A stretch of DNA of 64,000 nucleotides from the NCBI GenBank assembly GCA_963712735.1, contig CAVQIZ010000003.1, forward strand, positions 428,855-492,854, in the 5' to 3' direction. The notes under the pieces were generated by a model that was given only the letters and a program-made list of their open reading frames with translations, ran no database searches and had not been told where the DNA came from. Positions within the stretch are counted from its first letter, which is position 1, and every line of letters begins with the position of its first letter. Below are positions 1 through 64,000 of the stretch, in pieces. A program made the translations under genes and the position numbers. Source of the stretch: an uncultured Chloroflexia bacterium. GTDB lineage: Bacteria; Chloroflexota; Limnocylindria; Limnocylindrales; CSP1-4.

Positions 1-108
1 GCGGCCGAAGACCGGATCCCCGGCGGCGCCGCTCAGCGCCTGTCCGGTCAGCTGACCGCTCCACAGCATGTCTATGGACCGGATCCGGCACCAGGATCAC
101 CTGGCATC

Positions 109-465
109 ATGACCAGCAAGTGGCAGTACGACGTCGCCTGGAACGGCGAGGTCCAGCTGCCGGACCGCGTCACTCTCGTCATGCATGAAGACCTGCACTT
201 CATGGCCGGCGACGAACGGCACGCCGTGGTGTGCTGGGGCCATGTCACCTTCGAGGATGCCGAGGGATACCTGGTGGGTCCCGTGCACGGCTTCGCTATC
301 GACGGGGACGCTCGACTCCAGGCCATGCTGACGGGTGGCGGGGCGTATGAGGGCATCAATGCCATCGTCACGGGCCCGATCGGCGGAGCAGGTGGCGGCA
401 CCATCGAAGGCCTCGTGTTCGAGGGCTACATGCCACAGGAGCGATTCCTTCCCAGCACCGGCTGA
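109..465 (+). CDS. Fam-2-like hypothetical protein; reading frame stays open to nt 1, so it may be 5'-partial
   Basis: 118-aa ORF. Its tail TGGGAYEGINAIV...IEGLVFEGYMPQE matches the GxGxYEGL...GxIFxGExP tail of six other ORFs in the window. No in-frame stop between nt 1 and 109. Confidence 0.5.
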   Translation: MTSKWQYDVAWNGEVQLPDRVTLVMHEDLHFMAGDERHAVVCWGHVTFEDAEGYLVGPVHGFAIDGDARLQAMLTGGGAYEGINAIVTGPIGGAGGGTIEGLVFEGYMPQERFLPSTG

Positions 466-491
466 CGGCGACCGCAACGTCGCCGCTTCTT
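466..491 (+). terminator. Hairpin terminator candidate between convergent genes
   Basis: CGGCGAC-cgcaac-GTCGCCG stem-loop followed by CTTCTT, starting 1 nt after the TGA at 463-465. Confidence 0.4.
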
Positions 492-518
492 GCGTAGCTG
501 ACGGAACCTGCGCAGCCC

Positions 519-2198
519 CTACGACCTTGAGAGCTTCTTGTACCGGATCCGGTGCGGCTGATCGGCCGCCGTCCCCAGTTCCTTGTGCCGGAACGCCTCG
601 TAGTGGCTCACGTTCCCCTCGAAGAAGCGCACCTGGGAATCGCCCTCGAAGGCAAGGATGTGGGTCGCGATCCGGTCGAGGAACCAGCGATCGTGCGAGA
701 TGACCACGACACAGCCCGGGAACGACTCCAGGCCCGCCTCGAGCGCTCGCAGCGTATCCACGTCGAGGTCGTTGGTCGGCTCGTCGAGCAGCAGCACGTT
801 GCCACCCGTCTGCAGCAGCTTGGCGAGGTGTACCCGGTTCCGCTCGCCGCCCGACAGCTGGCCGACGAGCTTCTGCTGGTCGGTGCCGCGGAAGTTGAAC
901 GATGAGACGTAGGCCCGGGCCGGGACCTCGCGTGCCCCGGTCTTGATGAACTCGGCACCCTGGGTGATCTCCTGGAACACCGTCTTCTCGGCGGCCAGGT
1001 CGTCACGCCCCTGGTCGACGTACGCCAGCGCGACGGTGTCACCGATGGCGATGGTCCCGGCATCGGGTGCCTCCTGCCCGACGAGCATCCGAAAGAGCGT
1101 CGTCTTGCCGGCGCCGTTGGGCCCGATGATGCCGACGATGCCGGCCCGCGGCAGCGAGAACGTCAGGTCCTCGATGAGCAGCTTCTCGCCGTAGCCCTTG
1201 CGCAGGCCGGCGACATCGATGACCTGGTCACCGAGCCGCGGTCCCGGTGGGATGGCGATCTCGAGCTCGCGGGAGCTGCCCTTGTCGTCGTTCGCCTCGG
1301 CCAGGAGTCGCTCGTAGGCTGACAGTCGGGCCTTGCCCTTGGCCTGGCGCGCCTTCGCGCCCATACGCACCCACTCGAGCTCGCGCGCAAGCGTCCGCTG
1401 GCGGGCATCGACCTGCTTCTGCTCGCTCGCCAGCCGCGCGAGCTTCTGCTCGAGCCAGCTCGAGTAGTTGCCGCTGAACGGGATCCCGCGGCCACGGTCG
1501 AGCTCAAGGATCCACTTGGCGACGTTGTCGAGGAAGTAGCGGTCGTGGGTGATGGCGACGACGGTACCGGCGTACTCGGACAGGAAGCGCTCCAGCCATT
1601 CGACCGACTCGGCATCAAGGTGGTTCGTCGGCTCGTCGAGCAGCAGCAGGTCCGGGTGGCGCAAGAGCAGTCGTGCCAGCGCCACGCGGCGCTTCTCGCC
1701 GCCCGATAGCGTCCTGACGTCGGCGTCGTCGGGCGGGCAACGCAGCGCGTCCATGGCGATATCGACGTTGCGCTCGAGGTTCCACGCGTCGGCGGCCTCG
1801 ATGCGGGCCTCCAGGATCGCCTGCTCGGCACCGATCGCGTCGTAGTCGGCATCGGGATCCGACCAGCGGGCCATGACGGCGTTGTACTGGTCGATGAGCG
1901 ACTGGACCTCGTGGACGCCGTCGAGCACGTTGCCCTTGACGTCCTTCGCTGGGTCGAGCTGGGGCTCCTGGTCGAGGTATCCGACGGTGAAGCCCGGGGT
2001 CAGCCGAGCCTCGCCGTTGTAGCCGTCGTCGAGCCCGGCCATGATCTTGAGCAGGCTCGACTTGCCGGCGCCGTTGGGGCCGATGACCCCGATCTTGGCG
2101 CCGGGATAGAAGGACAGCGAGATGTCCTCCAGCACGGTCCGGTCGGGCGGGTAGTGCCGGGCGAGCCGGTAGGCGGTGTAGATGAATTCGGCTGGCAT
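519..2198 (-). CDS. ettA: ABC-F ATPase, energy-dependent translational throttle EttA
   Basis: MPAEFIYTAYRLARHYPPDR... with two Walker A sites (GPNGAGKSS, GPNGAGKTT) and two LSGGE signatures. About 559 aa from the internal ATG at 2198. The upstream part of the 610-aa ORF is Arg/Pro-rich and looks non-coding. Confidence 0.93.
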   Translation of the reverse strand: MPAEFIYTAYRLARHYPPDRTVLEDISLSFYPGAKIGVIGPNGAGKSSLLKIMAGLDDGYNGEARLTPGFTVGYLDQEPQLDPAKDVKGNVLDGVHEVQSLIDQYNAVMARWSDPDADYDAIGAEQAILEARIEAADAWNLERNVDIAMDALRCPPDDADVRTLSGGEKRRVALARLLLRHPDLLLLDEPTNHLDAESVEWLERFLSEYAGTVVAITHDRYFLDNVAKWILELDRGRGIPFSGNYSSWLEQKLARLASEQKQVDARQRTLARELEWVRMGAKARQAKGKARLSAYERLLAEANDDKGSSRELEIAIPPGPRLGDQVIDVAGLRKGYGEKLLIEDLTFSLPRAGIVGIIGPNGAGKTTLFRMLVGQEAPDAGTIAIGDTVALAYVDQGRDDLAAEKTVFQEITQGAEFIKTGAREVPARAYVSSFNFRGTDQQKLVGQLSGGERNRVHLAKLLQTGGNVLLLDEPTNDLDVDTLRALEAGLESFPGCVVVISHDRWFLDRIATHILAFEGDSQVRFFEGNVSHYEAFRHKELGTAADQPHRIRYKKLSRS

Positions 2199-2360
2199 GA
2201 GGCTAGGGTAGCGACCCACCGTGGGTGCTGACTCGGGCTCGGGCACGCGGACACGCACGTCCCAGCCTGGCTGCCGTGGCGGTGATGAACAGACTCGGAC
2301 CTCGATCCGAGGCAGTCGCCTGCGCCACCGCGGCCTCGGGTGGACGTCCACGAGACAATC

Positions 2361-2444
2361 GTAGGCAGCGGGAGGCGATGAAGCGCGGCCCTTCGATCAT
2401 GGCCGCCTTGGACCGTGCCGAGCCACTGGCGAACCCGGCCCGCT
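2361..2444 (+). repeat. R-element, inverted (B-type) variant, ~20 nt upstream of the 2464 start codon
   Basis: GTAGGCAGCGGGAGGCGATG..GCGGCC..CATGGCCGCC..CCGAGCCACTGGCGAACCCGGCCCGCT. The same block recurs at 12707, 29706 and (3' half) 14150. 5' AGCGGG can pair with 3' CCCGCT, and GCGGCC with GGCCGC. Confidence 0.6.
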
Positions 2445-2463
2445 CACGCGATCGGGGGTGATC

Positions 2464-3018
2464 ATGCGGATGTTACGGCTGCGTCTATCGGTACTTGGGC
2501 TGAGCGTGATGCTCGCCCTCACCGCAATGGCATTCACGGCGCCTGCTGCGAGCGCTCACAGCGGCCACCCACACATCATCGTCCAGGTGGACAAGTGGAT
2601 CCACAAGGCCGAGAGCTGGGGCAACTACATGGGTGCTCGCTACATGATGAAGATCCGCAACGGCGGACTTCACTGGCGCAACCAGCACGGCTTCGGCGAT
2701 CTCGATGACGTGAAAGCGGGTGACAGTGGCACCGGCATCTACCCGCGATTCGTCCTCAGGATGGGGTGCGCCACTCCCGAGTTCGACGATTGGTGGGTGG
2801 CCGCCCGCAAGGTCTCCAAGACCGGCTTTCGCTACTACCGCGGCCAGGCCACGAACTACCGCTGGCTCGATCCGGTCGACCGCGAGAACCGGGCGTTCTT
2901 CAACGCGATGCTCTTCGATCGGTCGACAAAGCTGTACGACGATGCGCTGGACGACCTCTTCGACTGCATCCTCGACGAGAGCCGGGGGCCGCGCTGGCTG
3001 AAGAGACTGCTGTTCTAG
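2464..3018 (+). CDS. Secreted hypothetical protein
   Basis: MRMLRLRLSVLGLSVMLALTAMAFTAPAASA signal-peptide-like N-terminus. GGGGGTG RBS before the ATG at 2464. No family recognised. Confidence 0.6.
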   Translation: MRMLRLRLSVLGLSVMLALTAMAFTAPAASAHSGHPHIIVQVDKWIHKAESWGNYMGARYMMKIRNGGLHWRNQHGFGDLDDVKAGDSGTGIYPRFVLRMGCATPEFDDWWVAARKVSKTGFRYYRGQATNYRWLDPVDRENRAFFNAMLFDRSTKLYDDALDDLFDCILDESRGPRWLKRLLF

Positions 3019-3187
3019 GCCCCGTCGCGGTGGCCACTCCGCCGCTGGCGCATCGAGACCGGAAGGTGCAGTCTGCTCGTCGGGCCTGGTCCGGCACACT
3101 CGGGATCGGCTCGGCACGCGGTGAATGCCGAGCGGGGCCCGCACTGGCGACCACGGCAGTCGCAAGCGAACAAAGACGGGAGAACGG

Positions 3188-4072
3188 ATGATGAGACTGG
3201 GCATCAGCCTGCCACAGGGGTGCGACCGAGAGTACCTCGGTCTGTCGCCCACCCAGGCGTGGCGACGAACCATCGAGATCGCGCAGCTCTGCGAGGAGGC
3301 CGGCTTCGAGTCGCTCTGGATCAACGACCACTTCCAGGTCGACCCGCCGGTGGTCGAAGCGCCCATCTTCGAGCCCTTCGTCGAGCTCGCCGGCCTGGCC
3401 ATGGTCACGCATCGCGCCCGACTCGGCCACCTGGTGCTGGCGGCCGCCTACCGCAACCCGGCTCTCACCGCCAAGGCCATCTCGAGCCTGGACGTCATCA
3501 GCGGCGGTCGCGCCGTGCTGGGCATCGGCGCTGGCTGGAAGGAGGACGAGTGGATCGCCTACGGCTACGGCTTCCCAGACGCGAGGACGCGCCTGGCCAT
3601 CTTGCGTGACCATCTCGAGGTCATCAGCCGGATGCTGGCGCCCGGAAGAGCCACGTACCGCGGGCAGCATGCCCACGTCATCGATGCCGTACATGAGCCC
3701 AAGGGCGCGCACGGGCCGGTGCCCATACTCATCGGTGGCAACGGACCCAACGTGACCTGGCGGCTGGCCGCCCGTTTCGCCGACGAGCTCAATCTCGATG
3801 CACTCATGCCGGCCCAGGTCGCCGACGCGCTGCCCGTCGTCCGGGAACGCTGCGAGGAGATCGACCGCGACCCCACCACGCTGAAGGTATCGGTCTACCT
3901 CTGGGGCCCGCCCGCTGATGTGAGGCCCGGCCGGGAGCGCGTCGAGCGCTTGCTCGAATACGCCGAGCTGGGATTGGACGCGGCCATCGTGCAGGGCTAC
4001 ATGGGCACCACCGACCCCGCTGCGCTCGATTCCCTCATCGCGGACTGCCAGGCGACCGGCCTGTTGTCCTGA
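3188..4072 (+). CDS. LLM-class (luciferase-like) F420/flavin-dependent oxidoreductase
   Basis: MMRLGISLPQG...AEEAGFESLWINDHF...GGRAVLGIGAGW...GPVPILIGGNGP pattern typical of luciferase-like monooxygenase family proteins. Start taken at the internal ATG. Confidence 0.8.
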   Translation: MMRLGISLPQGCDREYLGLSPTQAWRRTIEIAQLCEEAGFESLWINDHFQVDPPVVEAPIFEPFVELAGLAMVTHRARLGHLVLAAAYRNPALTAKAISSLDVISGGRAVLGIGAGWKEDEWIAYGYGFPDARTRLAILRDHLEVISRMLAPGRATYRGQHAHVIDAVHEPKGAHGPVPILIGGNGPNVTWRLAARFADELNLDALMPAQVADALPVVRERCEEIDRDPTTLKVSVYLWGPPADVRPGRERVERLLEYAELGLDAAIVQGYMGTTDPAALDSLIADCQATGLLS

Positions 4073-4074
4073 GC

Positions 4075-4494
4075 CTACGCGGGCGGCCCGCCGATCCCGA
4101 GCTGCGCCATCATCCCGGCCATGTCCATCACGCCCCAGTGGGCGCTCGCCTTGCCATCGCGGAATTCGATGATGTCGATGGCGGCGATATCGAACGTCTT
4201 GCCGGTCGCGGGGATGCCCATGAACTCGCCCTGGTGGGTGCCGGAGAAGCGTACGCGGGCGATCACCTTGTCCCCATCCTCGAGCAGCTCCTCGACCGTC
4301 GCGTGGAAGTCGGGGAAGGCAGAACGCATCATGGTCATCAGCGCCCGCGGTGCCGCCTTGCCCGGCGGGATCCCGGGCGGAAGCTCCTCGTGCTCGACGA
4401 AGTCGTCGGCCAGGATCTCGTCGCCGAGGTCGAAATCGCCCTGGCTGAAGACCTCGTCGTAGAGGCGCAGCATCGTGGCCCTGTTGTCAGACAT
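4075..4494 (-). CDS. SnoaL-like ester cyclase family protein
   Basis: 139 aa. LYDEVFSQGDFDLGDEILADDFVEHE...FPDFHATVEELLEDGDKVIARVRFSGTHQGEFMGIPATGK is the typical ester cyclase / SnoaL fold signature. Confidence 0.75.
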   Translation of the reverse strand: MSDNRATMLRLYDEVFSQGDFDLGDEILADDFVEHEELPPGIPPGKAAPRALMTMMRSAFPDFHATVEELLEDGDKVIARVRFSGTHQGEFMGIPATGKTFDIAAIDIIEFRDGKASAHWGVMDMAGMMAQLGIGGPPA

Positions 4495-4665
4495 GGAGAA
4501 CCTCCCTGATCGTGGCCGGACCGCTGGGTCCGACGGTGGCTCGCGGCTGGATGCCGGCGAGCTGGCCCTTCTCGTGCTACGGGTCCCCCAAGGCGCGGCA
4601 GTCTACACCCTGGCTCGATCGCTGGATAGCTGGCGCTCCGTCTCGACCCAGCGGTCATGTGGCGC

Positions 4666-5958
4666 TCAGTCCGCGGCCGGTGGCCCGAACATGGCATAGC
4701 CGACGGGTCCCTGTCCGGTCAGCTCGGAGGGCTCGCTGCCGTCGGCTTGCATGAGCCAGAGCGTGAGTCCGCCGTAGCGGTCGGAGTGGAAGGCGATGAC
4801 CGAGCCATCGCTCGACCAGGTGGGGAACTCGTCGTTCGCCGGGTGGGTCGTGAGCAGCGTCTGGCCGCTGCCGTCGGCGTTCATGAGACCGATGTCGTAG
4901 TTGGAGCCCAGGTTGACGGTGAATGCGATGCGGCCGCCGTCGGGCGACCAGCGCGGGTCGTAGTTGTCGCCGCCGTTGTCGGTCAGGCGCTGCTGGTCGG
5001 ACCCGTCGGCGTTCATGATCCAGATGTCGCTGACGCCGTCGGTGCGGCGGCGGAACACGATCCTGGAGCCGTCGGGTGAGAACTGGGGTGACGAATCCCG
5101 GTCGGCATGGTCGGTCAGGCGCGTAGGCTCGCCGCCGACAAGATCCTGGATGTAGATGTCGTAGTCAGTGCCGGCCACATCGTCGATGTAGGCCACGGTC
5201 GAGCCGTCGGGGGAGAAGACGAGCGCGTCCTCGGCGGAGGGACCGACGAGGGCGGGGACAGGCGATCCATCCGCGACCGAGGCCAGGTAGACGTCCGACT
5301 GCTCGTCGTTCGCACCCGCCTGCACCGAGAAGGCGATGAACGCGCCATCGGGCGTCCATGACGGGGATGTCAGCAGCTCCACGAGGTCGTTGTCGGTGAT
5401 GTTCTTCACCAGCTCGCCGGTGCCGGCGTCGACGAGCCAGAAGTCGGGCACCCCATCCACCTCGCGGTAGGCTGCGAGTCGCTCGCCCGGGGCCCGCAGC
5501 GAGCCGCTGGCGGCCGTGCCCACCATCGGCAGATCCGAGTAGACCATGCACAGGGCATCACGCACGCCAGCTTCCCAGTCCTCGGGCGTCGGCGCGACGT
5601 TGAAGGGCGAGAGCAGCGAGGTGCCGATGGGCTTGCCTGCGAAGCGATCGTGCTCGATGAGGCACTCGCTGTCGACACGTTCGATGAGGCCCTCAGCGGG
5701 ATAGTCGCCGTCGCCGAGCGGGATGCGAGCCACGACCTCGTTGGCGTGCGGACCCTCGCAGGGCACGACTGCCGCGGGCTGGCTGTAGTCGAAGTCGCCC
5801 TCAGCGGTCCAGGCGTCGTCGAAGCAGACACCAGGCTCCATGCCGTCGAACCACGTCCCCGTGGCCGAACCGTCCGCGGCGGCTGCGACCACATGGGGCA
5901 CGCCTGCCACCAGCCACGCTAGCGATGCCGCCACGATCGCGATGCTCCTTTGTCCCAT
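4666..5958 (-). CDS. Secreted PD40 (TolB-type) beta-propeller repeat protein
   Basis: Repeats FSPDGSTVAY, SPQFSPDGSRIVF, DPRWSPDGGRIAF, FPTWSSDGSVIAF. Signal peptide MGQRSIAIVAASLAWLVAGV. AGGAGG RBS before the ATG at 5958. Confidence 0.8.
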   Translation of the reverse strand: MGQRSIAIVAASLAWLVAGVPHVVAAAADGSATGTWFDGMEPGVCFDDAWTAEGDFDYSQPAAVVPCEGPHANEVVARIPLGDGDYPAEGLIERVDSECLIEHDRFAGKPIGTSLLSPFNVAPTPEDWEAGVRDALCMVYSDLPMVGTAASGSLRAPGERLAAYREVDGVPDFWLVDAGTGELVKNITDNDLVELLTSPSWTPDGAFIAFSVQAGANDEQSDVYLASVADGSPVPALVGPSAEDALVFSPDGSTVAYIDDVAGTDYDIYIQDLVGGEPTRLTDHADRDSSPQFSPDGSRIVFRRRTDGVSDIWIMNADGSDQQRLTDNGGDNYDPRWSPDGGRIAFTVNLGSNYDIGLMNADGSGQTLLTTHPANDEFPTWSSDGSVIAFHSDRYGGLTLWLMQADGSEPSELTGQGPVGYAMFGPPAAD

Positions 5959-5986
5959 CCCTTTCCTCCTGCCGAGCTTGTCCCGG

Positions 5987-6475
5987 CTACTCGAGGCCGC
6001 CGGCGGGGCGGACGTTGACCAGGGCGGTGCCCATGCCGGCGATATCGCAGACCGCCGTCCTTGGAGGCCCATCCGTGGCTGCCATGCGCACGATGACGCG
6101 CTCCTCGTCCAACAGCGAGTCGATGCGCGAGGCCGTGTTGCGCCTGGGGTAGTAGGTGGTCCGTCGGTCGACGGCGATGCTCCAGGGCTCTTCGCTACGC
6201 GCGCCGGGGCCGGTCACCGTCTCGGTCAGCGGCTGGTCGGCTTCGGTGCCCTCGAACCAGGTGACGAAGGGATCGACGACCGAGTCACGGCAGTGGACCC
6301 CCGGCAGGGAGGGCTGGCCGACGGCGGCTGCCCCCATTCGTGCATAGGTCCCGACGACGGCGGCGATCCCGGTCCCCCCGGCGTCGGGCTGGATCTCGCT
6401 GACCCACCACGAGCCGTACCTGTTGGCCGCGACGCTCGGCTCCGTCGCCGGCAGGACATGGACCGTCGACCGCAT
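5987..6475 (-). CDS. Hypothetical protein, probably co-transcribed with the PD40 gene
   Basis: ORF frame with protein-like composition. AGGAGG RBS 5 nt before the ATG at 6475. No recognisable domain. Confidence 0.5.
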   Translation of the reverse strand: MRSTVHVLPATEPSVAANRYGSWWVSEIQPDAGGTGIAAVVGTYARMGAAAVGQPSLPGVHCRDSVVDPFVTWFEGTEADQPLTETVTGPGARSEEPWSIAVDRRTTYYPRRNTASRIDSLLDEERVIVRMAATDGPPRTAVCDIAGMGTALVNVRPAGGLE

Positions 6476-6775
6476 CGATGCCTCCTGGGGGATCGGGGGC
6501 GAGGGGGGCGTGGCCGTCACCATAGCGCAGGCGTGCGTGGCCCGGCCGGACGAGCGCGAAGGCGCTGAGTCCCAAGGATGCTGGGGGCCGGCGGACGGCA
6601 CGACAGGGAGAGGCCGCCTGGCTATACGGAGTGGCGCAGCACCGGGCCTACCAGGAACAACACGACGAGGAAGCCCAGCAACCCATACCCGAGGGCGAAG
6701 ACCAGGGTCAACGCCCAGATGTCCTGCTCACGGTTCCGGTGGGAGCGGACGATTTGCGGAACGGGTTCGTGCAGC

Positions 6776-8745
6776 CTACTCCACGTCGGGCGTGAATTCG
6801 AACGACGACATGAGCCGCTGGAACGTCCGGTCGGGGTTCTTGAAACGGTCGTCGTCGGCCACGCACTGGAGCACATAGAGGACGTCGTGCCTCAGGGCGA
6901 GATCCGAGGACGCTCGGCGCCCCCATTCGGTCGAGTGAACGGACTTCGTTCCTTGGAGCGCTGGTGTCGGGACCCACAGGAGCGTGGGGTCCTCCGGATC
7001 CCAGTACGGCGTCGACACGCCGTCGATGCCCGTGGCGAACCACTGGTTCGGTGCGAGGTCGGTGACGCCGACCGCGACCTTGCAGGCCATGCTCTCGTCG
7101 GTCGTTGACGCGTGAAGCGCCTCCCAGGCCGTCCCCGGTTCGGCGCTATAGACGTCCAGCTCCTTGTCGGCGAGCTCGACTCGCCAGCCTGCCGGGAACC
7201 GCATCGCGAAGCCGGACGCGACGGTCTCGACTCCCCACCGGTCGGTCGGTTCACGGGCCGCCGATGCGGACGGTTCACGGGTCGCCGCAGCCTGGGAAGG
7301 CTCCAGCAAGGCGGCCGGTCCGTGTGGCCAGCCACAGCGCTCCCGCAGGACGAGCTCGGCGACCCCGACGTCGGCTACGCGCGCGAACCTCACCAGGTCC
7401 AGGAGTTGATCACACGTCACGCAGCGGGACAGGTAGACCCGATCCTTCTCTGCATCGCCGGTGGTGGATGACTCCAGGAACGGCTCCTGCAGCACCTCGC
7501 ACCGGAGGCCCGCGGCTGGCCCGCCGGTCTGAGCGGGCAGTCCCGGCAGGATCGCCTCGACGATCGGGCGGTCGGCCTGCAATACCCAGAGCGTGTCTCC
7601 GGTGGGATAGAAGGTGATCGGGTACACGCCCGGCATGGCTGCGTCCTTGACGCGCACGAGCGAGCGATCCTGCACGCGCTCCCAGCTGGCAGTCGGACGC
7701 TCGATCTGCGATGCCATCGCCCCGACGGCCGGGTCGAGCAGGTCGAACATCTCGGCACCAGGATCCGCAAGGCGGCAACGGAAGCGTAGTTGCCCGGGGT
7801 GCGCTCCACCAGGGCCGTGCCGATGGTGATGTCGTCGAGTCGCACTTCAGCCGCATCGGCCAGCGCCTCCAGCCCCCGGATGGCATTCGCATCGGAGTGC
7901 ATCACCGGGTCGAGACGAGCGATCCACTCCCCGCCGGTCCACGTCGCCACCTCGCCGGTCACGCCGTCGAGTGAGCGCAGGACCGTGCCCAGAGGAGCTC
8001 CGGCTGGCGCCGGTGACGGGACGGGCGTGGGCTGGCTGATGGTCGCGGTCGGTGCGGACGGGCCGGACGGCGCAAGGACGTGCAGTGCCCCGTCCTGCCG
8101 TGCCCATACGGTCCCATCAGGACCAAAGCCGATGACTGCGATGTAGGCGGGGCCGGCGATGTAGTCGCGGGTGTCGGTGCCATCGAACGCGGTCAGGACC
8201 GTGCCGGCCAGCCACACGGTGCCGTCGGGTGCGACATCGACCGAGAAGTAGCAGGGGCCGGTCTCGCAGTCGGTGCTGTAGGAGTAGCCCCCCGAGGCAT
8301 CAGCAACGCGCCCCGGTTGGTTGAAGCCCTCCAGCCGGATGCGCCAGCCATCTTCATCCCATGTCCACAGGCGGTCCTCGTTCAGGAGCCACAGCGTGCC
8401 ATCGGGACCAAGCGCCTGGTCGCGGACGCCGAACGTCGGGCTGGGTCCCACGATGGGACAGGAGCCCAGCTCTCGGATGCCACGCAGCGGGTCCAGGAAC
8501 CAGAGACGTCCGTCGCTGGAGACCTCAGCGCCGTCGAAGAAGGGTTGGCGCGGATACGCCTTGCCACAATCCCACGGGGGCTCGTCCACCCGCCAGAGCG
8601 ACGGTGCCACCAGCTCGAAGTCGACGGTGTCGAAGGGATACGGAGGCGGCGCAGGCGTTGCCTCGGATGACTGGGAGAACGCAGGGGTCGCGGCACCGCA
8701 AGCCAGCGCACCCGCCAGCAGCACCGCCATGGTCGGCTGTCGCAT
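6776..8745 (-). CDS. Secreted propeller (DG-x-LW repeats) + linker module + Fam-1 C-terminal module; frame-disrupted near nt ~7755 as assembled
   Basis: ORF 7417..8745 ends ...ALRILVP and continues in another frame in ORF 6776..7750 as MFDLLDPAVGAM... This is colinear with ALRVEGAQAERFADPAISLL of the 10231..12405 protein. The C-terminus ...FQRLMSSFEFTPDVE is Fam-1-like. Signal peptide MRQPTMAVLLAGALACG. Confidence 0.7.
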
Positions 8746-8771
8746 CTGTTCCTCCAGGCTTCGACACGCCC

Positions 8772-8813
8772 ACGCTTCGCCCCCCTGGCCACGACGTCAA
8801 GGGCCGAATGGCC
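8772..8813 (-). promoter_or_regulatory. R-element promoter module only (palindrome + TTGACG-N17-AAGCGT) for the 8745 gene
   Basis: Minus sense: GGCCATTCGGCCC-TTGACG-17 nt-AAGCGT, then a ~25-nt leader with GGAGGA before the ATG at 8745. Confidence 0.5.
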
Positions 8814-8831
8814 ACCAGGGATCGTTGCCCG

Positions 8832-9467
8832 TCAGCGGGTGTGCTGCGAGGGCAGGATCTCGAAGGTCTCGGCGATGGAGAGCCAGTGGTCCGCGGGTCG
8901 CACGGGGCCGGAGCACGTCAGCCGGTACTGGGTGATCCCGTCGGTCATGACGTACTCGGACGTCTCGACATGTTCGGACGGCGCGCTCACCGTGTCCTCG
9001 CTGATGTCGATGCGGGCAGCCGCTCCTGCCGGAAGCGTCAGGTATGTCACCGTCGCCTCAGGTCTGGTGAGATCACCCTCGGCGATCGGCTCAGGCAGGT
9101 CTGCGGCGACGAGGACGTCGAGAGTCAGGCCGTCCGATGGAGTGCTCCTGACGAAGCAGTTGCCACGGCCCGTGTCCATGCCGAGGAGGGTGACGTCGTC
9201 GGGGCGCATCTCCGTGGCCAAGACCACCATCCTCATCGCGAGGTCCTGATCCTTGACCTCAGCTTCGATGAAGGCCGCGAGTGTCCCGGCATCGTCGGTC
9301 GCGGGTCGCAGATAGGCCCAGCCGTCGGGGAGTGTCAGCGCATAGCCCGCCCCCGATACCTCGACCCGCCCACCGAGCCCGAATGGCGCTGGCGACTGTG
9401 CCAGCACGGCGGAGGCGGTGGCGCCGAGCAGGCACGTGACCACCAGCGTGATCATCGGTCGTCGCAT
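8832..9467 (-). CDS. Fam-1 secreted protein (single module)
   Basis: Signal peptide MRRPMITLVVTCLLGATASAVLA; GGRVEVSGAGYALTLPDGW; C-terminal ADHWLSIAETFEILPSQ. GGAGGA RBS before the ATG at 9467. Confidence 0.8.
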   Translation of the reverse strand: MRRPMITLVVTCLLGATASAVLAQSPAPFGLGGRVEVSGAGYALTLPDGWAYLRPATDDAGTLAAFIEAEVKDQDLAMRMVVLATEMRPDDVTLLGMDTGRGNCFVRSTPSDGLTLDVLVAADLPEPIAEGDLTRPEATVTYLTLPAGAAARIDISEDTVSAPSEHVETSEYVMTDGITQYRLTCSGPVRPADHWLSIAETFEILPSQHTR

Positions 9468-9495
9468 GGTCTCGTTCCTCCAAGCCGCTGTCTCG

Positions 9496-9537
9496 ATCGT
9501 CTGCACCTCGCTCCGCGCGTCAAGAGCCCTTCGGCCC
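9496..9537 (-). promoter_or_regulatory. R-element promoter module only (TTGACG-N16-GACGAT) for the 9467 gene
   Basis: Minus sense: GGGCCGAAGGGCTC-TTGACG-16 nt-GACGAT, then a ~28-nt leader with GGAGGA. Confidence 0.55.
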
Positions 9538-9551
9538 GCGGTGCGACTGCG

Positions 9552-10037
9552 CTAGCGCGAACCGATGCCGCTGCGCTGGGTCCGAGGCCATCGGGATCGG
9601 ACGCCGACGCCGATGAGCCACGCCACGGGAACGGCGATCAGCGAGATCATCACCCAGGTCCTGAAGCCGTCTCCCATGGATGGGTCAGCGAACCAGTACC
9701 GAGCGTCGAGCCCCAGCCAGAACGCGCCGATGAGCGCCGCAGCGAGGATGGCGCTCGCAACAAGCGCGGGCACGGGGCGCATGGATGCGCCGAGCACAAG
9801 CGCGAAACCGGCCGCCGACAGGAAGGGTGCGACGAAGAGCCATCCGCGGTAGTCATATCGGATACCGAGCAGATACGACACGATGCAGGCGACGCCGGCC
9901 AGCGCGAGCCCCACGACCAGCCCGGTGCCAGATCGGTCAGGCGGGGCAGCATGCTCAACCGCCTGCTTGGGTTCGCTCGTGGCGCCGATCTCCCGGGGCT
10001 CACGTTCCACCTTGCTCCTCCGATGCACCCATCTCAT
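9552..10037 (-). CDS. Integral membrane protein (about 4 TM); start uncertain (ATG 10037 or GTG 10028)
   Basis: Hydrophobic segments LVVGLALAGVACIVSYLLG, WLFVAPFLSAAGFALVLG, ALVASAILAAALIGAFWLG, WVMISLIAVPVAWLIGV. The predicted -10 overlaps the ATG at 10037, so a leaderless GTG at 10028 is possible. Confidence 0.6.
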   Translation of the reverse strand: MRWVHRRSKVEREPREIGATSEPKQAVEHAAPPDRSGTGLVVGLALAGVACIVSYLLGIRYDYRGWLFVAPFLSAAGFALVLGASMRPVPALVASAILAAALIGAFWLGLDARYWFADPSMGDGFRTWVMISLIAVPVAWLIGVGVRSRWPRTQRSGIGSR

Positions 10038-10137
10038 CCTTCGTGCCTCGGTCACGTGGTCAAGAGCCGGACGGCACGGCGTTGCTGCGCCGGCGACGGC
10101 CCACAGTCGGTCAGCCTTGTCGTCATGTACGCCATGC
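10036..10137 (-). repeat. R-element copy (degenerate body) with TTGACC-N16-AAGGAT
   Basis: GGTCAAGAGCCGGACGGCACGGC...CGGCGACGGCCCACAGTCGG...GTCATGTACGCCATG, aligned to the consensus on the plus strand. Confidence 0.5.
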
Positions 10138-10176
10138 GCGCGTCTCGGCTCGGCACGTCGACGGGACCTTCGACCC

Positions 10177-10204
10177 TTGACCCAGGACACCGAAGGCACA
10201 CGAT
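10177..10204 (+). promoter_or_regulatory. Promoter candidate TTGACC-N16-CACGAT for the Kelch gene at 10231
   Basis: TTGACC at 10177-10182 and CACGAT at 10199-10204. Same architecture as the R-element promoters but without the repeat body. Confidence 0.5.
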
Positions 10205-10230
10205 CCGGGTGGATGGAAGGGGGCTACCTG

Positions 10231-12405
10231 ATGCGACGGCTCGTTATCAGCATCCTGGCGCTGGCAGTGATCGTCGGCGGGGGGCCGGCCGTGGGCGTGA
10301 GCGGGGAAGCGAAGGCCGAGCGCGGCGCCTTCGAACCGGCAGGCACCATCAAGGGCGGCTTGAGCGGTCACGCGGCAGTGACGCTGCTCGATGGTCGCGT
10401 CCTCATCGCTGGCGGCCTGGGTCGTCGCGGCATCCTCGAGTCGGCACGGGTATGGGATCCTGCCACGGCCACCTCACGGAAGACGGGTCCCCTCGGGGAG
10501 GCGCGCACATCGGCAGCGGGCGTGACACTACCCGACGGGCGCGTCCTGGTCGTCGGTGGCGACGCCCGCGGCGGGCTCGTGCGCACCGCCGAGCTCTGGG
10601 ACCCGCAAAGCGGCACCTTCTCGCCCGCCGGCGAGCTCGAGGAGGCTCGGTTCAAGGCCGATGCCATCGCCCTCGCCGATGGTCGGGTGGCCGTCATCGG
10701 TGGCTCGGGTCCCGGGGAGGTGACCAGCATCGAGGTCTGGGATCCGGAGGCCGCAGCATTCCACACGGCGGGCGTCCTGCCGGAGTCCCGTGAGGACCAC
10801 GCTAGCGTGCTACTCCCTGACGGGCGGGTGCTCATCACCGGTGGCGAATCGGAGCGCGGCCCCCTGGACTCGGCGCTCCTCTGGGATCCAGCCACTGGCG
10901 ATGTCAGCGGGGCCGGCACGATGCTGGTCGACCGCTACGATCACACCAGCACCCTGCTCCCCGACGGGCGCGTCATCATCATCGGCGGCTGGACCGAGCG
11001 ATCGACCGTCGTGACCGCCGATGCCGAGATCTGGGAACCCGCGACCAGCATCTTCGTGACCGCGGGCTCGATGGCTGTGCCGCGGGCCTCGCATAGCGCG
11101 ACGCCGCTGCCCGACGGACGTGTCCTCGTGGTCGGTGGCGCTGGCAACTACGGCCGATACCCGGTCGCGGGCGAGGTCTGGGATCCCGAGCTGGGCCACT
11201 TCGCGCTCTCTGGGCCACTGACCTTCGGACGGGAGGGCCACACCGCGAGCCTCCTGCTGGACGGGCGTGTCTTGGTCGTCGGCGGCCGAGCCCTCCCCCC
11301 TGCGGGCGTCAAGTCGCCTGAGCTTCTCGAGGTCTGGGATCCAGAGGCCTTCCCCGAGATCCCCGCCCCACCGGCATCCCTCGACTTGGCGGTGTGTGCC
11401 TCTGACGGTGCGGAGCCCGGCACCGCGACACTGCTCGAGCGGTTCCCAGCCGAGCTCGAGGGCGCGCCCATCGCATCATCGGCTTGTGAGGGACCCGCTT
11501 GGCTGGCACCGCAGGACCGGGGCACGGTCACCACCGTCGAGCGTGCCGAGGCCCTGGTCGATTCGGTCGGGCGATCGATCGACGACCTGACCGTCGCAAC
11601 AGCTCTGCACGAGCGCGAGCCCGGCCGGATCGCGACGATCACCGCGCTCCGTGTGGAGGGTGCGCAGGCGGAACGATTTGCCGACCCGGCGATCTCGCTG
11701 CTGCTCGGCATCGAGCGACCCGACAAGCGCTACCGCTACCTCGGGCAGGATCGGATCCCTGTGACCAGGGTCCGGGACGAGACCGTCCCGGGCTCGCAGC
11801 CGGTGACGATGTACGCCCCCGTGGGCGACACGCTCTGGTTCGTGACGGCCGACGAGCCCGAGCTCCTGGAGCGCATCATCCGGTCCCTGCCGGGACCGGG
11901 CGGGCGCTTCGAGGTGCCGGAGCTCGGTATCGCCGTTACGTTCCCACAGGAGTGGATCGTCTCTCCGCTCTGGCCCGCCGGCACGCCCGAGGGCAACGAG
12001 GCGCGTCACGTGGGCCTTGAAGCCCTTGTCTGGCCCGTCGCGGTCGGACGCACACCGGGCACCAAGGGGTCGGACGAGACCTGTGGCCTGAGCCTGTTCA
12101 CGTCGATGGACATCACGCCCAAGAGATACCTCGAGGAACTCCAGCCAGACCGCCCCGGGCTGGAACGACCCGTGCCAGAGGTCCTCGACGGTGGGCTGCT
12201 GCGCCTCGCAGGATCGGGCAGCTTGCTCGGTGACAGCGGCGACACGGCCATCTACGTCCTCGGCTCGCACGACGCCATGGCGGTGCTCCGGTGCTCGGCT
12301 CCGGAAGCTCCTTCCGACCACTGGCTTTCGTTGGCCAGGACGATCGAGTTGCTGCCAGCCGCGGAGTCGAGCCCGCGCGCCCTCGTCACACTCCGGTTGC
12401 GGTGA
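10231..12405 (+). CDS. Secreted Kelch-repeat protein fused to linker module and Fam-1 C-terminal module
   Basis: Signal peptide MRRLVISILALAVIVGG. About 8 repeats of LPDGRVLV(V/I)GG...AE(L/I/V)WDP. Later VGRSIDDLTVATALHE...ALRVEG, then GIAVTFPQEW ... SDHWLSLARTIELLPAAE. GGAAGGGGG RBS. Confidence 0.85.
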   Translation: MRRLVISILALAVIVGGGPAVGVSGEAKAERGAFEPAGTIKGGLSGHAAVTLLDGRVLIAGGLGRRGILESARVWDPATATSRKTGPLGEARTSAAGVTLPDGRVLVVGGDARGGLVRTAELWDPQSGTFSPAGELEEARFKADAIALADGRVAVIGGSGPGEVTSIEVWDPEAAAFHTAGVLPESREDHASVLLPDGRVLITGGESERGPLDSALLWDPATGDVSGAGTMLVDRYDHTSTLLPDGRVIIIGGWTERSTVVTADAEIWEPATSIFVTAGSMAVPRASHSATPLPDGRVLVVGGAGNYGRYPVAGEVWDPELGHFALSGPLTFGREGHTASLLLDGRVLVVGGRALPPAGVKSPELLEVWDPEAFPEIPAPPASLDLAVCASDGAEPGTATLLERFPAELEGAPIASSACEGPAWLAPQDRGTVTTVERAEALVDSVGRSIDDLTVATALHEREPGRIATITALRVEGAQAERFADPAISLLLGIERPDKRYRYLGQDRIPVTRVRDETVPGSQPVTMYAPVGDTLWFVTADEPELLERIIRSLPGPGGRFEVPELGIAVTFPQEWIVSPLWPAGTPEGNEARHVGLEALVWPVAVGRTPGTKGSDETCGLSLFTSMDITPKRYLEELQPDRPGLERPVPEVLDGGLLRLAGSGSLLGDSGDTAIYVLGSHDAMAVLRCSAPEAPSDHWLSLARTIELLPAAESSPRALVTLRLR

Positions 12406-12706
12406 GGTGCTGCCAACGGCCTGTGTGCGGATGGCCACGGCTACTCCCCGAGTGGCAGGACCTCGTCGAACCGGACTGCGGGCACCCCGCCGATCTCCAG
12501 GTGGGCATCGCTTCGTTCGAGAGCGGCAGCCCGGTCATGCCCATCCATGTCGTACAGCCACAGGTCGGAGAAGGGCGCTGATCGGACCGATGCCGAGCTC
12601 GGCGAAGGCCCGGCCCGGCTGCGTCGCCACGGAGTCGCAGCCCGGACAATGTCGCTGAGCAACAACCACGCCGGCTGCCCTGCCGGACGACCGCGCGAGA
12701 ATCATC

Positions 12707-12784
12707 GGTAGCGGGAGGCGATGAGGTGCGGCCCACACCCTGGCCGCCGGGACCGTGTCCGAGCCACTGGCGAATCCGGCCCGA
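12707..12784 (+). repeat. R-element, inverted (B-type) variant upstream of a Fam-2 gene
   Basis: GGTAGCGGGAGGCGATGAGGTGCGGCCCACACCCTGGCCGCCGGGACCGTGTCCGAGCCACTGGCGAATCCGGCCCG. Preceded by GAGAAT (-10-like) at 12697-12702. Confidence 0.6.
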
Positions 12785-12803
12785 CGATACGAAGGGGGAG
12801 GTC

Positions 12804-13352
12804 GTGCGGAGATGGCAGCTGGCGCTGGCAGGAGGCGCTGCCTTGGGGCTGATCGGGGTGCTGGCCGTTGCGGCAGCAGCGCAGGAACCGATACTCGACC
12901 CACGCGTTACGCTGGTGACAGGGACGGTAACCGGGACGACCACCGACCCTTCCGACGAGGAGTGGTGGGTCGAGGATGCCATCGGCCATGCGCGGGTCTT
13001 CAAGGTCAGCGACGCCGTGGAGTGGAGCGACCCTCGACTGGGGGTCGGTGTCCTGTGGAGCCTGAACTTCGACATGTACGAGATCTCGGTGTCCAAGCAG
13101 ATGCCGTTCACCGGGACCCTGTGGCTCCATGGTCCGGACGGTCACTGGACCGGCACGTCCACCGGGTTCTGCGACCCTGTCGGTGAGTGCACCTCGATGA
13201 TCGTCCTGACCGGACATGACGGCTACGACGGTATGTTCGCGACCATCCTCAACACGGGAAACTCTGAAACGAGCGAGTCCCGCTACGAGGGGATGATCTT
13301 CGAGGGCGAGATGCCGCCGATGCCCGACCAAGTCGAGCCGTCCGCCGATTAA
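12804..13352 (+). CDS. Fam-2 secreted protein
   Basis: GTG start after an AAGGGGGAGG RBS. Signal peptide VRRWQLALAGGAALGLIGVLAVAAAAQ. WSDPRLGVG, LTGHDGYDGMFA, YEGMIFEGEMPPMP. Confidence 0.75.
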   Translation: MRRWQLALAGGAALGLIGVLAVAAAAQEPILDPRVTLVTGTVTGTTTDPSDEEWWVEDAIGHARVFKVSDAVEWSDPRLGVGVLWSLNFDMYEISVSKQMPFTGTLWLHGPDGHWTGTSTGFCDPVGECTSMIVLTGHDGYDGMFATILNTGNSETSESRYEGMIFEGEMPPMPDQVEPSAD

Positions 13353-13420
13353 CCCGATCGCGCCGCCTCGGCTGCCTGCGCCATGGCGCGGATGACCCGA
13401 CCGACCCGCTCTACAGGGCG
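13353..13420 (-). repeat. R-element partial copy (distal M1 half only) between convergent genes
   Basis: CCGATCGCGCCGCCTCGGCTGCCTGCGCCATGGCGCGGATGACCCGACCGACCCGCTCTACAGGGCG. The same 3' flank follows the Fam-2 genes ending at 30347 and 34659. Confidence 0.5.
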
Positions 13421-13452
13421 CTTCCCGATGCATCGCGATCGCCGCGGACCTG

Positions 13453-14067
13453 TCAGGCCTCGACCGACACGCCCACTTCTCCTGGCACGAACTCCAAGGT
13501 CTCCGCTATCGGGATCCAGCGATCCTCTGGCGGGCTCATCGAGCCACACATCAGCAGGAGCCACCGGTCGCCGTCAGTCACCAGGTAGCCGCGCCACACC
13601 CAGCCGTCATCATGCAGTGCGTCGCAAACGACAGAGCTGCCACCAGGGAGCTCGAGACGCCGGGTCTCGACCGACACGACCCTTGGGTCATCGTCGAGCG
13701 TATTGACGAAGTCTTGCGCCTGGTCGCTCAACAGCACGTAGATGCTGCACTGTTCGTGGCCCGCGTCCGTCATAGCCGGCTTTCGGGCGAGGAGCACGCC
13801 GCCGCTCTCGATGAACTCGATGTGCTGTTGGGCGGGCGCTCCGTGGATAGGATTCCACCAACCCTCGTCGAAGACGGCAGCATCGGCGTATTCCCAGTTC
13901 TTGGGGAGGCTCACGGCGAAGCCGTCCGCCGGGCGTTCGATGCGTTGGGGACCAAAGATCGGGACGCCCGACGCGAGGGCCGAGATGAGTCCCGCTACGA
14001 AGACCAGCACGACGAGGATCGCGAAGAACCGCGTCGTGCTCGACCTGATCAGGCCAACCTGGCGCAT
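13453..14067 (-). CDS. Fam-1 protein with N-terminal membrane anchor
   Basis: TRFFAILVVLVFVAGLISALA anchor; DGFAVSLPKNW; C-terminal EDRWIPIAETLEFVPGE. Confidence 0.8.
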   Translation of the reverse strand: MRQVGLIRSSTTRFFAILVVLVFVAGLISALASGVPIFGPQRIERPADGFAVSLPKNWEYADAAVFDEGWWNPIHGAPAQQHIEFIESGGVLLARKPAMTDAGHEQCSIYVLLSDQAQDFVNTLDDDPRVVSVETRRLELPGGSSVVCDALHDDGWVWRGYLVTDGDRWLLLMCGSMSPPEDRWIPIAETLEFVPGEVGVSVEA

Positions 14068-14093
14068 CGGGCACCTCGAGGACGCTCATCTCC

Positions 14094-14189
14094 ATGCTCG
14101 ACCTGGTCGATGGGCCGGTCAAGGGCCGGACGGCCCGGCAGCCCCTGGCGGCGTGTGCCACGTCGAGCCACTGGCGAACCCGGCCCGCC
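14094..14189 (-). repeat. Chimeric R-element in a divergent intergenic region: A-type promoter end (TTGACC-N17-GAGCAT, facing 14067) joined to a B-type 3' half facing 14206
   Basis: GGTCAAGGGCCGGACGGCCCGGC followed by CCTGGCGGCGTGTGCCACGTCGAGCCACTGGCGAACCCGGCCCGC. Confidence 0.6.
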
Positions 14190-14205
14190 TAGCTTCGGGG
14201 GCTGT

Positions 14206-14472
14206 ATGCCATACATCGACACCGTCGTGGAGGCCCTGCGGACCGCGCCGGGTCCCCTCACGACCAACGAGATCGCGGACGTTGTCAACAAGGCTGGAAC
14301 AGGTCCCGGGAACCGGCGACCGAGCGAGGCTACGATCACCACGTGGCTCTACGCCATCACCGGCTCCCATGACCATCCGGGAGTCCATCGGCTTGACCGA
14401 GAGCACAGCGGACGAGACTGCGTCTGCTGGGTCTGCGACCAGCGGCAGACCCCGGGAGCGGGCCTCCACTAG
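14206..14472 (+). CDS. Small winged-helix (HARE-HTH-like) protein, possible DNA-binding factor
   Basis: 88 aa. MPYIDTVVEALRTAPGPLTTNEIADVVNKAG...SEATITTWLYAIT resembles the N-terminal HARE-HTH pattern. Assigned by pattern recognition only. Confidence 0.45.
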   Translation: MPYIDTVVEALRTAPGPLTTNEIADVVNKAGTGPGNRRPSEATITTWLYAITGSHDHPGVHRLDREHSGRDCVCWVCDQRQTPGAGLH

Positions 14473-14543
14473 ACCTTGGGCCGAGGTCCATCCAGGATCG
14501 TCAGGCCAAGCCCGCCAGGTCGACAGGTCCACTGCGCTGCCGC

Positions 14544-14738
14544 CTAGCGACCGCTTCCTCTGCCCTTCTTCTCGTATCGCTGGAGTGTGAGGCGCAGCCG
14601 AGCTCGCCGGGTCTCAGCGCTGATGCCGGGCTCGTTCGGGTCCGGGATCGACGTCGGGCGTGGCTGGTCTTCGGGCCCACTAGGCAGCAACGACAGCAGA
14701 CGCTCGAGGAAGCGCCGCAGGGAATGACGCGCGCTCAT
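14544..14738 (-). CDS. Small hypothetical protein, translationally coupled (ATGA) to the upstream ORF
   Basis: MSARHSLRRFLERLLSLLPSG... Its ATG overlaps the TGA of the 14735..15223 ORF. Confidence 0.35.
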   Translation of the reverse strand: MSARHSLRRFLERLLSLLPSGPEDQPRPTSIPDPNEPGISAETRRARLRLTLQRYEKKGRGSGR

Positions 14739-15223
14739 CCCACAGCCCCCATCGGGGGGATGTAGATGTGGTGCGGCAGGCTGCGGGGGTCGATGATCGG
14801 CATCGGCCACGCTTGACTGAACTCGTCATCGGTCAGGAGTGGTCGCAGCACCAGTAGCAAGGCGCCCGACGTGGCAGCCGTCCTGAGCGCGGCCATCGCA
14901 GCGTCATGGAGCGCCACGGTGTGATCGTGGACTCCCTGCAGTCCCGGGCCTGCGTCAAGCGTGGTGTCCATCGTCTGCTGGGTTTGCCGGGCGGCGGCAT
15001 CGACCTCGCTCAGGATCCCGTTCTTCGTGGCCCTGGACCGTGCGGTGTCGATGCCTCTCGTCGCATTCTCCAGGAGTCCGGTCGAGTCCTTCAGCACCTG
15101 CGCCATCGCCGCCCAGCCATCGGCATCGAGTATGGCTACCTCTTGCAGGTACGCCTCTACCTGTTCGGAGTTCGGTCCGTACCTCATGGCGTCGACTGTC
15201 ACTGCCTCGATCAGCGGATACAC
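14735..15223 (-). CDS. Hypothetical protein; start uncertain
   Basis: 162-aa ORF with helical, protein-like composition. The GTG at 15223 lies only 2 nt after the predicted -10, so GTG 15202 or ATG 15187 may be the true start. Confidence 0.55.
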   Translation of the reverse strand: MYPLIEAVTVDAMRYGPNSEQVEAYLQEVAILDADGWAAMAQVLKDSTGLLENATRGIDTARSRATKNGILSEVDAAARQTQQTMDTTLDAGPGLQGVHDHTVALHDAAMAALRTAATSGALLLVLRPLLTDDEFSQAWPMPIIDPRSLPHHIYIPPMGAVG

Positions 15224-15225
15224 CC

Positions 15226-15323
15226 ATCCTCCGCGCCCTGGTCAGCGGGTCAAGGGCCGGACGGCCCGGCAGTGCGGTCGTCAATGGCCGCGACGACCAA
15301 GCCAAATCCGCTATCCATGGCGG
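15226..15323 (-). repeat. R-element full copy with TTGACC-N16-GAGGAT
   Basis: AGCGGGTCAAGGGCCGGACGGCCCGGC...CAATGGCCGCGACGACCAAGCCAAATCCGCTATCCATGGCG. GGTCAA at 15248-15253 and ATCCTC at 15226-15231 (plus strand). Confidence 0.75.
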
Positions 15324-15508
15324 TTCGCGTTTCGCCCACGGGACGGCGGAACCGTTGGTCACTGACGAGGGTTTCGCACCCCAAGCGGCGTGCAGACGTC
15401 CGGCGGCGAACGTCGGTGATCGCTTCCCAACCCAGGTCCGCGACGGTGGGTGGACGGCCTCCCTGGGTCGCGTCCTTGTCGTGGGGCGGATGGAGGGCCG
15501 TTCGCCAC

Positions 15509-15536
15509 TTGACCGTAGACAACGGGAGCCCACGAT
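15509..15536 (+). promoter_or_regulatory. Promoter candidate TTGACC-N16-CACGAT for the Kelch gene at 15621
   Basis: TTGACC at 15509-15514 and CACGAT at 15531-15536. The hexamer pair is identical to the 10177 promoter. Confidence 0.5.
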
Positions 15537-15620
15537 TCGACCCATCCGACCATCGTGGGAACGGTCATGCGCCCTATCGCGGGGCGCTCGGTCGCCATCA
15601 TGCGATCAGGGGGTGCGGGA

Positions 15621-17699
15621 ATGCGCTGCGTCGTGATCGCGGCAGCGGTCTTGACGATCGCGTTGGGCCCGGCGTCATCGGCAGCCGACGAGACGTCGGT
15701 GCCCGGCGCGTTCGCTTCGGCCGGAAGTCTCGAGCAGACTCGTAGTAGCCACACGGCGACGCTCTTGCCTGATGGTCGGATCTTCTTGGCCGGGGGCGCG
15801 GATCCCAAGGGCCGACCCCTCTCCTCGACCGAGCTCTGGGACCCCGAGGCGGCCTCCTTCGTTCGCTCAGGGCCCCTCGGCTCGCCGCGGACGGGTCACA
15901 CGGCAACGCGCCTCACGGATGGCCGAATCCTCGTGGTCGGCGGCGATGATGGCAAGGGCAGCGTCGCCACGGCGGAGACCTGGGACCCGGCGACGGCGTC
16001 CGCCAAACCGACAGGGTCACTCCTGGGCGCTCGCACGTCGCACACGGCCACGCTGCTGGCTGATGGCCGGGTGCTCATCGTTGGTGGCTCGAAGGATGGA
16101 ACACTCGCCTCGGCCGAGATCTGGGACCCGGCGACCGGCGAGTTCGGCACCGCGGGGTCCTTGGCCGAGGCGCGCGCCGACCACACGGCCACGGCCCTGC
16201 CAGACGGCCGCGTCCTCGTCGTCGGTGGCTTCCACGAAGAGCCGTCGGGAAGGGAGGAAGCTCGCGCCTCGGCGGAGCTGTGGGATCCAGTGGGCGCGAG
16301 GTTCCAACCGACAGGGCCACTCATCGAAGCTCGCTCCGAGCATGCCGCCGCGCTCCTGCCCGACGGCCGCGTCCTCATCATCGGTGGCTGGGACAGAGAG
16401 AGGCGGCTGGCCTCAGCGGAGATCTGGGACCCGCGCACGGGCACGTTCACGGGGGCAGGCCCGCTCGCGGAACCGCGATGGGGACACTCCGCGACGGCCT
16501 TGCCCGACGGGCGGGTCCTCGTCGTCGGTGGCTGGGACGAAGGCAGCGCCGAGGTCTGGGACCCGCTGTCAGGAACGTTCAGCTTCACGAGCCCGCCGAA
16601 GGAGGAACGCTCGTTCCATACCGCGATGCTTCTCCCCGATGGCCGCGTGCTTCTCGCAGGTGGTCGGGGTCGCTACGGCCTGGTGGTCACGGCGGAGACG
16701 TGGGACCCTGCCCTGCCCCCGGATCCAGACGCCTCGACCGGGCCGACCTACGAGCTCGGCAGCCGGGCCGCCGAGTCTGACCTGCTCTTCGGTATCCGTC
16801 GCGACCTCCAGGGGACGTGCAAGCCGACGTCGGGACGCCTGCCGGTCGGAGTCGTCGCGCGAATCGACTGCCGTCCCAGCGACGCCAGCGTTCGCGGGGT
16901 CAGCATCGGGCTCTATGCGTCGGAGCGCACGCTGCTCGACGCATACTTCGACCGGTTGGCCGCGTTCGGGTTCGAGCGGGGCCAGGCCGACGCCGTACGC
17001 TGCAGGCCGAACCGACCGTCAGACGGGCCTTACGTCCCTACCCTTCCCGAGGACCAACTCGAATATCCGTACCGTGGCGGCTGCTTCATCGACGCCGTGG
17101 GGCGGGCCCACTACATCGTCACATCACCTCCCTTCGTGCTCGGCGAGGTGATGGGTCGGAGCAGGAGGGGCGACGTCGAGGCGGTGAAGGACTTCGCCTG
17201 GAAGGGGAACCAGGACGTACCTGGCGAACCGACACTCTGGCGCCGGGGGCGGCAGATGAACGAGACGCAGCGTGATCTGGAGGCCTCGCTGCCACGTCAT
17301 CTCGTCTGCGAACCCTACCGACGGAGCGCCGTCGCCAACGACCCCTTCTCCTATGGCGCTGGAGCCGCCATCAACTGTGGCCGAATCAGCTCGGAGGGCT
17401 TCCCCCGGGTCGCCTACATGACGCTGTTCCGCTTCCCCGACCCTTCGTCGATGGCCGACTACTGGTCGTTCCGTACGGACCAGAACCCAGACATGCCTTC
17501 GCGATCGGGTGCCTGTCGTGATGGCGACGATGGGTATGGGACCTGGGCCCACGGGGAGTATTTCTGCTATGTGTCGAGGGCCGGCGGCCACGCGCTCCTG
17601 CGCTGGACCGACGAGCGCACCGACACCTACGGCGTCCTTGACGCCACCGACGCCGAGCTCAGGCCGCTCTACCGCGCCTGGAAGGCACTCCGACCGTAG
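15621..17699 (+). CDS. Secreted Kelch-repeat protein with two Cys-containing C-terminal repeats of unknown function
   Basis: MRCVVIAAAVLTIALGPASSA signal peptide. About 7 HTAT(L/A)LPDGR(V/I)L(V/I)(V/I)GG repeats. The C-terminal half contains two related ~130-aa Cys-rich segments. Alternative starts at 15555, 15567 and 15600. Confidence 0.85.
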   Translation: MRCVVIAAAVLTIALGPASSAADETSVPGAFASAGSLEQTRSSHTATLLPDGRIFLAGGADPKGRPLSSTELWDPEAASFVRSGPLGSPRTGHTATRLTDGRILVVGGDDGKGSVATAETWDPATASAKPTGSLLGARTSHTATLLADGRVLIVGGSKDGTLASAEIWDPATGEFGTAGSLAEARADHTATALPDGRVLVVGGFHEEPSGREEARASAELWDPVGARFQPTGPLIEARSEHAAALLPDGRVLIIGGWDRERRLASAEIWDPRTGTFTGAGPLAEPRWGHSATALPDGRVLVVGGWDEGSAEVWDPLSGTFSFTSPPKEERSFHTAMLLPDGRVLLAGGRGRYGLVVTAETWDPALPPDPDASTGPTYELGSRAAESDLLFGIRRDLQGTCKPTSGRLPVGVVARIDCRPSDASVRGVSIGLYASERTLLDAYFDRLAAFGFERGQADAVRCRPNRPSDGPYVPTLPEDQLEYPYRGGCFIDAVGRAHYIVTSPPFVLGEVMGRSRRGDVEAVKDFAWKGNQDVPGEPTLWRRGRQMNETQRDLEASLPRHLVCEPYRRSAVANDPFSYGAGAAINCGRISSEGFPRVAYMTLFRFPDPSSMADYWSFRTDQNPDMPSRSGACRDGDDGYGTWAHGEYFCYVSRAGGHALLRWTDERTDTYGVLDATDAELRPLYRAWKALRP

Positions 17700-17794
17700 A
17701 CACCCAGTGGGTCCGGTCCACCAGGCACTTGCCGGCGGTCGCGACCAGGGCCAGCGTGAACGAGGACGAAGCCATCTCCACCGAAGGAGCCATC

Positions 17795-18184
17795 GTGTCC
17801 AGGTTGATGGACCATCTGCGCTCTCTGCAGTTCACCGACCGTGACGGGCGACCGACGGCCGATCGCTCCCGCTCGCGTTTCGCACTCCTCGAGCGCTGGG
17901 TCGGCTACGCCTTGTGCCTGCCGCTGATCGTCGCTGGCGGCCTGCTCGCGACCGGGTTGATCGGCGGACGCGAGGACCTGAAGGCCGTCCTGGGGGTCCT
18001 GCTCATCGTCTTGGGGGCAGGCCTCGCATTCGAGGTCTGGCGGGGCCGGCCGCTCCTGTCGGTGCCAGCTTGGTGGAGCCAGGCCTCGGCCACCCAACAA
18101 GCGTTCCTGCTGATGGGCTTCGGCATCGTCTTCTTCGTCCTCATGGGGGCCATCTCGCTGCTGTTGGGGCAGCTTGGTCTGTAG
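17795..18184 (+). CDS. Small membrane protein (3 TM)
   Basis: WVGYALCLPLIVAGGLLATGLIG, AVLGVLLIVLGAGLAF, AFLLMGFGIVFFVLMGAISLLLG. GTG 7 nt after AAGGAG; ATG 17807 is an alternative. Confidence 0.6.
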   Translation: MSRLMDHLRSLQFTDRDGRPTADRSRSRFALLERWVGYALCLPLIVAGGLLATGLIGGREDLKAVLGVLLIVLGAGLAFEVWRGRPLLSVPAWWSQASATQQAFLLMGFGIVFFVLMGAISLLLGQLGL

Positions 18185-18208
18185 AGGACGGACGGAACGC
18201 TGATCGTG

Positions 18209-18296
18209 CCCCGCTCAGCGGGTCAGGGCTCGGAGGGCACGGCAGCGTGCGGCACCACGGCGGCGGCGACCGAGTCAAACCCGCGATCCATGGCGG
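18209..18296 (-). repeat. R-element copy (degenerate -35: TGACCC) between convergent genes
   Basis: CCCCGCTCAGCGGGTCAGGGCTCGGAGGGC...CACGGCGGCGGCGACCGAGTCAAACCCGCGATCCATGGCG. Confidence 0.55.
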
Positions 18297-18312
18297 TTCC
18301 ACAACGACAGGA

Positions 18313-19071
18313 TCACGCGGCGGGGCCTGGTCCCTCGCAGGCTCCGAAGCCGACCTCGCGGATCTCCAGCGGCAGCGAGCCGAACTTCAGCACGGTGACC
18401 AACGACTGGGCGTCGCTGGCTGCGAAGCCGCCGGTGCCACCGGAGATCTGGGCCCGTCCACCGAAGCGTGTCGCGCGGATGGCCGGTGCGGACATGACCT
18501 CGCCGTCGAGCACGATGGCGAACTGCTCGCCGTAGTGGTCGGCGGCGTACTCGTCGAACAGGCGCGCGCCGGTGTCCTTCAGCTGCAGGTCGACGACCAG
18601 CTCGCGGGTGGTCTGGTCCTGCGCGATGGCTGCGCTGGCGATCTCGATGCCGGTGAAGAGCGGCTCGATGTCCTGCATGCCCTCCGGCAGCGGACCCTCA
18701 CCCACCAGGCCCTGCAGCTCCGGCGGCACGGGCATGAACTCGAGCACGCCGGTGGTGCCGATGAGGCTACGGATCTCGGCCTCGTCCTCGACGCCGGGCA
18801 GCTCCACGGAGATGCGGTCCTCGCCCTGGGTGACGACGACGGGCTCGGCCACGCCGGTGGCGTTGACGCGGTTCTCGACGATGGTGCGTGTCTGCTCCAG
18901 GATCTCGGGCGTGACGTCCTGATTGTCCGTAGCGACGACCTGGTAGGTGGCGCAGGTCCCCGCCACGGTGGCCTGGCCCGCCTCATCCAGCAGGAGCGAC
19001 TCCACCAGTTGGCATCCCGACAGGCTCGCCGCCAGGATCCCGATCACGAGGACAGAGAGCTTCCGGTGCAT
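18313..19071 (-). CDS. Lipoprotein consisting only of a SecD-like periplasmic (P1) domain
   Basis: MHRKLSVLVIGILAASLSGC lipobox. IVENRVNATGVAEPVVVTQGEDRISVELPGVED...IGTTGVLEF and FAIVLDGEVMSAPAI...ISGG...A..L...LKFGSLP match the SecD periplasmic region. No TM bundle follows. Confidence 0.7.
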   Translation of the reverse strand: MHRKLSVLVIGILAASLSGCQLVESLLLDEAGQATVAGTCATYQVVATDNQDVTPEILEQTRTIVENRVNATGVAEPVVVTQGEDRISVELPGVEDEAEIRSLIGTTGVLEFMPVPPELQGLVGEGPLPEGMQDIEPLFTGIEIASAAIAQDQTTRELVVDLQLKDTGARLFDEYAADHYGEQFAIVLDGEVMSAPAIRATRFGGRAQISGGTGGFAASDAQSLVTVLKFGSLPLEIREVGFGACEGPGPAA

Positions 19072-19098
19072 GTGACGTTCCTTGCTGCGGATGCTTCC

Positions 19099-19287
19099 AT
19101 GCTTTCCCACCCGAGCGCCTGGTCAAGAGCCGTCTGGCCTACGGCCGGTACGTCGTCCACGAGGTCGCGGACGACCCGTGCGTGCTCGTGTCGGGCGATC
19201 TCGAGGCGCTCGCCTGGCAGCCAGGCCGAGTTCGCGCGAACGCCGCCAGGGCGGCGACGTCTAGACCGAACCCCCGATCCATGGTGG
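19099..19287 (-). repeat. R-element copy split by a ~95-nt insertion; TTGACC-N16-AAGCAT
   Basis: GGTCAAGAGCCGTCTGGCCTACGGCC at 19121-19146, and CGCCAGGGCGGCGACGTCTAGACCGAACCCCCGATCCATGGTGG at ~19242-19286. Confidence 0.55.
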
Positions 19288-19314
19288 TTCGGGAGAAGCT
19301 GACCCGGGCCCTGG

Positions 19315-19845
19315 CTAGCGGACCGGAAGCACTGCCACCAGCGCTGCCGCGAAGATCGCGATCATGACGACGACCCATCGGAAGCGGGGCCAGCGCTTCA
19401 TGGCGAAGTCCGCCCCCAGCGAGATCACCAGGGCGGCGATGGCGATGTCGAGGAGCGGCCGGACCCGATCATCGCTCGCGAAGAGGGCGATACCCGAGGC
19501 GGCCGCGATGAGCCCGACGAAGAGGGCGTAGGCCAGTGGGCGCCGCTCAAGGTGCTGCCAGAAGCTCGGGTTCAGCAGGCCGGGTCGCGACGTTGGGACA
19601 CCCTGCCAGATGGCCAGGCCGAGCCAGCGTCCAGGGAACGCCTTGGCGCCGACCCACAAGAGCACCACCACGAGGCCGAGCGATAGCGCCATCGCCTCCA
19701 CCATGTCGCCGAACGGTCGCGCCACGGCGAGGACGAGCGCGACGAGCAGGATGGGCAACCCGACCGCACCGAACTGGAGATCGAGGCCGCTCGGTGGGCC
19801 TTGCATCGGTCGGCTGTGTCGCAGCATCCGGGGATCGCGCCACAT
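19315..19845 (-). CDS. Integral membrane protein (about 5 TM)
   Basis: 176-aa ORF with hydrophobic stretches LPILLVALVLAVA, LSLGLVVVLLWVGA, YALFVGLIAAASGIALF, IAIAALVISLGA, VVVMIAIFAAALVAVL. Confidence 0.65.
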   Translation of the reverse strand: MWRDPRMLRHSRPMQGPPSGLDLQFGAVGLPILLVALVLAVARPFGDMVEAMALSLGLVVVLLWVGAKAFPGRWLGLAIWQGVPTSRPGLLNPSFWQHLERRPLAYALFVGLIAAASGIALFASDDRVRPLLDIAIAALVISLGADFAMKRWPRFRWVVVMIAIFAAALVAVLPVR

Positions 19846-19875
19846 GGCCGAAGTCCACTACCGCGCGACAGCTGA

Positions 19876-19955
19876 GGTCAAGGGCCGGACGGCCCGGCAC
19901 CGCAGCCCGCAACGCCATGGCGGCGACGACCAGGCCGAACCCGCTAGAGATGGCG
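19876..19955 (-). repeat. R-element full copy (no clear -10)
   Basis: GGTCAAGGGCCGGACGGCCCGGCACCGCAGCCCGCAACGCCATGGCGGCGACGACCAGGCCGAACCCGCTAGAGATGGCG. Confidence 0.75.
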
Positions 19956-20112
19956 ACTCCTGAAGCCAGCCGACTCTGTGGCGATCATCGTCTGCCGATT
20001 TATCGGCAGGAAGGAATACCAACCTCTCGGCGATCGAGGCGGTCGCAGGACCAACGGCACTTGCTCGTCCTTGCGACTGAGTCCTTGATGGGCAGAGTGG
20101 AGGGAGGTCGAC

Positions 20113-20667
20113 ATGCGCATGCTTCTCGTCTCGTTCGTCGCCGCGGTACTGCTGGCGGGCTCGGCTATGGATGTGGCCGGGCAGCCGGGTGAAGGGTGTG
20201 TCGACGAGGAGTGCATCCTGGCCGAGTTCACCGGCAGCCTGAGGTTCGACATGATGTGCGACGGAGTCGACTCCGCGGGGCTCAGCTGCAATGCCCCCAC
20301 GGTGCTCGAAGCCTTCAGCGACCCCCGACTTCACGGAGATGTCGCAATCACCGGTTGGACCCATGAGATCGGGGATGACTCAGTGCTGTGGCTCGGCTCA
20401 TGGCTGGTCGGCGACTCAGACGCTGGGTGGGTGGAGGTCGCCTCCCCTCGCCTGCGACACCAGAACGGCATACCGACGCAGTACACGAGTGTGCTCGTCG
20501 GCATCGGGGCCTACGAGGGTCTCCACGCGGTCTCCCAGGTGACCGTCAGCGGAGCGGACTTCGACTTCGAGGGCCTCATCGTGGCAGGCAAGATCGAGAC
20601 CACGCCTGGTGCCACCGACTTCTCGGGAGTCATCGCGCCGGGCGATGTGACTGACCTCGACTGGTAG
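20113..20667 (+). CDS. Fam-2 secreted protein
   Basis: MRMLLVSFVAAVLLAGSAMDVAG signal peptide; FSDPRLHGD; GIGAYEGLHAV; GGAGGGAGG RBS. Confidence 0.7.
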   Translation: MRMLLVSFVAAVLLAGSAMDVAGQPGEGCVDEECILAEFTGSLRFDMMCDGVDSAGLSCNAPTVLEAFSDPRLHGDVAITGWTHEIGDDSVLWLGSWLVGDSDAGWVEVASPRLRHQNGIPTQYTSVLVGIGAYEGLHAVSQVTVSGADFDFEGLIVAGKIETTPGATDFSGVIAPGDVTDLDW

Positions 20668-20735
20668 CTGTAGGCGAGCCTGGTGGAGGCTTGACATCGC
20701 GCCTCTTCACGGCTCATGAACCCACGACCTGCCAC

Positions 20736-21899
20736 CTACGAACCACACGTAGCGAAGGACAGGGAACGCCCGACCAACAGGTCGCCGAAGACCTTCGGGT
20801 CGTCATGCTGCGGCGCGACGTCGAGGATGAGCATCCGGTCACCAGCCGAGGCAGCGACCAGCGTGAATGCCGCATCCCGATAGCGCTGGCCATGGCGCGA
20901 CGAGTAGCCCTCGTCGATGAGCGTGCGGCGACCCGCCATGTCGGCCCTCGCCTGCTTCGCCCGCTTGTACGCAAAGGCGTAGCGACCCATCGCCGGCTCG
21001 CCCGGACCAGCTCGCTCGTAGCCCATCGCGAGAGCTTGGTAGGGATGGAGCGGGCCGACGGAGCGCGCGAGCGTCTTCATCTCCTCCGAGTAGTCGATGT
21101 TCGCCCGGCCCGCCCAGTCACAACCTCGGTTCCCATCCAGGATGGTCGCCGTCACTGGCTGCCCCAGGGCTGCCGCCGCGCGCCCGAACGGACTGGCGGC
21201 GACCGTCGCGGGGTCGGCACGCGCAGCGATCCTCAGCAGCTTGTCGGCGCGGTCCCCTTCCGCGATCGCGACCGTGCGACCGTCGTTCGAGATGGCCACC
21301 GAGGGCGGTCGAACGGTCGCGACCAGCAAGAGCTCGTCGACGTCCAGGACCGCCTCGCCGTCAGGGCCAGCGCTGAAGTCGGGAGGGTCGCTGAAGAGGC
21401 TGCCGTAGCGGTCGTCGGTCCGCGAGTAGCCGAGCGCTTCGAGCCGGTCGATGAACGGCCCCGAGTCCCAGCCTTCGCGGAAGCGCAGGACCCGGACGTC
21501 GAACGGGAACCAGGTCGCCTCCCAGGCGAGGTCCGTGTCGTCCCAGCCCCAGAGCTCGGGCCACGTGGCCAGCCGGTCGAGGCCGAAGTCGAACCGGCTC
21601 GCTTCGGCGTGCACCATGTCCAGCACCAGCCGCTGTCGGTCCTCCAGCGGGCTCGCGCTCGTGATGTCGGAGCCGTCGTGGAGGGCCTTGAGTGCCGTCC
21701 AGTCGGTGAACTCGAAGGAGATGGTGTCGGGCGATGCGAAGGCGAGCGCATCGAGGAGGGGGCTCGACGCGGCGGGAGCCGATCGTGTCGATGACCGTTC
21801 GTCCTCCGGGCTGAGCGCGTGCGTGGGCCAGCCGGCGCTGACAACAGCGAGCATCGCGACCAGGAAAGCCTTCGCGACAGAGAGTGCCGGACGCATCAT
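20736..21899 (-). CDS. Fam-3 secreted protein (paralog of 23451..24602)
   Basis: Signal peptide MMRPALSVAKAFLVAMLAVVSAG. Blocks shared with the paralog include FEFTDWxALKA, GWDxGPFxxRLEA, SPFGRxAxALG and GYERAGPxEPAxGRYxFAYxRAK. Confidence 0.75.
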   Translation of the reverse strand: MMRPALSVAKAFLVAMLAVVSAGWPTHALSPEDERSSTRSAPAASSPLLDALAFASPDTISFEFTDWTALKALHDGSDITSASPLEDRQRLVLDMVHAEASRFDFGLDRLATWPELWGWDDTDLAWEATWFPFDVRVLRFREGWDSGPFIDRLEALGYSRTDDRYGSLFSDPPDFSAGPDGEAVLDVDELLLVATVRPPSVAISNDGRTVAIAEGDRADKLLRIAARADPATVAASPFGRAAAALGQPVTATILDGNRGCDWAGRANIDYSEEMKTLARSVGPLHPYQALAMGYERAGPGEPAMGRYAFAYKRAKQARADMAGRRTLIDEGYSSRHGQRYRDAAFTLVAASAGDRMLILDVAPQHDDPKVFGDLLVGRSLSFATCGS

Positions 21900-21915
21900 C
21901 TACACCTCCGGCTCC

Positions 21916-22012
21916 ATCCTCCGCGTCCCGCTCAGCGGGTCAAGGGCCGGACGGCCCGGCGCCGTGGCGGCGCCATGGCGGCGACGACCAGACATCACTC
22001 GCTATTCATGCC
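21916..22012 (-). repeat. R-element full copy with TTGACC-N16-GAGGAT
   Basis: CCCGCTCAGCGGGTCAAGGGCCGGACGGCCCGGCGCCGTGGCGGCGCCATGGCGGCGACGACCAGACATCACTCGCTATTCATG. The stop codon of the 22002..23246 gene lies inside it. Confidence 0.8.
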
Positions 22013-23246
22013 GGTCCGGACCTGAGTTCTTGCCAAGGGCGGAGTACCTGGGCTTCTCCTCTCTGGGCAGGAACTCGAAGGTCTCGGCGATGGAGAGCCA
22101 GTCGTCACGCCTTGCCATTTGATCGACACCCTCGACCGGGATGCCCTCCACGCAGCTCAGGGTGATGAGTCGATGGCCGTCGAGGAAGACGAATTCGGAG
22201 CCGAACGATGTCGGCGACCACTGGACGTCGTGGCGCGCAGCTTGACCGGCAGGGAGGTCGATCCGCGCCCATGTCTGCGTCGGGTCGTCCTCGAAGTACT
22301 CCGAGTTCAGCTCGACCAGTTGCCTGATCGAGGTCACAGCTGACTCTTGGACCCACGCCTCGCAGTGTTGTCGGTTGCGAGGCCCCTCCTCCGCCAGTGA
22401 CGCCCAGAACACCATCTCGTGGCCTATCGCCATCCGGTCATCGAACAGTGCTCCGAGGGAACCCTCCAAGGCAGCACCGAGCCAGGAGCCGGTCGTCGGC
22501 ATCGACTCCAACAGCTGGATGAGGTCGGGGTGTGTCAGATCGGCAGCGATCCAGCCATCGGGCACCTCGAGGGCGAAACCAGGATCGGCGAGCTCGATCC
22601 GACCCCCGATCACGACAGGGCCGGGGGTCGCCGGCAGGAACTCGAAGGTCTTGGCGATGGAGAGCCAATCGTCTTCAGGACGGTCGCGCGAGCCGCAGCC
22701 GAGCACGTACCACGAATCCGGACTGACGAGGTAGTAGGTCCGAGAGTACAGACCGTCCTCGGCCAGGCGGCCTGTGTATGCGGCTTGGCCAGGCGGGACG
22801 TCGACGTAACCGCTGTCGATATCCACCGTCGTGGGGTCGATCCCGTATGCCTCGAGATCACCAGCGACGGCATCCTCGAGCGAGACCCAGGCTCGGTTGG
22901 CCTGATAGCTACGCGTGACATCCATGATGACGCACACCTGTCCTTCTCCTGCGGAGTAGGCCAACAACAGGACGTCCGTGCCATCTGGTACGCGATGGTC
23001 CGGCTCTTGAACTACCGACTCCGCCTCGCGTGTCGGCTGCCGGACGGTCCAGTCGTCGGGGAAGGTGACCGCGAAGCCTTCGGCTGCTTGCACGATGCGG
23101 CCCGCTTCGATGGCCGGGCCGAGGCCGGTCATGGCGGTGCGAGTATCGGTCTCGTCGGGTGCGTACATCGTCGGCTCCGCCGAGCCTTGGTCGCAAGACC
23201 CCACCGACGTGAGCGCAATCCCCAACAGGACCGCTGGCCTCGACAC
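22002..23246 (-). CDS. Fam-1 lipoprotein-like protein with two tandem modules
   Basis: GTG start, MSRPAVLLGIALTSVGSC. EGFAVTFPDDW...DDWLSIAKTFEFLPATPG, then GGRIELADPGFALEVPDGW...RDDWLSIAETFEFLPREE. Confidence 0.8.
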   Translation of the reverse strand: MSRPAVLLGIALTSVGSCDQGSAEPTMYAPDETDTRTAMTGLGPAIEAGRIVQAAEGFAVTFPDDWTVRQPTREAESVVQEPDHRVPDGTDVLLLAYSAGEGQVCVIMDVTRSYQANRAWVSLEDAVAGDLEAYGIDPTTVDIDSGYVDVPPGQAAYTGRLAEDGLYSRTYYLVSPDSWYVLGCGSRDRPEDDWLSIAKTFEFLPATPGPVVIGGRIELADPGFALEVPDGWIAADLTHPDLIQLLESMPTTGSWLGAALEGSLGALFDDRMAIGHEMVFWASLAEEGPRNRQHCEAWVQESAVTSIRQLVELNSEYFEDDPTQTWARIDLPAGQAARHDVQWSPTSFGSEFVFLDGHRLITLSCVEGIPVEGVDQMARRDDWLSIAETFEFLPREEKPRYSALGKNSGPDRHE

Positions 23247-23272
23247 GATTCGCCCCTCATGCGGATTCGTCT

Positions 23273-23366
23273 ATCGTCCCTGCCGCAGTCACCGGGTCAA
23301 GGGCTGGACGGCCTGGCAGCCGGCCTCGTCATGGTGGCGACGACCAGACCAGCCACGCCATGCATC
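23273..23366 (-). repeat. R-element copy with TTGACC-N16-GACGAT
   Basis: GGGTCAAGGGCTGGACGGCCTGGCAGCCGGCCTCGTCATGGTGGCGACGACCAGACCAGCCACGCCATGCATCG. Confidence 0.7.
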
Positions 23367-23450
23367 GCGATACCCACTCGCTACCGGGGCACGTGCCAGG
23401 ACGCTATATCGCCGGGGCGTGGAAGCGGGCCGAGGGGATGAGTCGGCGCC

Positions 23451-24602
23451 TCAGCTGCAGATGGCGAAGAGCGCGTCGTGGCCGACGACCGCGTCAAACA
23501 GCGACGACGGTGCGTCGTCGACCGGCGCCACGTCGAGGGTGAGCAACCGGGCCCCTGCGGCCGCATCGACGAGAGTGAAGACGCTGTCTCGGTACGGCGC
23601 GCCATACCGGTTCGAGTCGCCCTCGTCGATGAGCCTGCGGCGGCCGGGCAGGTCGGTCCTGGCATCCTTGGCGCGTTCGTAGGCGAAGACATAGCGGCCC
23701 ACCGCAGGCTCCTCCGGACCGGCCCGCTCGTAGCCGATGCCGAAGGCTTCGTAGGGATGCAGCTCGCCGACGGCTTGCACGAGCCGAGCGTTGCCTGCAC
23801 TGGCATCGCGCTCCACGCCCGTCCTCGAACACCCGTGCTCTCCGTTCCAGACCCTCGCGGCGAGCGGCCGACCCAGCGCCGTCGCGACCCGGCCGAAGGG
23901 GCTCTCGGCGATGGCTGCCGGGTCGGCACCGGCCGCCAGCTCGAGGATCTCGTGCGCATCGGGACCCTGGACCAGGACGACGGTGCGGCCGTCCGGCGCG
24001 ATGGCGACCGATGCACGCGAAGGGGCGTCTCCCATCGGCCCCTCGATCCCAAGCACGCGCTCCAGGTAGTCGCGGTCGGGCGCGTCTGTGCCCGGCTCAA
24101 GGGTGAACGAGGTCGCGTGTGGCAGGTCGCGTCGCTCATAGCCATCCGCCTCGAGTCGCGCCATGAACGGCCCAGCATCCCAGTCGTCGCGGAAGCGGAG
24201 GATGAAGAAGTCGAAGGCGTTGCAGCAGGAGGCCTGCCAGTCGAGGTCGGTGGTATCCCAACCCCAGCGCTCGGCCCACGTGTCGAGACGATCGAGACCC
24301 AACGGGAACGTCGTGGCCTCAGAGCGAGCAAGGTCCAGCATCAGCTGCTGGCGCTCAGCGAGCGGGCTGGTGCTCGACACATCGGCACCGCCATGAGCTG
24401 CCTTGAGCGCGGCCCAATCGGTGAACTCGAAGGCGTCGATCCCGAGCGGGAGGAGCGACAGCGCCTCGAGCATCGGTGTCGGGTCCGCCTCCACTGGAGC
24501 GAGCCCGTCCTGGTCGACCGCTGAGCTCGTGCCGCCGATAGCGAGCGCGGTGGGCACCGCGATCAGGAGGGCGAACACCGCCGCGAGCGCGAAGCGTTTC
24601 AT
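23451..24602 (-). CDS. Fam-3 secreted protein (paralog of 20736..21899)
   Basis: MKRFALAAVFALLIAVPTALA signal peptide from the internal ATG at 24602 (GGAGA RBS). Colinear with 20736..21899 along its full length. Confidence 0.75.
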   Translation of the reverse strand: MKRFALAAVFALLIAVPTALAIGGTSSAVDQDGLAPVEADPTPMLEALSLLPLGIDAFEFTDWAALKAAHGGADVSSTSPLAERQQLMLDLARSEATTFPLGLDRLDTWAERWGWDTTDLDWQASCCNAFDFFILRFRDDWDAGPFMARLEADGYERRDLPHATSFTLEPGTDAPDRDYLERVLGIEGPMGDAPSRASVAIAPDGRTVVLVQGPDAHEILELAAGADPAAIAESPFGRVATALGRPLAARVWNGEHGCSRTGVERDASAGNARLVQAVGELHPYEAFGIGYERAGPEEPAVGRYVFAYERAKDARTDLPGRRRLIDEGDSNRYGAPYRDSVFTLVDAAAGARLLTLDVAPVDDAPSSLFDAVVGHDALFAICS

Positions 24603-24626
24603 GATCGTTCTCCGGTGCGTATCGCC

Positions 24627-24728
24627 ATCGTTGGCGCGTCGCGTCAAGCCGGTCAAGTGACGGATGGCCCACGCCGCGTGCGCCTCGCCCCGGCGGCGAC
24701 GACCAGACCAAACCCGCCATTCATGGCG
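24627..24728 (-). repeat. R-element copy with duplicated -35 (TTGACC/TTGACG) and AACGAT
   Basis: GCGTCAAGCCGGTCAAGTGACGGATGGCCC...CGGCGGCGACGACCAGACCAAACCCGCCATTCATGGCG, followed by GCCGCTGGCGAATGGC (B-type-like motif). Confidence 0.7.
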
Positions 24729-24763
24729 CATCGTGCGGCTCTGCCGCTGGCGAATGGCTCCAC

Positions 24764-25342
24764 CTAGGGGAGCAAGGGCATGGCCTCTTCGAGCGGCAAT
24801 CCGCCGGCGCCGATCGCATTGACCAGCATCTCGCCACTCGCGTAGATCACGATCCATTGGTTGTCCGGTCCTCGGTACACGGGCCACACCGTGCGGCCGC
24901 CGATGGTCTCCAGCGGCAGTGGGAAGTCGGGCGGCAGTCCCGCATCTTCTGCTGTCCTCATCCACATGCTCTCCAACAGAACCCTGCCTTCGACGCCATC
25001 GACACGAAAGGCGTTGATCGCGTAGGCCGGCGTCGTGGTCAGATCAGCGGCGAAGGCTTGGGCGATACGGAGGTCATCGGCCGTCTTCCCAAGAGCGGTG
25101 AGCACATCCGCGATGGCCTCGGTGCCTGCCGAGTCTGCGAGGGCGCCAGGTCCCGTCAAGACACGCACCGTGAGGGGGATCCCGCCCAGCTCCTGCGGCA
25201 TGAGGACCGACAAGTCGTCGGGCGGCACCGGTGACGAGTCCGGAGGCTCCGACGCGATCACCATCCCGCCGAAAGCCAAGACGACAGCAGCCAGGATCAG
25301 CGCCGCAACGCTACGTCGCACGAGTCCACCACCTTTGCCCAT
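24764..25342 (-). CDS. Secreted protein carrying the stand-alone linker module
   Basis: Membrane/signal segment VAALILAAVVLAFGGMVIA. LTALGKTADDLRIAQAFAADL...AFRVDG is colinear with VGRSIDDLTVATALHE...ALRVEG of 10231..12405. Confidence 0.7.
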   Translation of the reverse strand: MGKGGGLVRRSVAALILAAVVLAFGGMVIASEPPDSSPVPPDDLSVLMPQELGGIPLTVRVLTGPGALADSAGTEAIADVLTALGKTADDLRIAQAFAADLTTTPAYAINAFRVDGVEGRVLLESMWMRTAEDAGLPPDFPLPLETIGGRTVWPVYRGPDNQWIVIYASGEMLVNAIGAGGLPLEEAMPLLP

Positions 25343-25361
25343 GTCCTCCCCACCCTACTCC

Positions 25362-25437
25362 CTGGGCAAGAGCCGCTCGGCCCGTAGCGCGCAACGCCAT
25401 GGCGGCGGCGACCAGACCGAACCCACAATGCATGGCG
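25362..25437 (-). repeat. R-element copy (-35 TTGCCC)
   Basis: CTGGGCAAGAGCCGCTCGGCCCGTAGCGCGCAACGCCATGGCGGCGGCGACCAGACCGAACCCACAATGCATGGCG. Confidence 0.7.
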
Positions 25438-25489
25438 ATCTTGTTGGTGAGTGGCTGCTGGCGCTGCGAGGCAAGCCTGGGGACCGAAG

Positions 25490-26647
25490 CTAGTCGGTCG
25501 GAGTCCAGACCTCCGCCGAGGCGAGCGGTCCGTTCTCACCCTCGCCACCGATGACCAGGACACGTCCATCCGCTGTGAGCGTCGCAGTATGGTTCTCGCG
25601 TCCCTCGCCCAGCGAGCCCGCGGAGCTGAACTCGCCGGTCGCTGGGTCCCAGATCTCCGCGGAGGTGAGCTCTCCTTCTCCGCGCCAGCCACCGATGACC
25701 AGGACACGTCCGTCCGGCATGAGCGTGGCGGTATGAAGACTGCGAGCCTCGTCAAGCGAGCCCGTTGGGCTGAAGGTCTCGGTCGTCGGGTCCCAGACCT
25801 CCGCCGAGGCCAGGAAGTCCGAGCCGCCCCAGCCACCGATGACCAGGACGCGGCCGTCCGACAGGAGCGTGGCCGTGTGGTTGATGCGCGTCTCGATGAG
25901 TGAGCCTGCCCGGCTGAACGCGCCGGTCGCTGGGTCCCAGATTTCGGCTGCATCTGGGTCAGGACCGAGCTCGTTGGTGGCACCGCCGCCGACCACGAGG
26001 ACTCGACCGTCGGCGAGCAGCGTCTCGGTCGGCTTGAAGCGTGGCACGGTCAGCCATGCCACCTGGCCGAAGGTCTCGGTCACCGGGTCCCAGATCTCCG
26101 CTGATATTCCGTACTCGTCGAAGTCGCCCCCGATGATGAGCACCCGGCCATCGAGTAACAGGATCGCGTCATGCGTGGCACGGGACTGGGTGAGGGTGCC
26201 CGCCGGATGGAACCTGAAAGTCGCGGGGTCCCAGGTCTCGGCCACGCGCAGGACGTCCCAGGAGCGCGGGTACGCACTCCCGATCACGTCGGGCTGGCCA
26301 CCGACGACGAGGACGCGGCCATCCGGCAACGACGTCGTGGTCGCGTAGCTGCGTCCCCACGTCAGCCACGCCGCGGGGCTGAACCGGTCCGTCGCGGGGT
26401 CCCAGACCTCGGCCGCAGACGGGAAGTTCGACCCACCACCAAGCACGAAGACACGTCCGTCCGGCAGGAGTGTCGCGGTGTTGATGCCGCCGGTCTCGGT
26501 GAGTGAGCCCGCCGGGCTGAACGCCCCGGCCGCGGGCGACTCCTCTGCGGCCCTGGTCGCTGGGGCCGAAATGAGCAGGAGCGTGAGTGCCATGGTGGTG
26601 AGGAGGAGGTGCCGCATCCCGTTTCTCCTTGCCGGAACTCGCCGCAT
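25490..26647 (-). CDS. Secreted Kelch-repeat protein
   Basis: Seven LPDGRVLV(I/V)GG...AE(V/I)WDP repeats. Signal peptide ...MRHLLLTTMALTLLLISAPATRA. The alternative start ATG 26617 has an AAGGAGA RBS. Confidence 0.85.
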   Translation of the reverse strand: MRRVPARRNGMRHLLLTTMALTLLLISAPATRAAEESPAAGAFSPAGSLTETGGINTATLLPDGRVFVLGGGSNFPSAAEVWDPATDRFSPAAWLTWGRSYATTTSLPDGRVLVVGGQPDVIGSAYPRSWDVLRVAETWDPATFRFHPAGTLTQSRATHDAILLLDGRVLIIGGDFDEYGISAEIWDPVTETFGQVAWLTVPRFKPTETLLADGRVLVVGGGATNELGPDPDAAEIWDPATGAFSRAGSLIETRINHTATLLSDGRVLVIGGWGGSDFLASAEVWDPTTETFSPTGSLDEARSLHTATLMPDGRVLVIGGWRGEGELTSAEIWDPATGEFSSAGSLGEGRENHTATLTADGRVLVIGGEGENGPLASAEVWTPTD

Positions 26648-26673
26648 CGATCCTCTACGTGCGGCTACCGCTC

Positions 26674-26765
26674 ATCCTCCGCACCCCGGTGAGGGGGTCA
26701 AGGGCCGGACGGCCCGCACGGCGTGTGTCGCCATGGCGGCCACTAGCGCCGTCGCGGAACGCGTG
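26674..26765 (-). repeat. R-element copy (distal half degenerate) with TTGACC-N16-GAGGAT
   Basis: GGGGGTCAAGGGCCGGACGGCCCGCACGGCGTGTGTCGCCATGGCGGCCACTAGCGCC... ATCCTC at 26674-26679. Confidence 0.6.
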
Positions 26766-26769
26766 ATGT

Positions 26770-26886
26770 CTATCGGCATTCGCGCCATCTCGGAATGGCG
26801 ATGATCCACAAGCCGGAGACCACGAATCCAACGACCACGCCGGCGACGATCCCAAGCACGGCGAGCAAGTACACGAGCCAGTCCAT
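26770..26886 (-). CDS. 38-aa single-TM peptide
   Basis: MDWLVYLLAVLGIVAGVVVGFVVSGLWIIAIPRWRECR. GGAGGTG RBS 5 nt upstream. Sits directly downstream of an R-element promoter. Confidence 0.45.
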   Translation of the reverse strand: MDWLVYLLAVLGIVAGVVVGFVVSGLWIIAIPRWRECR

Positions 26887-26908
26887 GCCGCACCTCCGTA
26901 CGGTTTCC

Positions 26909-27006
26909 ATAGTGCTCGCCCCGTGCAGTAGGTCAAGAGCCGTACGGCCTCGCCGCGTGTGTCGCCATGGCGGCGGCGACCAGGCCAAACCCGCTATTCA
27001 TGGCGA
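26909..27006 (-). repeat. R-element full copy with TTGACC-N16-CACTAT
   Basis: GGTCAAGAGCCGTACGGCCTCGCCGCGTGTGTCGCCATGGCGGCGGCGACCAGGCCAAACCCGCTATTCATGGCG. Confidence 0.8.
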
Positions 27007-27065
27007 TCGCCTACTCGCCTGATCAAGGGTGCTTCGCCAGGCCTCCTCCTGACGTCGAAGCGCGA

Positions 27066-27095
27066 TTGCTGGACGTGGGAATCCTCCGGTACCAT
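27066..27095 (+). promoter_or_regulatory. Promoter candidate TTGCTG-N18-TACCAT, 6 nt before the ATG at 27102 (leaderless candidate)
   Basis: TTGCTG at 27066-27071 and TACCAT at 27090-27095. No SD between the -10 and the ATG. Confidence 0.4.
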
Positions 27096-27101
27096 CTGCC
27101 G

Positions 27102-28262
27102 ATGCCCCCGCCAGAAGCATCGGTCGAGGCAGTCGCGCGCGCCGCGCTCGCTGACCCCGCGGCGCAGTTGCTGGATTGGTCCGAGATGCCCCTGGGCGGA
27201 GGCTTGACCGCGGAGATCGGGACAAGCGGTGGCGTGCTCAGAGTGCGTGGCCGTGCCCGCTCAAGGGGACAGCCTGTCAGTTGGAGCGCGATCCAGAAGC
27301 TTGTGCGGCCGAGCGCGATCGCGTGGGGCGACGGCACCATTCCTCGGGATGATCCGCGCGGCTTCGAGTACTGGCGTCGCGAGCCCGAGGCATACCGGGA
27401 CGGCCTCCTCGACGAACTCGGACCTCGGTTGTCGGCGCCGCGCTGTTTCGGCGTGCACGAGGACGATCTGGGCATGGTCATCTGGATCGAGGACGTCGAT
27501 GACGACGGGCCCGAAGTATGGGGCCTCGACGACTACCGCGAGGCCGCTCGCGCGCTGGGGGGTTGGAACGGCACCTACCTCGTGGGTCGTCCGCTGCCCG
27601 AGCGGCCGTGGTTCACGCGGAGTCGGATCCCCGACTGGCTGGAGCTGGGAGGCCCAGGCATCGAAGCGATGTCGTCGGCGCGACGCACTGGTCTGCTGGA
27701 GGCCTGGCTCGACGATGCCATGGTGAGGCGCCTACAGGCGCAGTGGACGATGCGCGATCGTCTCATCGAGATCCGTGAACGACTGCCGCAGACCTTGTGT
27801 CACCACGATGCGACCCGTCGGAACCTCGCTTTCCGCGGGGCCGGTGCGGAGCAAACCGTCGTGGCCATCGACTGGCAGTTCATCGGCGCAGGACACCTGG
27901 GCGACGAGATCGCAGCCATGGTGACGGCTACCCTGCAATTCCTCGATGTCCCCGCGAACGACGCTCGAGCGTTCGGGGAGGCGGCTCTCGACGGCTACGT
28001 CGATGGCCTGAGGGACGCGGGCTGGACCGGTGCGCGATCACTCGTGGAGCTTGGCTTCAAGGCCTCCGCGGCACTGCTGATGGGACTCGGCGGCGCCGGG
28101 CTTTGGTTCGAGGGCTTCCGGAACGGGCTGATGACCGAGGCACTCGCCGAGCGGATCGTGGGCCGGTCAGTCGATGAGCTCGGCGCGGCGTGGCCGACTG
28201 TCCAGTCCTACTTCCTCGACCTCGGCGATGAGGCTCTGGAACTGTCAACGCGTCTCGACTAG
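27102..28262 (+). CDS. Aminoglycoside-phosphotransferase-fold kinase family protein
   Basis: LCHHDATRRNL (HxDxxxxN catalytic loop) and VAIDWQFIGAGHLGDE (D-x-x metal-binding motif). The upstream part of the 431-aa ORF is just translated R-element. Confidence 0.75.
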   Translation: MPPPEASVEAVARAALADPAAQLLDWSEMPLGGGLTAEIGTSGGVLRVRGRARSRGQPVSWSAIQKLVRPSAIAWGDGTIPRDDPRGFEYWRREPEAYRDGLLDELGPRLSAPRCFGVHEDDLGMVIWIEDVDDDGPEVWGLDDYREAARALGGWNGTYLVGRPLPERPWFTRSRIPDWLELGGPGIEAMSSARRTGLLEAWLDDAMVRRLQAQWTMRDRLIEIRERLPQTLCHHDATRRNLAFRGAGAEQTVVAIDWQFIGAGHLGDEIAAMVTATLQFLDVPANDARAFGEAALDGYVDGLRDAGWTGARSLVELGFKASAALLMGLGGAGLWFEGFRNGLMTEALAERIVGRSVDELGAAWPTVQSYFLDLGDEALELSTRLD

Positions 28263-28287
28263 GTCTTCGCCCCGCGCCTGCTCGAGC

Positions 28288-28354
28288 GGAGACGGCCTGG
28301 CCGCGTGCTCAGCCCTGGCGGCGACGACCAGACATAGCCCGCTATCCATGGCGG
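28288..28354 (-). repeat. R-element partial copy (distal half) between convergent genes
   Basis: GGAGACGGCCTGGCCGCGTGCTCAGCCCTGGCGGCGACGACCAGACATAGCCCGCTATCCATGGCGG. Confidence 0.6.
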
Positions 28355-28411
28355 TTCCGGCCTGCCCTACTCACCCGTCTCTCCGATGAGCGTCGGAGCG
28401 CATTCGCGTGC

Positions 28412-28789
28412 TCATGACCAACGGACAGCGACCGCGCACGCAACGAGTGGGCCGACCAGCAGGTAGGTCGAGTAGAACAGCCCTGACGCCACACGTGCGC
28501 CGAGGTGGTGTTTGTCGTGGAACTCGAGGATGCTGAAGAACAGGATCACCGTCGCAAGCCAGCCCAGGAGCGTGCCCACCACCAGCACCACCGGCAAGGC
28601 GAACAGGTTCCACTCGGCAAGGGCGATGACGACTCCGGCGATGGCAGCGACCACGCCGGCCGGGAACCAGCCGATGAACCGCACGACCTGGGTCGAACCG
28701 CCGTCGTCGAGGACGGTGAAGCATGCAGGACAGAGCCGGTCGCCGTGCTCGGTCCGTACTCCGCAATTCAGGCAGCGCGCTGAACGCAT
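28412..28789 (-). CDS. Zn-ribbon (CxxC...CxxC) membrane protein, paralog of 34786..35163
   Basis: MRSARCLNCGVRTEHGDRLCPACF followed by 3-4 hydrophobic helices. Near-identical paralog at 34786. Confidence 0.7.
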   Translation of the reverse strand: MRSARCLNCGVRTEHGDRLCPACFTVLDDGGSTQVVRFIGWFPAGVVAAIAGVVIALAEWNLFALPVVLVVGTLLGWLATVILFFSILEFHDKHHLGARVASGLFYSTYLLVGPLVACAVAVRWS

Positions 28790-28820
28790 GATGAGCTTCT
28801 CGGTATCTCGTGCCGGGACT

Positions 28821-28918
28821 ACGGTCCCGCACCCCATTCATTGGGTCAAGAGCTGGAAGGCATAACGGCTGCCGTCACCATGGCGGCGACGACCAGACCA
28901 AACCCGCTACTCATGGCG
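28821..28918 (-). repeat. R-element full copy with TTGACC-N17-GACCGT
   Basis: GGGTCAAGAGCTGGAAGGCATAACGGCTGCCGTCACCATGGCGGCGACGACCAGACCAAACCCGCTACTCATGGCG. Confidence 0.8.
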
Positions 28919-28925
28919 GTATGGC

Positions 28926-29535
28926 CTAGCCTTCGGTGGGCAGGAACTCGAAGGACTCGGCGATCGCCAGCCACAAGTCGTCGCGACGGGTAGCAGCCAC
29001 GCAGTCCATGAGGTAGTACCAGCCACGGTGTAGCCACTCGAAGGTGGCGTCCTCCTCGGAGCCCGCCGGTCCCTGGGACAGGAACGAGCGTAGTGCATTC
29101 CCAGAGGGCAGAACGATCGGCTCACGACGGACGGCGGCGTAGTACTCCTCGTCCGACTCCTTCCGCATCACCGCAAGGTCCGCCAAGGTCATCTCGTCGC
29201 ATGGCCACGTATCGACGTAGACGTTGTTGCGCCAGTCAGCTGGGTCGCCCGCGAGAAGAGCCGTGGTCATCTGTTGACCGGCTATCACCGACCGCGACTC
29301 GTCGTCGAATTGCTCCATCGCCTCGGCAAGGTCGGGATGCCAGAAGATCGAAGGCGATCCAGTCGTCGGGCACCGAGAGGCCGAAGCCTGCTGGATGGAC
29401 GTGGATGCGCCCGCCAACGACGATGGGAGCATCCGCCTCGCTGTCGGGTGACGGTGTGTCCCACGCCTGGTCGCCGGAGGCGCTGCGGTCGAGCCAGTCG
29501 CCGAACTCCCCAAGGAACGGAGATGGGTGATGCAT
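28926..29535 (-). CDS. Fam-1 protein, frame-disrupted at ~29340 as assembled
   Basis: GGRIHVHPAGFGLSVPDDWIAFDL (ORF 29236..29571) continues in ORF 28926..29636 as HPDLAEAMEQFDDES...DDLWLAIAESFEFLPTEG. Removing one G of CTGGCA restores AFDLLHPDLAEA. Confidence 0.65.
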
Positions 29536-29562
29536 GTCATCCCCTTCGCGTGGCCATCTCTC

Positions 29563-29654
29563 AGTCTCCACGCCACTCTCCAGCGGGTCAAGGGCCGGAC
29601 GGCCGCCCCTGTGCCATGGCGGCGACGACCAGACATAACCCGCTACTCGTGGCG
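29563..29654 (-). repeat. R-element full copy with TTGACC-N17-GAGACT
   Basis: CAGCGGGTCAAGGGCCGGACGGCCGCCCCTGTGCCATGGCGGCGACGACCAGACATAACCCGCTACTCGTGGCG. Confidence 0.8.
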
Positions 29655-29705
29655 GTGCTCAAGCACCAACAGCGAGCACGATGGACGGCGGCGGGACAAT
29701 GGTAC

Positions 29706-29782
29706 GTAGCGGGAGGCAGCGAAACGCGGTCCACACCATGGCCGCCGGGACCGCGCCGAGCCACTGGCGAACCCGGCCCGCC
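29706..29782 (+). repeat. R-element, inverted (B-type) variant upstream of a Fam-2 gene
   Basis: GTAGCGGGAGGCAGCGAAACGCGGTCCACACCATGGCCGCCGGGACCGCGCCGAGCCACTGGCGAACCCGGCCCGCC. GACAAT (-10-like) lies just upstream. Confidence 0.65.
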
Positions 29783-29804
29783 TACAGGCCGAGGAGGCTT
29801 GTCC

Positions 29805-30347
29805 ATGCGCACGTCGCGATCGTTCCTCGTGGGGTTGGGCGCTCTCAGTCTGGTTGCCAGCCTGTCTTTGGCGGTGGTGGCGCAAGACGAAGAGGAGCTG
29901 GAGCCACCCACGGCCACCTTCGTTACGGGGGTCGCGGTCTCCAAACTAGAGGATGTCGACTTCGCCGGGTGGGAGATGGAGTGGAGCGACCCGCGTCTGC
30001 CGTCGCGGGCGCAGTACCGGTTCAGCGCGGAGACAGGGCGGAGCGATCATCCCGACGGGACCGTCATGGCCGCGCAGATGGTGGCGGTGGTGCGGCTCGA
30101 CGGTCCTGATGGCGGCTGGTCCGGGACCGACTGGATCCTGGCATGGACATTGGAACCTGAACCGGGTGAGAAGGGTCGGGACACGTGGATCGAGGTGTTG
30201 ATGCTGGATGGTGACGGCGACTACGAGGGCCTCTCGGCCACGCTCACGAACACCGGCCGTGGAGGTTCCCCCGGCCCCTACGAAGGCTTCATCTTCGAGG
30301 GCGAGTTGCCGCGCATGCCGGACCGGATCGAACCGAACTCCGAGTAG
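29805..30347 (+). CDS. Fam-2 secreted protein
   Basis: MRTSRSFLVGLGALSLVASLSLAVVAQ; WSDPRLPSR; GDGDYEGLSA; YEGFIFEGELPRMP; GAGGAGG RBS. Confidence 0.75.
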   Translation: MRTSRSFLVGLGALSLVASLSLAVVAQDEEELEPPTATFVTGVAVSKLEDVDFAGWEMEWSDPRLPSRAQYRFSAETGRSDHPDGTVMAAQMVAVVRLDGPDGGWSGTDWILAWTLEPEPGEKGRDTWIEVLMLDGDGDYEGLSATLTNTGRGGSPGPYEGFIFEGELPRMPDRIEPNSE

Positions 30348-30388
30348 CTGGATCGCGCCGCGTCGGCCGCCTCGGTCGCCACGCTCGG

Positions 30389-30466
30389 CCGGTCAACGCC
30401 CGACGGCCCGGCGGCGGGACGTTGCCATGGCGGCGACGACCAGGCCGAACCGCTGTACTTGGCGAT
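30389..30466 (-). repeat. R-element copy downstream of a Fam-2 gene (no usable -10)
   Basis: CCGGTCAACGCCCGACGGCCCGGCGGCGGGACGTTGCCATGGCGGCGACGACCAGGCCGAACCGCTGTACTTGGCG. Confidence 0.7.
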
Positions 30467-30471
30467 CCTGC

Positions 30472-31056
30472 CTACTCCTGCTCCTCGGGCAGGAACTCGA
30501 TGGTCTGGGCGATCGACAGCCAGTCATCGTCGGGCGCTTCGTCGAGGCTCGTACACCAGAGCCAGACGCAGCCGGGATCCCTCGCGATGACGAACACGGA
30601 ATGGAACACGTCCCGGCCCTGGTGCCGCGTGCGCTGGATGAGGTGGGACGCATGGCCAGCGGGCACGTCCATCTCGATGACACCGAAGCTGTCGTCAGGC
30701 AGGAGGAGGATCGCGAGCGAGAAGGCGACGTCGCGGGTGGTCAGCGGGAGAGGTTGCCATCGGGGTGTGAGGTCGAACGGCCCCAGGTCGCAGTGTTCTT
30801 GTCGCTGCTCATACGCCGGAGCGATCCCACGCGCCAGCACGGGGAAGATCGGGATGGCCGGCCCCTGCATCCGTCCCGCGCGTGTCCTCGGGAGTGCCTC
30901 GGGTGTGACGAGGACCTCCCAGTCGACTGGATACGTCTCCGCGACGTCAGCCCATGGCATCTCGATCCGCTGCCCTGTGGCCGTCGTGACGGGCTCGGGT
31001 GACTCTGCGGCAGCGGCGACGGCATCGGCCGCCGACAGTGCCACCACCACCAGCAT
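30472..31056 (-). CDS. Fam-1 secreted protein; start uncertain
   Basis: MLVVVALSAADAVAAAA...; C-terminal PDDDWLSIAQTIEFLPEEQE. The upstream portion of the 242-aa ORF is translated R-element. Confidence 0.7.
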   Translation of the reverse strand: MLVVVALSAADAVAAAAESPEPVTTATGQRIEMPWADVAETYPVDWEVLVTPEALPRTRAGRMQGPAIPIFPVLARGIAPAYEQRQEHCDLGPFDLTPRWQPLPLTTRDVAFSLAILLLPDDSFGVIEMDVPAGHASHLIQRTRHQGRDVFHSVFVIARDPGCVWLWCTSLDEAPDDDWLSIAQTIEFLPEEQE

Positions 31057-31121
31057 CGTCACGAATCGAGTCCTCTTCGTCCTTGCTGTGGATGCCTTCT
31101 TCTTCCCCGCGCCGCTCTCCC

Positions 31122-31220
31122 GGTTCAAGGGCCGGACGGCCCGGCGGCCCGGCGGCCCGGCGGCTTGGCGGCTTGGCGGCCATGGTGGCACCGACCACAT
31201 ATCACCCGCGCTTCATGGCG
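31122..31220 (-). repeat. R-element copy containing an 8-nt microsatellite (GGCCCGGC x3, GGCTTGGC x2)
   Basis: GGTTCAAGGGCCGGACGGCCCGGCGGCCCGGCGGCCCGGCGGCTTGGCGGCTTGGCGGCCATGGTGGCACCGACCACATATCACCCGCGCTTCATGGCG. Confidence 0.7.
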
Positions 31221-31408
31221 ATATCGGGACGCTCGTCGTAGTCCAGCGAGGATGCGCGAGCGGAATCCAGGAACCCGCTGAGCAATATGATGGCCAGCAC
31301 GATCACCATCACGCCGAGGAGCAGTGGCAAATCGCGCCGCCAGCGAGACCTCTGATTGATCTCAGCTTGCAGCTCTCGATCCAACTCTGGATCACCGCGC
31401 GAGTACAT
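31202..31408 (-). CDS. 68-aa single-TM protein; last codons and stop lie inside the R-element
   Basis: MYSRGDPELDRELQAEINQRSRWRRDLPLLLGVMVIVLAIILLSGFL... GGGAGG RBS. Downstream of a TCGACC-N17-CACGAT promoter. Confidence 0.45.
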   Translation of the reverse strand: MYSRGDPELDRELQAEINQRSRWRRDLPLLLGVMVIVLAIILLSGFLDSARASSLDYDERPDIAMKRG

Positions 31409-31433
31409 CGCGGACCTCCCGACGAGTCATGCC

Positions 31434-31520
31434 ATCGTGTGGGCGCGACCGCTGATGGTCGAGTGCCGGACGGCCCGGCGCCATGGCGGCGACGACCAGA
31501 CATCTCCGCTCTTCATGGCG
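31434..31520 (-). repeat. R-element copy with TCGACC-N17-CACGAT
   Basis: GGTCGAGTGCCGGACGGCCCGGCGCCATGGCGGCGACGACCAGACATCTCCGCTCTTCATGGCG. Confidence 0.7.
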
Positions 31521-31560
31521 GTCTCGTGGCTTGCAGCTCACGGCGCGCAGGCCGTGGTTA

Positions 31561-32640
31561 CTATTCTTCCGGCAGGAACTCGAAGGACTCGGCGATGGAC
31601 AGCCACTCCTCACGATGGGACAGCACGCCGGTGCACCAGAGCAAGGCGACGGCGTCGCCCCCACCGATGGCGTAGTGCTCGACGTAGACAGCGCCCGGGC
31701 TGTCGGTGCGGATGCGCCCCGTCATGAACTGGTTCATGAAGACCCGGCTCAGCCCTTCGTGGAGTGGCTCGACGATCAGATCCTCTGACTGCCCGAAGAT
31801 CTCGTTCAAGAACTCGTCGGCGGTGAGCTCGATCGGCGCGGATTTCACGAGCGTGCAGAGGTTCGGCGTGTCGCGCTCGCGTCCCTCGGGCCCCCATGCG
31901 ACGAGTAGGTTCTGCAGCACGACGTCGGGTCCGAAGCGTTCCGGCCCAGACAGGATGAGGATGGCCGTGTCGGAGTCTTCCTCGACGATCTCGATGTCCC
32001 AGTCCTCTGGGGGCGTCACCGCGTAGCCGGGTTCGCGAACCTCGCTCCGCCGACTGGACTCCGGTGGGGAGGAGGGACCCGTCGTCTCGTCGGGCAACCG
32101 CCCTGGCTCGGCGGGCAGGAGCTCGATGGACTCGGCGATGGTGTACCACAGCCGCCCAGCGTAGGCATCGGTCGTGCTGCAGGTCAGCCAGGCGTACCCG
32201 TCGTCGGCCGCGAAGATGTACGTGTCGCTGGTGCCGGCCTGTCCTTGCTTGGGCAGGTCGGGCGCGTACAGGCGCACCGCTTCTCCTGCCGGCAGTTCCG
32301 CCGCGGGGGCGATCTGGGCCTGGCGATAGCCGCGGATGCTACTCAGCGTGGAAGCGATCTCCTCTGGTCGCACACCGTCGAACTGGAACGTCTCCACGAT
32401 GCATCGCCCCGCACCGCCCACCTCGCGAGCGACCAGCACACGGTCGAAGATCGGGAGGCCCTGCTCTCCCGTCGTGACCCGCCAGCCAGCGGGGACGGTC
32501 AGGGCGAGCCCGTGGTCGGGAAACTCGAACCGCTGGTCCTCGGCAATCGGGCTGGGCCTCGGTCGCTGCGCGATGGCCGACGCGCCAGTCACGACCACGA
32601 CGGCGCAGACCAACAGCGCAGAGACAGCTAGACGAACCAT
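31561..32640 (-). CDS. Fam-1 secreted protein with two tandem modules
   Basis: MVRLAVSALLVCAVVVVTGASA. HGLALTVPAGW...RLWYTIAESIELLPAEPG, then PGYAVTPPEDW...REEWLSIAESFEFLPEE. The ATG at 32640 follows GGGGGG, and the upstream ATG overlaps the -10. Confidence 0.8.
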   Translation of the reverse strand: MVRLAVSALLVCAVVVVTGASAIAQRPRPSPIAEDQRFEFPDHGLALTVPAGWRVTTGEQGLPIFDRVLVAREVGGAGRCIVETFQFDGVRPEEIASTLSSIRGYRQAQIAPAAELPAGEAVRLYAPDLPKQGQAGTSDTYIFAADDGYAWLTCSTTDAYAGRLWYTIAESIELLPAEPGRLPDETTGPSSPPESSRRSEVREPGYAVTPPEDWDIEIVEEDSDTAILILSGPERFGPDVVLQNLLVAWGPEGRERDTPNLCTLVKSAPIELTADEFLNEIFGQSEDLIVEPLHEGLSRVFMNQFMTGRIRTDSPGAVYVEHYAIGGGDAVALLWCTGVLSHREEWLSIAESFEFLPEE

Positions 32641-32665
32641 CAGGCCCCCCGATGCGGCTGTCTCC

Positions 32666-32750
32666 ATCCTCCGTGATCTGGTCAGGGGGTCAAGGGCCGG
32701 ACGGCCCGCGCCCTGGCGGCGACGACCAGACCATCCGCAATGCCTGGCGG
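32666..32750 (-). repeat. R-element copy with TTGACC-N16-GAGGAT
   Basis: GGGGGTCAAGGGCCGGACGGCCCGCGCCCTGGCGGCGACGACCAGACCATCCGCAATGCCTGGCGG. Confidence 0.75.
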
Positions 32751-32965
32751 TTCTGGGGCACCGTGACCGCGAAACCGTACTCAGGCATCTCCACCCCATC
32801 ACCGGCCGCGTCGTCAGAGGCGCCGGCAGGCCTGGCCACGATGATCATCAACGCGATGACGACACCGACGGCGACGGTGACCGCGATGACCAGGCGACCC
32901 GTCTTGCTCAGTCCCCATCTCGGAGGGGGGTCTCCGGGGTGGGTGAACCTCCAGCCTTGTGGCAT
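32690..32965 (-). pseudogene. Membrane-anchored Fam-1 remnant truncated by the R-element
   Basis: MPQGW...GRLVIAVTVAVGVVIALMIIVA...EMPEYGFAVTVPQN opens a Fam-1 module (GFAVTVP). It then runs into repeat sequence and stops at the TGA of the repeat's TTGACC. Confidence 0.4.
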
Positions 32966-32971
32966 GCCCCC

Positions 32972-33068
32972 ATCGTCCCCGCCCCGCTCAGCGGGTCAAG
33001 GGCCGGACGGCCCGGCGGCATGCGTGGCCATGGCGGCGACGACCAGACCAAACCCGCTATTCATGGCG
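32972..33068 (-). repeat. R-element, near-consensus full copy with TTGACC-N16-GACGAT, 6 nt before the ATG at 32965
   Basis: CCCCGCTCAGCGGGTCAAGGGCCGGACGGCCCGGCGGCATGCGTGGCCATGGCGGCGACGACCAGACCAAACCCGCTATTCATGGCG. Confidence 0.85.
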
Positions 33069-33192
33069 ATGCTGGAACGGTCCTGGGGAGTGACTTGACG
33101 CGGCCACTAGCCTTGTGGCTCGCGCCGGTCCGGCAGGCAGCAGAAGGCTTGTCCGTCCCCGGATGCACCGCGAGGGCAAAGGAGCATCTTTC

Positions 33193-33759
33193 ATGCGGCC
33201 GATTGAAACCACTGTCGTTTCCATCCTTGCGCTCGGCTTGCTGGCAGGGTCGGCGATCGGGGTCGCGGCGCAGGACGAGGAAGCGCCGGCTGGCGTCACC
33301 AGCTTCACGGGCTCCTTCAGCACGGACGCTGAATGGCCCGATGTGGCAACCGAGACCGAACTCCCGAACGGCTTCTCCGAAACGACCGGTCACGTGAGAC
33401 TGAACAGCTGGGTGTCGAGCGACCCTCGCCTCACCGGGGACGTCGCCACCGTCGTCAACTGGGTCCTCGACCCGGACGGCTTCAGCGCGATGGAGACGGG
33501 TCGCCAGCCCAACATGCTCAACGCGTCCATCACCGAGCTGACCAACGACGGGGGGAGCTGGCTCGGCGAGGGCGTCAGCATGAGCAGCACCGACCTCGAC
33601 GTCGCCACCGACAGCATCATCCTCGTCGGCCGGGACGGATACGAAGGCCTGACGGCCTACGTCCTCGTCGACGGCCGTGAATGGCCGCCCACGTACAGCG
33701 GCGTCATCTTCCCGTCCGCTATGCCCGACGTCCCTGAGGAGCCGTACGCGGGCGAGTAG
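33193..33759 (+). CDS. Fam-2 secreted protein
   Basis: MRPIETTVVSILALGLLAGSAIGVAAQ; SSDPRLTGD; GRDGYEGLTA; YSGVIFPSAMPDVP; AAAGGAG RBS. Confidence 0.75.
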   Translation: MRPIETTVVSILALGLLAGSAIGVAAQDEEAPAGVTSFTGSFSTDAEWPDVATETELPNGFSETTGHVRLNSWVSSDPRLTGDVATVVNWVLDPDGFSAMETGRQPNMLNASITELTNDGGSWLGEGVSMSSTDLDVATDSIILVGRDGYEGLTAYVLVDGREWPPTYSGVIFPSAMPDVPEEPYAGE

Positions 33760-33787
33760 GTCACTCGCGCCACCCGGGCTGTGCGCG

Positions 33788-33827
33788 CCTGCGACGACGA
33801 CCAGACCAAACCCGCTATTCATGGCGG
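33788..33827 (-). repeat. R-element partial copy (distal half)
   Basis: CCTGCGACGACGACCAGACCAAACCCGCTATTCATGGCGG directly after the Fam-2 stop. Confidence 0.6.
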
Positions 33828-33863
33828 TTCTGGGCCACCGCCATCGCGTGGTTGGACACCCGC

Positions 33864-33906
33864 GCGAGAATCTGCATAGCGGGAGGCGATGTCGCGCGGC
33901 CCGCGC
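33864..33906 (+). repeat. R-element B-type variant, truncated
   Basis: GCGAGAATCTGCATAGCGGGAGGCGATGTCGCGCGGCCCGCGC. Shares GAGAAT..TAGCGGGAGGCGATG..GCGCGGCCC with 12697-12735 and 2361-2392. Confidence 0.5.
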
Positions 33907-33921
33907 AGCAGGGGGGAAGTC

Positions 33922-34659
33922 ATGCGAAGACTGTCGATCGCGGGAGCCGTCGTGCTGATGTGCCTAATGCTCGGTGGGATGCCGGCGCTGGCGCAGGAGA
34001 CCGCAGACGAAGCGCCAGCCGGACCGGCCATCGTCACCGGCACCGCGGTGTGTGACGAGTTCACGCCGAATCTCTGGTCCGAGACTGCCTGGGGTGGCTA
34101 CGAGCGTGACGATGGCGCCTGGTGCAACGTAGCAGCGAGTGACCCTCGCGTCAGCGGCGACTTCTTCAACACCTACAACGTGGATTGCTATGGGGTGGAG
34201 CCGGATCAGGCGTTCTGCATCTTCCGCGGGGCCTACGTGTTCGATGCGCCGGACGGCGGCTGGGATTGCACGTGGACAGGATCCGACCTGCCGGTGGAGG
34301 AGACCGGCCTGCTCATCACCGGTATCTGCCACGGCACCGGTGGCTACGAGGAACTGACGCACGTCTACCAGCACACCGATGTCGGGTCGTTCGCGGACGG
34401 CAGCAACTACCGCGCCGCCATCTACGAGGGCGAGCCGGTGCCGTTCTCCGAGGTCATCACCGACCCCGTCGCGGTCGTGATCGCGGGCCGGGACGCCGTG
34501 GCCGGCTACATCGTGCTGCCAGCCCTGCAGTACGTGCCGGGGGCGGAGGTCGGCCCCGATGTCTTCACCGACCCCGGCGAACTCAGGGGGCGCAAGGCCG
34601 CGGTGGACATCCCCGCGGGCACACCTATCACGCCCGACCTGCTGGAACCCGCCGAGTAG
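33922..34659 (+). CDS. Fam-2 secreted protein with a SAF-like C-terminal extension
   Basis: MRRLSIAGAVVLMCLMLGGMPALA; ASDPRVSGD; GTGGYEELTH; IYEGEPVPF. Then ...RKAAVDIPAGTPITPDLL is reminiscent of SAF/CpaB-type domains. Confidence 0.7.
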   Translation: MRRLSIAGAVVLMCLMLGGMPALAQETADEAPAGPAIVTGTAVCDEFTPNLWSETAWGGYERDDGAWCNVAASDPRVSGDFFNTYNVDCYGVEPDQAFCIFRGAYVFDAPDGGWDCTWTGSDLPVEETGLLITGICHGTGGYEELTHVYQHTDVGSFADGSNYRAAIYEGEPVPFSEVITDPVAVVIAGRDAVAGYIVLPALQYVPGAEVGPDVFTDPGELRGRKAAVDIPAGTPITPDLLEPAE

Positions 34660-34727
34660 CCCGATAGGCCGCCTCGGCTGCCTGCGCCATGGCGGCGGCG
34701 ACCAGACATGACCCGCTGTACATGGCG
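34660..34727 (-). repeat. R-element partial copy (distal half) between convergent genes
   Basis: CCCGATAGGCCGCCTCGGCTGCCTGCGCCATGGCGGCGGCGACCAGACATGACCCGCTGTACATGGCG. Confidence 0.6.
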
Positions 34728-34785
34728 ATCCCGGCCTGTCCTACTCAGCCGCTACTCCGGTGAGCGCCGGAGCGCCTTCGCGTGC

Positions 34786-35163
34786 TCAAGACCACCGGAT
34801 CGCGACCACGCATGCGACGAGTGGACCGACCAGCAGATATGTGGAGAAGTACAGCCCTGACGCCACGCCTGCACCGAGGTGGTGGTGGGCGTGGAACTCG
34901 AGAAGCCCGAAGAACAGGGCCATGGTGGCGACCCAGCCCAGGAACGTGCCCACCGCCAGCACGATCGGCAGGGCCAACAAGTCCCACTCCGCAAGGGCGA
35001 CGATGACTCCGGCGATGGCGGCAACCACGCCAGCCGGGAACCATCCGATGAACAACACGGCCTGCGTCGAACCGCCGTCGTCGAGGACGGTGAAGCATGC
35101 GCGACAGAGCCGTTCGCCGTACTCCACTCGTGCGCCGCAATTCAGGCAGTGCGCTGAACGCAT
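34786..35163 (-). CDS. Zn-ribbon membrane protein, paralog of 28412..28789
   Basis: MRSAHCLNCGARVEYGERLCRACF plus hydrophobic helices. The 5' leader is also conserved at nucleotide level with the paralog. Confidence 0.7.
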   Translation of the reverse strand: MRSAHCLNCGARVEYGERLCRACFTVLDDGGSTQAVLFIGWFPAGVVAAIAGVIVALAEWDLLALPIVLAVGTFLGWVATMALFFGLLEFHAHHHLGAGVASGLYFSTYLLVGPLVACVVAIRWS

Positions 35164-35194
35164 GATGAGCTTCTCGGTATCTCGTGCCGGGACC

Positions 35195-35284
35195 ACGGTC
35201 CCGCGCACCGGTCAGCGGGTCAAGGGCCGGACGGCCCAGCGGCCACGGCGATGACGACCAGACCAAACCCTCTATACATGGTGG
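35195..35284 (-). repeat. R-element full copy with TTGACC-N17-GACCGT
   Basis: GTCAGCGGGTCAAGGGCCGGACGGCCCAGCGGCCACGGCGATGACGACCAGACCAAACCCTCTATACATGGTGG. Confidence 0.8.
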
Positions 35285-35316
35285 TTCTGGAGTGGCCTCC
35301 AGTGGCTCGCGCCCGG

Positions 35317-36000
35317 CTACTCCTCGGCGGGCAGGAACTCGATGGACTCGGCGATGGCGAGCCAGCGGTCGGCGTGGCGCGTCGCGTCCATGCAGGTCAG
35401 CGAGTAGCCGCGGCCATCGTGCAACAGGAGGTAGACGGTCCTCGCGAGTTCGCCACCCCCGGGGTAGGGCGTCGCATACTCGACCATGCCTGCCCGCCCG
35501 GACGGCAGGTCGACGAAGACGGGCACGGGGTCGGCGGTCGAGTCCACCATGGTCCGCATCGTCAGCAGCTGGGCCGCCACCATGAGGTCGAGTGACGCCG
35601 TGGCTATCGGTTCGACGGCCATGTTGCAGTTCTCGCCGGCGGTCGGCCCATCGAGCGGTGCGAGTGCGATGAGGGGCAGCTCGACGAGCGGATACGCCGC
35701 CGCCAGGTCCGGCGCCACGCTCTCGACGCTGAAGGAGGCCATCGTCGGCGCCAGCGCCGCGGTCAGTTCATCGAAGGACTCCATCGCCGCGCCGAGGCCC
35801 GGGTCCAGGAGGTCGAAGGCGTACCAGCCCTCGGGCACGGTGAGCGCGAAGCCCGCTGAGGGGACCTCGATACGGCCCCCGAGGACGACCGGCCCCGCGT
35901 GCGTTCCGACCTCGGGTGTCGGCGATTGCGCCGTGACAGCGGAGCCACCACCGATGCCCATCAGGCTCAGGACCAGGAACACCACCGTCAGTCGCCGCAT
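35317..36000 (-). CDS. Fam-1 secreted protein (single module)
   Basis: MRRLTVVFLVLSLMGIGGGSAVTA; GGRIEVPSAGFALTVPEGWYAFDLLDPG; C-terminal HADRWLAIAESIEFLPAEE. Confidence 0.8.
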   Translation of the reverse strand: MRRLTVVFLVLSLMGIGGGSAVTAQSPTPEVGTHAGPVVLGGRIEVPSAGFALTVPEGWYAFDLLDPGLGAAMESFDELTAALAPTMASFSVESVAPDLAAAYPLVELPLIALAPLDGPTAGENCNMAVEPIATASLDLMVAAQLLTMRTMVDSTADPVPVFVDLPSGRAGMVEYATPYPGGGELARTVYLLLHDGRGYSLTCMDATRHADRWLAIAESIEFLPAEE

Positions 36001-36029
36001 CCATCCATCCCCACTTGCGATCGCCCCAC

Positions 36030-36126
36030 ATCCTCCGCGCCCGGGCCAGCGGGTCAAGGGCCGGACGGCCCGGCAGTGTGCTGCGCCATGGCGGCGACGA
36101 CCAGACATAACCCGCTATCCATGGCG
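36030..36126 (-). repeat. R-element full copy with TTGACC-N16-GAGGAT
   Basis: CCAGCGGGTCAAGGGCCGGACGGCCCGGCAGTGTGCTGCGCCATGGCGGCGACGACCAGACATAACCCGCTATCCATGGCG. Confidence 0.85.
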
Positions 36127-36302
36127 ATGTCGGCGGCAGGCCTCGCTGAGCCTTGCGGCTTCGCGAGTCTGAGACGACGAGGACCCGGCGGCTGCGTGCA
36201 GCCGGGGCCACAGGCGAGGTCCGTGCTGAGGTGCGCTAGATCCCATAGGGCTTTGTCAAGTCCGTGACCTAGCCGCCACCCTCGCCGGGCGTTGACGAAG
36301 GG

Positions 36303-36331
36303 TGAATAATTCGGGTGTCCCGGTTCGTCTA
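36303..36331 (+). promoter_or_regulatory. ECF-type promoter candidate TGAATA-N17-CGTCTA (possible autoregulation; near-leaderless)
   Basis: TGAATA at 36303-36308 and CGTCTA at 36326-36331, 9 nt before the ATG at 36341. Resembles the TGAAAC-N16/17-CGTxTA class of ECF promoters. Weak, motif-only call. Confidence 0.3.
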
Positions 36332-36340
36332 GTAGTCGTG

Positions 36341-36931
36341 ATGGGGGTCATCGACGTGCTGGATCACCAGCACCGACGGTCGGTCAGCGAGGCAGTGCCG
36401 AGCGCTGTCGTGGACGAGCACGCCCGCCTCGAGCGCGAGCTGGCCTTCCACCGCTTGGTGGACAGGCACCTCGATCGCAGCTACCGCCTGGCGACAGTCG
36501 TGCTGGACAGCACCAGCGAGGCCCAGGACGCTGTCCACGATGCCTTCCTGACCGCATGGCGCAAGTACGACATGCTGCGCGATCCCGACCGCCTCGAAGC
36601 TTGGTTCGACCGCATCGTCGTCAACACCTGCCGTGACCGGATGCGGCGCAATCACCGACTCCAGGTCCGAGACATCTCGGCGGTGCCGGACATCGCAGGC
36701 AGTGATCCGACCGCGGCCGTGTCGGCTGAGGTCGTCATGGAACGCGCCCTCGAGCGGCTCCGGCCCGATGACCGCATCGTGCTCGCGCTGCGCTTCTACC
36801 GCGACATGAAGGTCGACGACATCGCCGCCGCCATGGATATCCGACCGCGTGCTGCGGCCTCGCGCCTCCACCGGGCGCTGGAGCGGCTGCGGCGCATCCT
36901 CGAACAAGACCAGGAGGAGGTCGCCCCATGA
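36341..36931 (+). CDS. ECF (sigma-70 family group 4) RNA polymerase sigma factor
   Basis: Region 2: AQDAVHDAFLTAWRKYDMLRDPDRLEAWFDRIVVNTCRDRMRR. Region 4: LRPDDRIVLALRFYRDMKVDDIAAAMDIRPRAAASRLHRALERLR. Confidence 0.85.
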   Translation: MGVIDVLDHQHRRSVSEAVPSAVVDEHARLERELAFHRLVDRHLDRSYRLATVVLDSTSEAQDAVHDAFLTAWRKYDMLRDPDRLEAWFDRIVVNTCRDRMRRNHRLQVRDISAVPDIAGSDPTAAVSAEVVMERALERLRPDDRIVLALRFYRDMKVDDIAAAMDIRPRAAASRLHRALERLRRILEQDQEEVAP

Positions 36932-37719
36932 TCGAGCGCGACCTCGAGAGCCGGCTTCGGAGCACCTATCGCTCCAGGGCTGGACGAGCAGACCCGGGTG
37001 CGCTCAGCGAGCGCGTGCATTCCATCCCCGCCACGGTCGAGCCGGAGCGCCGGCGCTGGTGGCACGGTTTCGGGTTCGGCGCCTCGCACAGCGCCGGGTC
37101 CGGCGGGGTCGAGGTGAAAGGAGCGAGCAACATGCTTACAGCGACACGTATCGCCGCGATCGTTGCGGTGCTAGCTCTGGGCGCCACGTTCCTGGCTGTT
37201 CAGGTCGGGGTTCCACCCGACACAGCGCAACAGCCCGCGGCGCCGACCGGCGAGACCAGCGCGGCCGTTTCGCACAAGGCGACAGGCTTCACTGGGACGA
37301 GCACGTGGGGCGTGCAGTACGAGGAAGGCCGGGAGTTGGCGGTCGAGGGCAAGGTGTCGCTGCTGGGTGCAGCCTGGCAGATGACCCTCAGCGACATGAG
37401 CGACCCGCGGATGAACGGAACGCTCCGGATCGCCTACAACGAGGACTTCCACGGCGTGCAGGGCCGAGTCTCGTCGTTCTCGACTCGGATCGACAATGAA
37501 CTGGGGTCGTGGCTTGGCACGGGCGACGAGTACTTCGGTACGACCGACATGGATCTGCTCTTCGGCCAAGCGCTTTATCGTGGCACCGGCGCATACGAGG
37601 GCCTCTCGGCCATGGTGTTCATGCAAGGACGAGGCGCCGACGGACTCGGCTACTACGGGATCGTCTTCCCCGGCGAGATGCCCGAGGTGCCGGAGATGCC
37701 GGAACCGCCCGCCGAATAG
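36928..37719 (+). CDS. Anti-sigma-like single-pass membrane protein with an extracytoplasmic Fam-2 domain
   Basis: ATGA overlap with the sigma gene. Cytoplasmic N-terminus, TM RIAAIVAVLALGATFLAV, then MSDPRMNGT, GTGAYEGLSAM, YYGIVFPGEMPEVP. Confidence 0.7.
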   Translation: MIERDLESRLRSTYRSRAGRADPGALSERVHSIPATVEPERRRWWHGFGFGASHSAGSGGVEVKGASNMLTATRIAAIVAVLALGATFLAVQVGVPPDTAQQPAAPTGETSAAVSHKATGFTGTSTWGVQYEEGRELAVEGKVSLLGAAWQMTLSDMSDPRMNGTLRIAYNEDFHGVQGRVSSFSTRIDNELGSWLGTGDEYFGTTDMDLLFGQALYRGTGAYEGLSAMVFMQGRGADGLGYYGIVFPGEMPEVPEMPEPPAE

Positions 37720-37735
37720 TCGCAACAGCCCCCGC

Positions 37736-37768
37736 GGCTGGCTGCCGCGTGCCACGGGGCAGCCAGCC
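37736..37768 (+). terminator. Perfect 11-bp GC hairpin after the anti-sigma gene
   Basis: GGCTGGCTGCC-11 nt-GGCAGCCAGCC, 17 nt after the TAG at 37717-37719. No U-tract follows. Confidence 0.45.
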
Positions 37769-37818
37769 GCCCCTCGGTCAACGGGTCAACGGCGCACCGG
37801 AGCCCGGGCCACCCGTCC

Positions 37819-38008
37819 CCGCTCGTGCTCGCGGCCCTCGGGCCGCGCATGGTCGAGCTGGCGGCCGAGCGTGCACACACCTACTTCGTCCCCGTGGACG
37901 CACTGAGCGTTCGTGCGCGCGCATCTCGGACCTGAGCCGTTCCTCGGCGTCGAGCAGACCGCTGTGCTCAAGAGCGACCGGATCGAGGGGCGGCATATCG
38001 CAGGCTAG
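37819..38008 (+). pseudogene. Remnant of an LLM-class F420-dependent oxidoreductase (internal fragment, frameshifted)
   Basis: PLVLAALGPRMVELAAERAHTYFVPVD, then in another frame AHLGPEPFLGVEQTAVLKSD. Both are typical of the middle of this enzyme family. There is no N-terminal half and no start codon. Confidence 0.4.
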
Positions 38009-38343
38009 ACGACCGGCTCCGCGACGACCTCGATATGGCTCGCCAGCTTGCGGTTGACGATGACCGTCCCGGCATCATGGTGGCGGCGCTGGACGCCCGT
38101 GCCGTACTCGAGCCAGGCCTCGGTCAGCGGGATCATCGGGCCCCCGTCGCGAAACCGGTCTTCGGGGGCCGCGCTGGGCACGGTGTGGACGTAACCACCG
38201 ATGCGGTACTCGCCCGACTCGACGACGACCGGATGGCGGCGAGTCGCCAGGCGGCGGTTCGGGTCTCCGCGCGGACCACTGGCGATGACGGCGAGGATCT
38301 CGGAGCGGCGGACGAGCGTCTCGTCGGCCGACCAGGTGATCAT
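38005..38343 (-). CDS. Hypothetical protein
   Basis: MITWSADETLVRRSEILAVIASG...YRIGGYVHTVPSA...MIPLTEAWLEYG. Protein-like composition, no family recognised, weak RBS. Confidence 0.4.
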   Translation of the reverse strand: MITWSADETLVRRSEILAVIASGPRGDPNRRLATRRHPVVVESGEYRIGGYVHTVPSAAPEDRFRDGGPMIPLTEAWLEYGTGVQRRHHDAGTVIVNRKLASHIEVVAEPVV

Positions 38344-39090
38344 CCTCGGCAAGCCACCTCGCTGGTATCGTCCGGCGCGGCGGGTCCTGCCCGCTGTGAC
38401 CCAAGGGGCGGCCGTTGACGAGAGGGCACGAAGCTCTCTGACCTCGCATCTGGTGGTGCACCTCAAGGGCTGCACGTCAGACCCCCCTCAGGTCATACCG
38501 GCACTCATGAGGCGGTGGCCGCCGCTGAACGGTGAGTCTCAGGGCCTGGACGAGCGCGCGGGACGCGCAGTAGCTGGACCGCGCCATGACCGGCTCGTCT
38601 GCACATGTCCCGCGCACGGATGACTACCGTTCAGGTGGGGCCGTGGAGCACCTTCTATCGCTTCTTCTTGTCCCCCGGCTTCGGGCCGCCCTTGGGCTTC
38701 TTGCTGCCACTCTTGCTACCTGGTCCCTTGTCGCCCACGAGACACCTCCGTATCGGTCAAGGCGTTGTCGAGCCCATTCTGACGCCGTGTGTCGTGTCGG
38801 TGCCAGTCCGTGCAACAGGTCTTCGCAGACCCGCACGACGCGTCGCGATCTTCGCGAGCAGGACCAGCGTGCAGTTGACCTTCGGCCCAACGATCTTGAG
38901 GCGAAGGAAGCGATCGGTATCGCGTCACAGTGCGCGACGACGGGGCGGCCGTGGGGCTGTGGCAGCGGGGTGACCGCTAGTCGTGGCATCGACGCACCCG
39001 TCGACGCGACGGGTGCACGGAAATCCGACTCTTCGCAAGGTCGGGCAGGAGTGGTCCACGCAGTCACCCTCACCACATGATGCCGAATGC

Positions 39091-39864
39091 TCAGAGTGCG
39101 TCGGCGAAGTCATGGACACGGCTGGCCGTGTCTGGGCCGGTGAGGGGGTCGCCGTGCCCGCTGGCGAGGACGCGCGGCTCGAGGCTCGCGATCGTCCTGA
39201 TCGAAGCACGGGCTGCCACGGGATCCGCAGTCGTGTACCAGGGCGGACCGCACAGGCCCTGACGCCCCCGCACCATCCCCGCGAGCGTGTTGACCTGGAG
39301 GGTGACGAGGGCATCACCGGTGATGAGCACACCGTCGTCGGCTCGATAGAACGAGACATGACCGGGCGTGTGCCCGGGTGTATGCACCCATCGCCAGCCG
39401 GGCAGCCACGGGATCCCGCCATCGGGCCCGAGCACCTCGAGGACGGGCGTCAGGCTGTTCCGTTCGAGGATGGCGTCGCGTCGTCGTGGGCCAAGGGCGC
39501 TGATGGCTGGCAGGATGATGTAGCGGTCGAGCGGCCCGGCGTGCCGCCACATCGCAGCGAAGCTACCGCGGGCGATGGCCAGCTCGGCGGGATGGACGAG
39601 CACCTGGCATGCCCAGCGTACGGCGAGCGCGCGCGCGGCCCCCGCATGGTCCGGATGGTCGTGGGTGAGGATGATCGCGGCTGGAGCGGCGTCATGACCG
39701 ACGAGGTCGGCTGCGGCCTCCTGGATGCGGGACAAGTCGCTCTCCCAACCGGCATCGACCAGCACCCACCACTCGCTCGACCGTACGAAGTAGACGTTGG
39801 TCTGCGTGCGACCGTACGGACCCAGACAGTAGACGTCCGGTGCGATCTCGCGGGCCCGATCCAT
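39091..39864 (-). CDS. MBL-fold metallo-hydrolase
   Basis: ILTHDHPDHAG (HxHxDH motif), HTPGHTPGH, GDAL. GGAGG RBS before the internal ATG at 39864. The upstream part of the 429-aa ORF is Arg-rich and looks non-coding. Confidence 0.8.
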   Translation of the reverse strand: MDRAREIAPDVYCLGPYGRTQTNVYFVRSSEWWVLVDAGWESDLSRIQEAAADLVGHDAAPAAIILTHDHPDHAGAARALAVRWACQVLVHPAELAIARGSFAAMWRHAGPLDRYIILPAISALGPRRRDAILERNSLTPVLEVLGPDGGIPWLPGWRWVHTPGHTPGHVSFYRADDGVLITGDALVTLQVNTLAGMVRGRQGLCGPPWYTTADPVAARASIRTIASLEPRVLASGHGDPLTGPDTASRVHDFADAL

Positions 39865-40085
39865 CGCTCGCCTCCGTTGCCTGAGCGACGCCGCAGGCAT
39901 GAGTGGACGCCGCGATGGGACCACGATAGTCATCGAGGGTCGCGCGCGATGGCTTGCCGTGCTTGGGCTGCCCCGGCGGCCGACCGAGGGAACCATCGGC
40001 GCATGGTGTTGGAGCCGGCGCGACCCGTTGACGGTCTTCGTTCTGTCCGGGGCAGCGGACCGATATCGGGGTGCGTCGCCCAGAA

Positions 40086-40256
40086 CTATTCGTCGGTCGA
40101 CCCGGCTCGGGCTTCGCTGATCTCGATCAGATGACCGTCGGGGTCGCGGAAGAACGCGCGCACCTCCCAATCGGAGGCGACCGGCGGCGTCAGGAAGCGA
40201 GCGCCTCGCGCGCGCAGTGCCTCCTTGACCCCGATCGGACCGTTCTCGGCTAGGAC
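40086..40256 (-). pseudogene. C-terminal remnant of a VOC/glyoxalase-family gene
   Basis: Minus-strand translation ...AENGPIGVKEALRARGARFLTPPVASDWEVRAFFRDPDGHLIEISEARAG* has the typical VOC C-terminus (FxDPDGxxIE). No start codon, and the upstream half is missing because it abuts the hisA stop. Confidence 0.4.
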
Positions 40257-40978
40257 GTCCTGGCGGCCTGCAGCGCCTCCGGCAGCGTGAACGCCCCCTC
40301 GTAGAGCGCCTTGCCAGTGATAGCCGCCTCGAAGTGGCGAGCCGCCAGCTCGCGGATGTCGGCAAGGCTGGACACACCACCCGAGGCGATGATGGCTGCC
40401 CCCGGCACCGCCACCCGCACTGACTCCAGCAACTCGTAGTCAGGCCCGCTCATCTGGCCGTCGCGGGCGATGGCCGTGACCGCGAACCAGCGCACACCGG
40501 CTGCCGCAAGCGTCTGTGCCAGCGCGATGACCTCGGCTCCGCGAGCATCCGCCACCCAGCCGTCTCCAAGCGCCCGGCCATCGCGCACGTCGAGCGCCGC
40601 CACGATGCGGTCGGGACCGTAGCGCTCGACCAGGATCCTCGCCAGCAGGGGGCTGCTGATGAGCGCGCTCCCGAGCACCACCCGGGTGGCGCCCGCAGCC
40701 AGGGCGCCCGCCACGCCGTCGGCGTCTCGGATCCCGCCCGCCACCTGGCAGGGCACGTCCACAGCCCCCACGATGGCGGCGATGACATCAGCTTGCATCG
40801 CCCTCCCCTCGCGCGCTGCGTCCAGATCGACGATGTGGATGCGCTCGGCGCCGTCTGCCTGGAACCCACGCGCGACCGCCACGGGATCATCGCCGTACTC
40901 GGTGACCGCGTCATAGGCACCCTTGGAGAGCCGTACCACACGCCCCCCGAGCAGGTCGATGGCCGGGATCAGCTCCAT
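40250..40978 (-). CDS. hisA: ProFAR isomerase HisA
   Basis: MELIPAIDLLGGRVVRL...HIVDLDAA...QVAGGIR...IASGGVSSLADI: a full-length HisA pattern. Confidence 0.9.
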   Translation of the reverse strand: MELIPAIDLLGGRVVRLSKGAYDAVTEYGDDPVAVARGFQADGAERIHIVDLDAAREGRAMQADVIAAIVGAVDVPCQVAGGIRDADGVAGALAAGATRVVLGSALISSPLLARILVERYGPDRIVAALDVRDGRALGDGWVADARGAEVIALAQTLAAAGVRWFAVTAIARDGQMSGPDYELLESVRVAVPGAAIIASGGVSSLADIRELAARHFEAAITGKALYEGAFTLPEALQAARTS

Positions 40979-41065
40979 CGCGGACCGCCGCGCCAGCTGT
41001 GATAGCGTTCTACCATGCTACTATGCTACCATAACGACACGGACCAGCACGCCCAGCAGGAGACC

Positions 41066-41404
41066 ATGAGCACCGACCCCACCGAGTGGCGCTCGGAAGA
41101 CACGAGCGACCTCCTAGACACCATCCTGGCCCTTCCCGACCGGGAGGCGGCCGAGCGCTTCTTCCGCGACCTCTGCACCCTGCGCGAGCTGCACGACCTT
41201 GCGCAGCGGTGGCACGTGGTCCGGCTGCTGGACGACGGCATCCCCTACGCCGAGATCTCGCGCACGACCGGGGCCAGCACCGCCACCGTCACGCGCATCG
41301 CACAGTGGCTCAACCACGGCACCGGCGGCTACCGTGAGGCACTCGACCGCGCAGGAGCCGGCACCGCCGGCGTGGCGGGCCCGGACAAGGCAGGCGACCG
41401 ATGA
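41066..41404 (+). CDS. yerC: YerC/YecD-type TrpR-like DNA-binding protein, first gene of the his operon
   Basis: ...FFRDLCTLRELHDLAQRWHVVRLLDDGIPYAEISRTTGASTATVTRIAQWL is the YerC/YecD signature. Its stop overlaps the hisG ATG (ATGA). Confidence 0.8.
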   Translation: MSTDPTEWRSEDTSDLLDTILALPDREAAERFFRDLCTLRELHDLAQRWHVVRLLDDGIPYAEISRTTGASTATVTRIAQWLNHGTGGYREALDRAGAGTAGVAGPDKAGDR

Positions 41405-42306
41405 TCGCCAGCTCCGACGAGCGCGTCACCGCCTTCCCCGGCAGCGAGTCCGGCCGCCTGCGCCTGGCCATCCCCAACAAGGGCCGCATGCAGGCGCCGT
41501 CGCTGCAGCTGCTTCACGATGCCGGCCTGCGCTTCGAGGATGGCACCCGTGCGCTCACCTCCAAGGTGGACGGCTTCCCGCTGGACATCCTCTTCGTGCG
41601 CACCGACGACATCGTCGAGTTCGTGGCCGACGGCGTGGCCGACCTCGGCATCACCGGCACCAACCTGCTCATCGAGAACGGCGCCGACCTGGAGATCCTG
41701 GTCGAGCTGGGCTACGGCTACTGCCGGCTGGAGGCCGCGGTGCCCAACGACTCGCCGGCGCACTCGCTCGAAGACCTGGCCGGCTTCCGCCTGGCCACCA
41801 GTCACCCGCATGCCGCCGAGACGTCCTTCGCCCAGCGTGGCATCGAGACCGAGATCGTGACCATCAGCGGCGCCGTCGAGGTGGCGCCCGCGATGGGCCT
41901 CGCCGACGGCATCGTGGACCTGGTGTCCAGCGGCTCGACGCTCATCATGAACGGCCTTCGCTCGGTGGGCCCGCTCTTCGCCAGCCAGGCCATCCTCGTG
42001 GGCCGCCCTGATGCCACCCCGGAGGCCGCTGCCATCACGGCCGAGGTGCGCACGATGGTCGAGGCCGTCATCGCCGGCCGCGGCGTGAAGTACCTCATGA
42101 TGAATGCTCCCACCAGCGCCCTGGAGACCATCGAGGCCATCCTGCCCGGGCTCGAATCTCCCAGCGTGCTGCCGCTGGCACACGAAGGCATGCACGCGGT
42201 CCACGCGGTGGTGGGCGCCAACGACGTCCATCGCATCCTCGTCCCGCTGCGTGAAGCCGGCGCCACCGGCATCCTCGTCGTCCCCGTGGAGAAGCTCCTG
42301 CCATGA
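41401..42306 (+). CDS. hisG: ATP phosphoribosyltransferase, long form
   Basis: LRLAIPNKGRM...DILFVRTDDIVEFVADGVADLGITG...LVSSGSTL plus the C-terminal regulatory domain. Confidence 0.92.
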   Translation: MIASSDERVTAFPGSESGRLRLAIPNKGRMQAPSLQLLHDAGLRFEDGTRALTSKVDGFPLDILFVRTDDIVEFVADGVADLGITGTNLLIENGADLEILVELGYGYCRLEAAVPNDSPAHSLEDLAGFRLATSHPHAAETSFAQRGIETEIVTISGAVEVAPAMGLADGIVDLVSSGSTLIMNGLRSVGPLFASQAILVGRPDATPEAAAITAEVRTMVEAVIAGRGVKYLMMNAPTSALETIEAILPGLESPSVLPLAHEGMHAVHAVVGANDVHRILVPLREAGATGILVVPVEKLLP

Positions 42307-43634
42307 CCGACACCTCCGCCCCGACCCTCAGGCGTCTCCGGCTGGCCGAAGCGACCGAGGCCGAGCGTCGGGCACTCACCGACCGCGCCTCCACAGCCAC
42401 GCCGGACATCCGGGCCAGGGCGCGCGCCATCGTCGACAGCATCCGGGCCGGTGGCGATGCGGCGCTGCGCGACGCCAACCGGCGCTTCGGCGGCGGCCTC
42501 ACGGAGCCCACGTCCGCCCCCGCGCTCCGGGTGCCTCGGGCGGAGCTGGAGGCGGCTCGGGATGCGCTGCCGGACGAGCTGCGCGCCGGCCTCGAGCAGA
42601 TGGCGCGCAACATCGAGGCCTTCCATGCCGTCGAGGTGCCGCCCCCGGCGCAATGGGTGGAGACCGAGCCGGGAGTCAACGTGGGTCGGGTCTGGCGCGG
42701 GCTCGACCGGGTCGCCGCCTACGTCCCCGGCGGCACCGCGGCCTACCCCTCGTCCCTGCTGATGAGCGCCATCCCCGCGCGACTCGCGGGTGTCGGTACC
42801 TTCGTCGTCGCCAGCCCGGCGGGTGCCAACGGCGAGCTGTCGCCTGCCCTGCTGGGTGCGGCCGGGCTCATGGAGGTCGAGGAGTTCTGGGTCATGGGCG
42901 GCGCCCAGGCCATCGGGGCGCTGGCCTACGGCACCGAATCGATCGCCCGCGTGGACAAGATCGTGGGCCCCGGCAACGCCTGGGTCACCGCAGCCAAGCT
43001 GGAGGTGCTCGATGCCTGTGCCATCGACATGCCCGCCGGCCCGACCGAGGTCATGGTCGTGGCCGACGACACCGCCGACCCGGTCCACGTGGCTGCCGAC
43101 CTGCTGAGCCAGGCCGAGCACGGTCCCGACTCCCCTTCCCTGCTGGTGACGCCCAGCGAGGCCCTGGCCGACGCGGTCGAGGTCGAGCTGGCCCGGCAGC
43201 TGCCGACGCTCCTTCGTCGCGACACCCTGGCCGAATCGGTCAGGGCAGCGGGCACCGTCGTCATCACCGCCGATATCGACGAGGCGCTGGCCTTCGCCGA
43301 CGCCTACGCACCCGAGCACCTCTCGTGCGTGGTGGCGGACCTCGACGCCGCCCTGGCCGCGCTGAGCCATGCCGGCTCGCTCTTCCTGGGTCCCTACGCG
43401 CCCGAGTCGGCGGGCGACTACGCCGCCGGCTCCAACCACGTGCTGCCCACCGCCGGGGCCGGACGTGCCTACAGCCCGCTGGGCGTGGAGTCGTTCGGAC
43501 GCTGGATGCAGGTCAACCGGGTCACACGTGATGGCCTCGCACGCATCCTGCCGGCCGTCGCCGCGGTGGCGGAGGCTGAGGGCCTGACGGCCCACCGCCG
43601 CGCGGTGGAGATCCGCTTCGAGGACCAGGGCTGA
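42303..43634 (+). CDS. hisD: Histidinol dehydrogenase
   Basis: 443 aa. ...[16 protein letters not shown]...[11 protein letters not shown]...SQAEHGPDS...APEHL... Overlaps hisG by 4 nt. Confidence 0.93.
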
Positions 43635-44762
43635 TGTCGCTCGAGACGACACAGGCGCTCGTCGCCGGCAGCAACGTCTACACCTGGGAGCCGCCCAACC
43701 GCGTCATCGCCGCTCGCTACGGGCTCGATGAGCGCGACATCCTGCGCTTCGACACCAACACCAGCCCGGCGGTGCTGTCCTACCTGCCCGCTGCGCTGGA
43801 CGGGCCCTGGGACCCGCCGCTGCACGAGTATCCCGACTCGACCTACGCCGAGCTCGCGGAAGCGGCCGCGGCCTACGTCGGCGCCCGGCCCGACGAGATC
43901 CTCGTCGGCTGCGGTGCGGACGAGGTGCTCGACATCATCGCCAAGACGTTCCTCTCGGCGGGGTCCGGCTCGGTCGTGCCGGTGCCCACGTACTCGATGT
44001 ACGCGGTGCTCAGCGACCAGCGCGACGCGCGCCTGGAGAGCGTGCCGAGGCTCGGCCCGGAGGCGGGCTACGCCCTCGACCTGGACGCCATGACCGCCGC
44101 ACTTCCCGGCGCCGCGGTCGTCTGGCTGTGCGCACCCAACAACCCCACCGGCACGCCCGAGTCCGAGGCCGACCTGGAGGCGTTGCTGCAGGCAGGTGCG
44201 GCGCTCCCCGGCGGCGGCCCCATCATCGTCGTCGACGAGGCCTACATCGAGTTCCACCCGCGCTCACTGGTGCCGCTGCGCGACCGCTATCCCGCGCTCA
44301 TCGTGGTGCGCACGCTGTCCAAGGCCTTCGCCTTGACCGGCCTGCGCGTGGGCTATGCGGTGGCGGCGCGCTCCACCATCGAGCAGCTGGAGCGGATGCG
44401 GCCGCCAGGCAGTCTCAACACGCTCTCGGCCAGGGCGGCCGCGGTCGCGCTGCGACAGCCGGAGATCGCCGCCGCCAATGCCGCGGCGCTGGGCCACGAG
44501 CGCGACTGGCTGGCCGCGCGGCTGACGGGACTGGGCCTGCCACCGCTACCCAGCGTCACCAACTTCCTGCTGTGTCGCATCGGCACGCCCGGCGAGGCCG
44601 ACGCTCTCAACGAGGCGCTGCTGCGGCGGGGCATCGTGGTGCGCACGTTCGGGCCCAGCTACGCTGCTGGCGGGTCATCTGCGCTTCACGGTACGGAACC
44701 GCGAGCAGAACGAGCGGTTCCTCGATGTCATCCAGGCCTGGTCCGATGGGAGGTCAGCATGA
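43634..44762 (+). CDS. hisC: Histidinol-phosphate aminotransferase; +1 frame break near ~44655-44665 as assembled
   Basis: N-terminal ~340 aa in the frame of ORF 43634 (..NPTGT..., [15 protein letters not shown]). The true C-terminus [32 protein letters not shown] is read in another frame and ends at the TGA at 44760-44762, overlapping the hisB ATG. Confidence 0.85.
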
Positions 44763-45372
44763 GTCAGCCACGTCGCGGCGAGCGCGTCCGCGAGACCCGC
44801 GAGACGCGCATCACGGTGAGCGTCGATCTCGACGGCAGCGGCGCGGCCGCCATCGCCACGGGAGTCGGCTTCTACGACCACCTGCTGAGCTCGCTGGCGC
44901 ATCACTCGCTCATCGACATCGAGGTCAATGCCGTGGGCGACATCGAGGTCGACGACCACCACACCGTCGAGGACGTGGCGCTGGCGCTCGGCGGCGCCAT
45001 CAGCGACGCGCTCGGCGATCGCGCCGGCATCACCCGCTTCGGGGCCGCGCGGGTGCCCATGGACGAGTCGCTGGCGCAGTGCGCGCTGGACCTCTCCGGC
45101 CGGCCGTACGCGGTCATCGACCTGCCCTTCCGGGCCGACCGCATGGGCGAGCTCTCGATCGCAGATGGTGGAGCACGCCCTGGCCTCGTTCGCGCAGGCT
45201 GCGGGCGCCACCTTGCACGTCGATGGCCGGGGGCGCAACGATCACCACCTCGCGGAAGCCGCGTTCAAGGCGCTCGCACGCGCGCTGCGCATGGCCGTCG
45301 CGCCCGACCCGCGACGCAGCGGCGTGGCCTCCACCAAGGGCTCGCTGGAGCTCGACCGGGGGCACCACGTGA
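44759..45372 (+). CDS. hisB: Imidazoleglycerol-phosphate dehydratase; frame breaks near ~45160 and at the G5 run 45358-45362 as assembled
   Basis: [26 protein letters not shown]...GFYDHLL...[10 protein letters not shown], then [11 protein letters not shown]...[19 protein letters not shown]...STKGSL in a second frame. With GGGG instead of GGGGG the gene ends at the TGA at 45370-45372, overlapping the hisH GTG. Confidence 0.85.
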
Positions 45373-46021
45373 GCGAGCCCATCCGCGTGGCCGTGGTCGA
45401 CTACGGCGCCGGCAACCTGGTCAGCATCCGCAACGCGCTGCTGCTGCTGGGCGCCGAGGTGCGCGTGGCGGAGGCGCCCGCCGACCTCGACGGTGCCGAG
45501 GTCATCCTCGTGCCCGGCGTGGGGGCCAGCGAGCCGGCCATGGGCCGGCTGCGGCGGCAGGGACTGGAGCGCCCCATCATCGAGCGCGTCCGCGGCGGAA
45601 CCTGGTTCATCGGCATCTGCCTGGGCCTGCAGCTGCTCTTCGAGCGCTCGCACGAGGACGATGCCCGCGATGCTGGGGCTGCTGGAGGGTGACGTGGAGC
45701 TGATCCCGGCGGCACCGAGCCTGCCGCACATCGGCTGGAACCGGCTGGAGGTCAGGCGCGACCACCCCGTCATGGCCGGACTGGCCGACGGCACGCCGGC
45801 CTACTTCGTGCACAGCTACGCGCCGGTGCCGGCCGACCCCGCCATCGTCGTCGCCGAGACCGAGCACGGCGGCCGCTTCGCCAGCCTCGTGGCCGTTGAC
45901 CGCATCATCGGCTTCCAGTTCCACCCCGAGCGCTCGGGCCAGCGACGGCCTGCACATGCTGCGCAACACGCTCGACCTGATCGCCGCCGACCGGCCCAGC
46001 CGCGCGGAGGTCCTCGCCTGA
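45369..46021 (+). CDS. hisH: Imidazole glycerol phosphate synthase glutaminase subunit; two frame breaks (~45660, ~45940) as assembled
   Basis: [24 protein letters not shown]...[13 protein letters not shown], then [12 protein letters not shown]...HIGWN...FVHSY...FQFHPERSG, then [25 protein letters not shown]. These are read in three successive frames. Confidence 0.8.
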
Positions 46022-46800
46022 TGCTGCTCAAGCGTGTCATCCCCTGCCTGGACGTCAAGGACGGCCGCGTCGTCAAGGGCGTGCGTTTCGTGGACCTCAC
46101 CGACGAGGGCGATCCGCCCGAGCTGGCCCGGCGCTACGCGGAGGCCGGGGCCGACGAGATCTGCTTCCTCGACATCACCGCTGCACCCGAGGGCCGGGGC
46201 ACCCTGCTCGACATCGTCGAGCGCACGGCCAGCCAGGTGTTCGTGCCGCTGTCGGTCGGTGGCGGCGTGCGCTCGGCGCGGGAGATGCGCGACGTGCTGC
46301 GCGCCGGCGCCGACAAGGTCGCCATCAACACGGCCGCCGTCGACGACCCCTCGCTCGTGGCCACCTGCGCTCGCCGCTTCGGCAGCCAGTGCGTGGTCAT
46401 CAGCGTGGACGCCCGCGCGGTGCCCGGTGAGCCCGGGCGCTGGGAGGTGGTGGTGCAGGGTGGCCGGGTGCCCACCGGGCTCGACGCGGTCGAGTGGATC
46501 GATCGCTGCGTCGCCAACGGCGCCGGGGAGGTCCTGCTGACCTCGATCGACCGCGACGGCACGCAGGAGGGCTTCGACATCGAGCTGCTGCGAACGGTGA
46601 CCGCCCGCGTGGAGGTGCCCGTCATCGCGTCGGGCGGAGCCGGCACGCCGGCCGACATGACCGCCGCCGTGACCGACGGCAACGCCGACGCCGTCCTGGC
46701 GGCGTCGATCTTCCACCGCGACATCCACTCCATCGCCGCGGTCAAGGCCGACATGGCGGCGGCCGGTGTGCCCGTGCGGCTCACCGAGGGAGTGGCCTGA
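46021..46800 (+). CDS. hisF: Imidazole glycerol phosphate synthase cyclase subunit
   Basis: [20 protein letters not shown]...[10 protein letters not shown]...SVGGG...ASGGAG...AASIFH. Intact. Confidence 0.93.
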
Positions 46801-47492
46801 TGCCCGGCTCACGGGCCCGGCCACTCGATCCGGCGGCCGTGCGCTTCGGTCCCGACGGGCTGGTAGCCGCGGTGGTCCAGGATGCCGACGACGGCCGCGT
46901 GCTGATGGTCGCCTGGCAGGACGCCGAGGCCATCGAGGCCACGCTCGCGAGCGGCCAGGCCCACTTCCACTCGCGCTCGCGCGATGCGCTGTGGAAGAAG
47001 GGCGAGACGAGCGGCAACACGCTCGCGGTCGTCTCGATGGAGCTCGACTGCGACGCCGATGCGGTGCTCATCCGGGCGCGCCCGGCAGGGCCGACGTGTC
47101 ACACCGAGGCCCGCTCCTGCTTCGACCTGGAACCGGGGCAGCCGGCCCCCGTCGCCGCAGCCGACTCGGCCACGCAGGACTTCGCCTGGCTCGAGCGGCT
47201 GTGGGCCACCATCGAGGAGCGCGCGCGGACACGTCCCGAGGGCTCGTACACCAGCAAGCTGCTCGACGAGGGCGTCGACGCCACCGCTCGCAAGGTCGCC
47301 GAGGAGGCGACGGAGGTGGTGATGGCGGCCAAGGACGACGAGGTCGCCGAGCGGCTGGGTCGCGAGCGGCCACGCGCCGAGCTGGCCGGCGAGCTGGCCG
47401 ACCTGCTCTACCACGCCCTGGTGCTCTGCGCCGAGCGCGGTCTCTCGCCGGCAGCGGTCATCGAGACCCTCAAGGCGCGCCACCGCACCTGA
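46800..47492 (+). CDS. hisI: Bifunctional phosphoribosyl-AMP cyclohydrolase / phosphoribosyl-ATP pyrophosphatase
   Basis: ...GLVAAVVQDADDGRVLMVAWQDAEA...HFHSRSR..LWKKGETSGN...DCDADAVL (HisI), then ...YTSKLLDEG...KVAEEATEVV...ELADLLYHALVL (HisE). The ATG overlaps the hisF TGA. Confidence 0.9.
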   Translation: MPGSRARPLDPAAVRFGPDGLVAAVVQDADDGRVLMVAWQDAEAIEATLASGQAHFHSRSRDALWKKGETSGNTLAVVSMELDCDADAVLIRARPAGPTCHTEARSCFDLEPGQPAPVAAADSATQDFAWLERLWATIEERARTRPEGSYTSKLLDEGVDATARKVAEEATEVVMAAKDDEVAERLGRERPRAELAGELADLLYHALVLCAERGLSPAAVIETLKARHRT

Positions 47493-47532
47493 GCGGCCGC
47501 GCGCGGGCGGCAGCGCGACCCGGTGATCAGCG

Positions 47533-48826
47533 TCAGCCGGCGCGGCGTCCCACGAAGCGGCGCTTCTTGCCCATGGCCACCCACCAGTAGCGCCCCTCGA
47601 TGAGGTCCGGCGGGCGCGCGGCCGGATCGCTCAGCCGCTCCCCGTTGATGGAGAAGCCGCCCTGCGAGATGAGCCGGCGAGCTTCGCCGCGCGACTGGCC
47701 GCCCGCGGCCACGGCCACGTCGAGCGCCGTCCACTCCCCGGCCTCGGGGCCGAACTCGAAGCCACCGACCGCGTCGTAGAGCACCGCCAGCACGGCCGGG
47801 TCATCCACGCTCGCAGCGAAGGCCGCGCCGGCCACGATCACCTGGCGGTCGGCCTCCTCGCGACCGTGGATGCGCTCGGTCAGGTCGTAGGCCAGGGCTG
47901 CCTGGGCCAGGCGTCGTTCGGGCGCCTCGGCGTGACCATCGGCGATGGACTCGATCTGCTCGCGCGGCAGCGTGGTCAGCCAGCGCAGGTGGTCGATGAC
48001 CAGCTCGTCATCGTCGTTGATCCAGTACTGGTAGAAGTCGTAGGGACTGGTGAGCTCACGGTCGAGGAAGACCGCGCCCTTCTCCGACTTGCCCATCTTC
48101 TGGCCCGAGCGGTTCAGCAGCAGCGGGCTGCACAGGCCGAAGGCGCTGGGCTCGTGACCCTCGCTCGCCGGTCTCGCCCTCGGCTTCGCGGTTCTCGACG
48201 CGGCGGATGAGCTCGAGGCCGGCGGTGATGTTGCCCCACTGGTCCGCGCCGCCCATCTGCATGTCCACGCCCTCGTGCTGGTGGAGGTGCAGGAAATCCG
48301 CCGCCTGCAGCGTCTGGTAGCTGAACTCGGTGAAGCTCATGCCCGCCGCCAGCCGCGCCTGTACCGAATCCTTGGCCAGCATGTAGGGCACCGTGAAGTG
48401 CTTGCCGATGTCGCGCAGGAAGTCGATGACCGACATGGGCGCCAGCCACTCGAGGTTGTTGAGCATCTTGGGCTGGGTCGGGCCGGGCGAGAAGTCGAGG
48501 AACCGCTCCAGCTGCTGCCGCAGCGCCGCGGAGTTGGCCTCGATGGTGGGGGCGTCGAGGAGCTGGCGCTCCGACGACTTGCCCGATGGATCGCCGATCA
48601 TGCCGGTGCCGCCGCCGATGAGCACGACGGGCCGCCCGCCAGCACGCTGCAGGTGCGTCAGCAGGAACACCTGCAGCAGGTGACCCACGTGGAGCGACGT
48701 GGCGCTGGCGTCGAAGCCGATGTAGGCGCTGATGGGACCGGCGGCGAGGCGCGCCTCCAGCCCTTCCGAGGAGAGGTGGACGAGGCCGCGCCAGCTGAGC
48801 TCGTCGAGCAGGGCCGACGAGCTCAC
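47533..48826 (-). CDS. tyrS: Tyrosine--tRNA ligase; one frame break near ~48160-48185 as assembled
   Basis: ORF 48056..48826 has ...YIGFDASATSLHVGHL (HIGH) ...GGADQWGNITAGLELIRR. ORF 47533..48096 continues with KMGKSEKGAVFLD (KMSKS) and the S4 domain. The joining peptide EGHEPSAFGLCSPLLLNRSGQKMGKSE is read in the downstream frame. Confidence 0.88.
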
Positions 48827-48870
48827 GCCGCGCGGACCGTGAACGGATAAGTCTGTGTGTGCATCCCTTC

Positions 48871-51870
48871 ATGCTAGCCAGACGCACGCGTGGGCGTGCC
48901 GGAACCCAGCCACGGCAGCGTCCGCCGACCTCTGCGACCGATGCTAGAGTCGGCCGCGCATGCAGCCCTACCCTCCCTATCGACCGCCGCAGCCCCCCGT
49001 CACCCGCCGACCGTCGCGGGAGCCGCAAGTCGGGCGCCCTCAAGGCCGGCGCCATCGTCGTCTTCAGCCTCTTCGTGATGGTGGCGATGCTGGGCTTCGT
49101 GGCTGTCGTCGGTGGCGCCTTCGTCTACAGCCGCGACCTGCCCCACCCCAGCCAGCTGGAGGAGATCGTCTTCCCCGAGGACAGCATCATCTACGACCGC
49201 AACGGCAAGATCCTCGCGCGCATCACCGCCGGCGGTGAGAGCCGGCGCACGATCGAGTGGCAGGACGTGCCGCCGGTGCTCGCCGATGCCGTCACCGCGG
49301 TGGAGGACAAGACCTTCTGGGCCAACACCGGCATCGACCCCCTCGGCATCGTCGCGGCCGCCATCGACACCTTCACCGGCGACGCCCGCGGTGGCTCCAC
49401 CATCACCCAGCAGCTGGTGCGCCAGAAGCTGCTGCCGGAGGACGTCATCGCCACCTCGCAGCGCCTCGGCGACCGCAAGATCAAGGAGCTCATCCAGGCG
49501 GTTCGCGTCACCGACTACTACCGCGGCGAGTCGGGCAAGCAGGACATCCTCACGGCCTACCTGAACCAGAACTTCTACGGCAACAACAGCTACGGCGTGC
49601 TGGCCGCGGCCAAGTCGTACTTCGACATCAACAGCCTTGCCGACCTGACGCTGGCGCAGGCGGCGACCCTGGCGGCGCTGCCCCAGGCGCCCTCGACCTA
49701 CGACCTGGTGCGCAACGCCGAGGAGAACGAGGCAGGCCAGCTGCAGGTGCCGGCCGATTCGGCCATCGTGCAGCGGCGCAACCTGGTGTTGCGCCTGCTG
49801 GCCGACGATCCCACCCGGCGCGTGCTCAGCGGCGACACCTACAGCGCCCAGGACTACCGCGACGCCATGTCCGAGCCCCTCATCCTGCGCGACCAGTCAC
49901 AGCCGGCCTGGAAGGCGCCGCACTTCGTGTGGTACGTCCGCGAGGAGCTGCGGGAGCTGCTGTGTGACGAAGCCGAGACCTGCGATGCGCTCAAGCAGGG
50001 CGGTCTGCGCGTCACCACCACCCTCGACTACGACATCCAGAAGAAGGCCGAGAACTGGGTGCGAGCCGCTGCGCTCGTACCGCACCGCGCAGATCCGCAG
50101 GGCTCGGCCGCGGCCCTGGGTGTCCCCTACACCGACTGGATGGCGCGCCTACGGACGCAGAACGTCTGGAACGCCGCGCTCTCGGCACTCGACTACCAGA
50201 CCGGCGAGATCATCGCCTATGTCGGCTCGGCCAACTACTACGAGCGCGCCAAGGTCAACAAGAAGATGCAGCCGCAGTTCGACGTGCTCGCCGACGGCTG
50301 GCGGCAGCCCGGCTCGGCCTTCAAGCCCTTCACCTATGCCACCGGCATCCACGACAAGACGCTGACCGCGGCCACCATGCTGATGGACGTGACCACCGAC
50401 TTCGGCGGCGGCTATGTCCCCACCGACTTCAACGGACGCGAGCGGGGTCCGCTGCGTGTCCGCAACGCGCTGCAGTTCTCGCTCAACGTGCCCGCCGTGA
50501 AGGCGCTCTCGCTGGTGGGCACGGGCAACGTGTTCGACAAGGCCCAGGCGTTCGGCATGGAGTTCCAGCAGGACCGCCCCACGGCCGGCCTGTCGATGGC
50601 GCTGGGCACGCTGGAGGTCCACCCGCTCGACCTGAACCAGGCCTACGCCACGTTGGCCAACGGCGGCGTCAACGTGGGCCACACGTCCATCCTCGAGATC
50701 CGCAGTGTCAACCCGGACAACGACGTCGAGTACACCTACCAGCCGCCCAAGGGCGAGCGGGTCATCTCCGATCAGGCGGCATTCATCACCACCGACATCC
50801 TCGCGGGCAACACCGACCCCTCGGTCAACCCGGTGTGGGCGGCCAAGGCGCAGCTCACCGCCGCCAACGGCCAGCGCCGTCCGGCGGCGCTCAAGACGGG
50901 CACCACCAACGACGCCAAGGACCTCAACGCCTACGGCTATATCGCACCGCCGTCGCGGCAGGGCCGCAGGAACGGGGAATATGCCCTCTCCGTGGGTGTC
51001 TGGGCCGGCAACAGCAATGCCAGCCCGGTCACGACGGTGGCGAACCCGGTCTTCTCGCTCGACGTCGCGGCACCGGTGTGGGACGCCTTCCTCACCGATG
51101 TCACGCGCGACTGGGAGGTGCGCGATTTCAGCCGGCCCAGCGGTATCTCCACCGCCAGCGTGGACGCCTGGACCGGCTTCCAGCCGTCGCCGTATTCGCG
51201 GCGACAGGTCAGCGAGCTCTTCGTGCGCGGCACGGCGCCGGCGCCTGACCCCTACCTTGTGCCCCTGGAGATGGTCAAGGGCAGCGATGGCCGGTGGTAT
51301 CGCTGGGACGAGAGCTGCGAGGACATGGGCCAGCCACGCACACGAGGCTATCTCGTGCTCGACGATGCCGAGTCGCTCACGCGCAGCTGGAACGACGCGG
51401 TCAGGGGCTGGATCAAGCGTGCCCGCAATGGCGAGGGCGTCGGGGCCAACGTCTCGAGCAGCAAGCGCACCTACACGGCCTACTTCTTCGAGCCCTACTA
51501 CCAGCCATACGGACAGTCCTGGGGCGGGCCCTTCCCGCCCACGAGGTCCTGTAGCAAGGCCCCCACCGAGAGCCCCAGCCCGGAACCGTCGCCGGAGCTG
51601 TCGCCGTCGCCTGAAGCGTCATTCGAGCCCAGCCCCTCCCCCGAGGCCACACCTGAGCCCAGCCAGGAACCGCAGCCGACGCAGAAGCCCAAGCCGACCC
51701 CGACACCCAAGCCATCCCCGACCCCGGCTCCCAGCCAGCCGCCGCCCGACGCGAGCATCGAACCAGCCTCGCAACGCACGCCCACGGCCGGCACGTCACC
51801 GGGGCCGGCTGCATCGCCGTCGCCGGTGGCCGAGCCGTCAGCCGAGGGGGTGACGCCGGCCGCCGGCTGA
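48871..51870 (+). CDS. ponA: Class A penicillin-binding protein (glycosyltransferase + transpeptidase) with a Pro/Ser/Glu-rich tail; start uncertain
   Basis: AVTAVEDKTFWANTGIDP, GGSTITQQLVRQ (GT51); GSAFKP, SLNVPA, KTGTTND (transpeptidase). TM AIVVFSLFVMVAMLGFVAVVGG. An alternative N-terminus MQPYPPYRPPQPP (ATG 48960) would need one C fewer in the C6 run at ~48993. Confidence 0.88.
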   Translation: MLARRTRGRAGTQPRQRPPTSATDARVGRACSPTLPIDRRSPPSPADRRGSRKSGALKAGAIVVFSLFVMVAMLGFVAVVGGAFVYSRDLPHPSQLEEIVFPEDSIIYDRNGKILARITAGGESRRTIEWQDVPPVLADAVTAVEDKTFWANTGIDPLGIVAAAIDTFTGDARGGSTITQQLVRQKLLPEDVIATSQRLGDRKIKELIQAVRVTDYYRGESGKQDILTAYLNQNFYGNNSYGVLAAAKSYFDINSLADLTLAQAATLAALPQAPSTYDLVRNAEENEAGQLQVPADSAIVQRRNLVLRLLADDPTRRVLSGDTYSAQDYRDAMSEPLILRDQSQPAWKAPHFVWYVREELRELLCDEAETCDALKQGGLRVTTTLDYDIQKKAENWVRAAALVPHRADPQGSAAALGVPYTDWMARLRTQNVWNAALSALDYQTGEIIAYVGSANYYERAKVNKKMQPQFDVLADGWRQPGSAFKPFTYATGIHDKTLTAATMLMDVTTDFGGGYVPTDFNGRERGPLRVRNALQFSLNVPAVKALSLVGTGNVFDKAQAFGMEFQQDRPTAGLSMALGTLEVHPLDLNQAYATLANGGVNVGHTSILEIRSVNPDNDVEYTYQPPKGERVISDQAAFITTDILAGNTDPSVNPVWAAKAQLTAANGQRRPAALKTGTTNDAKDLNAYGYIAPPSRQGRRNGEYALSVGVWAGNSNASPVTTVANPVFSLDVAAPVWDAFLTDVTRDWEVRDFSRPSGISTASVDAWTGFQPSPYSRRQVSELFVRGTAPAPDPYLVPLEMVKGSDGRWYRWDESCEDMGQPRTRGYLVLDDAESLTRSWNDAVRGWIKRARNGEGVGANVSSSKRTYTAYFFEPYYQPYGQSWGGPFPPTRSCSKAPTESPSPEPSPELSPSPEASFEPSPSPEATPEPSQEPQPTQKPKPTPTPKPSPTPAPSQPPPDASIEPASQRTPTAGTSPGPAASPSPVAEPSAEGVTPAAG

Positions 51871-51881
51871 GCCCATCGCCC

Positions 51882-54293
51882 TCAGAGCGTCACCACCGTC
51901 GCTCCGTCCCCGCCCTCGCCGCGGTCACCCGGTCGCCACTCTCGTACCAGGGGGTGGCCACTGAGGGTGGCGCGCACGGCATCGCGCATGGCGCCCGAGC
52001 CATGGCCGTGGATGATCGTCACCCGGCCCGTGCCGGCGTGCGTGGCGTCGTCGAGGTATTGGTCGAGCAGGGCCAGGGCCTCGTCGACACGGGCGCCGCG
52101 AAGGTCCAGGCTGGATGCCACCGCGCGGGCCCGCCGCTCGCGCGCCCCGACGGCACGTGACTGGGCCGCGCCCGTGGCGAAGCTCGAACGTGGCTCGTCG
52201 CCGAATTCGCCGCGCCGCCCGCTCTTGGGTGTGCCCGGCAAGCTCCCGACCGCCCCACCTGCGCTGCCGCTCCCGGACGCCGGCTCCAGCTCGTCGAGGG
52301 GCACTTCCACGCGCATGCCGCTGACGTCGAGCGTGGCTCGACCGCGATCGACGTCGAGTGCACGGATGGTGCCGTTCCAGCCGCTTGCGGCCAGCGCCCG
52401 GTCCCCCACCTTCCAGCGGGGTCGTCGTGCCGCCGGCTCCTCGGGGCCGTCATCGCTGGGCATCACGCCGAGACGGGCGTCGATGCGAGCCATGGCCTGG
52501 TCAAGGCGCTCCTCGGTCAGCGTCTCGCGCGCCAGCGAGCCGCGCATCTCGGCGATCTCCGCCTCGATGGCCGCCAGGGCCACGGCAGCCTGGCGTCGTG
52601 CTTCGGCAGTCGCCACGCGACGCTCGGCCCGTGCGCGCCGGCGCTCCTCCTCGGCCTCGCGCAGCGCCGCCTGCATGCGCTGCTCGGCATCGGCAGCGCG
52701 CGCCTCGGCCGCAGCGATGTCCACCTGCGTCTCGCGGATGGAAGCCAGCGTGGACTCGAACTCCTGCTGCGCCACCGACAGCCGCGAGCGAGCGTCCTCT
52801 ACGAGCGCGCTGGGCAGCCCCAGCCGCTCGGCGATGGCGAATGCCTGGCTCGTCCCCGGCAGGCCGATCGAGAGGTGATACGTGGGCGCCAGCGTGCCCA
52901 GGTCGAAGTCGACCGAGGCGTTGCGGGCGCGCTGCTCGTTGTGGGCGTACGTCTTGAGCTCGGCGTAATGCGTCGTGGCCACGACCAGCGCGCCGGCGCG
53001 GATGAAGTGGTCCAGCAGAGACTGCGCCAGCGCAGAGCCTTCGGTCGGGTCGGTACCAGCGCCGAGCTCGTCCAGCAGCACCAGCGTCCCCGGCCCGGCT
53101 TCCTCCACGATGCGCGTGATGGTGCGCAGGTGGCCGCTGAACGTCGAGAGCGACTGAGCCACCGACTGCTCATCGCCGATGTCGGCGAGGACGTCGCCGA
53201 AGATGGGCATGACGCTCCCTGGCGCCGCCGGGATGTGGAGGCCTGCCTGGTGCATCAGCGCCAGCAAGCCCACGGTGCGCAGGGCGACGGTCTTGCCGCC
53301 GGTGTTGGGACCGGTGATGACCAGCGCGCTGTAGCCATCCCCCAGGTGCACGTCGATGGGCACCACGGCGCCCTCCAGGCCCGGGTGTCGGGCAGACAGC
53401 AGCGAGACCACCTGCCTGTCGGTGAGCGTGGGCCGCACCGCGTCCAGCTCCTCCGCCAGCCGTGCCCGGCACATCCACAGGTCGAAGCGGGCGAGCGCAT
53501 CGAGGTTCGCCGACAGCGACTCGCCAGCTGCCGCGACGTGGGTAGAGAGCTCGTCGAGGACCCGCTCCTCCTCCGCCTTGGCGGCCAGCTCAGCCTCGCG
53601 CCAGGCGTTCGAGAGCTCGACCGCGATCAGCGGCTCCACGAACAGCGTCTGGCCGCTGCCCGACTGGTCGTGCACGATGCCCTTGACGCGACTGCGTGCG
53701 TCGGCCCGGACCGGAACGACGTAGCGGCCGTTGCGCAACGTGATGATGGGTTCCTGCAGCGCGCTCGCCACTTCGCCTCTGACCAGCGCATCGAGGCGAC
53801 TGCGCAGCCGCTCGTGCGCGATGCGCACGCTGCGTCGCAGCCCGCCGAGCGCCGGCGAGGCCGTGTCGAGGACCTCGCCGCTCGCGTCGATGCTGGCTTC
53901 GAGGCGAGTGCGCAGTGCCGGCAAGGGATCGATGCTGCGGTAGAGCGCGTGCAGCAGCGGCCGGTCCAGCTCACGCAGGCCGTCGACGAGGCGCCCCGCG
54001 GCGATGAGCGTCTCCACCACGGCCCACAGCTCAGCCGGGTCCAGCCGCCCGCCTCGGATCGCCCGGGCCACGACAGGCGCGATGTCGCGGGCTCCACCGA
54101 CGCCGACCCTGGGCTTTTCCGAGAGCAGCCAGCGTGCCTCGTCGGTCTCGTCCAGCCGCTGCCGGACGATGACGGCATCGGCGGAGGGCTCCAGTGCTTG
54201 CGCCAGCCGGCGTGACGGCTCGAACGCGGCGTAGGCGGCGAGGCGTGCCCGGATGAGGGGGAACTCGAGGAGCTCGGCGGAGCGACCGTCCAT
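51882..54293 (-). CDS. mutS2: Endonuclease MutS2 (MutS domain + C-terminal Smr)
   Basis: [18 protein letters not shown]..., GPNTGGKTV Walker A, DELGAGTDP, C-terminal LDLRGARVDEAL...VTIIHGHGSGAMR (Smr). Confidence 0.92.
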   Translation of the reverse strand: MDGRSAELLEFPLIRARLAAYAAFEPSRRLAQALEPSADAVIVRQRLDETDEARWLLSEKPRVGVGGARDIAPVVARAIRGGRLDPAELWAVVETLIAAGRLVDGLRELDRPLLHALYRSIDPLPALRTRLEASIDASGEVLDTASPALGGLRRSVRIAHERLRSRLDALVRGEVASALQEPIITLRNGRYVVPVRADARSRVKGIVHDQSGSGQTLFVEPLIAVELSNAWREAELAAKAEEERVLDELSTHVAAAGESLSANLDALARFDLWMCRARLAEELDAVRPTLTDRQVVSLLSARHPGLEGAVVPIDVHLGDGYSALVITGPNTGGKTVALRTVGLLALMHQAGLHIPAAPGSVMPIFGDVLADIGDEQSVAQSLSTFSGHLRTITRIVEEAGPGTLVLLDELGAGTDPTEGSALAQSLLDHFIRAGALVVATTHYAELKTYAHNEQRARNASVDFDLGTLAPTYHLSIGLPGTSQAFAIAERLGLPSALVEDARSRLSVAQQEFESTLASIRETQVDIAAAEARAADAEQRMQAALREAEEERRRARAERRVATAEARRQAAVALAAIEAEIAEMRGSLARETLTEERLDQAMARIDARLGVMPSDDGPEEPAARRPRWKVGDRALAASGWNGTIRALDVDRGRATLDVSGMRVEVPLDELEPASGSGSAGGAVGSLPGTPKSGRRGEFGDEPRSSFATGAAQSRAVGARERRARAVASSLDLRGARVDEALALLDQYLDDATHAGTGRVTIIHGHGSGAMRDAVRATLSGHPLVREWRPGDRGEGGDGATVVTL

Positions 54294-54868
54294 CAGGCTC
54301 GCGCGGGGAAGGGTCGGCTCAGTGAATGACTGGATGCCACCCCGAAGCGCCATGGCCGCGCGGCCCACTCGTGGCCGGCGTAGTCCACGCCGATGCGCGG
54401 CCCGACGGCGATGTCATCGTGCGGCATCCCGCCACTGCCATCGGTGGCGAGCCAGAGCTCGTCGCCGGCCAGCAGGTCGAGGCCATCGTGGCGCAGATCG
54501 ACGCCCAGTGCCTGGCAGGTGCGCGCGGGACCGGCCGCCAGTCGCGCCGTCCGATCCGTGGGCCGGCCGCGTGCCGCACGCATGGCCGCGATGCCTTCGA
54601 CTGGCTCGACCGCCCGGATGAGGACGGCCGCTGCCTCCCCTTCTGCGCTGCAGACGACGTTGAGGCAATGGTGCAGCCCGTAGACGAGGTAGACGTAGGC
54701 ACGTCCCGGAGGGCCGAACATGACCGCCGTACGCGGGGTTCGTCCGGCTCGCGCATGGCTGGCGCGGTCCTCAGGTCCCGCGTAGGCCTCGGTCTCGACG
54801 ATGCGCGCGACCCGGCGGACGCCGCCGTGGTCATGCACCAGGAAGACCCCCAGCAGCGCCCGCGCCAC
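54293..54868 (-). CDS. mpg: DNA-3-methyladenine glycosylase (Mpg/AAG family); N-terminus disrupted by a frame break near ~54870
   Basis: [11 protein letters not shown]...[17 protein letters not shown]...[22 protein letters not shown]...[10 protein letters not shown]. The expected upstream [12 protein letters not shown] lies in another frame (ORF 54831..55109). No clear start codon. Confidence 0.8.
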
Positions 54869-54976
54869 GACGCTCCGGCCGCCCGTCGAGGAGCTCTGCT
54901 GCCAGTCGATGCAGCCTGGGTCGGGTCGGTCGAGGGAGCGGACTGCTGGTCTCGATGGCGCGATCGGTCGCCAGGA

Positions 54977-55549
54977 TCAACCGAAGACCTCGCGCACGTC
55001 CTGGGGCAGGATCGGACCCAGGAGCGTTCCGATGATGGGCACCAGGTGCCGGTCGATGCTGCCGCCGATGGTGGAGCTCAGCAGCGACTGGTACAAGCTG
55101 GCGGTCCACAGCGGACCGCCACCCGGATCGACTACGCCGCCCTCGGCCGGGTAGAAGGTGGACAGGACGATCAGCAGGCCGGCGATCCCGAGGACGGCAG
55201 CGAAGACCGCGAAGAGCGCGCCAACGAGGTCATCGAGGACCTGGTAGCGCGAGACGCTCTGGCTGCCCCGGGTCCCGATGAAGATGACCACGGGGGCCGC
55301 CACGAGGAGCGCGATGTAGATGAGGCCGAAGGCAGCCATGTCGTTGAAGCCGGGCGGAAAGTTGCGCCACTGCTGCATCAGGTAGTCGCCAAGCTCGATC
55401 TTCAGGTAGGCGGCCACGAGGAAGGCGAGCAGCCAGGCTCCGAGCAGCAGCACGCTGCGCGCGGCGCCCCAGAAGAACCCGACCACGAGTGTCGAGACGA
55501 TGATGACCAACAGGTAGATGTCGGTCGTCGCGATGGTCATGACAGGCAC
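54977..55549 (-). CDS. cvpA: CvpA-family membrane protein
   Basis: 190 aa with four hydrophobic helices. N-terminal IYLLVIIVSTLVVGFFWGAARSVLLLGAWLLAFLVAAY is typical of CvpA. Synteny with mutS2 and pheST. Confidence 0.8.
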   Translation of the reverse strand: MPVMTIATTDIYLLVIIVSTLVVGFFWGAARSVLLLGAWLLAFLVAAYLKIELGDYLMQQWRNFPPGFNDMAAFGLIYIALLVAAPVVIFIGTRGSQSVSRYQVLDDLVGALFAVFAAVLGIAGLLIVLSTFYPAEGGVVDPGGGPLWTASLYQSLLSSTIGGSIDRHLVPIIGTLLGPILPQDVREVFG

Positions 55550-55567
55550 CTCATGGGCGCAACGCTA

Positions 55568-58049
55568 TCAGGCGCGCAGGCGCGCGCCAAGTCGTTCGGA
55601 CAGACACCGCAACCACCCGCTCTACCATCGACTCGACCGTTTGGTCATCCAGGGGGTCGTCGAGCGTCTCATAGCGCAGTCGATAGGCAAGGCTCTTCTC
55701 GCCATCGGCCAGGGGCGCGCCGCGGTATCGATCGAAGAGCGTCACGGCGCGCAGGTGCGATCCGCCGTGCTCCCTGGATGAGTGCCTCCATCTCACCTGC
55801 CGGACGGTCGGCGGGCGACGACGACGGCGATGTCCCGCTCGACGCTGGGCAGGTGCTCCAGGGGGCCGACACGCAGCCGCTGTGCGACCGCCCGCTGGTA
55901 GGCCTCGAGGTCGATCTCGGCGAAGACGACGTGGTCGGCGCGGACGGCGTACTGCTCGAGCAGTCGCGGATGCAGCTCGCCCACGCGCCCGATGGGCGTG
56001 CCCGCTGCCGTCGGCATCGACGGCGATCACGGCGGCGGTGCGTCCGGGATGCTCGACGCCATCGCGGACCGCCGTTGCCTCGTAGCGCAGGCGCGCGTGC
56101 AGCTGACGCGCCACGACCTGCTCGAGCAGGCCCTTGGCCGTGGCGACGTCGGCCGGAGTTGCACGGCGGTCGAACCCCAGCGGCGCGTCGTTCCCGGCGA
56201 GCAGGATGCCCAGCGCGAGCCGCTCGCTCGGCTCGTCGTCGCGCCACGCGTGGAGCACGCCGATCTCGAAGGCGTGGAGGTCGGCCCGTCGCTGGCGCTC
56301 GTTCTCCAGCAGCACGCGCAGGTGCTCCGGCACCATCGAGCGGCGCAGCTCGGAATGGTCGACCGTCACCGGGTTGGCGGCGCGGATGGTGGTCGGATCG
56401 TCGCTGCCGTACCCCAGGCGCGCGTGGTCATCAGGACCGATGAGCCCGTGCGTGATCATCTCGTTGAGCCCGGCGCCGGCAAGCAACGCCCGCAGCTCAT
56501 CGAGCACGCGCCGCGGGTCCGGTCGATAGGGCGGCATCGTCGTGTCGGGCAGCCGACCGGCCAGCGTCTCGTAGCCGCGAACGCGGGCGATCTCCTCGAT
56601 GATGTCGGCCTCGATGGCCAGGTCGCGTCGGTGCCCCGGCACGATGGCCACCAGCGCCTCGTCCGTGCTCGTGATGGCGACCTCGAGTGGCTGCGGGTCA
56701 CCGATCACGCTGATGCGGTCGCCGGCCTGTGCCGGCTCGGTGCGGATCTCGACGCGTTCCAGCAGGGCGCGCTGCTCGTCGACGGGGAGGCTCTCGCCGA
56801 GGAGGCGATCGACTCGCGCCGGCCGGAAGGCGATGCGTCCGGCGCTGGGACCAGCGGGGGCGGTGTCGACGACGCCGTGGGCGACGCGGCCGCCGCCCCA
56901 CGCGGCGATGAGCGCCGCGGTGCGATCCGCGCCCAGGCGAGCCATGCGGTGCTCCTGGCCCTTCTCGAAGCGCAGGCTGGCTTCGCTGCGCAGCGAGTAG
57001 CGGAAGGCCGTGCGGCGGACGCTGACCGGGTCGAAGATGGCCGACTCGATGATGACGTTGCTGGTCTCGTCACCGACCTCGCTGGCGGCACCGCCCATGA
57101 CGCCGGCGATGGCGAGTGGGCCGCTCGGGTCGGCGATGAGCAGGGTCTCGGGCGTCAGCTCCCGCTCGACGTGGTCGAGCGTCTCCAGTCGCTCGCCTGT
57201 CCCGGCGCGTCGCACGATGATGTGGCCATCGCTGACGGCATCCGCATCGAACGTGTGGATGGGCTTGCCCAGCTCCATGAGCACGTAGTTGGAGGCGTCG
57301 ACGACGTTGGAGATGGGGCGCACGCCGGCGGCGATGAGCCGCGTCTGGATGCGCCAGGGCGAGGGTGCGACCGTGACGCCTTCGACGTAGCGACCCACGA
57401 AGACGGGGCAGAGGTCGGGAGCGCTGACGTCGACGCGCAGGTGCTCGCTGATGTCGCCGCCACTCTCGCTGACCGACAGGTCCGGCCAGCGCAGCGCCCC
57501 GCCGGTGGTGGCAGCCACCTCACGGGCCAGCCCCAGGATGCTGAGTGCGTCGCCGCGGTTGGGTTTGACGTCGATGTCCAGCACGACGTCGCCGGCGAGG
57601 TCGGCCATGTCTTGCCCGAGCTCCGAGTCCGCGGGCAGGATGAGGATGCCGTCGGCGTCGCTGGTCAGGCCCAGCTCGTCGCCCGAGCACAGCATGCCCT
57701 GGCTCTCGGTCCCGGCGATGGTGGTGATGTCGATGTGCCGCCCGCCCGGCAGCACCGAGCCCGGCAGTGCCACGGGGACACGCTGGCCGACCGCGATGTT
57801 GGTCGCGCCGCAGACGATGGACAGCTCGGCTTCGCCCGCGGCGGTCCGAACCCGTGTCAGCGAGAGCTTGCCCGAGTTGGGATGCGGTGCGACCTCCAGC
57901 AGCTCGCCCACGACCACGCGCTGCCAATCGGCGCCGATGTACTCGATGGCGCTGACCTCCATGCCCAGCAGCGTCAGCCGCTCGGCCAGCGCCTCGGGCG
58001 AGAGCTCGAGCTCGACGAACTCACGCAGCCACGACAGGGGGACGCGCAT
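55568..58049 (-). CDS. pheT: Phenylalanine--tRNA ligase beta subunit; at least 4 frame breaks in the last ~450 nt as assembled
   Basis: MRVPLSWLREFVEL... intact for ~680 aa. After that, the remaining pieces are each read in a different frame: TPIGRVGELHPRLLEQYAV...DIAVVV (ORF 55793..56017); ADRPAGEMEALIQGA; GSHLRAVTLFDRYRGAPL...; and LSERLGARLRA* ending at the TGA at 55568-55570. Confidence 0.88.
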
Positions 58050-59110
58050 CTACAGCCGCTCCAGGAAGCGCAGGTCGTTGGCCAGGAAGGCGCGGATGTC
58101 GGTGATGGCGTAGCGCAGCATGGCGATGCGGTCCGTGCCCATGCCGAAGGCGAAGCCCTGGTAGCGCTCGGGGTCGATGCCGCCGTTGCGCAGGACGACC
58201 GGGTGCACCATGCCGGCCCCCAGGATGGTCATCCAGCCGCTGCGCTTGCAGGCCGGGCAGCCCGCCCCCTCGCAGACGACGCAGCCGATGTCGAAGGCCA
58301 CCGAGGGTTCGGTGAAGGGGTAGTACCCGGGCCGGAAGCGGGTCGCTCGCTCGGCACCGAACATGGCATGGGCGAAGGCGTCGAGCAGGCCGCGCAGGTG
58401 GGCCATGCTGGTGCCCTCGTCGACCATCAGCCCCTCGATCTGGAAGAACTCGAAGCCGTGGCTGGCGTCGACCGCCTCGTAGCGATAGCAGCGGCCGGGG
58501 GTCAGCACGCGGATGGGCGGCCGGCTGTCGCGCATGACGCGGATCTGCCCGGGCGAGGTGTGGGTGCGCAGCAGCAGGCGGTCATCCCGCCCGGCGCCCT
58601 CCGGCTGCTGCACGTAGATGGTGTCCCACAGGTCGCGTGCGGGGTGGTCGGCCGGGATGTTGAGCGCGCCGAAGTTGAGCTCGTCGCTCTCCACCTCCGG
58701 GCTCTCGACGACGACGAAGCCGAACTGGGAGAAGATGCTCGCGATCTCCGCCTCCGTCTCGCGGAGGGGTGCAGCGAGCCGCGCCAGCGCGATCGGCCGG
58801 GCAGCGTGACGTCCTCCGCCTCGGCAGCGAGGCGCGCGTCGAGGGCGTCCGACTCGAGGCCCACGCGTCGCTCGGCGAGCGCAGCCTCGATGGCCTCGCG
58901 CACAGGGTTGGCCATGCCGCCCGACCTTGGGCCGGTCCTCCGCCGGGAGCGAGCCGATGCCGCCGAGCAGACCACGCAGCTCGCCCTTGCGGCCGAGCAT
59001 GGCCGCTCTCGATGGCATCGAGCGCGGCCGGCGAATCGGCAGCGGCGATGGCAGCGACTGGCCCGGGTCTGCAGCTCCTCGAGCTGCGTGCTGAACGAAG
59101 CGACGTCCAC
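58050..59110 (-). CDS. pheS: Phenylalanine--tRNA ligase alpha subunit; about 4 frame breaks in the N-terminal third as assembled
   Basis: The C-terminal two-thirds is intact ([15 protein letters not shown]...[12 protein letters not shown]...GYYPFTEPS...[10 protein letters not shown]). The N-terminus alternates between two frames: [14 protein letters not shown] / [27 protein letters not shown] / [12 protein letters not shown]...EDVTLPG..GSLHP / [12 protein letters not shown]. One break is at the G4 run 58766-58769. Confidence 0.85.
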
Positions 59111-59130
59111 GACGGGCTGGCTGCTCGTCG

Positions 59131-59481
59131 CTAGGCGGACTTGGCGACCTCGGCGATGCGGGCGAACGTAGCCGCATCGCGGACACCGATGTCGGCCAGG
59201 CTCTTGCGGTCGAGCTCGACGCCCGCCGTCTTGAGGCCATGCATGAGCGTGCCGTAGGTCATGCCGTTCTGGCGCGCCGCCGCGTTGATGCGGGCGATCC
59301 AGAGCGCGCGCATCTGGCGCTTGCGCTCCTTGCGGCCGCGGAAGGCGTAGGCCATCGCGTGCAGCTGGGCTTCTCGCGCCGAGCGGATCAGCCGGCGATG
59401 CGTGCCGCGCTTGCCTTCAGCGGACTTGAGCAGGCGCTTGTGGCGCTTGTGGGCGGCGACGCCCCGCTTGACTCGTGCCAT
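59131..59481 (-). CDS. rplT: 50S ribosomal protein L20
   Basis: [19 protein letters not shown]...[27 protein letters not shown]... Confidence 0.95.
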
Positions 59482-59496
59482 CTGGTGGTGGTGCTC

Positions 59497-59694
59497 CTAC
59501 AGGTACGGCAGCATCCGCTTGACGGCGTTCTTGCTGGAGCCGTCAAGGATGGTCTTGCCCTCGTAGCGGCGCTTGCGCCGCGACGACTTGATCTCGAGGT
59601 GGTGACCGCGCCAGGACTTGACGCGGTAGATCTTGCCACTGCCGGTGGCGCCGAAGCGCTTCTGGGCTCCCTTGTGGCTCTTCATCTTGGGCAC
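59497..59694 (-). CDS. rpmI: 50S ribosomal protein L35
   Basis: MPKMKSHKGAQKRFGATGSGKIYRVKSWRGHHLE... Confidence 0.95.
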   Translation of the reverse strand: MPKMKSHKGAQKRFGATGSGKIYRVKSWRGHHLEIKSSRRKRRYEGKTILDGSSKNAVKRMLPYL

Positions 59695-59699
59695 TGGCG

Positions 59700-60344
59700 T
59701 CAGCCTCCTGTGCTGGTCGCCGGCGAGGCTTCGGCCTCGGGCTCGGCGGCCGACGGTGCCGGTTCGGCCGGCGCCGCCTGCTTGCTCTTCTGGTTCTTCG
59801 CTTCGCTCTCGCCCTTGGCGGAGGGCGGGCTCGGCTTGTGCGTGGCGGTCAGGACCATGGACATGGACCGTCCTTCCAGCACGGGTGCCCGGTCGACGGC
59901 TCCGTAGTCGGCGACCTGCTCGGCGAACCGTGTCAGCAGATCGCGCCCGATGTAGGCGTGACTGACCTCCCGGCCCCGGAACTGGACGGCGACCTTGACG
60001 CGGTCACCCTCCTCGAGGAAGCGGATGGCGCGCTTGACCTTGGTGTCGAAGTCACCCTTGCCGATCTTGACCCTGAGGCGAACCTCCTTGAACTCGACCG
60101 AGCGTTGGTGCTTGCGGGCTTCCTTCTCCTTGCGGGCCTGCTCGTACTTGAACTGACCGTAGTCAAGGATCTTGGTGACGGGCGGACTGGACATGGGTGC
60201 GACCTCGACGAGGTCGAAACCGCGTTCCTGTGCCAGTTGCAGGGCCTGTGAGGTGGGCATCACGCCCAACTGTTCCCCTTCTTCGTCGATGACCCGCACC
60301 TGCGGGATCCGGATCATCTCGTTGATTCGCAGGTCCTTGCTCAG
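59700..60344 (-). CDS. infC: Translation initiation factor IF-3, probably starting at a non-AUG codon (CTG 60344), with a Pro/Ala/Glu-rich C-terminal tail
   Basis: ...SKDLRINEMIRIPQVRVIDEEGEQLGVM...LVEVAP...KILDYGQFKYEQ...FRGRE. The frame is open back to a TGA, with GAGGGA 6 nt before the CTG. The ORF track starts at the internal ATG 60317. Confidence 0.88.
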   Translation of the reverse strand: MSKDLRINEMIRIPQVRVIDEEGEQLGVMPTSQALQLAQERGFDLVEVAPMSSPPVTKILDYGQFKYEQARKEKEARKHQRSVEFKEVRLRVKIGKGDFDTKVKRAIRFLEEGDRVKVAVQFRGREVSHAYIGRDLLTRFAEQVADYGAVDRAPVLEGRSMSMVLTATHKPSPPSAKGESEAKNQKSKQAAPAEPAPSAAEPEAEASPATSTGG

Positions 60345-60497
60345 GCTATTCCCTCACCATTGCAGCTGTTCATTCGACTCGTCCCGAACAGGCGCGACAC
60401 AAGGCCACGACCGGTACGGGTCGCCGGCGGACTATAGCACAGGGACCCCGGCGTCCGGGACCACGGGTGCGCTGCGTCGTGGCCGGCCGCGCCGCGC

Positions 60498-62357
60498 TCA
60501 CGGGCGGCGCGCGGCAGCCTGCTCGGCGAGGCGCTCGGCCAGCTCCTCCCAGCCGACGGGATCGAGCTGCTCTCCTTCGCGCGTGCGCGGCGAGGCCGTG
60601 CGGGCCTCGACCTCGCGGTCGCCCAGCACGAGCATGTAGGGGATCTTCTGCTCCTGCGCCAGGCGGATCTTGTTCTGCATGCGGTTGGAGCTGTCGTCGA
60701 CCTCGACGAAGAGGCCGCGCGAGCGCAGCAGCGTGGCCAGCTCCGCGGATGCCTCGATGTGGCGGTCGGCGATGGGGATGACCACCGCCTGCACCGGTGC
60801 ACACCAGAACGGGAAGGCGCCCGCGAAGTGCTCGGTGATGATGCCGATGAAGCGCTCGAAGGAGCCGTAGATGGCGCGGTGGATGGCGATGGGACGCTGC
60901 GGCTGACCGGCCGCATCGATGTAGGTCAGATCGAATCGCTCGGGCAGCATCATCATGTCGGCCTGGATGGTGGCCATCTGCCACTCGCGGCCCAGGGCGT
61001 CGTCGACGTAGATGTCGATCTTGGGCGCGTAGAAGGTGCCGTCCTTGGGCTTGACGGTGTAGGCCACGCCGGCACGCTCGAGCGCGTCGGTGATGAGCCC
61101 CTCCGCGTGCTCCCATTGGGCCTCCGTGCCGAGGGCCTTGTCCGGACGAGTGGCGAAGGTGAAGCGGGGCAGCAGGCCGAACCAGGAGAAGGCCTCGCCG
61201 ACCTCGCCCAGCAGCGCCTCGACCTCGTCGGCCAGCTGGTCGGGGCGCACGTAGCAGTGGGCATCGTCCTGGATGAACTGGCGCACGCGCGTCAGGCCCG
61301 AGAGCGTGCCCGAGCGCTCGTTGCGGTGCAGCCGGCCGTACTCGGACAGGCGCAGCGGGAAGTCGCGGTAGGAGCGCACCTTGCTCTTGTAGATGATCGT
61401 CGACTCGGGGCAGTTCATGGGCTTGAGCGAGAAGATCTGCTCCTCCGACTCGAGCTTGAACATGTTGTCGTCGTAGTGGTCCCAGTGGCCCGACTGCTCC
61501 CACAGCTTCTTGTGCACCAGGATGGGCGTGCTCACCTCCTGGTAGCCGCGGCGGTCCTGCAGCTCGCGCATGGCGGTCTCCAGCGTGCGCCAGAGGCGCT
61601 GGCCCTTGGGGTGCCAGAAGGCCGAGCCGGGGCTGACGTCATGGAAGCTGAACAGCTCGAGGGCCACGCCGAGCCGACGATGGTCGCGCTTGCGGGCCTC
61701 CTCGAGTCGCCAGAGGTACAGGTCCAGCTCGTCCCGGCTGGCCCAGACCGTGCCGTAGATGCGCTGCAGCATGGGTCGCTTCTCGTCACCGCGCCAGTAG
61801 GCGCCGGATGTCTTGAGCAGCTTGAACGGTCCGAGCTTGCCGGTGGACTCGACGTGCGGGCCGCGGCACAGGTCGGTGAAGGGGCCGTGGGAGTAGGTGC
61901 TCACGGTGGGCACCGGCTGGCCCTGTCGCTCCGCCTCGCGTCGGAGGTCGTCGAGGATCTCGACCTTGTACGACTGGCCCGCGGCCGCCAGCATGGCGCG
62001 TCCCTCGTCAGGGTCCCACTCGCGCCGTTCGAAGCGATGGTCGGCGCGGACCGACTTCTTCATGCGCTTCTCGATGGCGCGCAGGTCTTCGGGGTTCAGC
62101 GGCCGCGGCAGCTCGAAGTCGTAGTAGAAGCCATCCTTGATGGCAGGCCCGATGCCGAGCTTGGCATCGGGGAACAGCTCCATCACGGCCTCGGCCATGA
62201 CATGGGCCGCCGAGTGGCGCATGGGGTCCAGGGGATCGTGCGCGTTGGCGTCGAGGAGCTCCTCTGCCGAGCCCTTGCGCGGTGCCTCGAACTCCAGCTC
62301 GTCCTCGTCGTGGGCGTCGCCGACGCGACCGTCGACGCCGCGCTCTGCTGCGCACAT
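60498..62357 (-). CDS. thrS: Threonine--tRNA ligase lacking an N-terminal TGS domain
   Basis: RHSAAHVMAEAV (editing-domain HxxxH) already at residues ~47-58. Class II core ...FHDVSPGSAFWHPKG...HRNERSG...FTQDDAH-like, and an anticodon-binding domain. AGGAGC RBS. Confidence 0.92.
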   Translation of the reverse strand: MCAAERGVDGRVGDAHDEDELEFEAPRKGSAEELLDANAHDPLDPMRHSAAHVMAEAVMELFPDAKLGIGPAIKDGFYYDFELPRPLNPEDLRAIEKRMKKSVRADHRFERREWDPDEGRAMLAAAGQSYKVEILDDLRREAERQGQPVPTVSTYSHGPFTDLCRGPHVESTGKLGPFKLLKTSGAYWRGDEKRPMLQRIYGTVWASRDELDLYLWRLEEARKRDHRRLGVALELFSFHDVSPGSAFWHPKGQRLWRTLETAMRELQDRRGYQEVSTPILVHKKLWEQSGHWDHYDDNMFKLESEEQIFSLKPMNCPESTIIYKSKVRSYRDFPLRLSEYGRLHRNERSGTLSGLTRVRQFIQDDAHCYVRPDQLADEVEALLGEVGEAFSWFGLLPRFTFATRPDKALGTEAQWEHAEGLITDALERAGVAYTVKPKDGTFYAPKIDIYVDDALGREWQMATIQADMMMLPERFDLTYIDAAGQPQRPIAIHRAIYGSFERFIGIITEHFAGAFPFWCAPVQAVVIPIADRHIEASAELATLLRSRGLFVEVDDSSNRMQNKIRLAQEQKIPYMLVLGDREVEARTASPRTREGEQLDPVGWEELAERLAEQAAARRP

Positions 62358-62481
62358 GTCATCTGCTCCTGATCGACGTGAACGCCTCTCGTGCCGCGCG
62401 AGGGCCGAGAGGCGCTACCTTGGGGATGGCCGCGAACCGCCGTCCGCGTGGCCTGCGTCGATCGTACCTCAGGCCGGCTCG

Positions 62482-64000
62482 CTAGTCGCCGCTGTCGCCC
62501 GCTCCGCCGAGCAGCTCATCGAGCCCGGCCAGGGGGATGCCCAGCCAGTCGGAGCGCGATCCCAGCCGCGAGGTCAGCTCGTCGCAGGCACGCGACACCA
62601 GCAGGCACTTGAACAGTACCGACCAGGTGTCGTCGTCCGACGGGTTGAAGCTGGTGCCGGCGGTGGCCTCGCGATAGCCGCGCACGCAGGCCGCGGACAT
62701 CCACTGGAACCAGTACGTGGACCAGGCAGCCAGGCCGTCGGGCTCGACGACGTCCGCGCTCAGCAGCTCACGCTCCACCCGTGGCCAGTGGGCCGCGAAG
62801 TGGATGGAACGCACGAGGCCGGCGAGGTCGGTCAGGGCCGGTCGCTTGAGACGTCGCTCGCTCAAGGGGCGCCCGGTGTCGCCCTCGAAGTCGATGATGA
62901 TGACGTCGTTGCCCGTGTCGAGCACCTGGCCCAGGTGCAGGTCGCCGTGCACGCGGATGCGCTGCCCGTCGCTCTTGATGTCGCGCAGGCGCCGGAGCAG
63001 GGCATCGACCCGGGGGGCTGCCTCGAGCACCACGCGCGCGGCTTCCTGGTCCCGCAGCGGCAGCGTCGCGCGCCGGTCCTCCAGCAGCTCGAGGGCGCTG
63101 CTGACGCGCCGCCGCACCGACTGGTAGAGCGAGCGTACGTAGAAGGGCGACATCGGTTCCGGCGCGAAATCGGGGTCGTCTGCGTCGGCCGCGGCAAGGT
63201 GACGGTGCATCTGTCCGACACGCAAGCCGAGGATGTGGGCGGTCTGGAGCGCAGCGCCGATGCGCTCCTGCGCGGCGGCCGGGACGGGCGCCTGCGCCAG
63301 GTCGAGGAAGAAGCGGTCACCGTCGGCGGCCAGCGCCGGTGCCTGCGGCTCGGCCTCGGCATCCGAGAGGAAGGCGCCCACCGCCTCGCGCATCGACTCC
63401 CAGAGGTTGCCTTCGTGTGGCACGTACGCCTGCACCATCGCCAGCGTCGCCTGCTCGCCGTCGTGGGTGACCGCGGCCGAGCCCAGCACGCGCGGGACGT
63501 TGGCGAACCCGGCACCGGCCAGGTAGCGGCCCAGCTCGAGGTCCGGGTTGGGGCCGTCCTCCAGCACGCGATAGAGCTTCAGCATCAGCCGGTCGCCGTA
63601 GGTGGCGGAGCTGTTGGACATGCTGGGCTGCTCACGCACCGGCGTCGCCGTGAGCGCTCCGGCTGCCTGGCCCGCCAGTTGCGCGCGCAGCCCCTTGCCG
63701 GCATGGCCCACGAGGAAGCCGTGCGCGCCCTTGATGCGCCGGCGCCCGGAGACCACGCCGAGCAGCGCCTCGTAGACGCCGGGGACGTAGCGTGCCGTCG
63801 AGCAGGCGCGCCGTCTCGCCCTCGCCCACGAGTCGTGCGATGGCAGCCTCGGGTGCCTCGGCGACGAGATCGTCAGCGTCGAACTCGACGTCGGTCGCGA
63901 GCGGCAGCACGTAGGTGGCGGGCTCGGCATCGCGGTAGGCCACGTGCAGGAATGCCAGGACCGCCGGCGGCGACGAGGGAAGCTCGACCACGTCGCTGAT
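62482..64000 (-). CDS. mak: Maltokinase (Mak/Pep2-type, APH fold), 5' end outside the window; frame break near ~63790
   Basis: MLKLYRVLEDGPNPDLELGRYLAGAGF..., RIRVHGDLHLGQVL..VIIIDFEGDTGRPLSERRLKRPALTDLAGLVRSIHFAA. The upstream part LAFLHVAYRDAEPATYVLPLA... is in the frame of ORF 63632..63991. Confidence 0.75.
   Translation of the reverse strand, partial: SATWSSFPRRRRRSWHSCTWPTAMPSPPPTCCRSRPTSSSTLTISSPRHPRLPSHDSWARARRRACSTARYVPGVYEALLGVVSGRRRIKGAHGFLVGHAGKGLRAQLAGQAAGALTATPVREQPSMSNSSATYGDRLMLKLYRVLEDGPNPDLELGRYLAGAGFANVPRVLGSAAVTHDGEQATLAMVQAYVPHEGNLWESMREAVGAFLSDAEAEPQAPALAADGDRFFLDLAQAPVPAAAQERIGAALQTAHILGLRVGQMHRHLAAADADDPDFAPEPMSPFYVRSLYQSVRRRVSSALELLEDRRATLPLRDQEAARVVLEAAPRVDALLRRLRDIKSDGQRIRVHGDLHLGQVLDTGNDVIIIDFEGDTGRPLSERRLKRPALTDLAGLVRSIHFAAHWPRVERELLSADVVEPDGLAAWSTYWFQWMSAACVRGYREATAGTSFNPSDDDTWSVLFKCLLVSRACDELTSRLGSRSDWLGIPLAGLDELLGGAGDSGD

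Follow-up and report, generated by a model that had tools for sequence, protein, structure and literature searches.

A palindrome fused to a promoter-like hexamer pair is repeated upstream of secreted-protein genes in uncultured soil Chloroflexota

In a 64,000-nucleotide stretch of DNA from an uncultured Chloroflexia bacterium (contig CAVQIZ010000003.1, positions 428,855 to 492,854; the window), gene after gene is preceded by the same short repeat. What is this repeat, and could it be the signal from which these genes are transcribed? An earlier note had described it as a single promoter/operator cassette with an outward-facing promoter common to many secreted and membrane proteins. Here, the anatomy, copy number, distribution, orientation, spacing, and conservation pattern of the repeat were analyzed. 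Judged from these features, it is probably a self-contained, regulator-controlled promoter cassette, and it is joined in many places by a second element that is better regarded as separate.

The repeat unit is a 45-base module, the R-module, in which a 14-base palindrome is fused to a promoter-like TTGACC...GAGGAT pair. In this module, GGGCCGTCCGGCCC abuts TTGACC and is followed by a 16-17 nt spacer, GAnGAT, and a G-rich tract. The fuller consensus is (cacGCCGCC) GGGCCGTCCGGCCC TTGACC, 16-17 nt, GAnGAT, G(G/A)G. Approximately twenty mostly secreted-protein genes in the window are preceded by an R-module, as are more than 150 others in related uncultured soil Chloroflexota. Allowing up to 3 mismatches, the palindrome with its TTGACC, GGGCCGTCCGGCCCTTGACC, has 17 sites in the window, 16 of them on the minus strand, where 0.04 are expected, and none of 100 shuffled windows matched that count. 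The 44-nt R consensus has 14 copies, all on the minus strand, compared with 0.45 in shuffles. The module is 90-100% identical before paralogues that share just 25-50% protein identity, and likewise before unrelated genes.

All copies in the window are listed in Table 1. The -35/spacer/-10 combinations tabulated previously, 18 on the minus strand and two before plus-strand Kelch genes, were reproduced exactly in all 20 rows. The 18-gene list is real and incomplete: there are four extra copies, degenerate or missing a -10, and one remnant. Two gene starts in that list are doubtful. The one at 10037 is the ATG within AAGGATG, and paralogues of the gene at 15223 point to a start ~45 nt farther downstream. 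The Kelch genes at 10231 and 15621 had been described as lacking the repeat body; degenerate palindromes are in fact present at both, GGGACCTTCGACCC at 10163-10176 and GGGCCGTTCGCCAC at 15495-15508.

Table 1. R-modules, R-like promoters, and L-modules in the window (positions count from the first base of the window).
Feature	Position	Strand	Remark
Focal -10-like hexamer GACGAT	32972-32977	-	6 nt before ATG at 32965, leaderless-type spacing
Focal -35 hexamer TTGACC	32994-32999	-	16-nt spacer to -10
Focal 14-bp palindrome GGGCCGTCCGGCCC, putative operator	33000-33013	-	abuts -35; inferred centre -41.5
Focal L-module GAATCGCCATGAATAGCGGGTTTGGTCTGGTCGTCGCCGCCATGGC	33023-33073	-	separable, array-polar; carries CGCCATG/CATGGCG arms
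R-module, degenerate palindrome TGGCCATTCGGCCC + TTGACG-17-AAGCGT	8772-8814	-	upstream of 8745
R-module, GGGCCGAAGGGCTC + TTGACG-16-GACGAT	9496-9537	-	upstream of 9467
R-module	10036-10077	-	upstream of gene 9552-10037
R-like promoter, GGGACCTTCGACCC + TTGACC-16-CACGAT	10163-10204	+	upstream of Kelch gene 10231
R-module, no L-module	14094-14136	-	upstream of 14067; 5' edge abuts truncated c-di-GMP-II riboswitch fragment (14143-14191, +)
R-module	15226-15267	-	upstream of gene 14735-15223
R-like promoter, GGGCCGTTCGCCAC palindrome	15495-15536	+	upstream of Kelch gene 15621
Degenerate orphan R-module, CCTGACC replacing TTGACC	18221-18240	-	faces 3' end of plus-strand gene 17756-18184
R-module	19099-19140	-	upstream of 19071 (SecDF-P1-like lipoprotein)
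Perfect palindrome + TTGACC, no recognisable nAnnnT -10	19872-19895	-	upstream of 19315-19845
R-module	21916-21957	-	upstream of 21899
R-module	23273-23314	-	upstream of 23246
R-module, 18-nt spacer	24627-24670	-	upstream of 24602
Degenerate R-module, GGGCCGAGCGGCTC + TTGCCC	25364-25383	-	upstream of 24764-25342
R-module	26674-26715	-	upstream of 26647 (Kelch protein)
R-module	26909-26950	-	upstream of small ORF 26886
R-module, degenerate palindrome	28821-28863	-	upstream of 28789
R-module	29563-29605	-	upstream of 29535
R remnant, palindrome-like + TTGACC	30391-30409	-	after L-module; -10 part replaced by 3' flank of plus-strand gene 29874-30347
Palindrome + TTGAAC, no clear -10	31123-31142	-	upstream of 30472-31062
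R-module, TCGACC	31434-31476	-	upstream of 31408
R-module	32666-32707	-	upstream of 32640
R-module	35195-35237	-	upstream of 35163
R-module	36030-36071	-	upstream of 36000, array's first gene
L-modules, copies 1-7 of 21 (total span 15281-36130)	15281-15327, 18250-18300, 19242-19291, 19911-19960, 21968-22017, 23325-23374, 24684-24730	-	
L-modules, copies 8-14	25393-25442, 26961-27007, 28308-28358, 28873-28922, 29610-29658, 30421-30469, 31177-31225	-	
L-modules, copies 15-21	31477-31524, 32708-32754, 33023-33073, 33784-33831, 34682-34732, 35240-35288, 36081-36130	-	

The R-module 20-mer (palindrome plus TTGACC) is found in at least 19 Chloroflexota MAG species, on several contigs per genome, and on 61 contigs of soil and sediment metagenomes. 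Microflora Danica MAGs are among the carriers. Most loci outside the window were collected with this exact 20-mer, so the conservation of palindrome and -35 in those loci is by construction. A same-strand coding sequence lies downstream in 107 of 127 cases, and the orientation of the module flips with that of the gene, as seen in the plus-strand copies at 10163 and 15495 and in three loci of mixed orientation. An N-terminal hydrophobic segment is predicted in 119 of the 140 downstream proteins (85%), compared with 214 of 380 for all ORFs. The cassette-headed genes, which encode fast-evolving secreted and membrane proteins, would form one regulon. Such a regulon, defined purely by sequence, would bring together well above 100 functionally uncharacterized proteins that are secreted or located in the membrane.

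The hexamers of the R-module are conserved as those of a promoter would be. TTGACC, which matches TTGACA at five of six positions, is present in 138-139 of 139 profile copies, and for the window and ~70 extra copies this is independent of the 20-mer collection. Across the 139 unique copies, each spacer position has an information content of 0.2-1.0 bit. In the -10 hexamer of the same profile, A is found at the second position in 118 of 120 copies, the next conserved A in 112 of 116, and T at the sixth position in 115 of 116, while the third position is free (G, C, A, or T). A G directly follows the hexamer in 104 of 113 copies. This is a nAnnAT-plus-discriminator signature and not the GGAGG signature of a Shine-Dalgarno sequence. 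When unique instances were pooled, nAnnnT was found 15-18 nt from the -35 in 171 of 203, versus ~10% by chance, with spacers of 16 nt (150 copies), 17 nt (12), 18 nt (7), and 15 nt (2). Indels among the 203 instances occur in the spacer and never at the palindrome/-35 junction. The -10 matches TATAAT at only three of six positions. A generic sigma-70 promoter scan called nothing between 20000 and 37000, because it demands at least four of six -10 matches.

Start codons lie a median of 25 nt (IQR 20-28) after the -10, with a separate class at 5-9 nt. In the window, the distance is 24-31 nt in 14 of 20 copies, with a distinct Shine-Dalgarno-like run present. Where the start codon is just 5-9 nt away, GGAGG within the "-10" might as well function as a Shine-Dalgarno sequence. 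Orthologs of gene 23451-24602 (the window and loci L040, L042, and L016) keep the -35, the -10, and the leader, and vary in the sequence and length of the spacer. Hexamers that are kept while the spacer drifts support a sigma-70-type promoter. The spacer is nonetheless partly conserved, so part of the similarity reflects common descent of the repeat and not selection on the hexamers. The outward promoter proposed previously, read as sigma-70-like, fits the conservation profile, the spacing, the orientation, the start-codon distance, and the footprint of orthologs.

On this model, a sigma-70-family RNA polymerase, most likely the housekeeping form, would use TTGACC as its -35 and GAnGAT as a deliberately sub-optimal -10. 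The latter would retain A-11, A-8, and T-7, never T at -12, and would be followed by the G-rich discriminator. Transcription would start ~7 nt downstream of the -10. The median start codon, 25 nt after the -10, would then leave an ~18-nt leader with a real Shine-Dalgarno sequence, and start codons 5-9 nt after the -10 would give a near-leaderless mRNA. If the R-module does work as a promoter, this would be the first explicit promoter/operator model for an abundant uncultured lineage of soil Chloroflexota.

The palindrome, fixed to the -35 without length variation, would span -48 to -35. Assuming a transcription start 7 nt after the -10, its centre falls at -41.5 with a 16-nt spacer, the class II position, or at -42.5 with a 17-nt spacer. 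Its most likely role is that of an operator bound by a dimeric helix-turn-helix regulator. The placement of a regulator here, suggested previously, is geometrically sound. By sequence comparison, the nearest published specificity is the OsdR/DevR (NarL-family) box. The 16-mer CGGGCCGTCCGGCCCT matches the OsdR consensus AGGGCCGATCGGCCCT at 13 of 16 positions, and the identical 14-mer GGGCCGTCCGGCCC lies within two predicted OsdR sites, those of SCO0215c and SCO6041 (PMC5069765). Proximal DevR boxes overlap the -35 (PMC5360333), and the single measured case, at tgs1, has its centre at -42.5 (PMC3177182).

The R-module and the promoters of DevR/DosR in Mycobacterium and OsdR in Streptomyces have several features in common. 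All have a GC-rich palindrome of the form GGG(A/C)C....G(G/T)CCC, the proximal box overlaps or abuts the -35, and the -10 hexamers deviate from the SigA consensus. They differ in that DevR promoters require at least two boxes (PMC3177182), which are phased in DevR and OsdR promoters alike, whereas the R-module has one; a second GGG-N8-CCC box within 80 nt upstream was found in just 3 of 199 copies, compared with 18 in shuffles. The R-module also retains a near-perfect -35, unlike DevR/OsdR promoters. Its host is a member of the Chloroflexota and not of the Actinobacteria, and its targets are secreted proteins of unknown function rather than stress, USP, and nitroreductase genes. A tblastn search with a DosR query for a NarL-family regulator gave no match in the window or in loci L001-L056. 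Locus L065 has one LuxR-type helix-turn-helix protein without the DosR residues K182 and N183, the sole match in ~0.7 Mb of linked sequence.

CRP/FNR class II promoters (-41.5) are a second point of comparison. These likewise have a dimer-sized palindrome at -41.5/-42.5 immediately upstream of the -35 and a weak core element. In the R-module, the weak element is instead the -10, and the palindrome abuts a near-consensus -35, whereas a CRP/FNR class II site replaces it. Class II activated promoters do not typically have a -35 this close to consensus, so the regulator might instead be a repressor. The 16-mer is a concrete bait for fishing out this regulator. The match to predicted OsdR sites suggests a stress or redox regulator of the NarL family, with a specificity that would be common to Actinobacteria and Chloroflexota.

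A palindrome between head-to-tail genes, each with its own promoter, may also act in RNA. It would then form a hairpin that ends or stabilizes the upstream transcript and insulates the array genes, leaving only TTGACC...GAnGAT as a promoter with no regulator. This is an unlikely alternative, and a terminator role could coexist with operator function. R-modules often start a few nucleotides past an upstream stop codon (L004, L007, L021), and the hairpin GGGCC-GUCC-GGCCC has a 5-bp stem at -9 to -10.6 kcal/mol. Junctions with only an L-module also have a GC-rich GCCG..CGGC hairpin adjoining the 3' end of a convergent gene. However, the stem is followed by only UU, and the terminator scan does not call the palindrome. 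Compensatory change is nearly absent, with 8 U·G versus 14 C·A mismatches among single variants and one double change. The absolutely fixed distance from palindrome to -35 would not be needed by a terminator, and the array's first copy (36030-36071) has no co-directional gene upstream to terminate.

An alternative sigma factor (group 2/3, a divergent factor, or the neighboring ECF sigma) would recognize GAnGAT and not TAnnnT as its -10. Among the 171 copies, the first base of the -10 is G in 146, C in 16, A in 9, and T in none. By eye, likely housekeeping promoters in the window are TAnnnT, so a different sigma factor is conceivable. The riboswitch-headed genes of the same arrays also show GA(C/G)AAT hexamers. 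An ECF sigma/anti-sigma pair adjoins the array at 36302-37719, and an 89%-identical ortholog of this pair lies among R- and L-modules in locus L040. Against this, a TTGACC -35 at 16-17 nt is the textbook arrangement for group-1 sigma factors. ECF promoters usually contain AAC and CGT in their -35 and -10, respectively. The upstream sequence of the ECF gene itself, TGAATAA-N-CGTCTA, resembles such a promoter, unlike the R-module. An ECF-dependent promoter was rejected, as the R-module has TTGACC/GAnGAT in place of the AAC/CGT motifs. E. coli sigma-70 uses GATACT at T7 A1, so G at -12 is tolerated. Use of a dedicated sigma factor is rather improbable, and the housekeeping polymerase is preferred.

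The element upstream of the palindrome is the L-module, and its presence means that the repeat is a composite of two separable modules rather than one cassette. It is 46 nt long and holds the CGCCATG/CATGGCG arms. The 43-nt L consensus has 20 copies in the window, all on the minus strand, compared with 0.05 in shuffles. Whichever way the genes run, its copies share one orientation within a locus, in 29 of 29 loci and for all 21 copies of the window. The distance to the palindrome varies from 0 to 32 nt. R-modules without an L-module are common (62 of 134), some beginning directly after an upstream stop codon, and 59 of 131 L-modules have no R-module following. The CATGGCG sites, described previously as lying farther upstream in the cassette, are part of this separable, array-oriented module. 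Since its orientation follows the array and not the gene, a phased upstream operator is unlikely. The L-module is best read as a separate junction element with array polarity, outside the promoter.

This polarity raises the view that the whole repeat is above all a site or scar of recombination in an integron-like or repeat-mediated cassette system, its resemblance to a promoter being secondary. Besides the constant L-module orientation, each gene or gene pair in the 15-36 kb region is flanked by L-modules, and array content varies among close relatives. A SnoaL segment flanked by L-modules on both sides in locus L018 has a 94%-identical counterpart outside the array in the window, and the homology begins exactly at the expected palindrome start. 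The truncated riboswitch at 14143 also abuts a palindrome edge. These observations bear on the L-module and the junction, not on the R-module, which turns with its gene and is conserved in the manner of a promoter. Tandem duplication combined with homologous exchange among the repeats would produce the same pattern. That the repeat is chiefly a recombination element is improbable.

Integron and CALIN arrays resemble the present one in having a repeated site between small genes, most of them of unknown function, in a site orientation that stays constant even past reversed genes, and in content that varies among relatives. CALIN (attC clusters) lack an integrase by definition, integrons are known in Chloroflexi, and integron cassettes rarely contain promoters. 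The cassettes here bring their own promoter or riboswitch, and the repeat at their junctions keeps its sequence without evident selection for pairing. Neither IntI nor RYYYAAC/GTTRRRY cores are present as in integrons: two core pairs were found in 8-37 kb, both within coding sequence, versus 2.2 in shuffles. Canonical attC identity was rejected on this lack of enrichment. The window encodes no integrase or other recombinase. Integrase was also absent among the 25 listed of 88 Pfam families for 75 of 177 representative ORFs of the loci, where only one IS110 and one IstB were seen.

A speculative and improbable extension is that the L-module, together with its cacGCCGCC tail, serves for attachment or as the junction in an undescribed cassette system of soil Chloroflexota, either integrase-less or with an unknown recombinase. 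Cassettes for secreted proteins would be shuffled between genomes at the L-module/palindrome boundary. The arrays would be polar, and each cassette would carry its own signal, an R-module or a promoter with a c-di-GMP-II riboswitch. The array-polar L-module may point to a new route of gene-array assembly. R-module promoters and c-di-GMP-II riboswitch genes occur together in these hypervariable arrays, a pairing that points to control of the surface repertoire both at transcription and by a second messenger.

Promoter-bearing intergenic repeats and MITEs, such as the Correia elements of Neisseria, are short conserved multi-copy repeats that give promoter elements to unrelated genes. The R-module is also short, highly conserved, present in many copies per genome, and followed by unrelated genes. 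It differs in having no evident terminal inverted repeats or target-site duplications, in its strict orientation toward the gene start at a fixed distance, and in its conservation across at least 19 species.

It is very improbable that the module is a structured leader, that GGAGGATG in it is a Shine-Dalgarno sequence with its start codon, or that it encodes a micro-ORF (MNSGFGLVVAAMA...GPSGP*) whose stop is the TGA of TTGACC. In favor of these readings, GGAGG pairs perfectly with the anti-SD, 30 L-R copies are in frame from the L-module ATG to that TGA, and small hairpins are possible. A structured cis-regulatory RNA was rejected because folding energy is no better than in shuffles (MFE z -0.6 to +0.8, both strands), no Rfam family matched the element, whether gathering thresholds or E values as high as 10 were applied, and the palindrome, spacer hairpin, and L-module hairpin have 0-1 compensatory pairs. 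GGAGGATG as Shine-Dalgarno and start codon is disfavored by the conservation pattern, in which the variants GACGAT, CACGAT, and GATGAT break GGAGG yet keep A..AT, and by the real Shine-Dalgarno sequence ~15-20 nt farther downstream. The micro-ORF is confined to 30 of 131 L-modules; in 31 the ATG is missing, and many copies contain premature stops or are shifted out of frame.

The array flanks encode the ECF sigma factor, an MBL hydrolase, his genes, an ABC-F protein, a luciferase-like protein, and SnoaL. In MAG records, the carrier lineage is labelled Chloroflexia or Limnocylindrales.

The core claim of the earlier note, that a set of genes for exported proteins is preceded by a common promoter facing outward and abutted by a palindromic operator, is supported by comparative sequence evidence. 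Instances now number approximately 200, in at least 19 species. All rows of its promoter table, including both plus-strand Kelch genes (starts 10231 and 15621), were re-found by script with the same -35, spacer, and -10. Two listed gene starts, 10037 and 15223, are probably not real start codons; the promoter elements of these rows stand. The Kelch promoters were wrongly described as lacking the repeat body, as degenerate palindromes are present at both. Additional copies, either remnants or with a -10 that is degenerate or missing, are found at 18221, 19872, 25364, 30391, and 31123. In the window, with a G+C content of 67-74%, GGGCCGTCCGGCCCTTGACC with at most three mismatches occurs at 17 sites, 16 of them on the minus strand (0.04 expected).

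The repeat, originally believed to be one element, is made up of two separable modules, as seen from pairing counts and orientation behavior. The R-module is composed of the palindrome, TTGACC, a spacer, and GAnGAT. The L-module is an upstream repeat, and the CATGGCG sites reported previously are inverted arms inside it. Profile searches of the window and the fetched loci (L001-L106, from other genomes and metagenomes) identified 131 L-modules and 134 R-modules, forming 72 pairs; 62 R-modules lack an L-module, and 59 L-modules are not followed by an R-module. The R-module takes the orientation of its gene, so plus-strand copies precede plus-strand genes, and orientations are mixed within three loci. 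The L-module has one orientation per locus in 29 of 29 loci, independent of gene direction (e.g., window 15281-36130; L002, L011, L013, L014, L018, L019, L040, L044). Genes following L-modules without an R-module are mostly on the opposite strand (21 vs. 5 confident calls). Two central L-module alleles, GGGTTTGGTCTGG and GGGTTATGTCTGG, each account for about half of the copies. In other genomes, another upstream module, gtgaagcttgcatgagcacacccgctc...gccacgccgcc, stands in for the L-module before some R-modules. The linker at window 31143-31176 (minus strand) is enlarged by short tandem repeats (gccgccaagccgccaagccgccgggccgccgggccgcc) just 5' of the palindrome.

Modules, gene family, and riboswitch features (window positions unless a locus is named)
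Feature	Sequence or score	Position or copies	Strand or direction
L-module, 46 nt	GAAtCGCCATGaATAGCGGGTt(T/A)(G/T)GTCTGGTCGTCGCCGCCATGGC	21 window copies	all minus; read towards downstream gene
Linker, variable, 0-32 nt	3' end usually cacGCCGCC		
R-module	GGGCCGTCCGGCCC TTGACC cgCTGAsCgggGCGcG GAnGAT G(G/A)G		read towards downstream gene
Alternative upstream module		L050 (~870-937), L068, L072, L082, L090, L006 (~6540-6600)	
W(L)SIAE(T/S)FEFLP family genes		8832-9467, 13453-14067, 22002-23246, 30472-31062, 31561-32640, 35317-36000	
c-di-GMP-II-GAG riboswitches	58.5, 58.2, 44.2 bits	2362-2449, 12705-12790, 29703-29787	+
Truncated riboswitch 3' half	abuts R palindrome at 14137	14143-14191	+
Riboswitch-gene upstream motif	TGGAC-N8-GA(C/G)AAT	2330-2361, 12675-12704, 29670-29702	+

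A conservation profile was built on 139 unique copies. TTGACC is all but invariant, whereas information in the spacer amounts to 0.2-1 bit per position. The -10 has A in 118/120, A in 112/116, and T in 115/116, with a free third base and a following G in 104/113. Because GACGAT, CACGAT, GATGAT, and GAAGAT variants are tolerated, the pattern is nAnnAT plus a G-rich discriminator and not GGAGG. Of 203 unique sites with palindrome plus TTGAC, nAnnnT is found 15-18 nt away in 171 (~10% would be expected by chance). Spacers of 16 nt are present in 150 copies, of 17 nt in 12, and of 18 nt in 7. Indels are observed within the spacer and 5' of the palindrome, but never between palindrome and -35. The start codon follows the -10 at a median of 25 nt (IQR 20-28), with a separate SD-like run. 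In a second class it follows after 5-9 nt. One conserved family of small membrane proteins (window gene 32690-32965; L017, L018, L032, L044) belongs here, and its mRNA would be leaderless or near-leaderless. Orthologues of gene 23451-24602 in four genomes keep the hexamers and leader, while the spacer is rewritten with a change in length. R-modules are 90-100% identical before paralogues with 25-50% protein identity, and before unrelated genes.

The -10 hexamer matches TATAAT at three of six positions, and a generic promoter scan makes no calls. Our interpretation is a strong -35 combined with a -10 that is weak by design, i.e., a putative factor-dependent promoter. Recognition by an alternative sigma factor is a less likely possibility; the first -10 base is never T (0/171), versus TAnnnT at probable housekeeping promoters in the window (TAGCAT, TATAGT, TACGAT, and TAGCGT, by inspection only). 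Of these hexamers, the first three precede tyrS, infC, and thrS. At the his operon gene at 41015 (window ~40990-41017), TAGCGT is followed after 6 nt by ATG, pointing to a TAnnnT promoter with a leaderless transcript. For the R-module, the comparisons support a sigma-70 promoter with class II-type regulation that has spread, as an intergenic repeat, through a phylum-level lineage so far unstudied. The mechanism itself is not new.

With a 16-nt spacer, the palindrome would span -48 to -35 and be centered at -41.5; with a 17-nt spacer, the center would be at -42.5 (-10 set at -12 to -7). One measured DevR box center is -42.5 (PMC3177182). At Mycobacterium tuberculosis promoters, the -35 is overlapped by the proximal DevR box, a layout that has been compared with class II CRP promoters; the -10 regions there are non-canonical (PMC5360333). 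OsdR, the DevR/DosR orthologue of Streptomyces, has the consensus AGGGCCGATCGGCCCT, and its predicted sites include AGGGCCGTCCGGCCCC and GGGGCCGTCCGGCCCC (PMC5069765). Both sites hold a 14-mer identical to the R-module palindrome, and the Kelch-gene box GGGACCTTCGACCC is similar to the narG2 site AGGGACCTTCGGCCCC. The R-module may work like a Dev-box promoter, yet key points of membership fail or lack support. At DevR promoters, two or more phased boxes are required (PMC3177182), whereas a second GGG-N8-CCC lies within 80 nt in only 3 of 199 copies. No NarL-type regulator was found in the ~0.7 Mb of window and fetched loci, and the set of target genes does not resemble the dormancy regulon. 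Variation is too scarce, with almost none of it compensatory, for covariation to tell a hairpin from a protein site. The palindrome hairpin would make a weak terminator, with a stem of 5 bp (-9 to -10.6 kcal/mol) and only UU after it.

An N-terminal hydrophobic segment is present in 119/140 downstream proteins vs. 214/380 of all ORFs, by a crude test. Window targets are mostly signal-peptide, lipoprotein, or transmembrane proteins with no Pfam match, and include Kelch propellers, a SecDF-P1-like lipoprotein, and a family whose C-terminus reads W(L)SIAE(T/S)FEFLP. Members of this family are secreted, possess one or two ~170-aa domains, and have no Pfam match; the domain is also fused to a Kelch propeller at the C-terminus of 10231-12405. 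Only gene 6776-7750 gave a weak PsbP-like match (E = 0.003).

The exact 20-mer of palindrome plus TTGACC occurs at 56 loci in a one-genome-per-species collection. Of these, 48 are from 19 metagenome-assembled genomes (MAGs) labelled Chloroflexia, Chloroflexota, or Ca. Limnocylindrales, and one, with identical anatomy, is from a MAG labelled Gammaproteobacteria. The remaining seven are chance or unrelated matches in Actinobacteria and Proteobacteria. Several contigs per MAG bear the module, which is thus dispersed beyond a single array. Another 61 contigs, mostly of the same anatomy, came from a metagenome scan. In three Kitasatospora species, the 20-mer (L025 1563-1582, L029 4948-4967, L045 2887-2906) is followed ~30 nt downstream by TAGGGT and a leaderless-looking carbonic-anhydrase-like gene; these copies may represent true OsdR-type boxes of actinomycetes.

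The window is chromosomal, and its array spans ~8.7-36.2 kb. One flank has ABC-F, luciferase-like, and SnoaL genes; the other has an ECF sigma pair, the his operon, tyrS, PBP1, pheST, rplT, infC, and thrS. Tyrosyl-tRNA synthetase is encoded in two overlapping ORFs (47533-48096 and 48056-48826, minus strand), with the catalytic domain in one and the C-terminal and S4 domains in the other. This split is a frameshift, from either a sequencing/assembly error or a pseudogene.

The L-module is unlikely to be a phased operator, because its conservation is uniform over 46 nt, its distance to the R-module is variable, its potential hairpin has no compensatory change, and the module has no Rfam match. 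Like cassette arrays, L-modules are array-polar and flank genes of either direction, singly or in pairs, and gene content varies between arrays of close relatives. Tandem duplication with repeat-to-repeat exchange fits the data no less well than a cassette system, which is itself unlikely. Canonical attC cores are not enriched in the array, and no recombinase was seen in the window. Among the 25 of 88 Pfam families listed for 75 representative ORFs of R-bearing loci L001-L106, there was no integrase, only an IS110-family DEDD transposase and an IstB (IS21 helper).

Two segments are shared between the window and other loci. In L040, the orientation of the ECF sigma/anti-sigma block (window 36269-37244, L040 6826-7801; 90.6% nucleotide identity) against the neighboring R/L element is reversed compared with the window. 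There, another L-module follows, so the block sits inside the array. A SnoaL-like gene with ~140 nt upstream (window 4075-4636, L018 4057-4618; 94% identical) lies between two L-modules in L018 and outside the array in the window, with unrelated flanks. Its breakpoints are at the stop codon and directly after L-module plus cacGCCGCC, the usual palindrome start.

Plus-strand units in L-module arrays often start with a c-di-GMP-II riboswitch. In the window, three c-di-GMP-II-GAG matches (gathering threshold 40) precede plus-strand genes. Of these genes (12915-13352, 29874-30347, and 2506-3018), the first two are paralogues. In other species, the riboswitch unit is divergent and adjoins L-modules. 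The riboswitch genes have a separate, conserved upstream motif ~7-9 nt before the riboswitch start, and its -10-like hexamer, as in the R-module, starts with G and not T.

Follow-up and report, generated by a model that had tools for sequence, protein, structure and literature searches.

A Chloroflexota ECF sigma factor gene coupled to a putative membrane-anchored anti-sigma factor whose barrel-like sensor domain appears to have been exchanged with a free secreted protein

The locus described here lies within a window (the whole stretch of DNA that was analysed, 64,000 nucleotides) from an uncultured Chloroflexia bacterium. Its centre is a pair of genes on the forward strand: a gene for a stress-type sigma factor, preceded by an ECF-type promoter, and a downstream gene for a membrane protein that ends in a domain of the family here called Fam-2. 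Free members of this family, together with genes for Fam-1 and Zn-ribbon proteins, are found in the surrounding island. The features and their coordinates are collected in Table 1.

Table 1. Features of the sigma factor locus and of the island around it (positions are those of the window).
Feature	Position	Strand	Remarks
Fam-2-like C-terminal half	1..465	+	ORF open at left window edge
Free secreted Fam-2 paralog	12804..13352	+	preceded by c-di-GMP-II-GAG aptamer 12705-12790
Free divergent Fam-2 paralog	20113..20667	+	weak blastp match; HMM E 1.4e-33 (copy part of the HMM seed)
Free secreted Fam-2 paralog	29805..30347	+	preceded by c-di-GMP-II-GAG aptamer 29703-29787
Free secreted Fam-2 paralog	33193..33759	+	closest free copy to the sensor in the window, 31 % identity, E 4e-13
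Free Fam-2 paralog	33922..34659	+	extra C-terminal SAF-domain segment
Zn-ribbon membrane protein	34786..35208	-	paralogous to 28412-28837
Fam-1 secreted protein	35317..36000	-	paralogous to 28926-29636
Island repeat (about 125 nt), last copy	36021..36134	-	on the 5' side of the Fam-1 gene; points away from the sigma promoter
ECF-type promoter	36303..36331	+	-35-like TGAATAATTC 36303-36312, 13-nt spacer, -10-like CGTCTA 36326-36331
ECF sigma factor gene	36341..36931	+	196 aa, MGVIDVL...; Pfam, NCBIfam, ortholog comparison
Cytoplasmic N-terminal module, putative sigma-binding part	36928..37140	+	aa 1-71, motif IPATVEPERRRWWHGF; alignments, AF2
Single TM helix	37141..37206	+	about aa 72-93, N-terminus inside; AF2 helix 73-90
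Recombination junction	37245..37257	+	codons about 106-110, ...PTGET/SAAVSHKATGFTG
Fam-2 sensor domain	37258..37719	+	aa 111-263, then stop codon; 8-stranded beta-barrel, AF2 and hhalign
3' flank co-inherited with the sensor	37720..37793	+	hairpin GGCTGGCTGCC...GGCAGCCAGCC; L019 alignment passes the stop codon

The sigma protein matches the Pfam models Sigma70_r2 (8.7e-12) and Sigma70_r4_2 (6.6e-12), with no match to r3 or r1 in the Pfam scan, and it scores 71.8 bits with the NCBIfam model TIGR02937 (sigma70-ECF), for which the cutoff is 42.9. Its sequence relatives in the PDB are SigE, SigL, sigma-E (RpoE) and SigW. Judged by these matches, it is a genuine ECF (group 4) member of the sigma-70 family. 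None of the equivalog or subfamily models among the best 25 NCBIfam matches reaches its cutoff, the best specific one, TIGR02983 (SigE-fam_strep), giving 99.4 bits for a cutoff of 141.55, and a literature search found no published description of this sigma group. The signal is still unknown for most ECF sigma factors. A longer reading frame, starting at GTG 36302, was considered as the coding sequence and ruled out by three features: a 1-nt indel that disrupts the frame upstream of the ATG in one related locus (L012), invariant AT-ending 'codons', which are unusual for a GC3 of about 0.83, and spacer variation of the non-synonymous type. The sequence TGAATA-N17-CGTCTA lies inside this longer frame but is non-coding by ortholog comparison, and the sigma gene therefore starts at ATG 36341.

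In the window, in L018 and in eight of nine genome loci, the box pair TGAATGATTC-N13-CGTCTA precedes the sigma ATG at a fixed distance; across the window and nine related loci the two boxes do not vary, and the spacer does. The sequence-only reading, in which the genes had been examined without database searches, described this motif as weak and without copies before other island genes. The first description has to be corrected in view of the strong conservation of the boxes across the related loci, while the second agrees with the motif scans. At up to three mismatches the sigma promoter is the sole site in the window, and in the window and the related loci together (about 271 kb) the extended motif, searched at the same tolerance, was found before the sigma genes themselves and nowhere else. 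Among the matches listed from a metagenome motif scan, most are chance matches in unrelated DNA, and the only genuine ones, L025 and L058, are both autoregulatory sites. No sigma-70-type promoter was found between 35900 and 38100. Since the sigma ATG begins 9 nt past the -10-like box, the sigma mRNA is probably leaderless or carries a very short leader. The promoter of the sigma operon is probably autoregulated.

The roughly 125-nt island repeat was also considered as a target promoter of the sigma factor. The loose motif TGAAT-N17-19-CGTC matches four copies of the repeat, for 0.9 expected by chance. All four, however, belong to a single repeat, in which the second A of TGAAT is not constant, and the copy in L007/L008 reads TGTAT...CATC. 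Of the 19 conserved promoter positions only 9 match, and a role as target promoter is judged unlikely. Two other identities were rejected for the same element. As a structured RNA, it shows essentially no consensus structure (-2.5 kcal/mol with RNAalifold on 25 copies) and has no Rfam match even at E <=1. As an integron attC site, its consensus lacks an ordered RYYYAAC...GTTRRRY pair and it sits 5' of genes; no integrase domain was found in ten further ORFs of the window that were scanned.

The gene downstream of the sigma factor (36928-37719) overlaps the sigma stop codon in an ATGA and encodes a single-pass membrane protein of 263 aa. Two helices are predicted at its N-terminus (residues 2-20 and 23-31 in the AF2 monomer model). 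The TM helix is hydrophobic, arginines flank it on the N-terminal side, and it is followed by a Pro/Ala-rich linker that extends up to about residue 110. The free paralogs bear Sec-type signal peptides, so the Fam-2 domain of the partner should be extracytoplasmic. Predicted topology and profile-profile comparison agree with the earlier description of this protein as a cytoplasmic segment, one TM helix and a Fam-2 domain.

The most conserved part of the partner is its N-terminal cytoplasmic 50 aa: with the closest orthologs the N-terminal module shares 79-83 % identity, compared with 35-40 % for the C-terminal domain. Another sigma-adjacent protein, with a different C-terminal domain, has a related module of N-terminus and TM helix (37 % identity, E 1e-20). 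Searches with the N-terminus gave no Pfam or NCBIfam match at E <=1 and no PDB sequence match at E <=10. The Hx3Cx2C zinc motif of the ZAS subgroup is absent, there being no cysteine in residues 1-110, and the two modelled helices differ from the bundle of about four helices of a class I anti-sigma domain. As no known anti-sigma domain model matches the N-terminus, the label 'anti-sigma' rests on context and conservation. The context was followed through a genome scan for related loci, with an alignment of 19 closer sequences; the named sources of these loci are uncultured Chloroflexota MAGs. When duplicate loci are counted once (L001 = L010, L004 = L015 and L007 = L008), the examination covered 11 other distinct loci, in each of which the sigma gene is directly upstream of the partner gene. 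The called genes overlap by 4 bp in L001, L004/L005, L007, L017 and L018, and the sigma stop falls at the partner start in L008-L016, including L016, in which the orthologous anti-sigma gene is broken after 27 codons. The sigma/anti-sigma-like arrangement noticed at first sight is in this way upheld by domain searches, predicted topology, the ATGA overlap and the coupling in the other loci; inhibition of the sigma factor is what we infer from it.

The homology of the fused domain with the free Fam-2 proteins, also proposed from the sequence, was established by profile-profile comparison: hhalign aligned A3, the family of the fused protein, with A4, that of the free proteins, at a probability of 99.5 % and E 1.2e-22, and an HMM whose seed left out the fused protein recovers it at E 3.8e-28. 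In blastp the fused domain matches the free copies at 33115-33759 (4e-13), 29274-30347 (2e-7), 12726-13352 (1e-3), 33889-34659 (2e-3), 109-465 (6e-3) and 20113-20667 (0.1), the identity of the window copies to the sensor being 20-31 %. The signature motifs SDPR, GxGxYEGL and GxIFxGExP, as first given, are visible in alignments A1, A2 and A4; the copy at 109, whose ORF runs into the left edge of the window, lacks SDPR. The family is large, with about 1,875 clusters at 50 % identity in a profile search. Among its 150 best representatives, 81 have a signal peptide and 36 the architecture of a cytoplasmic segment plus TM helix, and the domain is found behind at least three types of N-terminal module, each beside a sigma gene. 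No sequence family in Pfam, NCBIfam or PDB covers Fam-2: its profile has no match in the PDB, and none of 51 members matches the Pfam families DUF3224, Allene_ox_cyc or Dirigent. A literature search found no published description of the domain family.

Predicted structures give an indication of its fold. The sensor barrel is modelled by AF2 with pLDDT above 90 over residues 119-248, and the free copy at 33193-33759 gives the same barrel (mean pLDDT 88, above 90 in the barrel). Both models retrieve DUF3224, allene oxide cyclase (AOC) and Diels-Alderase barrels in Foldseek. The sensor model aligns with the DUF3224 structure 2q03 at a TM score of 0.81-0.82 and an rmsd of 2.5 A, and also with AOC, AbyU and PodA; for the free-copy model the TM scores with the DUF3224 structures 2q03 and 2ooj are 0.64-0.76, and over both models the best scores with these two structures span 0.66-0.82. 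These matches are weak, with E values from 4e-3 to 1e-2 and about 12 % identity. The models thus suggest an AOC-barrel-like, 8-stranded antiparallel beta-barrel of about 130-150 aa, as in DUF3224, AOC, dirigent, AbyU-PyrI4 Diels-Alderase and PodA proteins, with a resemblance in fold only. Unlike those barrels, Fam-2 has its own motifs (VTG, SDPRL, GxW, GxGxYEGL and GxIFxGExP) and is secreted or tethered to the membrane. Solved members of the AOC/DUF3224/AbyU fold type enclose small, mostly hydrophobic ligands. By analogy, the Fam-2 barrel may bind a small molecule, and this prediction offers a concrete handle toward the ligand.

The free Fam-2 gene at 29805-30347 diverges from a Fam-1 gene (28926-29636, -) and a Zn-ribbon gene (28412-28837, -), and the same order, Zn-ribbon (-), Fam-1 (-) and divergent Fam-2 (+), recurs at the fused gene. 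This shared order had been noted before and is now backed by the identities of the paralogs, 80 % for the Zn-ribbon proteins and 31 % for the Fam-1 proteins (E 2e-14). Riboswitches of the c-di-GMP-II-GAG and -GCG types (RF03169, RF03170) precede free Fam-2 paralogs, and the sigma operon lacks one. The aptamers before the free Fam-2 genes at 12804 and 29805 and one at L019 9901-9986 exceed the gathering thresholds; the c-di-GMP-II-GAG aptamers score 58.5, 58.2 and 44.2 bits for an Rfam gathering score of 40 (RF03169). The aptamers of 12804 and 29805 lie on the correct strand, with 14-18 nt from the end of the aptamer to the start of the gene. No ligand is known to have been established for either variant, and the free paralogs add gene context for these orphan riboswitches. 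In the fused gene, the sigma cassette stands in place of the riboswitch and the signal peptide.

The DNA of the fused gene is a mosaic. The left block, from promoter to linker (36269-37244), is 91.6 % identical to L008 and 90.6 % to L009, and the right block (37257-37793) is 92.2 % identical to L019 10084-10620. The right block continues for 74 nt past the stop codon, in a 3' flank that is shared with the free gene; no canonical T-run terminator was found there. At the protein level, the sensor is 90.8 % identical to the mature part of P0002, which is free and secreted, is encoded in a sister genome, carries a signal peptide and has a c-di-GMP-II-GCG aptamer upstream of its gene, and the junction coincides with the boundary between linker and mature domain. 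L019 itself matches the window in a split fashion, its Fam-1 and riboswitch region resembling 28.8-29.8 kb and its Fam-2 gene 37.26-37.79 kb. From such alignments, recombination among the island paralogs is frequent, and the sensor appears to have been exchanged recently by recombination with a free secreted member of the family. The sequence-only reading had the sigma gene inserted in front of a Fam-2 gene, which was thereby tethered to the membrane. The mosaic identities fit this course of events, although its direction is something that we infer. The mosaic looks like a recent and naturally fixed exchange of a sensor domain between a free secreted protein and a putative anti-sigma factor, and it illustrates how ECF pathways may gain new inputs.

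Taken together, it is likely that the two genes form one translationally coupled unit, in which an ECF sigma factor and its cognate, putative membrane-anchored anti-sigma factor are expressed from a conserved ECF-type promoter. The pair resembles RpoE-RseA, SigW-RsiW, SigK-RskA and SigD-RsdA in the two-domain sigma factor, in the co-transcribed downstream gene that overlaps the sigma stop, in the order of cytoplasmic N-terminal module, one TM helix and extracytoplasmic sensor, and in the conserved -35/-10 promoter before the sigma gene itself. It differs from them in three respects. Its sigma factor is below every specific NCBIfam cutoff among the best 25 matches; its N-terminal module, predicted as two helices and an extended conserved segment, has neither a class I model match nor a zinc motif; and its sensor belongs to an uncharacterised beta-barrel family. 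The very short cytoplasmic region, predicted as about two helices before the TM helix, recalls the class II anti-sigma domain of CnrY, to which it has no sequence relationship; for CnrY the periplasmic sensor is a protein of its own, CnrX, and in the present case the sensor is part of the same chain. By this reading, the cytoplasmic N-terminus (two helices and the IPATVEPERRRWW segment) would sequester the sigma factor, with the Fam-2 domain set outside the cell by the single TM helix. Binding of a ligand to the barrel, or damage to the barrel, might then trigger release of the sigma factor through proteolysis or a conformational change, and the freed sigma factor would transcribe its own operon and further targets, with probable positive autoregulation.

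The partner might instead be an effector or output expressed together with the sigma factor, or act on it as a positive co-factor; a tethered Fam-2 domain would then do the job of the free paralogs, and the conserved N-terminus would direct the protein to the membrane or be meant for a different partner. Such a role would suit a family that is mostly free and secreted, a protein in which no known anti-sigma domain is detected, and a sensor that was replaced by the domain of a free paralog without loss of the gene. We consider it rather improbable, given that the most conserved 50 aa are the cytoplasmic ones, always tied to the sigma factor by gene overlap, and that similar N-terminal modules join unrelated outer domains beside other sigma genes, a hallmark of anti-sigma modularity. 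The missing HMM match is also not unusual among ECF partners, because for about two thirds of the ECF sigma factors there is no partner with a class I anti-sigma domain (PMC7406223).

Returning to the sensor of the putative anti-sigma factor, its kinship with free proteins has raised the idea that these act as decoys or competitors for the same cue, or as ligands or partners of the sensor, so that the ECF pair would gauge the pool of secreted Fam-2 protein. The common domain family, the 91 % identity of the sensor to the free secreted protein of the sister genome, and a Fam-2 gene immediately 3' of the anti-sigma gene in L015 are in keeping with it. Nonetheless, the free copies of the window are just 20-31 % identical to the sensor and lack the sigma promoter, and two of them are under a riboswitch, that is, under a different input, which makes this relationship decidedly improbable. 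Least credible of all is that the fused gene is a chance or non-functional product of recombination, in effect a chimera in decay, or an artefact of assembly: the sharp breakpoint, the frequent recombination of the island and the interrupted ortholog of L016 would allow for one, but the fused gene has an intact frame and normal codon bias (GC3 0.81), its junction lies exactly at a domain boundary, and the chimeric protein recurs at >=90 % identity in a cluster of nine distinct sequences, eight of them full-length (263 aa), in independent assemblies drawn from four sources (NCBI, ENA, JGI and Logan), so that an artefact can be discounted.

For the ECF pair with its exchanged sensor, a wider and doubtful extension can be drawn from the same sequences: the island might hold diversifying, riboswitch-controlled secreted barrels as a library of sensor modules, pluggable at the signal-peptide/linker boundary onto a constant cassette of sigma factor and anti-sigma N-terminus. 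If so, the ECF pathway could be rapidly re-aimed at the ligand of a free protein, and a single system for sensing or handling extracellular small molecules in soil Chloroflexota would comprise the ECF pair, the orphan c-di-GMP-II-variant riboswitch and the free proteins. In any case, the unannotated Fam-2 family serves both as secreted proteins and as putative anti-sigma sensors, and the invariant promoter, together with the probable leaderless start, makes the sigma factor and its promoter a compact candidate for an orthogonal pair.

In overall type the system is ordinary, an ECF sigma factor paired with a probable anti-sigma factor that spans the membrane once, but three features set it apart. 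The N-terminal module of the partner matches none of the known anti-sigma domain models, the sensor comes from a large unannotated beta-barrel family common to many secreted paralogs, and there is clear evidence that this sensor was recently exchanged with a free paralog under riboswitch control. In the ORF listing of the window, where GC content is high (0.66-0.74), a long GTG-started ORF (36302-36931) overlaps the next one (36928-37719) through ATGA. The first contains Sigma70_r2 and Sigma70_r4_2 and exceeds the cutoff of the NCBIfam sigma70-ECF superfamily model; it falls below the cutoff of every specific NCBIfam model among the 25 best matches listed, the best being SigE-fam_strep (99 bits against a cutoff of 141.55). 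Its relatives by sequence in the PDB are SigE and SigL of M. tuberculosis, sigma-E of E. coli and SigW of B. subtilis, and the product of 36341-36931 is a genuine ECF sigma factor. The partner ORF matches no family in Pfam or NCBIfam and has no sequence relative in the PDB.

The sequence-only reading had placed a weak ECF-type motif, TGAATA-N17-CGTCTA (36303-36331), before the sigma gene. This stretch lies inside the long GTG-started ORF and is conserved upstream of the sigma ATG in nine related loci, namely locus L018 and eight of nine genome loci. The sequence shared at this position is TTGACG-N4-GTGAATGATTC-N13-CGTCTAGT(A/G)GTCG(T/A)G-ATGGGGGTCATCGA, with invariant boxes and a variable spacer. 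The stretch is non-coding, since a 1-nt insertion in locus L012 would break the reading frame, the spacer changes are not of the synonymous type, and its codons would be AT-ending, which is unusual for a gene with a GC3 of about 0.83. The same observations rule out GTG 36302 as the start of the sigma factor, which begins at ATG 36341 (MGVIDVL). Only 9 nt separate the end of the -10-like box from this ATG, which is consistent with an mRNA that has little or no leader. A search near the sigma gene found no promoter of the sigma-70 type. As had been claimed, other island genes lack the motif: its extended form occurs once in the window at up to three mismatches. Related loci, about 271 kb in all, contain no further site, and a metagenome scan gave, among the matches listed, two further autoregulatory sites, the remainder being chance matches. 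In locus L016, the conserved motif was not found upstream of the orthologous pair.

It is quite probable, from gene context and conservation, that the partner acts as an anti-sigma factor. Its full-length architecture is kept in about 50 metagenomic homologs, and an ECF sigma gene lies directly upstream in 11 of 11 other distinct related loci (L001, L004/L005, L007, L008-L016, L017 and L018, three places appearing twice in this list). Those loci whose source is named come from MAGs of uncultured Chloroflexia or Anaerolineaceae, and wherever called genes were read the two genes overlap by 4 bp. Conservation is highest in the cytoplasmic N-terminus, MNERDLETRLRxxYRSxAxRADPGALxERVHSIPATVEPERRRWWH, which is 79-83 % identical to that of the closest orthologs, as compared with 35-40 % in the sensor. 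In another protein encoded next to a sigma gene, a related N-terminus/TM module (37 % identity, E 1e-20) is joined to a different outer domain, of beta-propeller-like type, and at least three different N-terminal modules precede Fam-2, each adjoining a sigma gene. The partner N-terminus, in which only two helices are predicted, shows no match to class I anti-sigma domain models and no zinc motif; such non-matching modules are common, because a partner with a class I domain accompanies only about one third of ECF sigma factors (PMC7406223).

Some related loci carry additional features. One MAG (locus L015) has further Fam-2 genes: one directly adjoins the anti-sigma ortholog on its 3' side; a second ECF sigma/Fam-2 anti-sigma-like pair, with a different N-terminal module, lies 4 kb off; and a third, free copy is 9 kb off. 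The orthologous anti-sigma gene of L016 is broken after 27 codons, through either decay or assembly error. Several toxin-antitoxin genes in a row (PhdYeFM, PIN, PemK) adjoin the L018 pair, which gives its surroundings the look of a genomic island.

The free Fam-2 copies named earlier were recovered by blastp and tblastn of the 263-aa partner against the window, with E-values from 4e-13 (33115-33759) to 0.1 (20113-20667), and the TG, SDPR, W, G and Y positions are invariant in the six-copy domain alignment. A profile built independently from 51 free, signal-peptide-bearing members matches the fused-family profile with a probability of 99.5 % (E 1.2e-22), and the free-family HMM matches the fused ORF (E 3.8e-28). 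The assignment of the fused domain to Fam-2 is thus upheld by profile-profile, HMM and alignment evidence, and the homology is real. None of the 51 members matches any Pfam family over this domain. By exhaustive profile search, the family comprises 1,875 clusters (50 % identity) at E <=1e-3 and 600 at E <=1e-10. When the best 150 representatives were sorted by a simple hydrophobicity scheme, 60 had a signal peptide and one Fam-2 domain, 21 had a signal peptide and two tandem domains, 36 were anti-sigma-like (cytoplasmic segment, TM and Fam-2 domain or domains) and 33 were fragments or unclear cases. Two tandem domains are also found in some anti-sigma-like proteins, namely the homolog P0056 (433 aa) and 9 of these 150. 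The free paralog 33922-34659 (+) has an additional C-terminal segment matching the Pfam SAF domain (E 1.4e-6).

The AlphaFold2 model of the fused protein (33-sequence alignment) begins with two helices (2-20 and 23-31), after which come a disordered region, a TM helix (73-90) and an all-beta domain of eight strands (119-248), where pLDDT is mostly above 90; the free copy 33193-33756 (51-sequence alignment) is modelled as the same barrel (mean pLDDT 88). Foldseek against the PDB gave an identical set of structures with both models. The barrel resembles in fold the DUF3224 proteins 2q03 and 2ooj, allene oxide cyclases, the spirotetronate Diels-Alderases AbyU, PyrI4, Cyc15 and PloI4, and the pyocyanin demethylase PodA. 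The target-normalised TM score of the sensor against 2q03 is 0.81-0.82 (rmsd 2.5 A), and that of the free copy against 2q03 and 2ooj is 0.64-0.76. The Foldseek E-values are weak (4e-3 to 1e-2) at an identity of about 12 %, and the predicted likeness is one of fold, not of family membership. Members of this barrel fold enclose small, mostly hydrophobic molecules, and by analogy Fam-2 may bind a ligand.

Three c-di-GMP-II-GAG aptamers in the window exceed the Rfam gathering score, two of them ending 14-18 nt before Fam-2 starts, and GCG-variant aptamers above the gathering scores occur in four related loci (see table). Since aptamers precede these starts, the free paralogs would respond to an intracellular ligand, the fused copy being instead under the ECF promoter. 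To our knowledge, no ligand is established for the GAG and GCG variants, and the positions supply gene context for this class. The aptamers of the window and of L019 precede small secreted-protein genes, three of them Fam-2.

Positions of aptamers, mosaic segments and other features (window positions unless a locus is named)
Feature	Position	Strand	Basis or context
c-di-GMP-II-GAG aptamer	2362-2449	+	Rfam; before another small secreted protein
c-di-GMP-II-GAG aptamer	12705-12790	+	Rfam; before Fam-2 start 12804
c-di-GMP-II-GAG aptamer	29703-29787	+	Rfam; before Fam-2 start 29805
GCG-variant aptamer	L019 9901-9986		Rfam
GCG-variant aptamer	L008 9386-9472		Rfam
GCG-variant aptamers	L009 1809-1892, 12024-12108		Rfam
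GCG-variant aptamers	L013 18203-18288, 19712-19798		Rfam
Promoter, sigma, anti-sigma N-terminus/TM/linker	36269-37244		best DNA match L008 91.6 %, L009 90.6 %
Sensor and 74 nt past stop	37257-37793		best DNA match L019 10084-10620, 92.2 %
Further Fam-2 genes	L015 10815-11429, 14382-15624, 19212-20288 (same place as L004 10382-11624)		one MAG
Broken anti-sigma ortholog	L016 10001-10081		
Pair and toxin-antitoxin run	L018 1-4232		
About 125-nt repeat, examples	36021-36134, 32958-33082, 15213-15336	-	
Kelch-repeat gene	9883-12405	+	
Kelch-repeat gene	15555-17699	+	
Kelch-repeat gene	25490-26647	-	

The anti-sigma gene is a mosaic. Orthologous anti-sigma proteins carry a different Fam-2 subtype, and six free secreted homologs of 181-185 aa with signal peptides (P0002-P0004, P0010, P0019 and P0027) have mature parts 53-91 % identical to the window sensor. 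The L019 stretch matching the sensor covers the part of the free gene P0002 that encodes the mature domain, together with its 3' flank, and the junction, between ...PTGET and SAAVSHKATGFTG, coincides exactly with the end of the P0002 signal peptide region. L019 comes from a sister genome: across the his operon region it is 95.8 % identical to window 40241-43232. Upstream of its P0002 lie an opposite-strand Fam-1 gene and a c-di-GMP-II-GCG aptamer, the same arrangement as at window 28.4-30.3 kb; the Fam-1 and riboswitch region corresponds to window 28.8-29.8 kb, and the Fam-2 gene to 37.26-37.79 kb. On the simplest reading, a constant sigma/anti-sigma-N cassette would have taken the place of the riboswitch and signal peptide of a free Fam-2 gene, so becoming joined to its mature part. 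The mosaic identities agree with the earlier suggestion that the sigma gene was inserted in front of a free Fam-2 gene; we infer the direction of the swap, since island paralogs commonly recombine. The chimeric gene is real: nine distinct sequences, taken from assemblies of NCBI, ENA, JGI and Logan, make up its 90 %-identity cluster.

The sister genomes differ in what separates the sensor gene from the his operon: window 37794-40240 has a 156-aa ORF without known function (38005-38475, -) and a metallo-beta-lactamase-fold gene (39091-40380, -), and L019 10621-17552 an IS110-family transposase and other genes. The 200 nt 5' of the sigma promoter (36038-36239) match, inverted and at 84-86 %, the 200 nt 3' of the anti-sigma genes in L009 (10738-10940) and L008 (6956-7107), which suggests that in this genome the sigma cassette is turned around with respect to the repeat array.

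The shared gene order proposed for the two island loci is borne out by paralogous Zn-ribbon membrane proteins (28412-28837 and 34786-35208, 80 % identical) and Fam-1 proteins (28926-29636 and 35317-36000, 31 % identical, E 2e-14). Across 9482-36134 there are about 23 copies (E <1e-6) of a repeat some 125 nt long, all in one orientation (-); most stand immediately 5' of island genes on the minus strand, which belong to unrelated families. The repeat has the consensus CCGCCATGnATAGCGGGTTtgGTCTGGTCGTCGCCGCCATGGCG...GGGCCGTCCGGCCC-TTGACC-N16-GAnnAT, in which a 14-bp palindrome abuts the -35-like TTGACC; it gave no Rfam match and no structure by RNAalifold, and it looks like a putative common promoter/operator module. 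One-orientation arrays also surround the orthologous sigma loci (L008/L007, and L009 with 14 copies), and blastn finds many copies in L019. The island further contains three Kelch-repeat beta-propeller proteins, whose genes have internal repeats of about 144 nt; the first of them ends in a Fam-1-like C-terminal motif (...TIELLPAAE).
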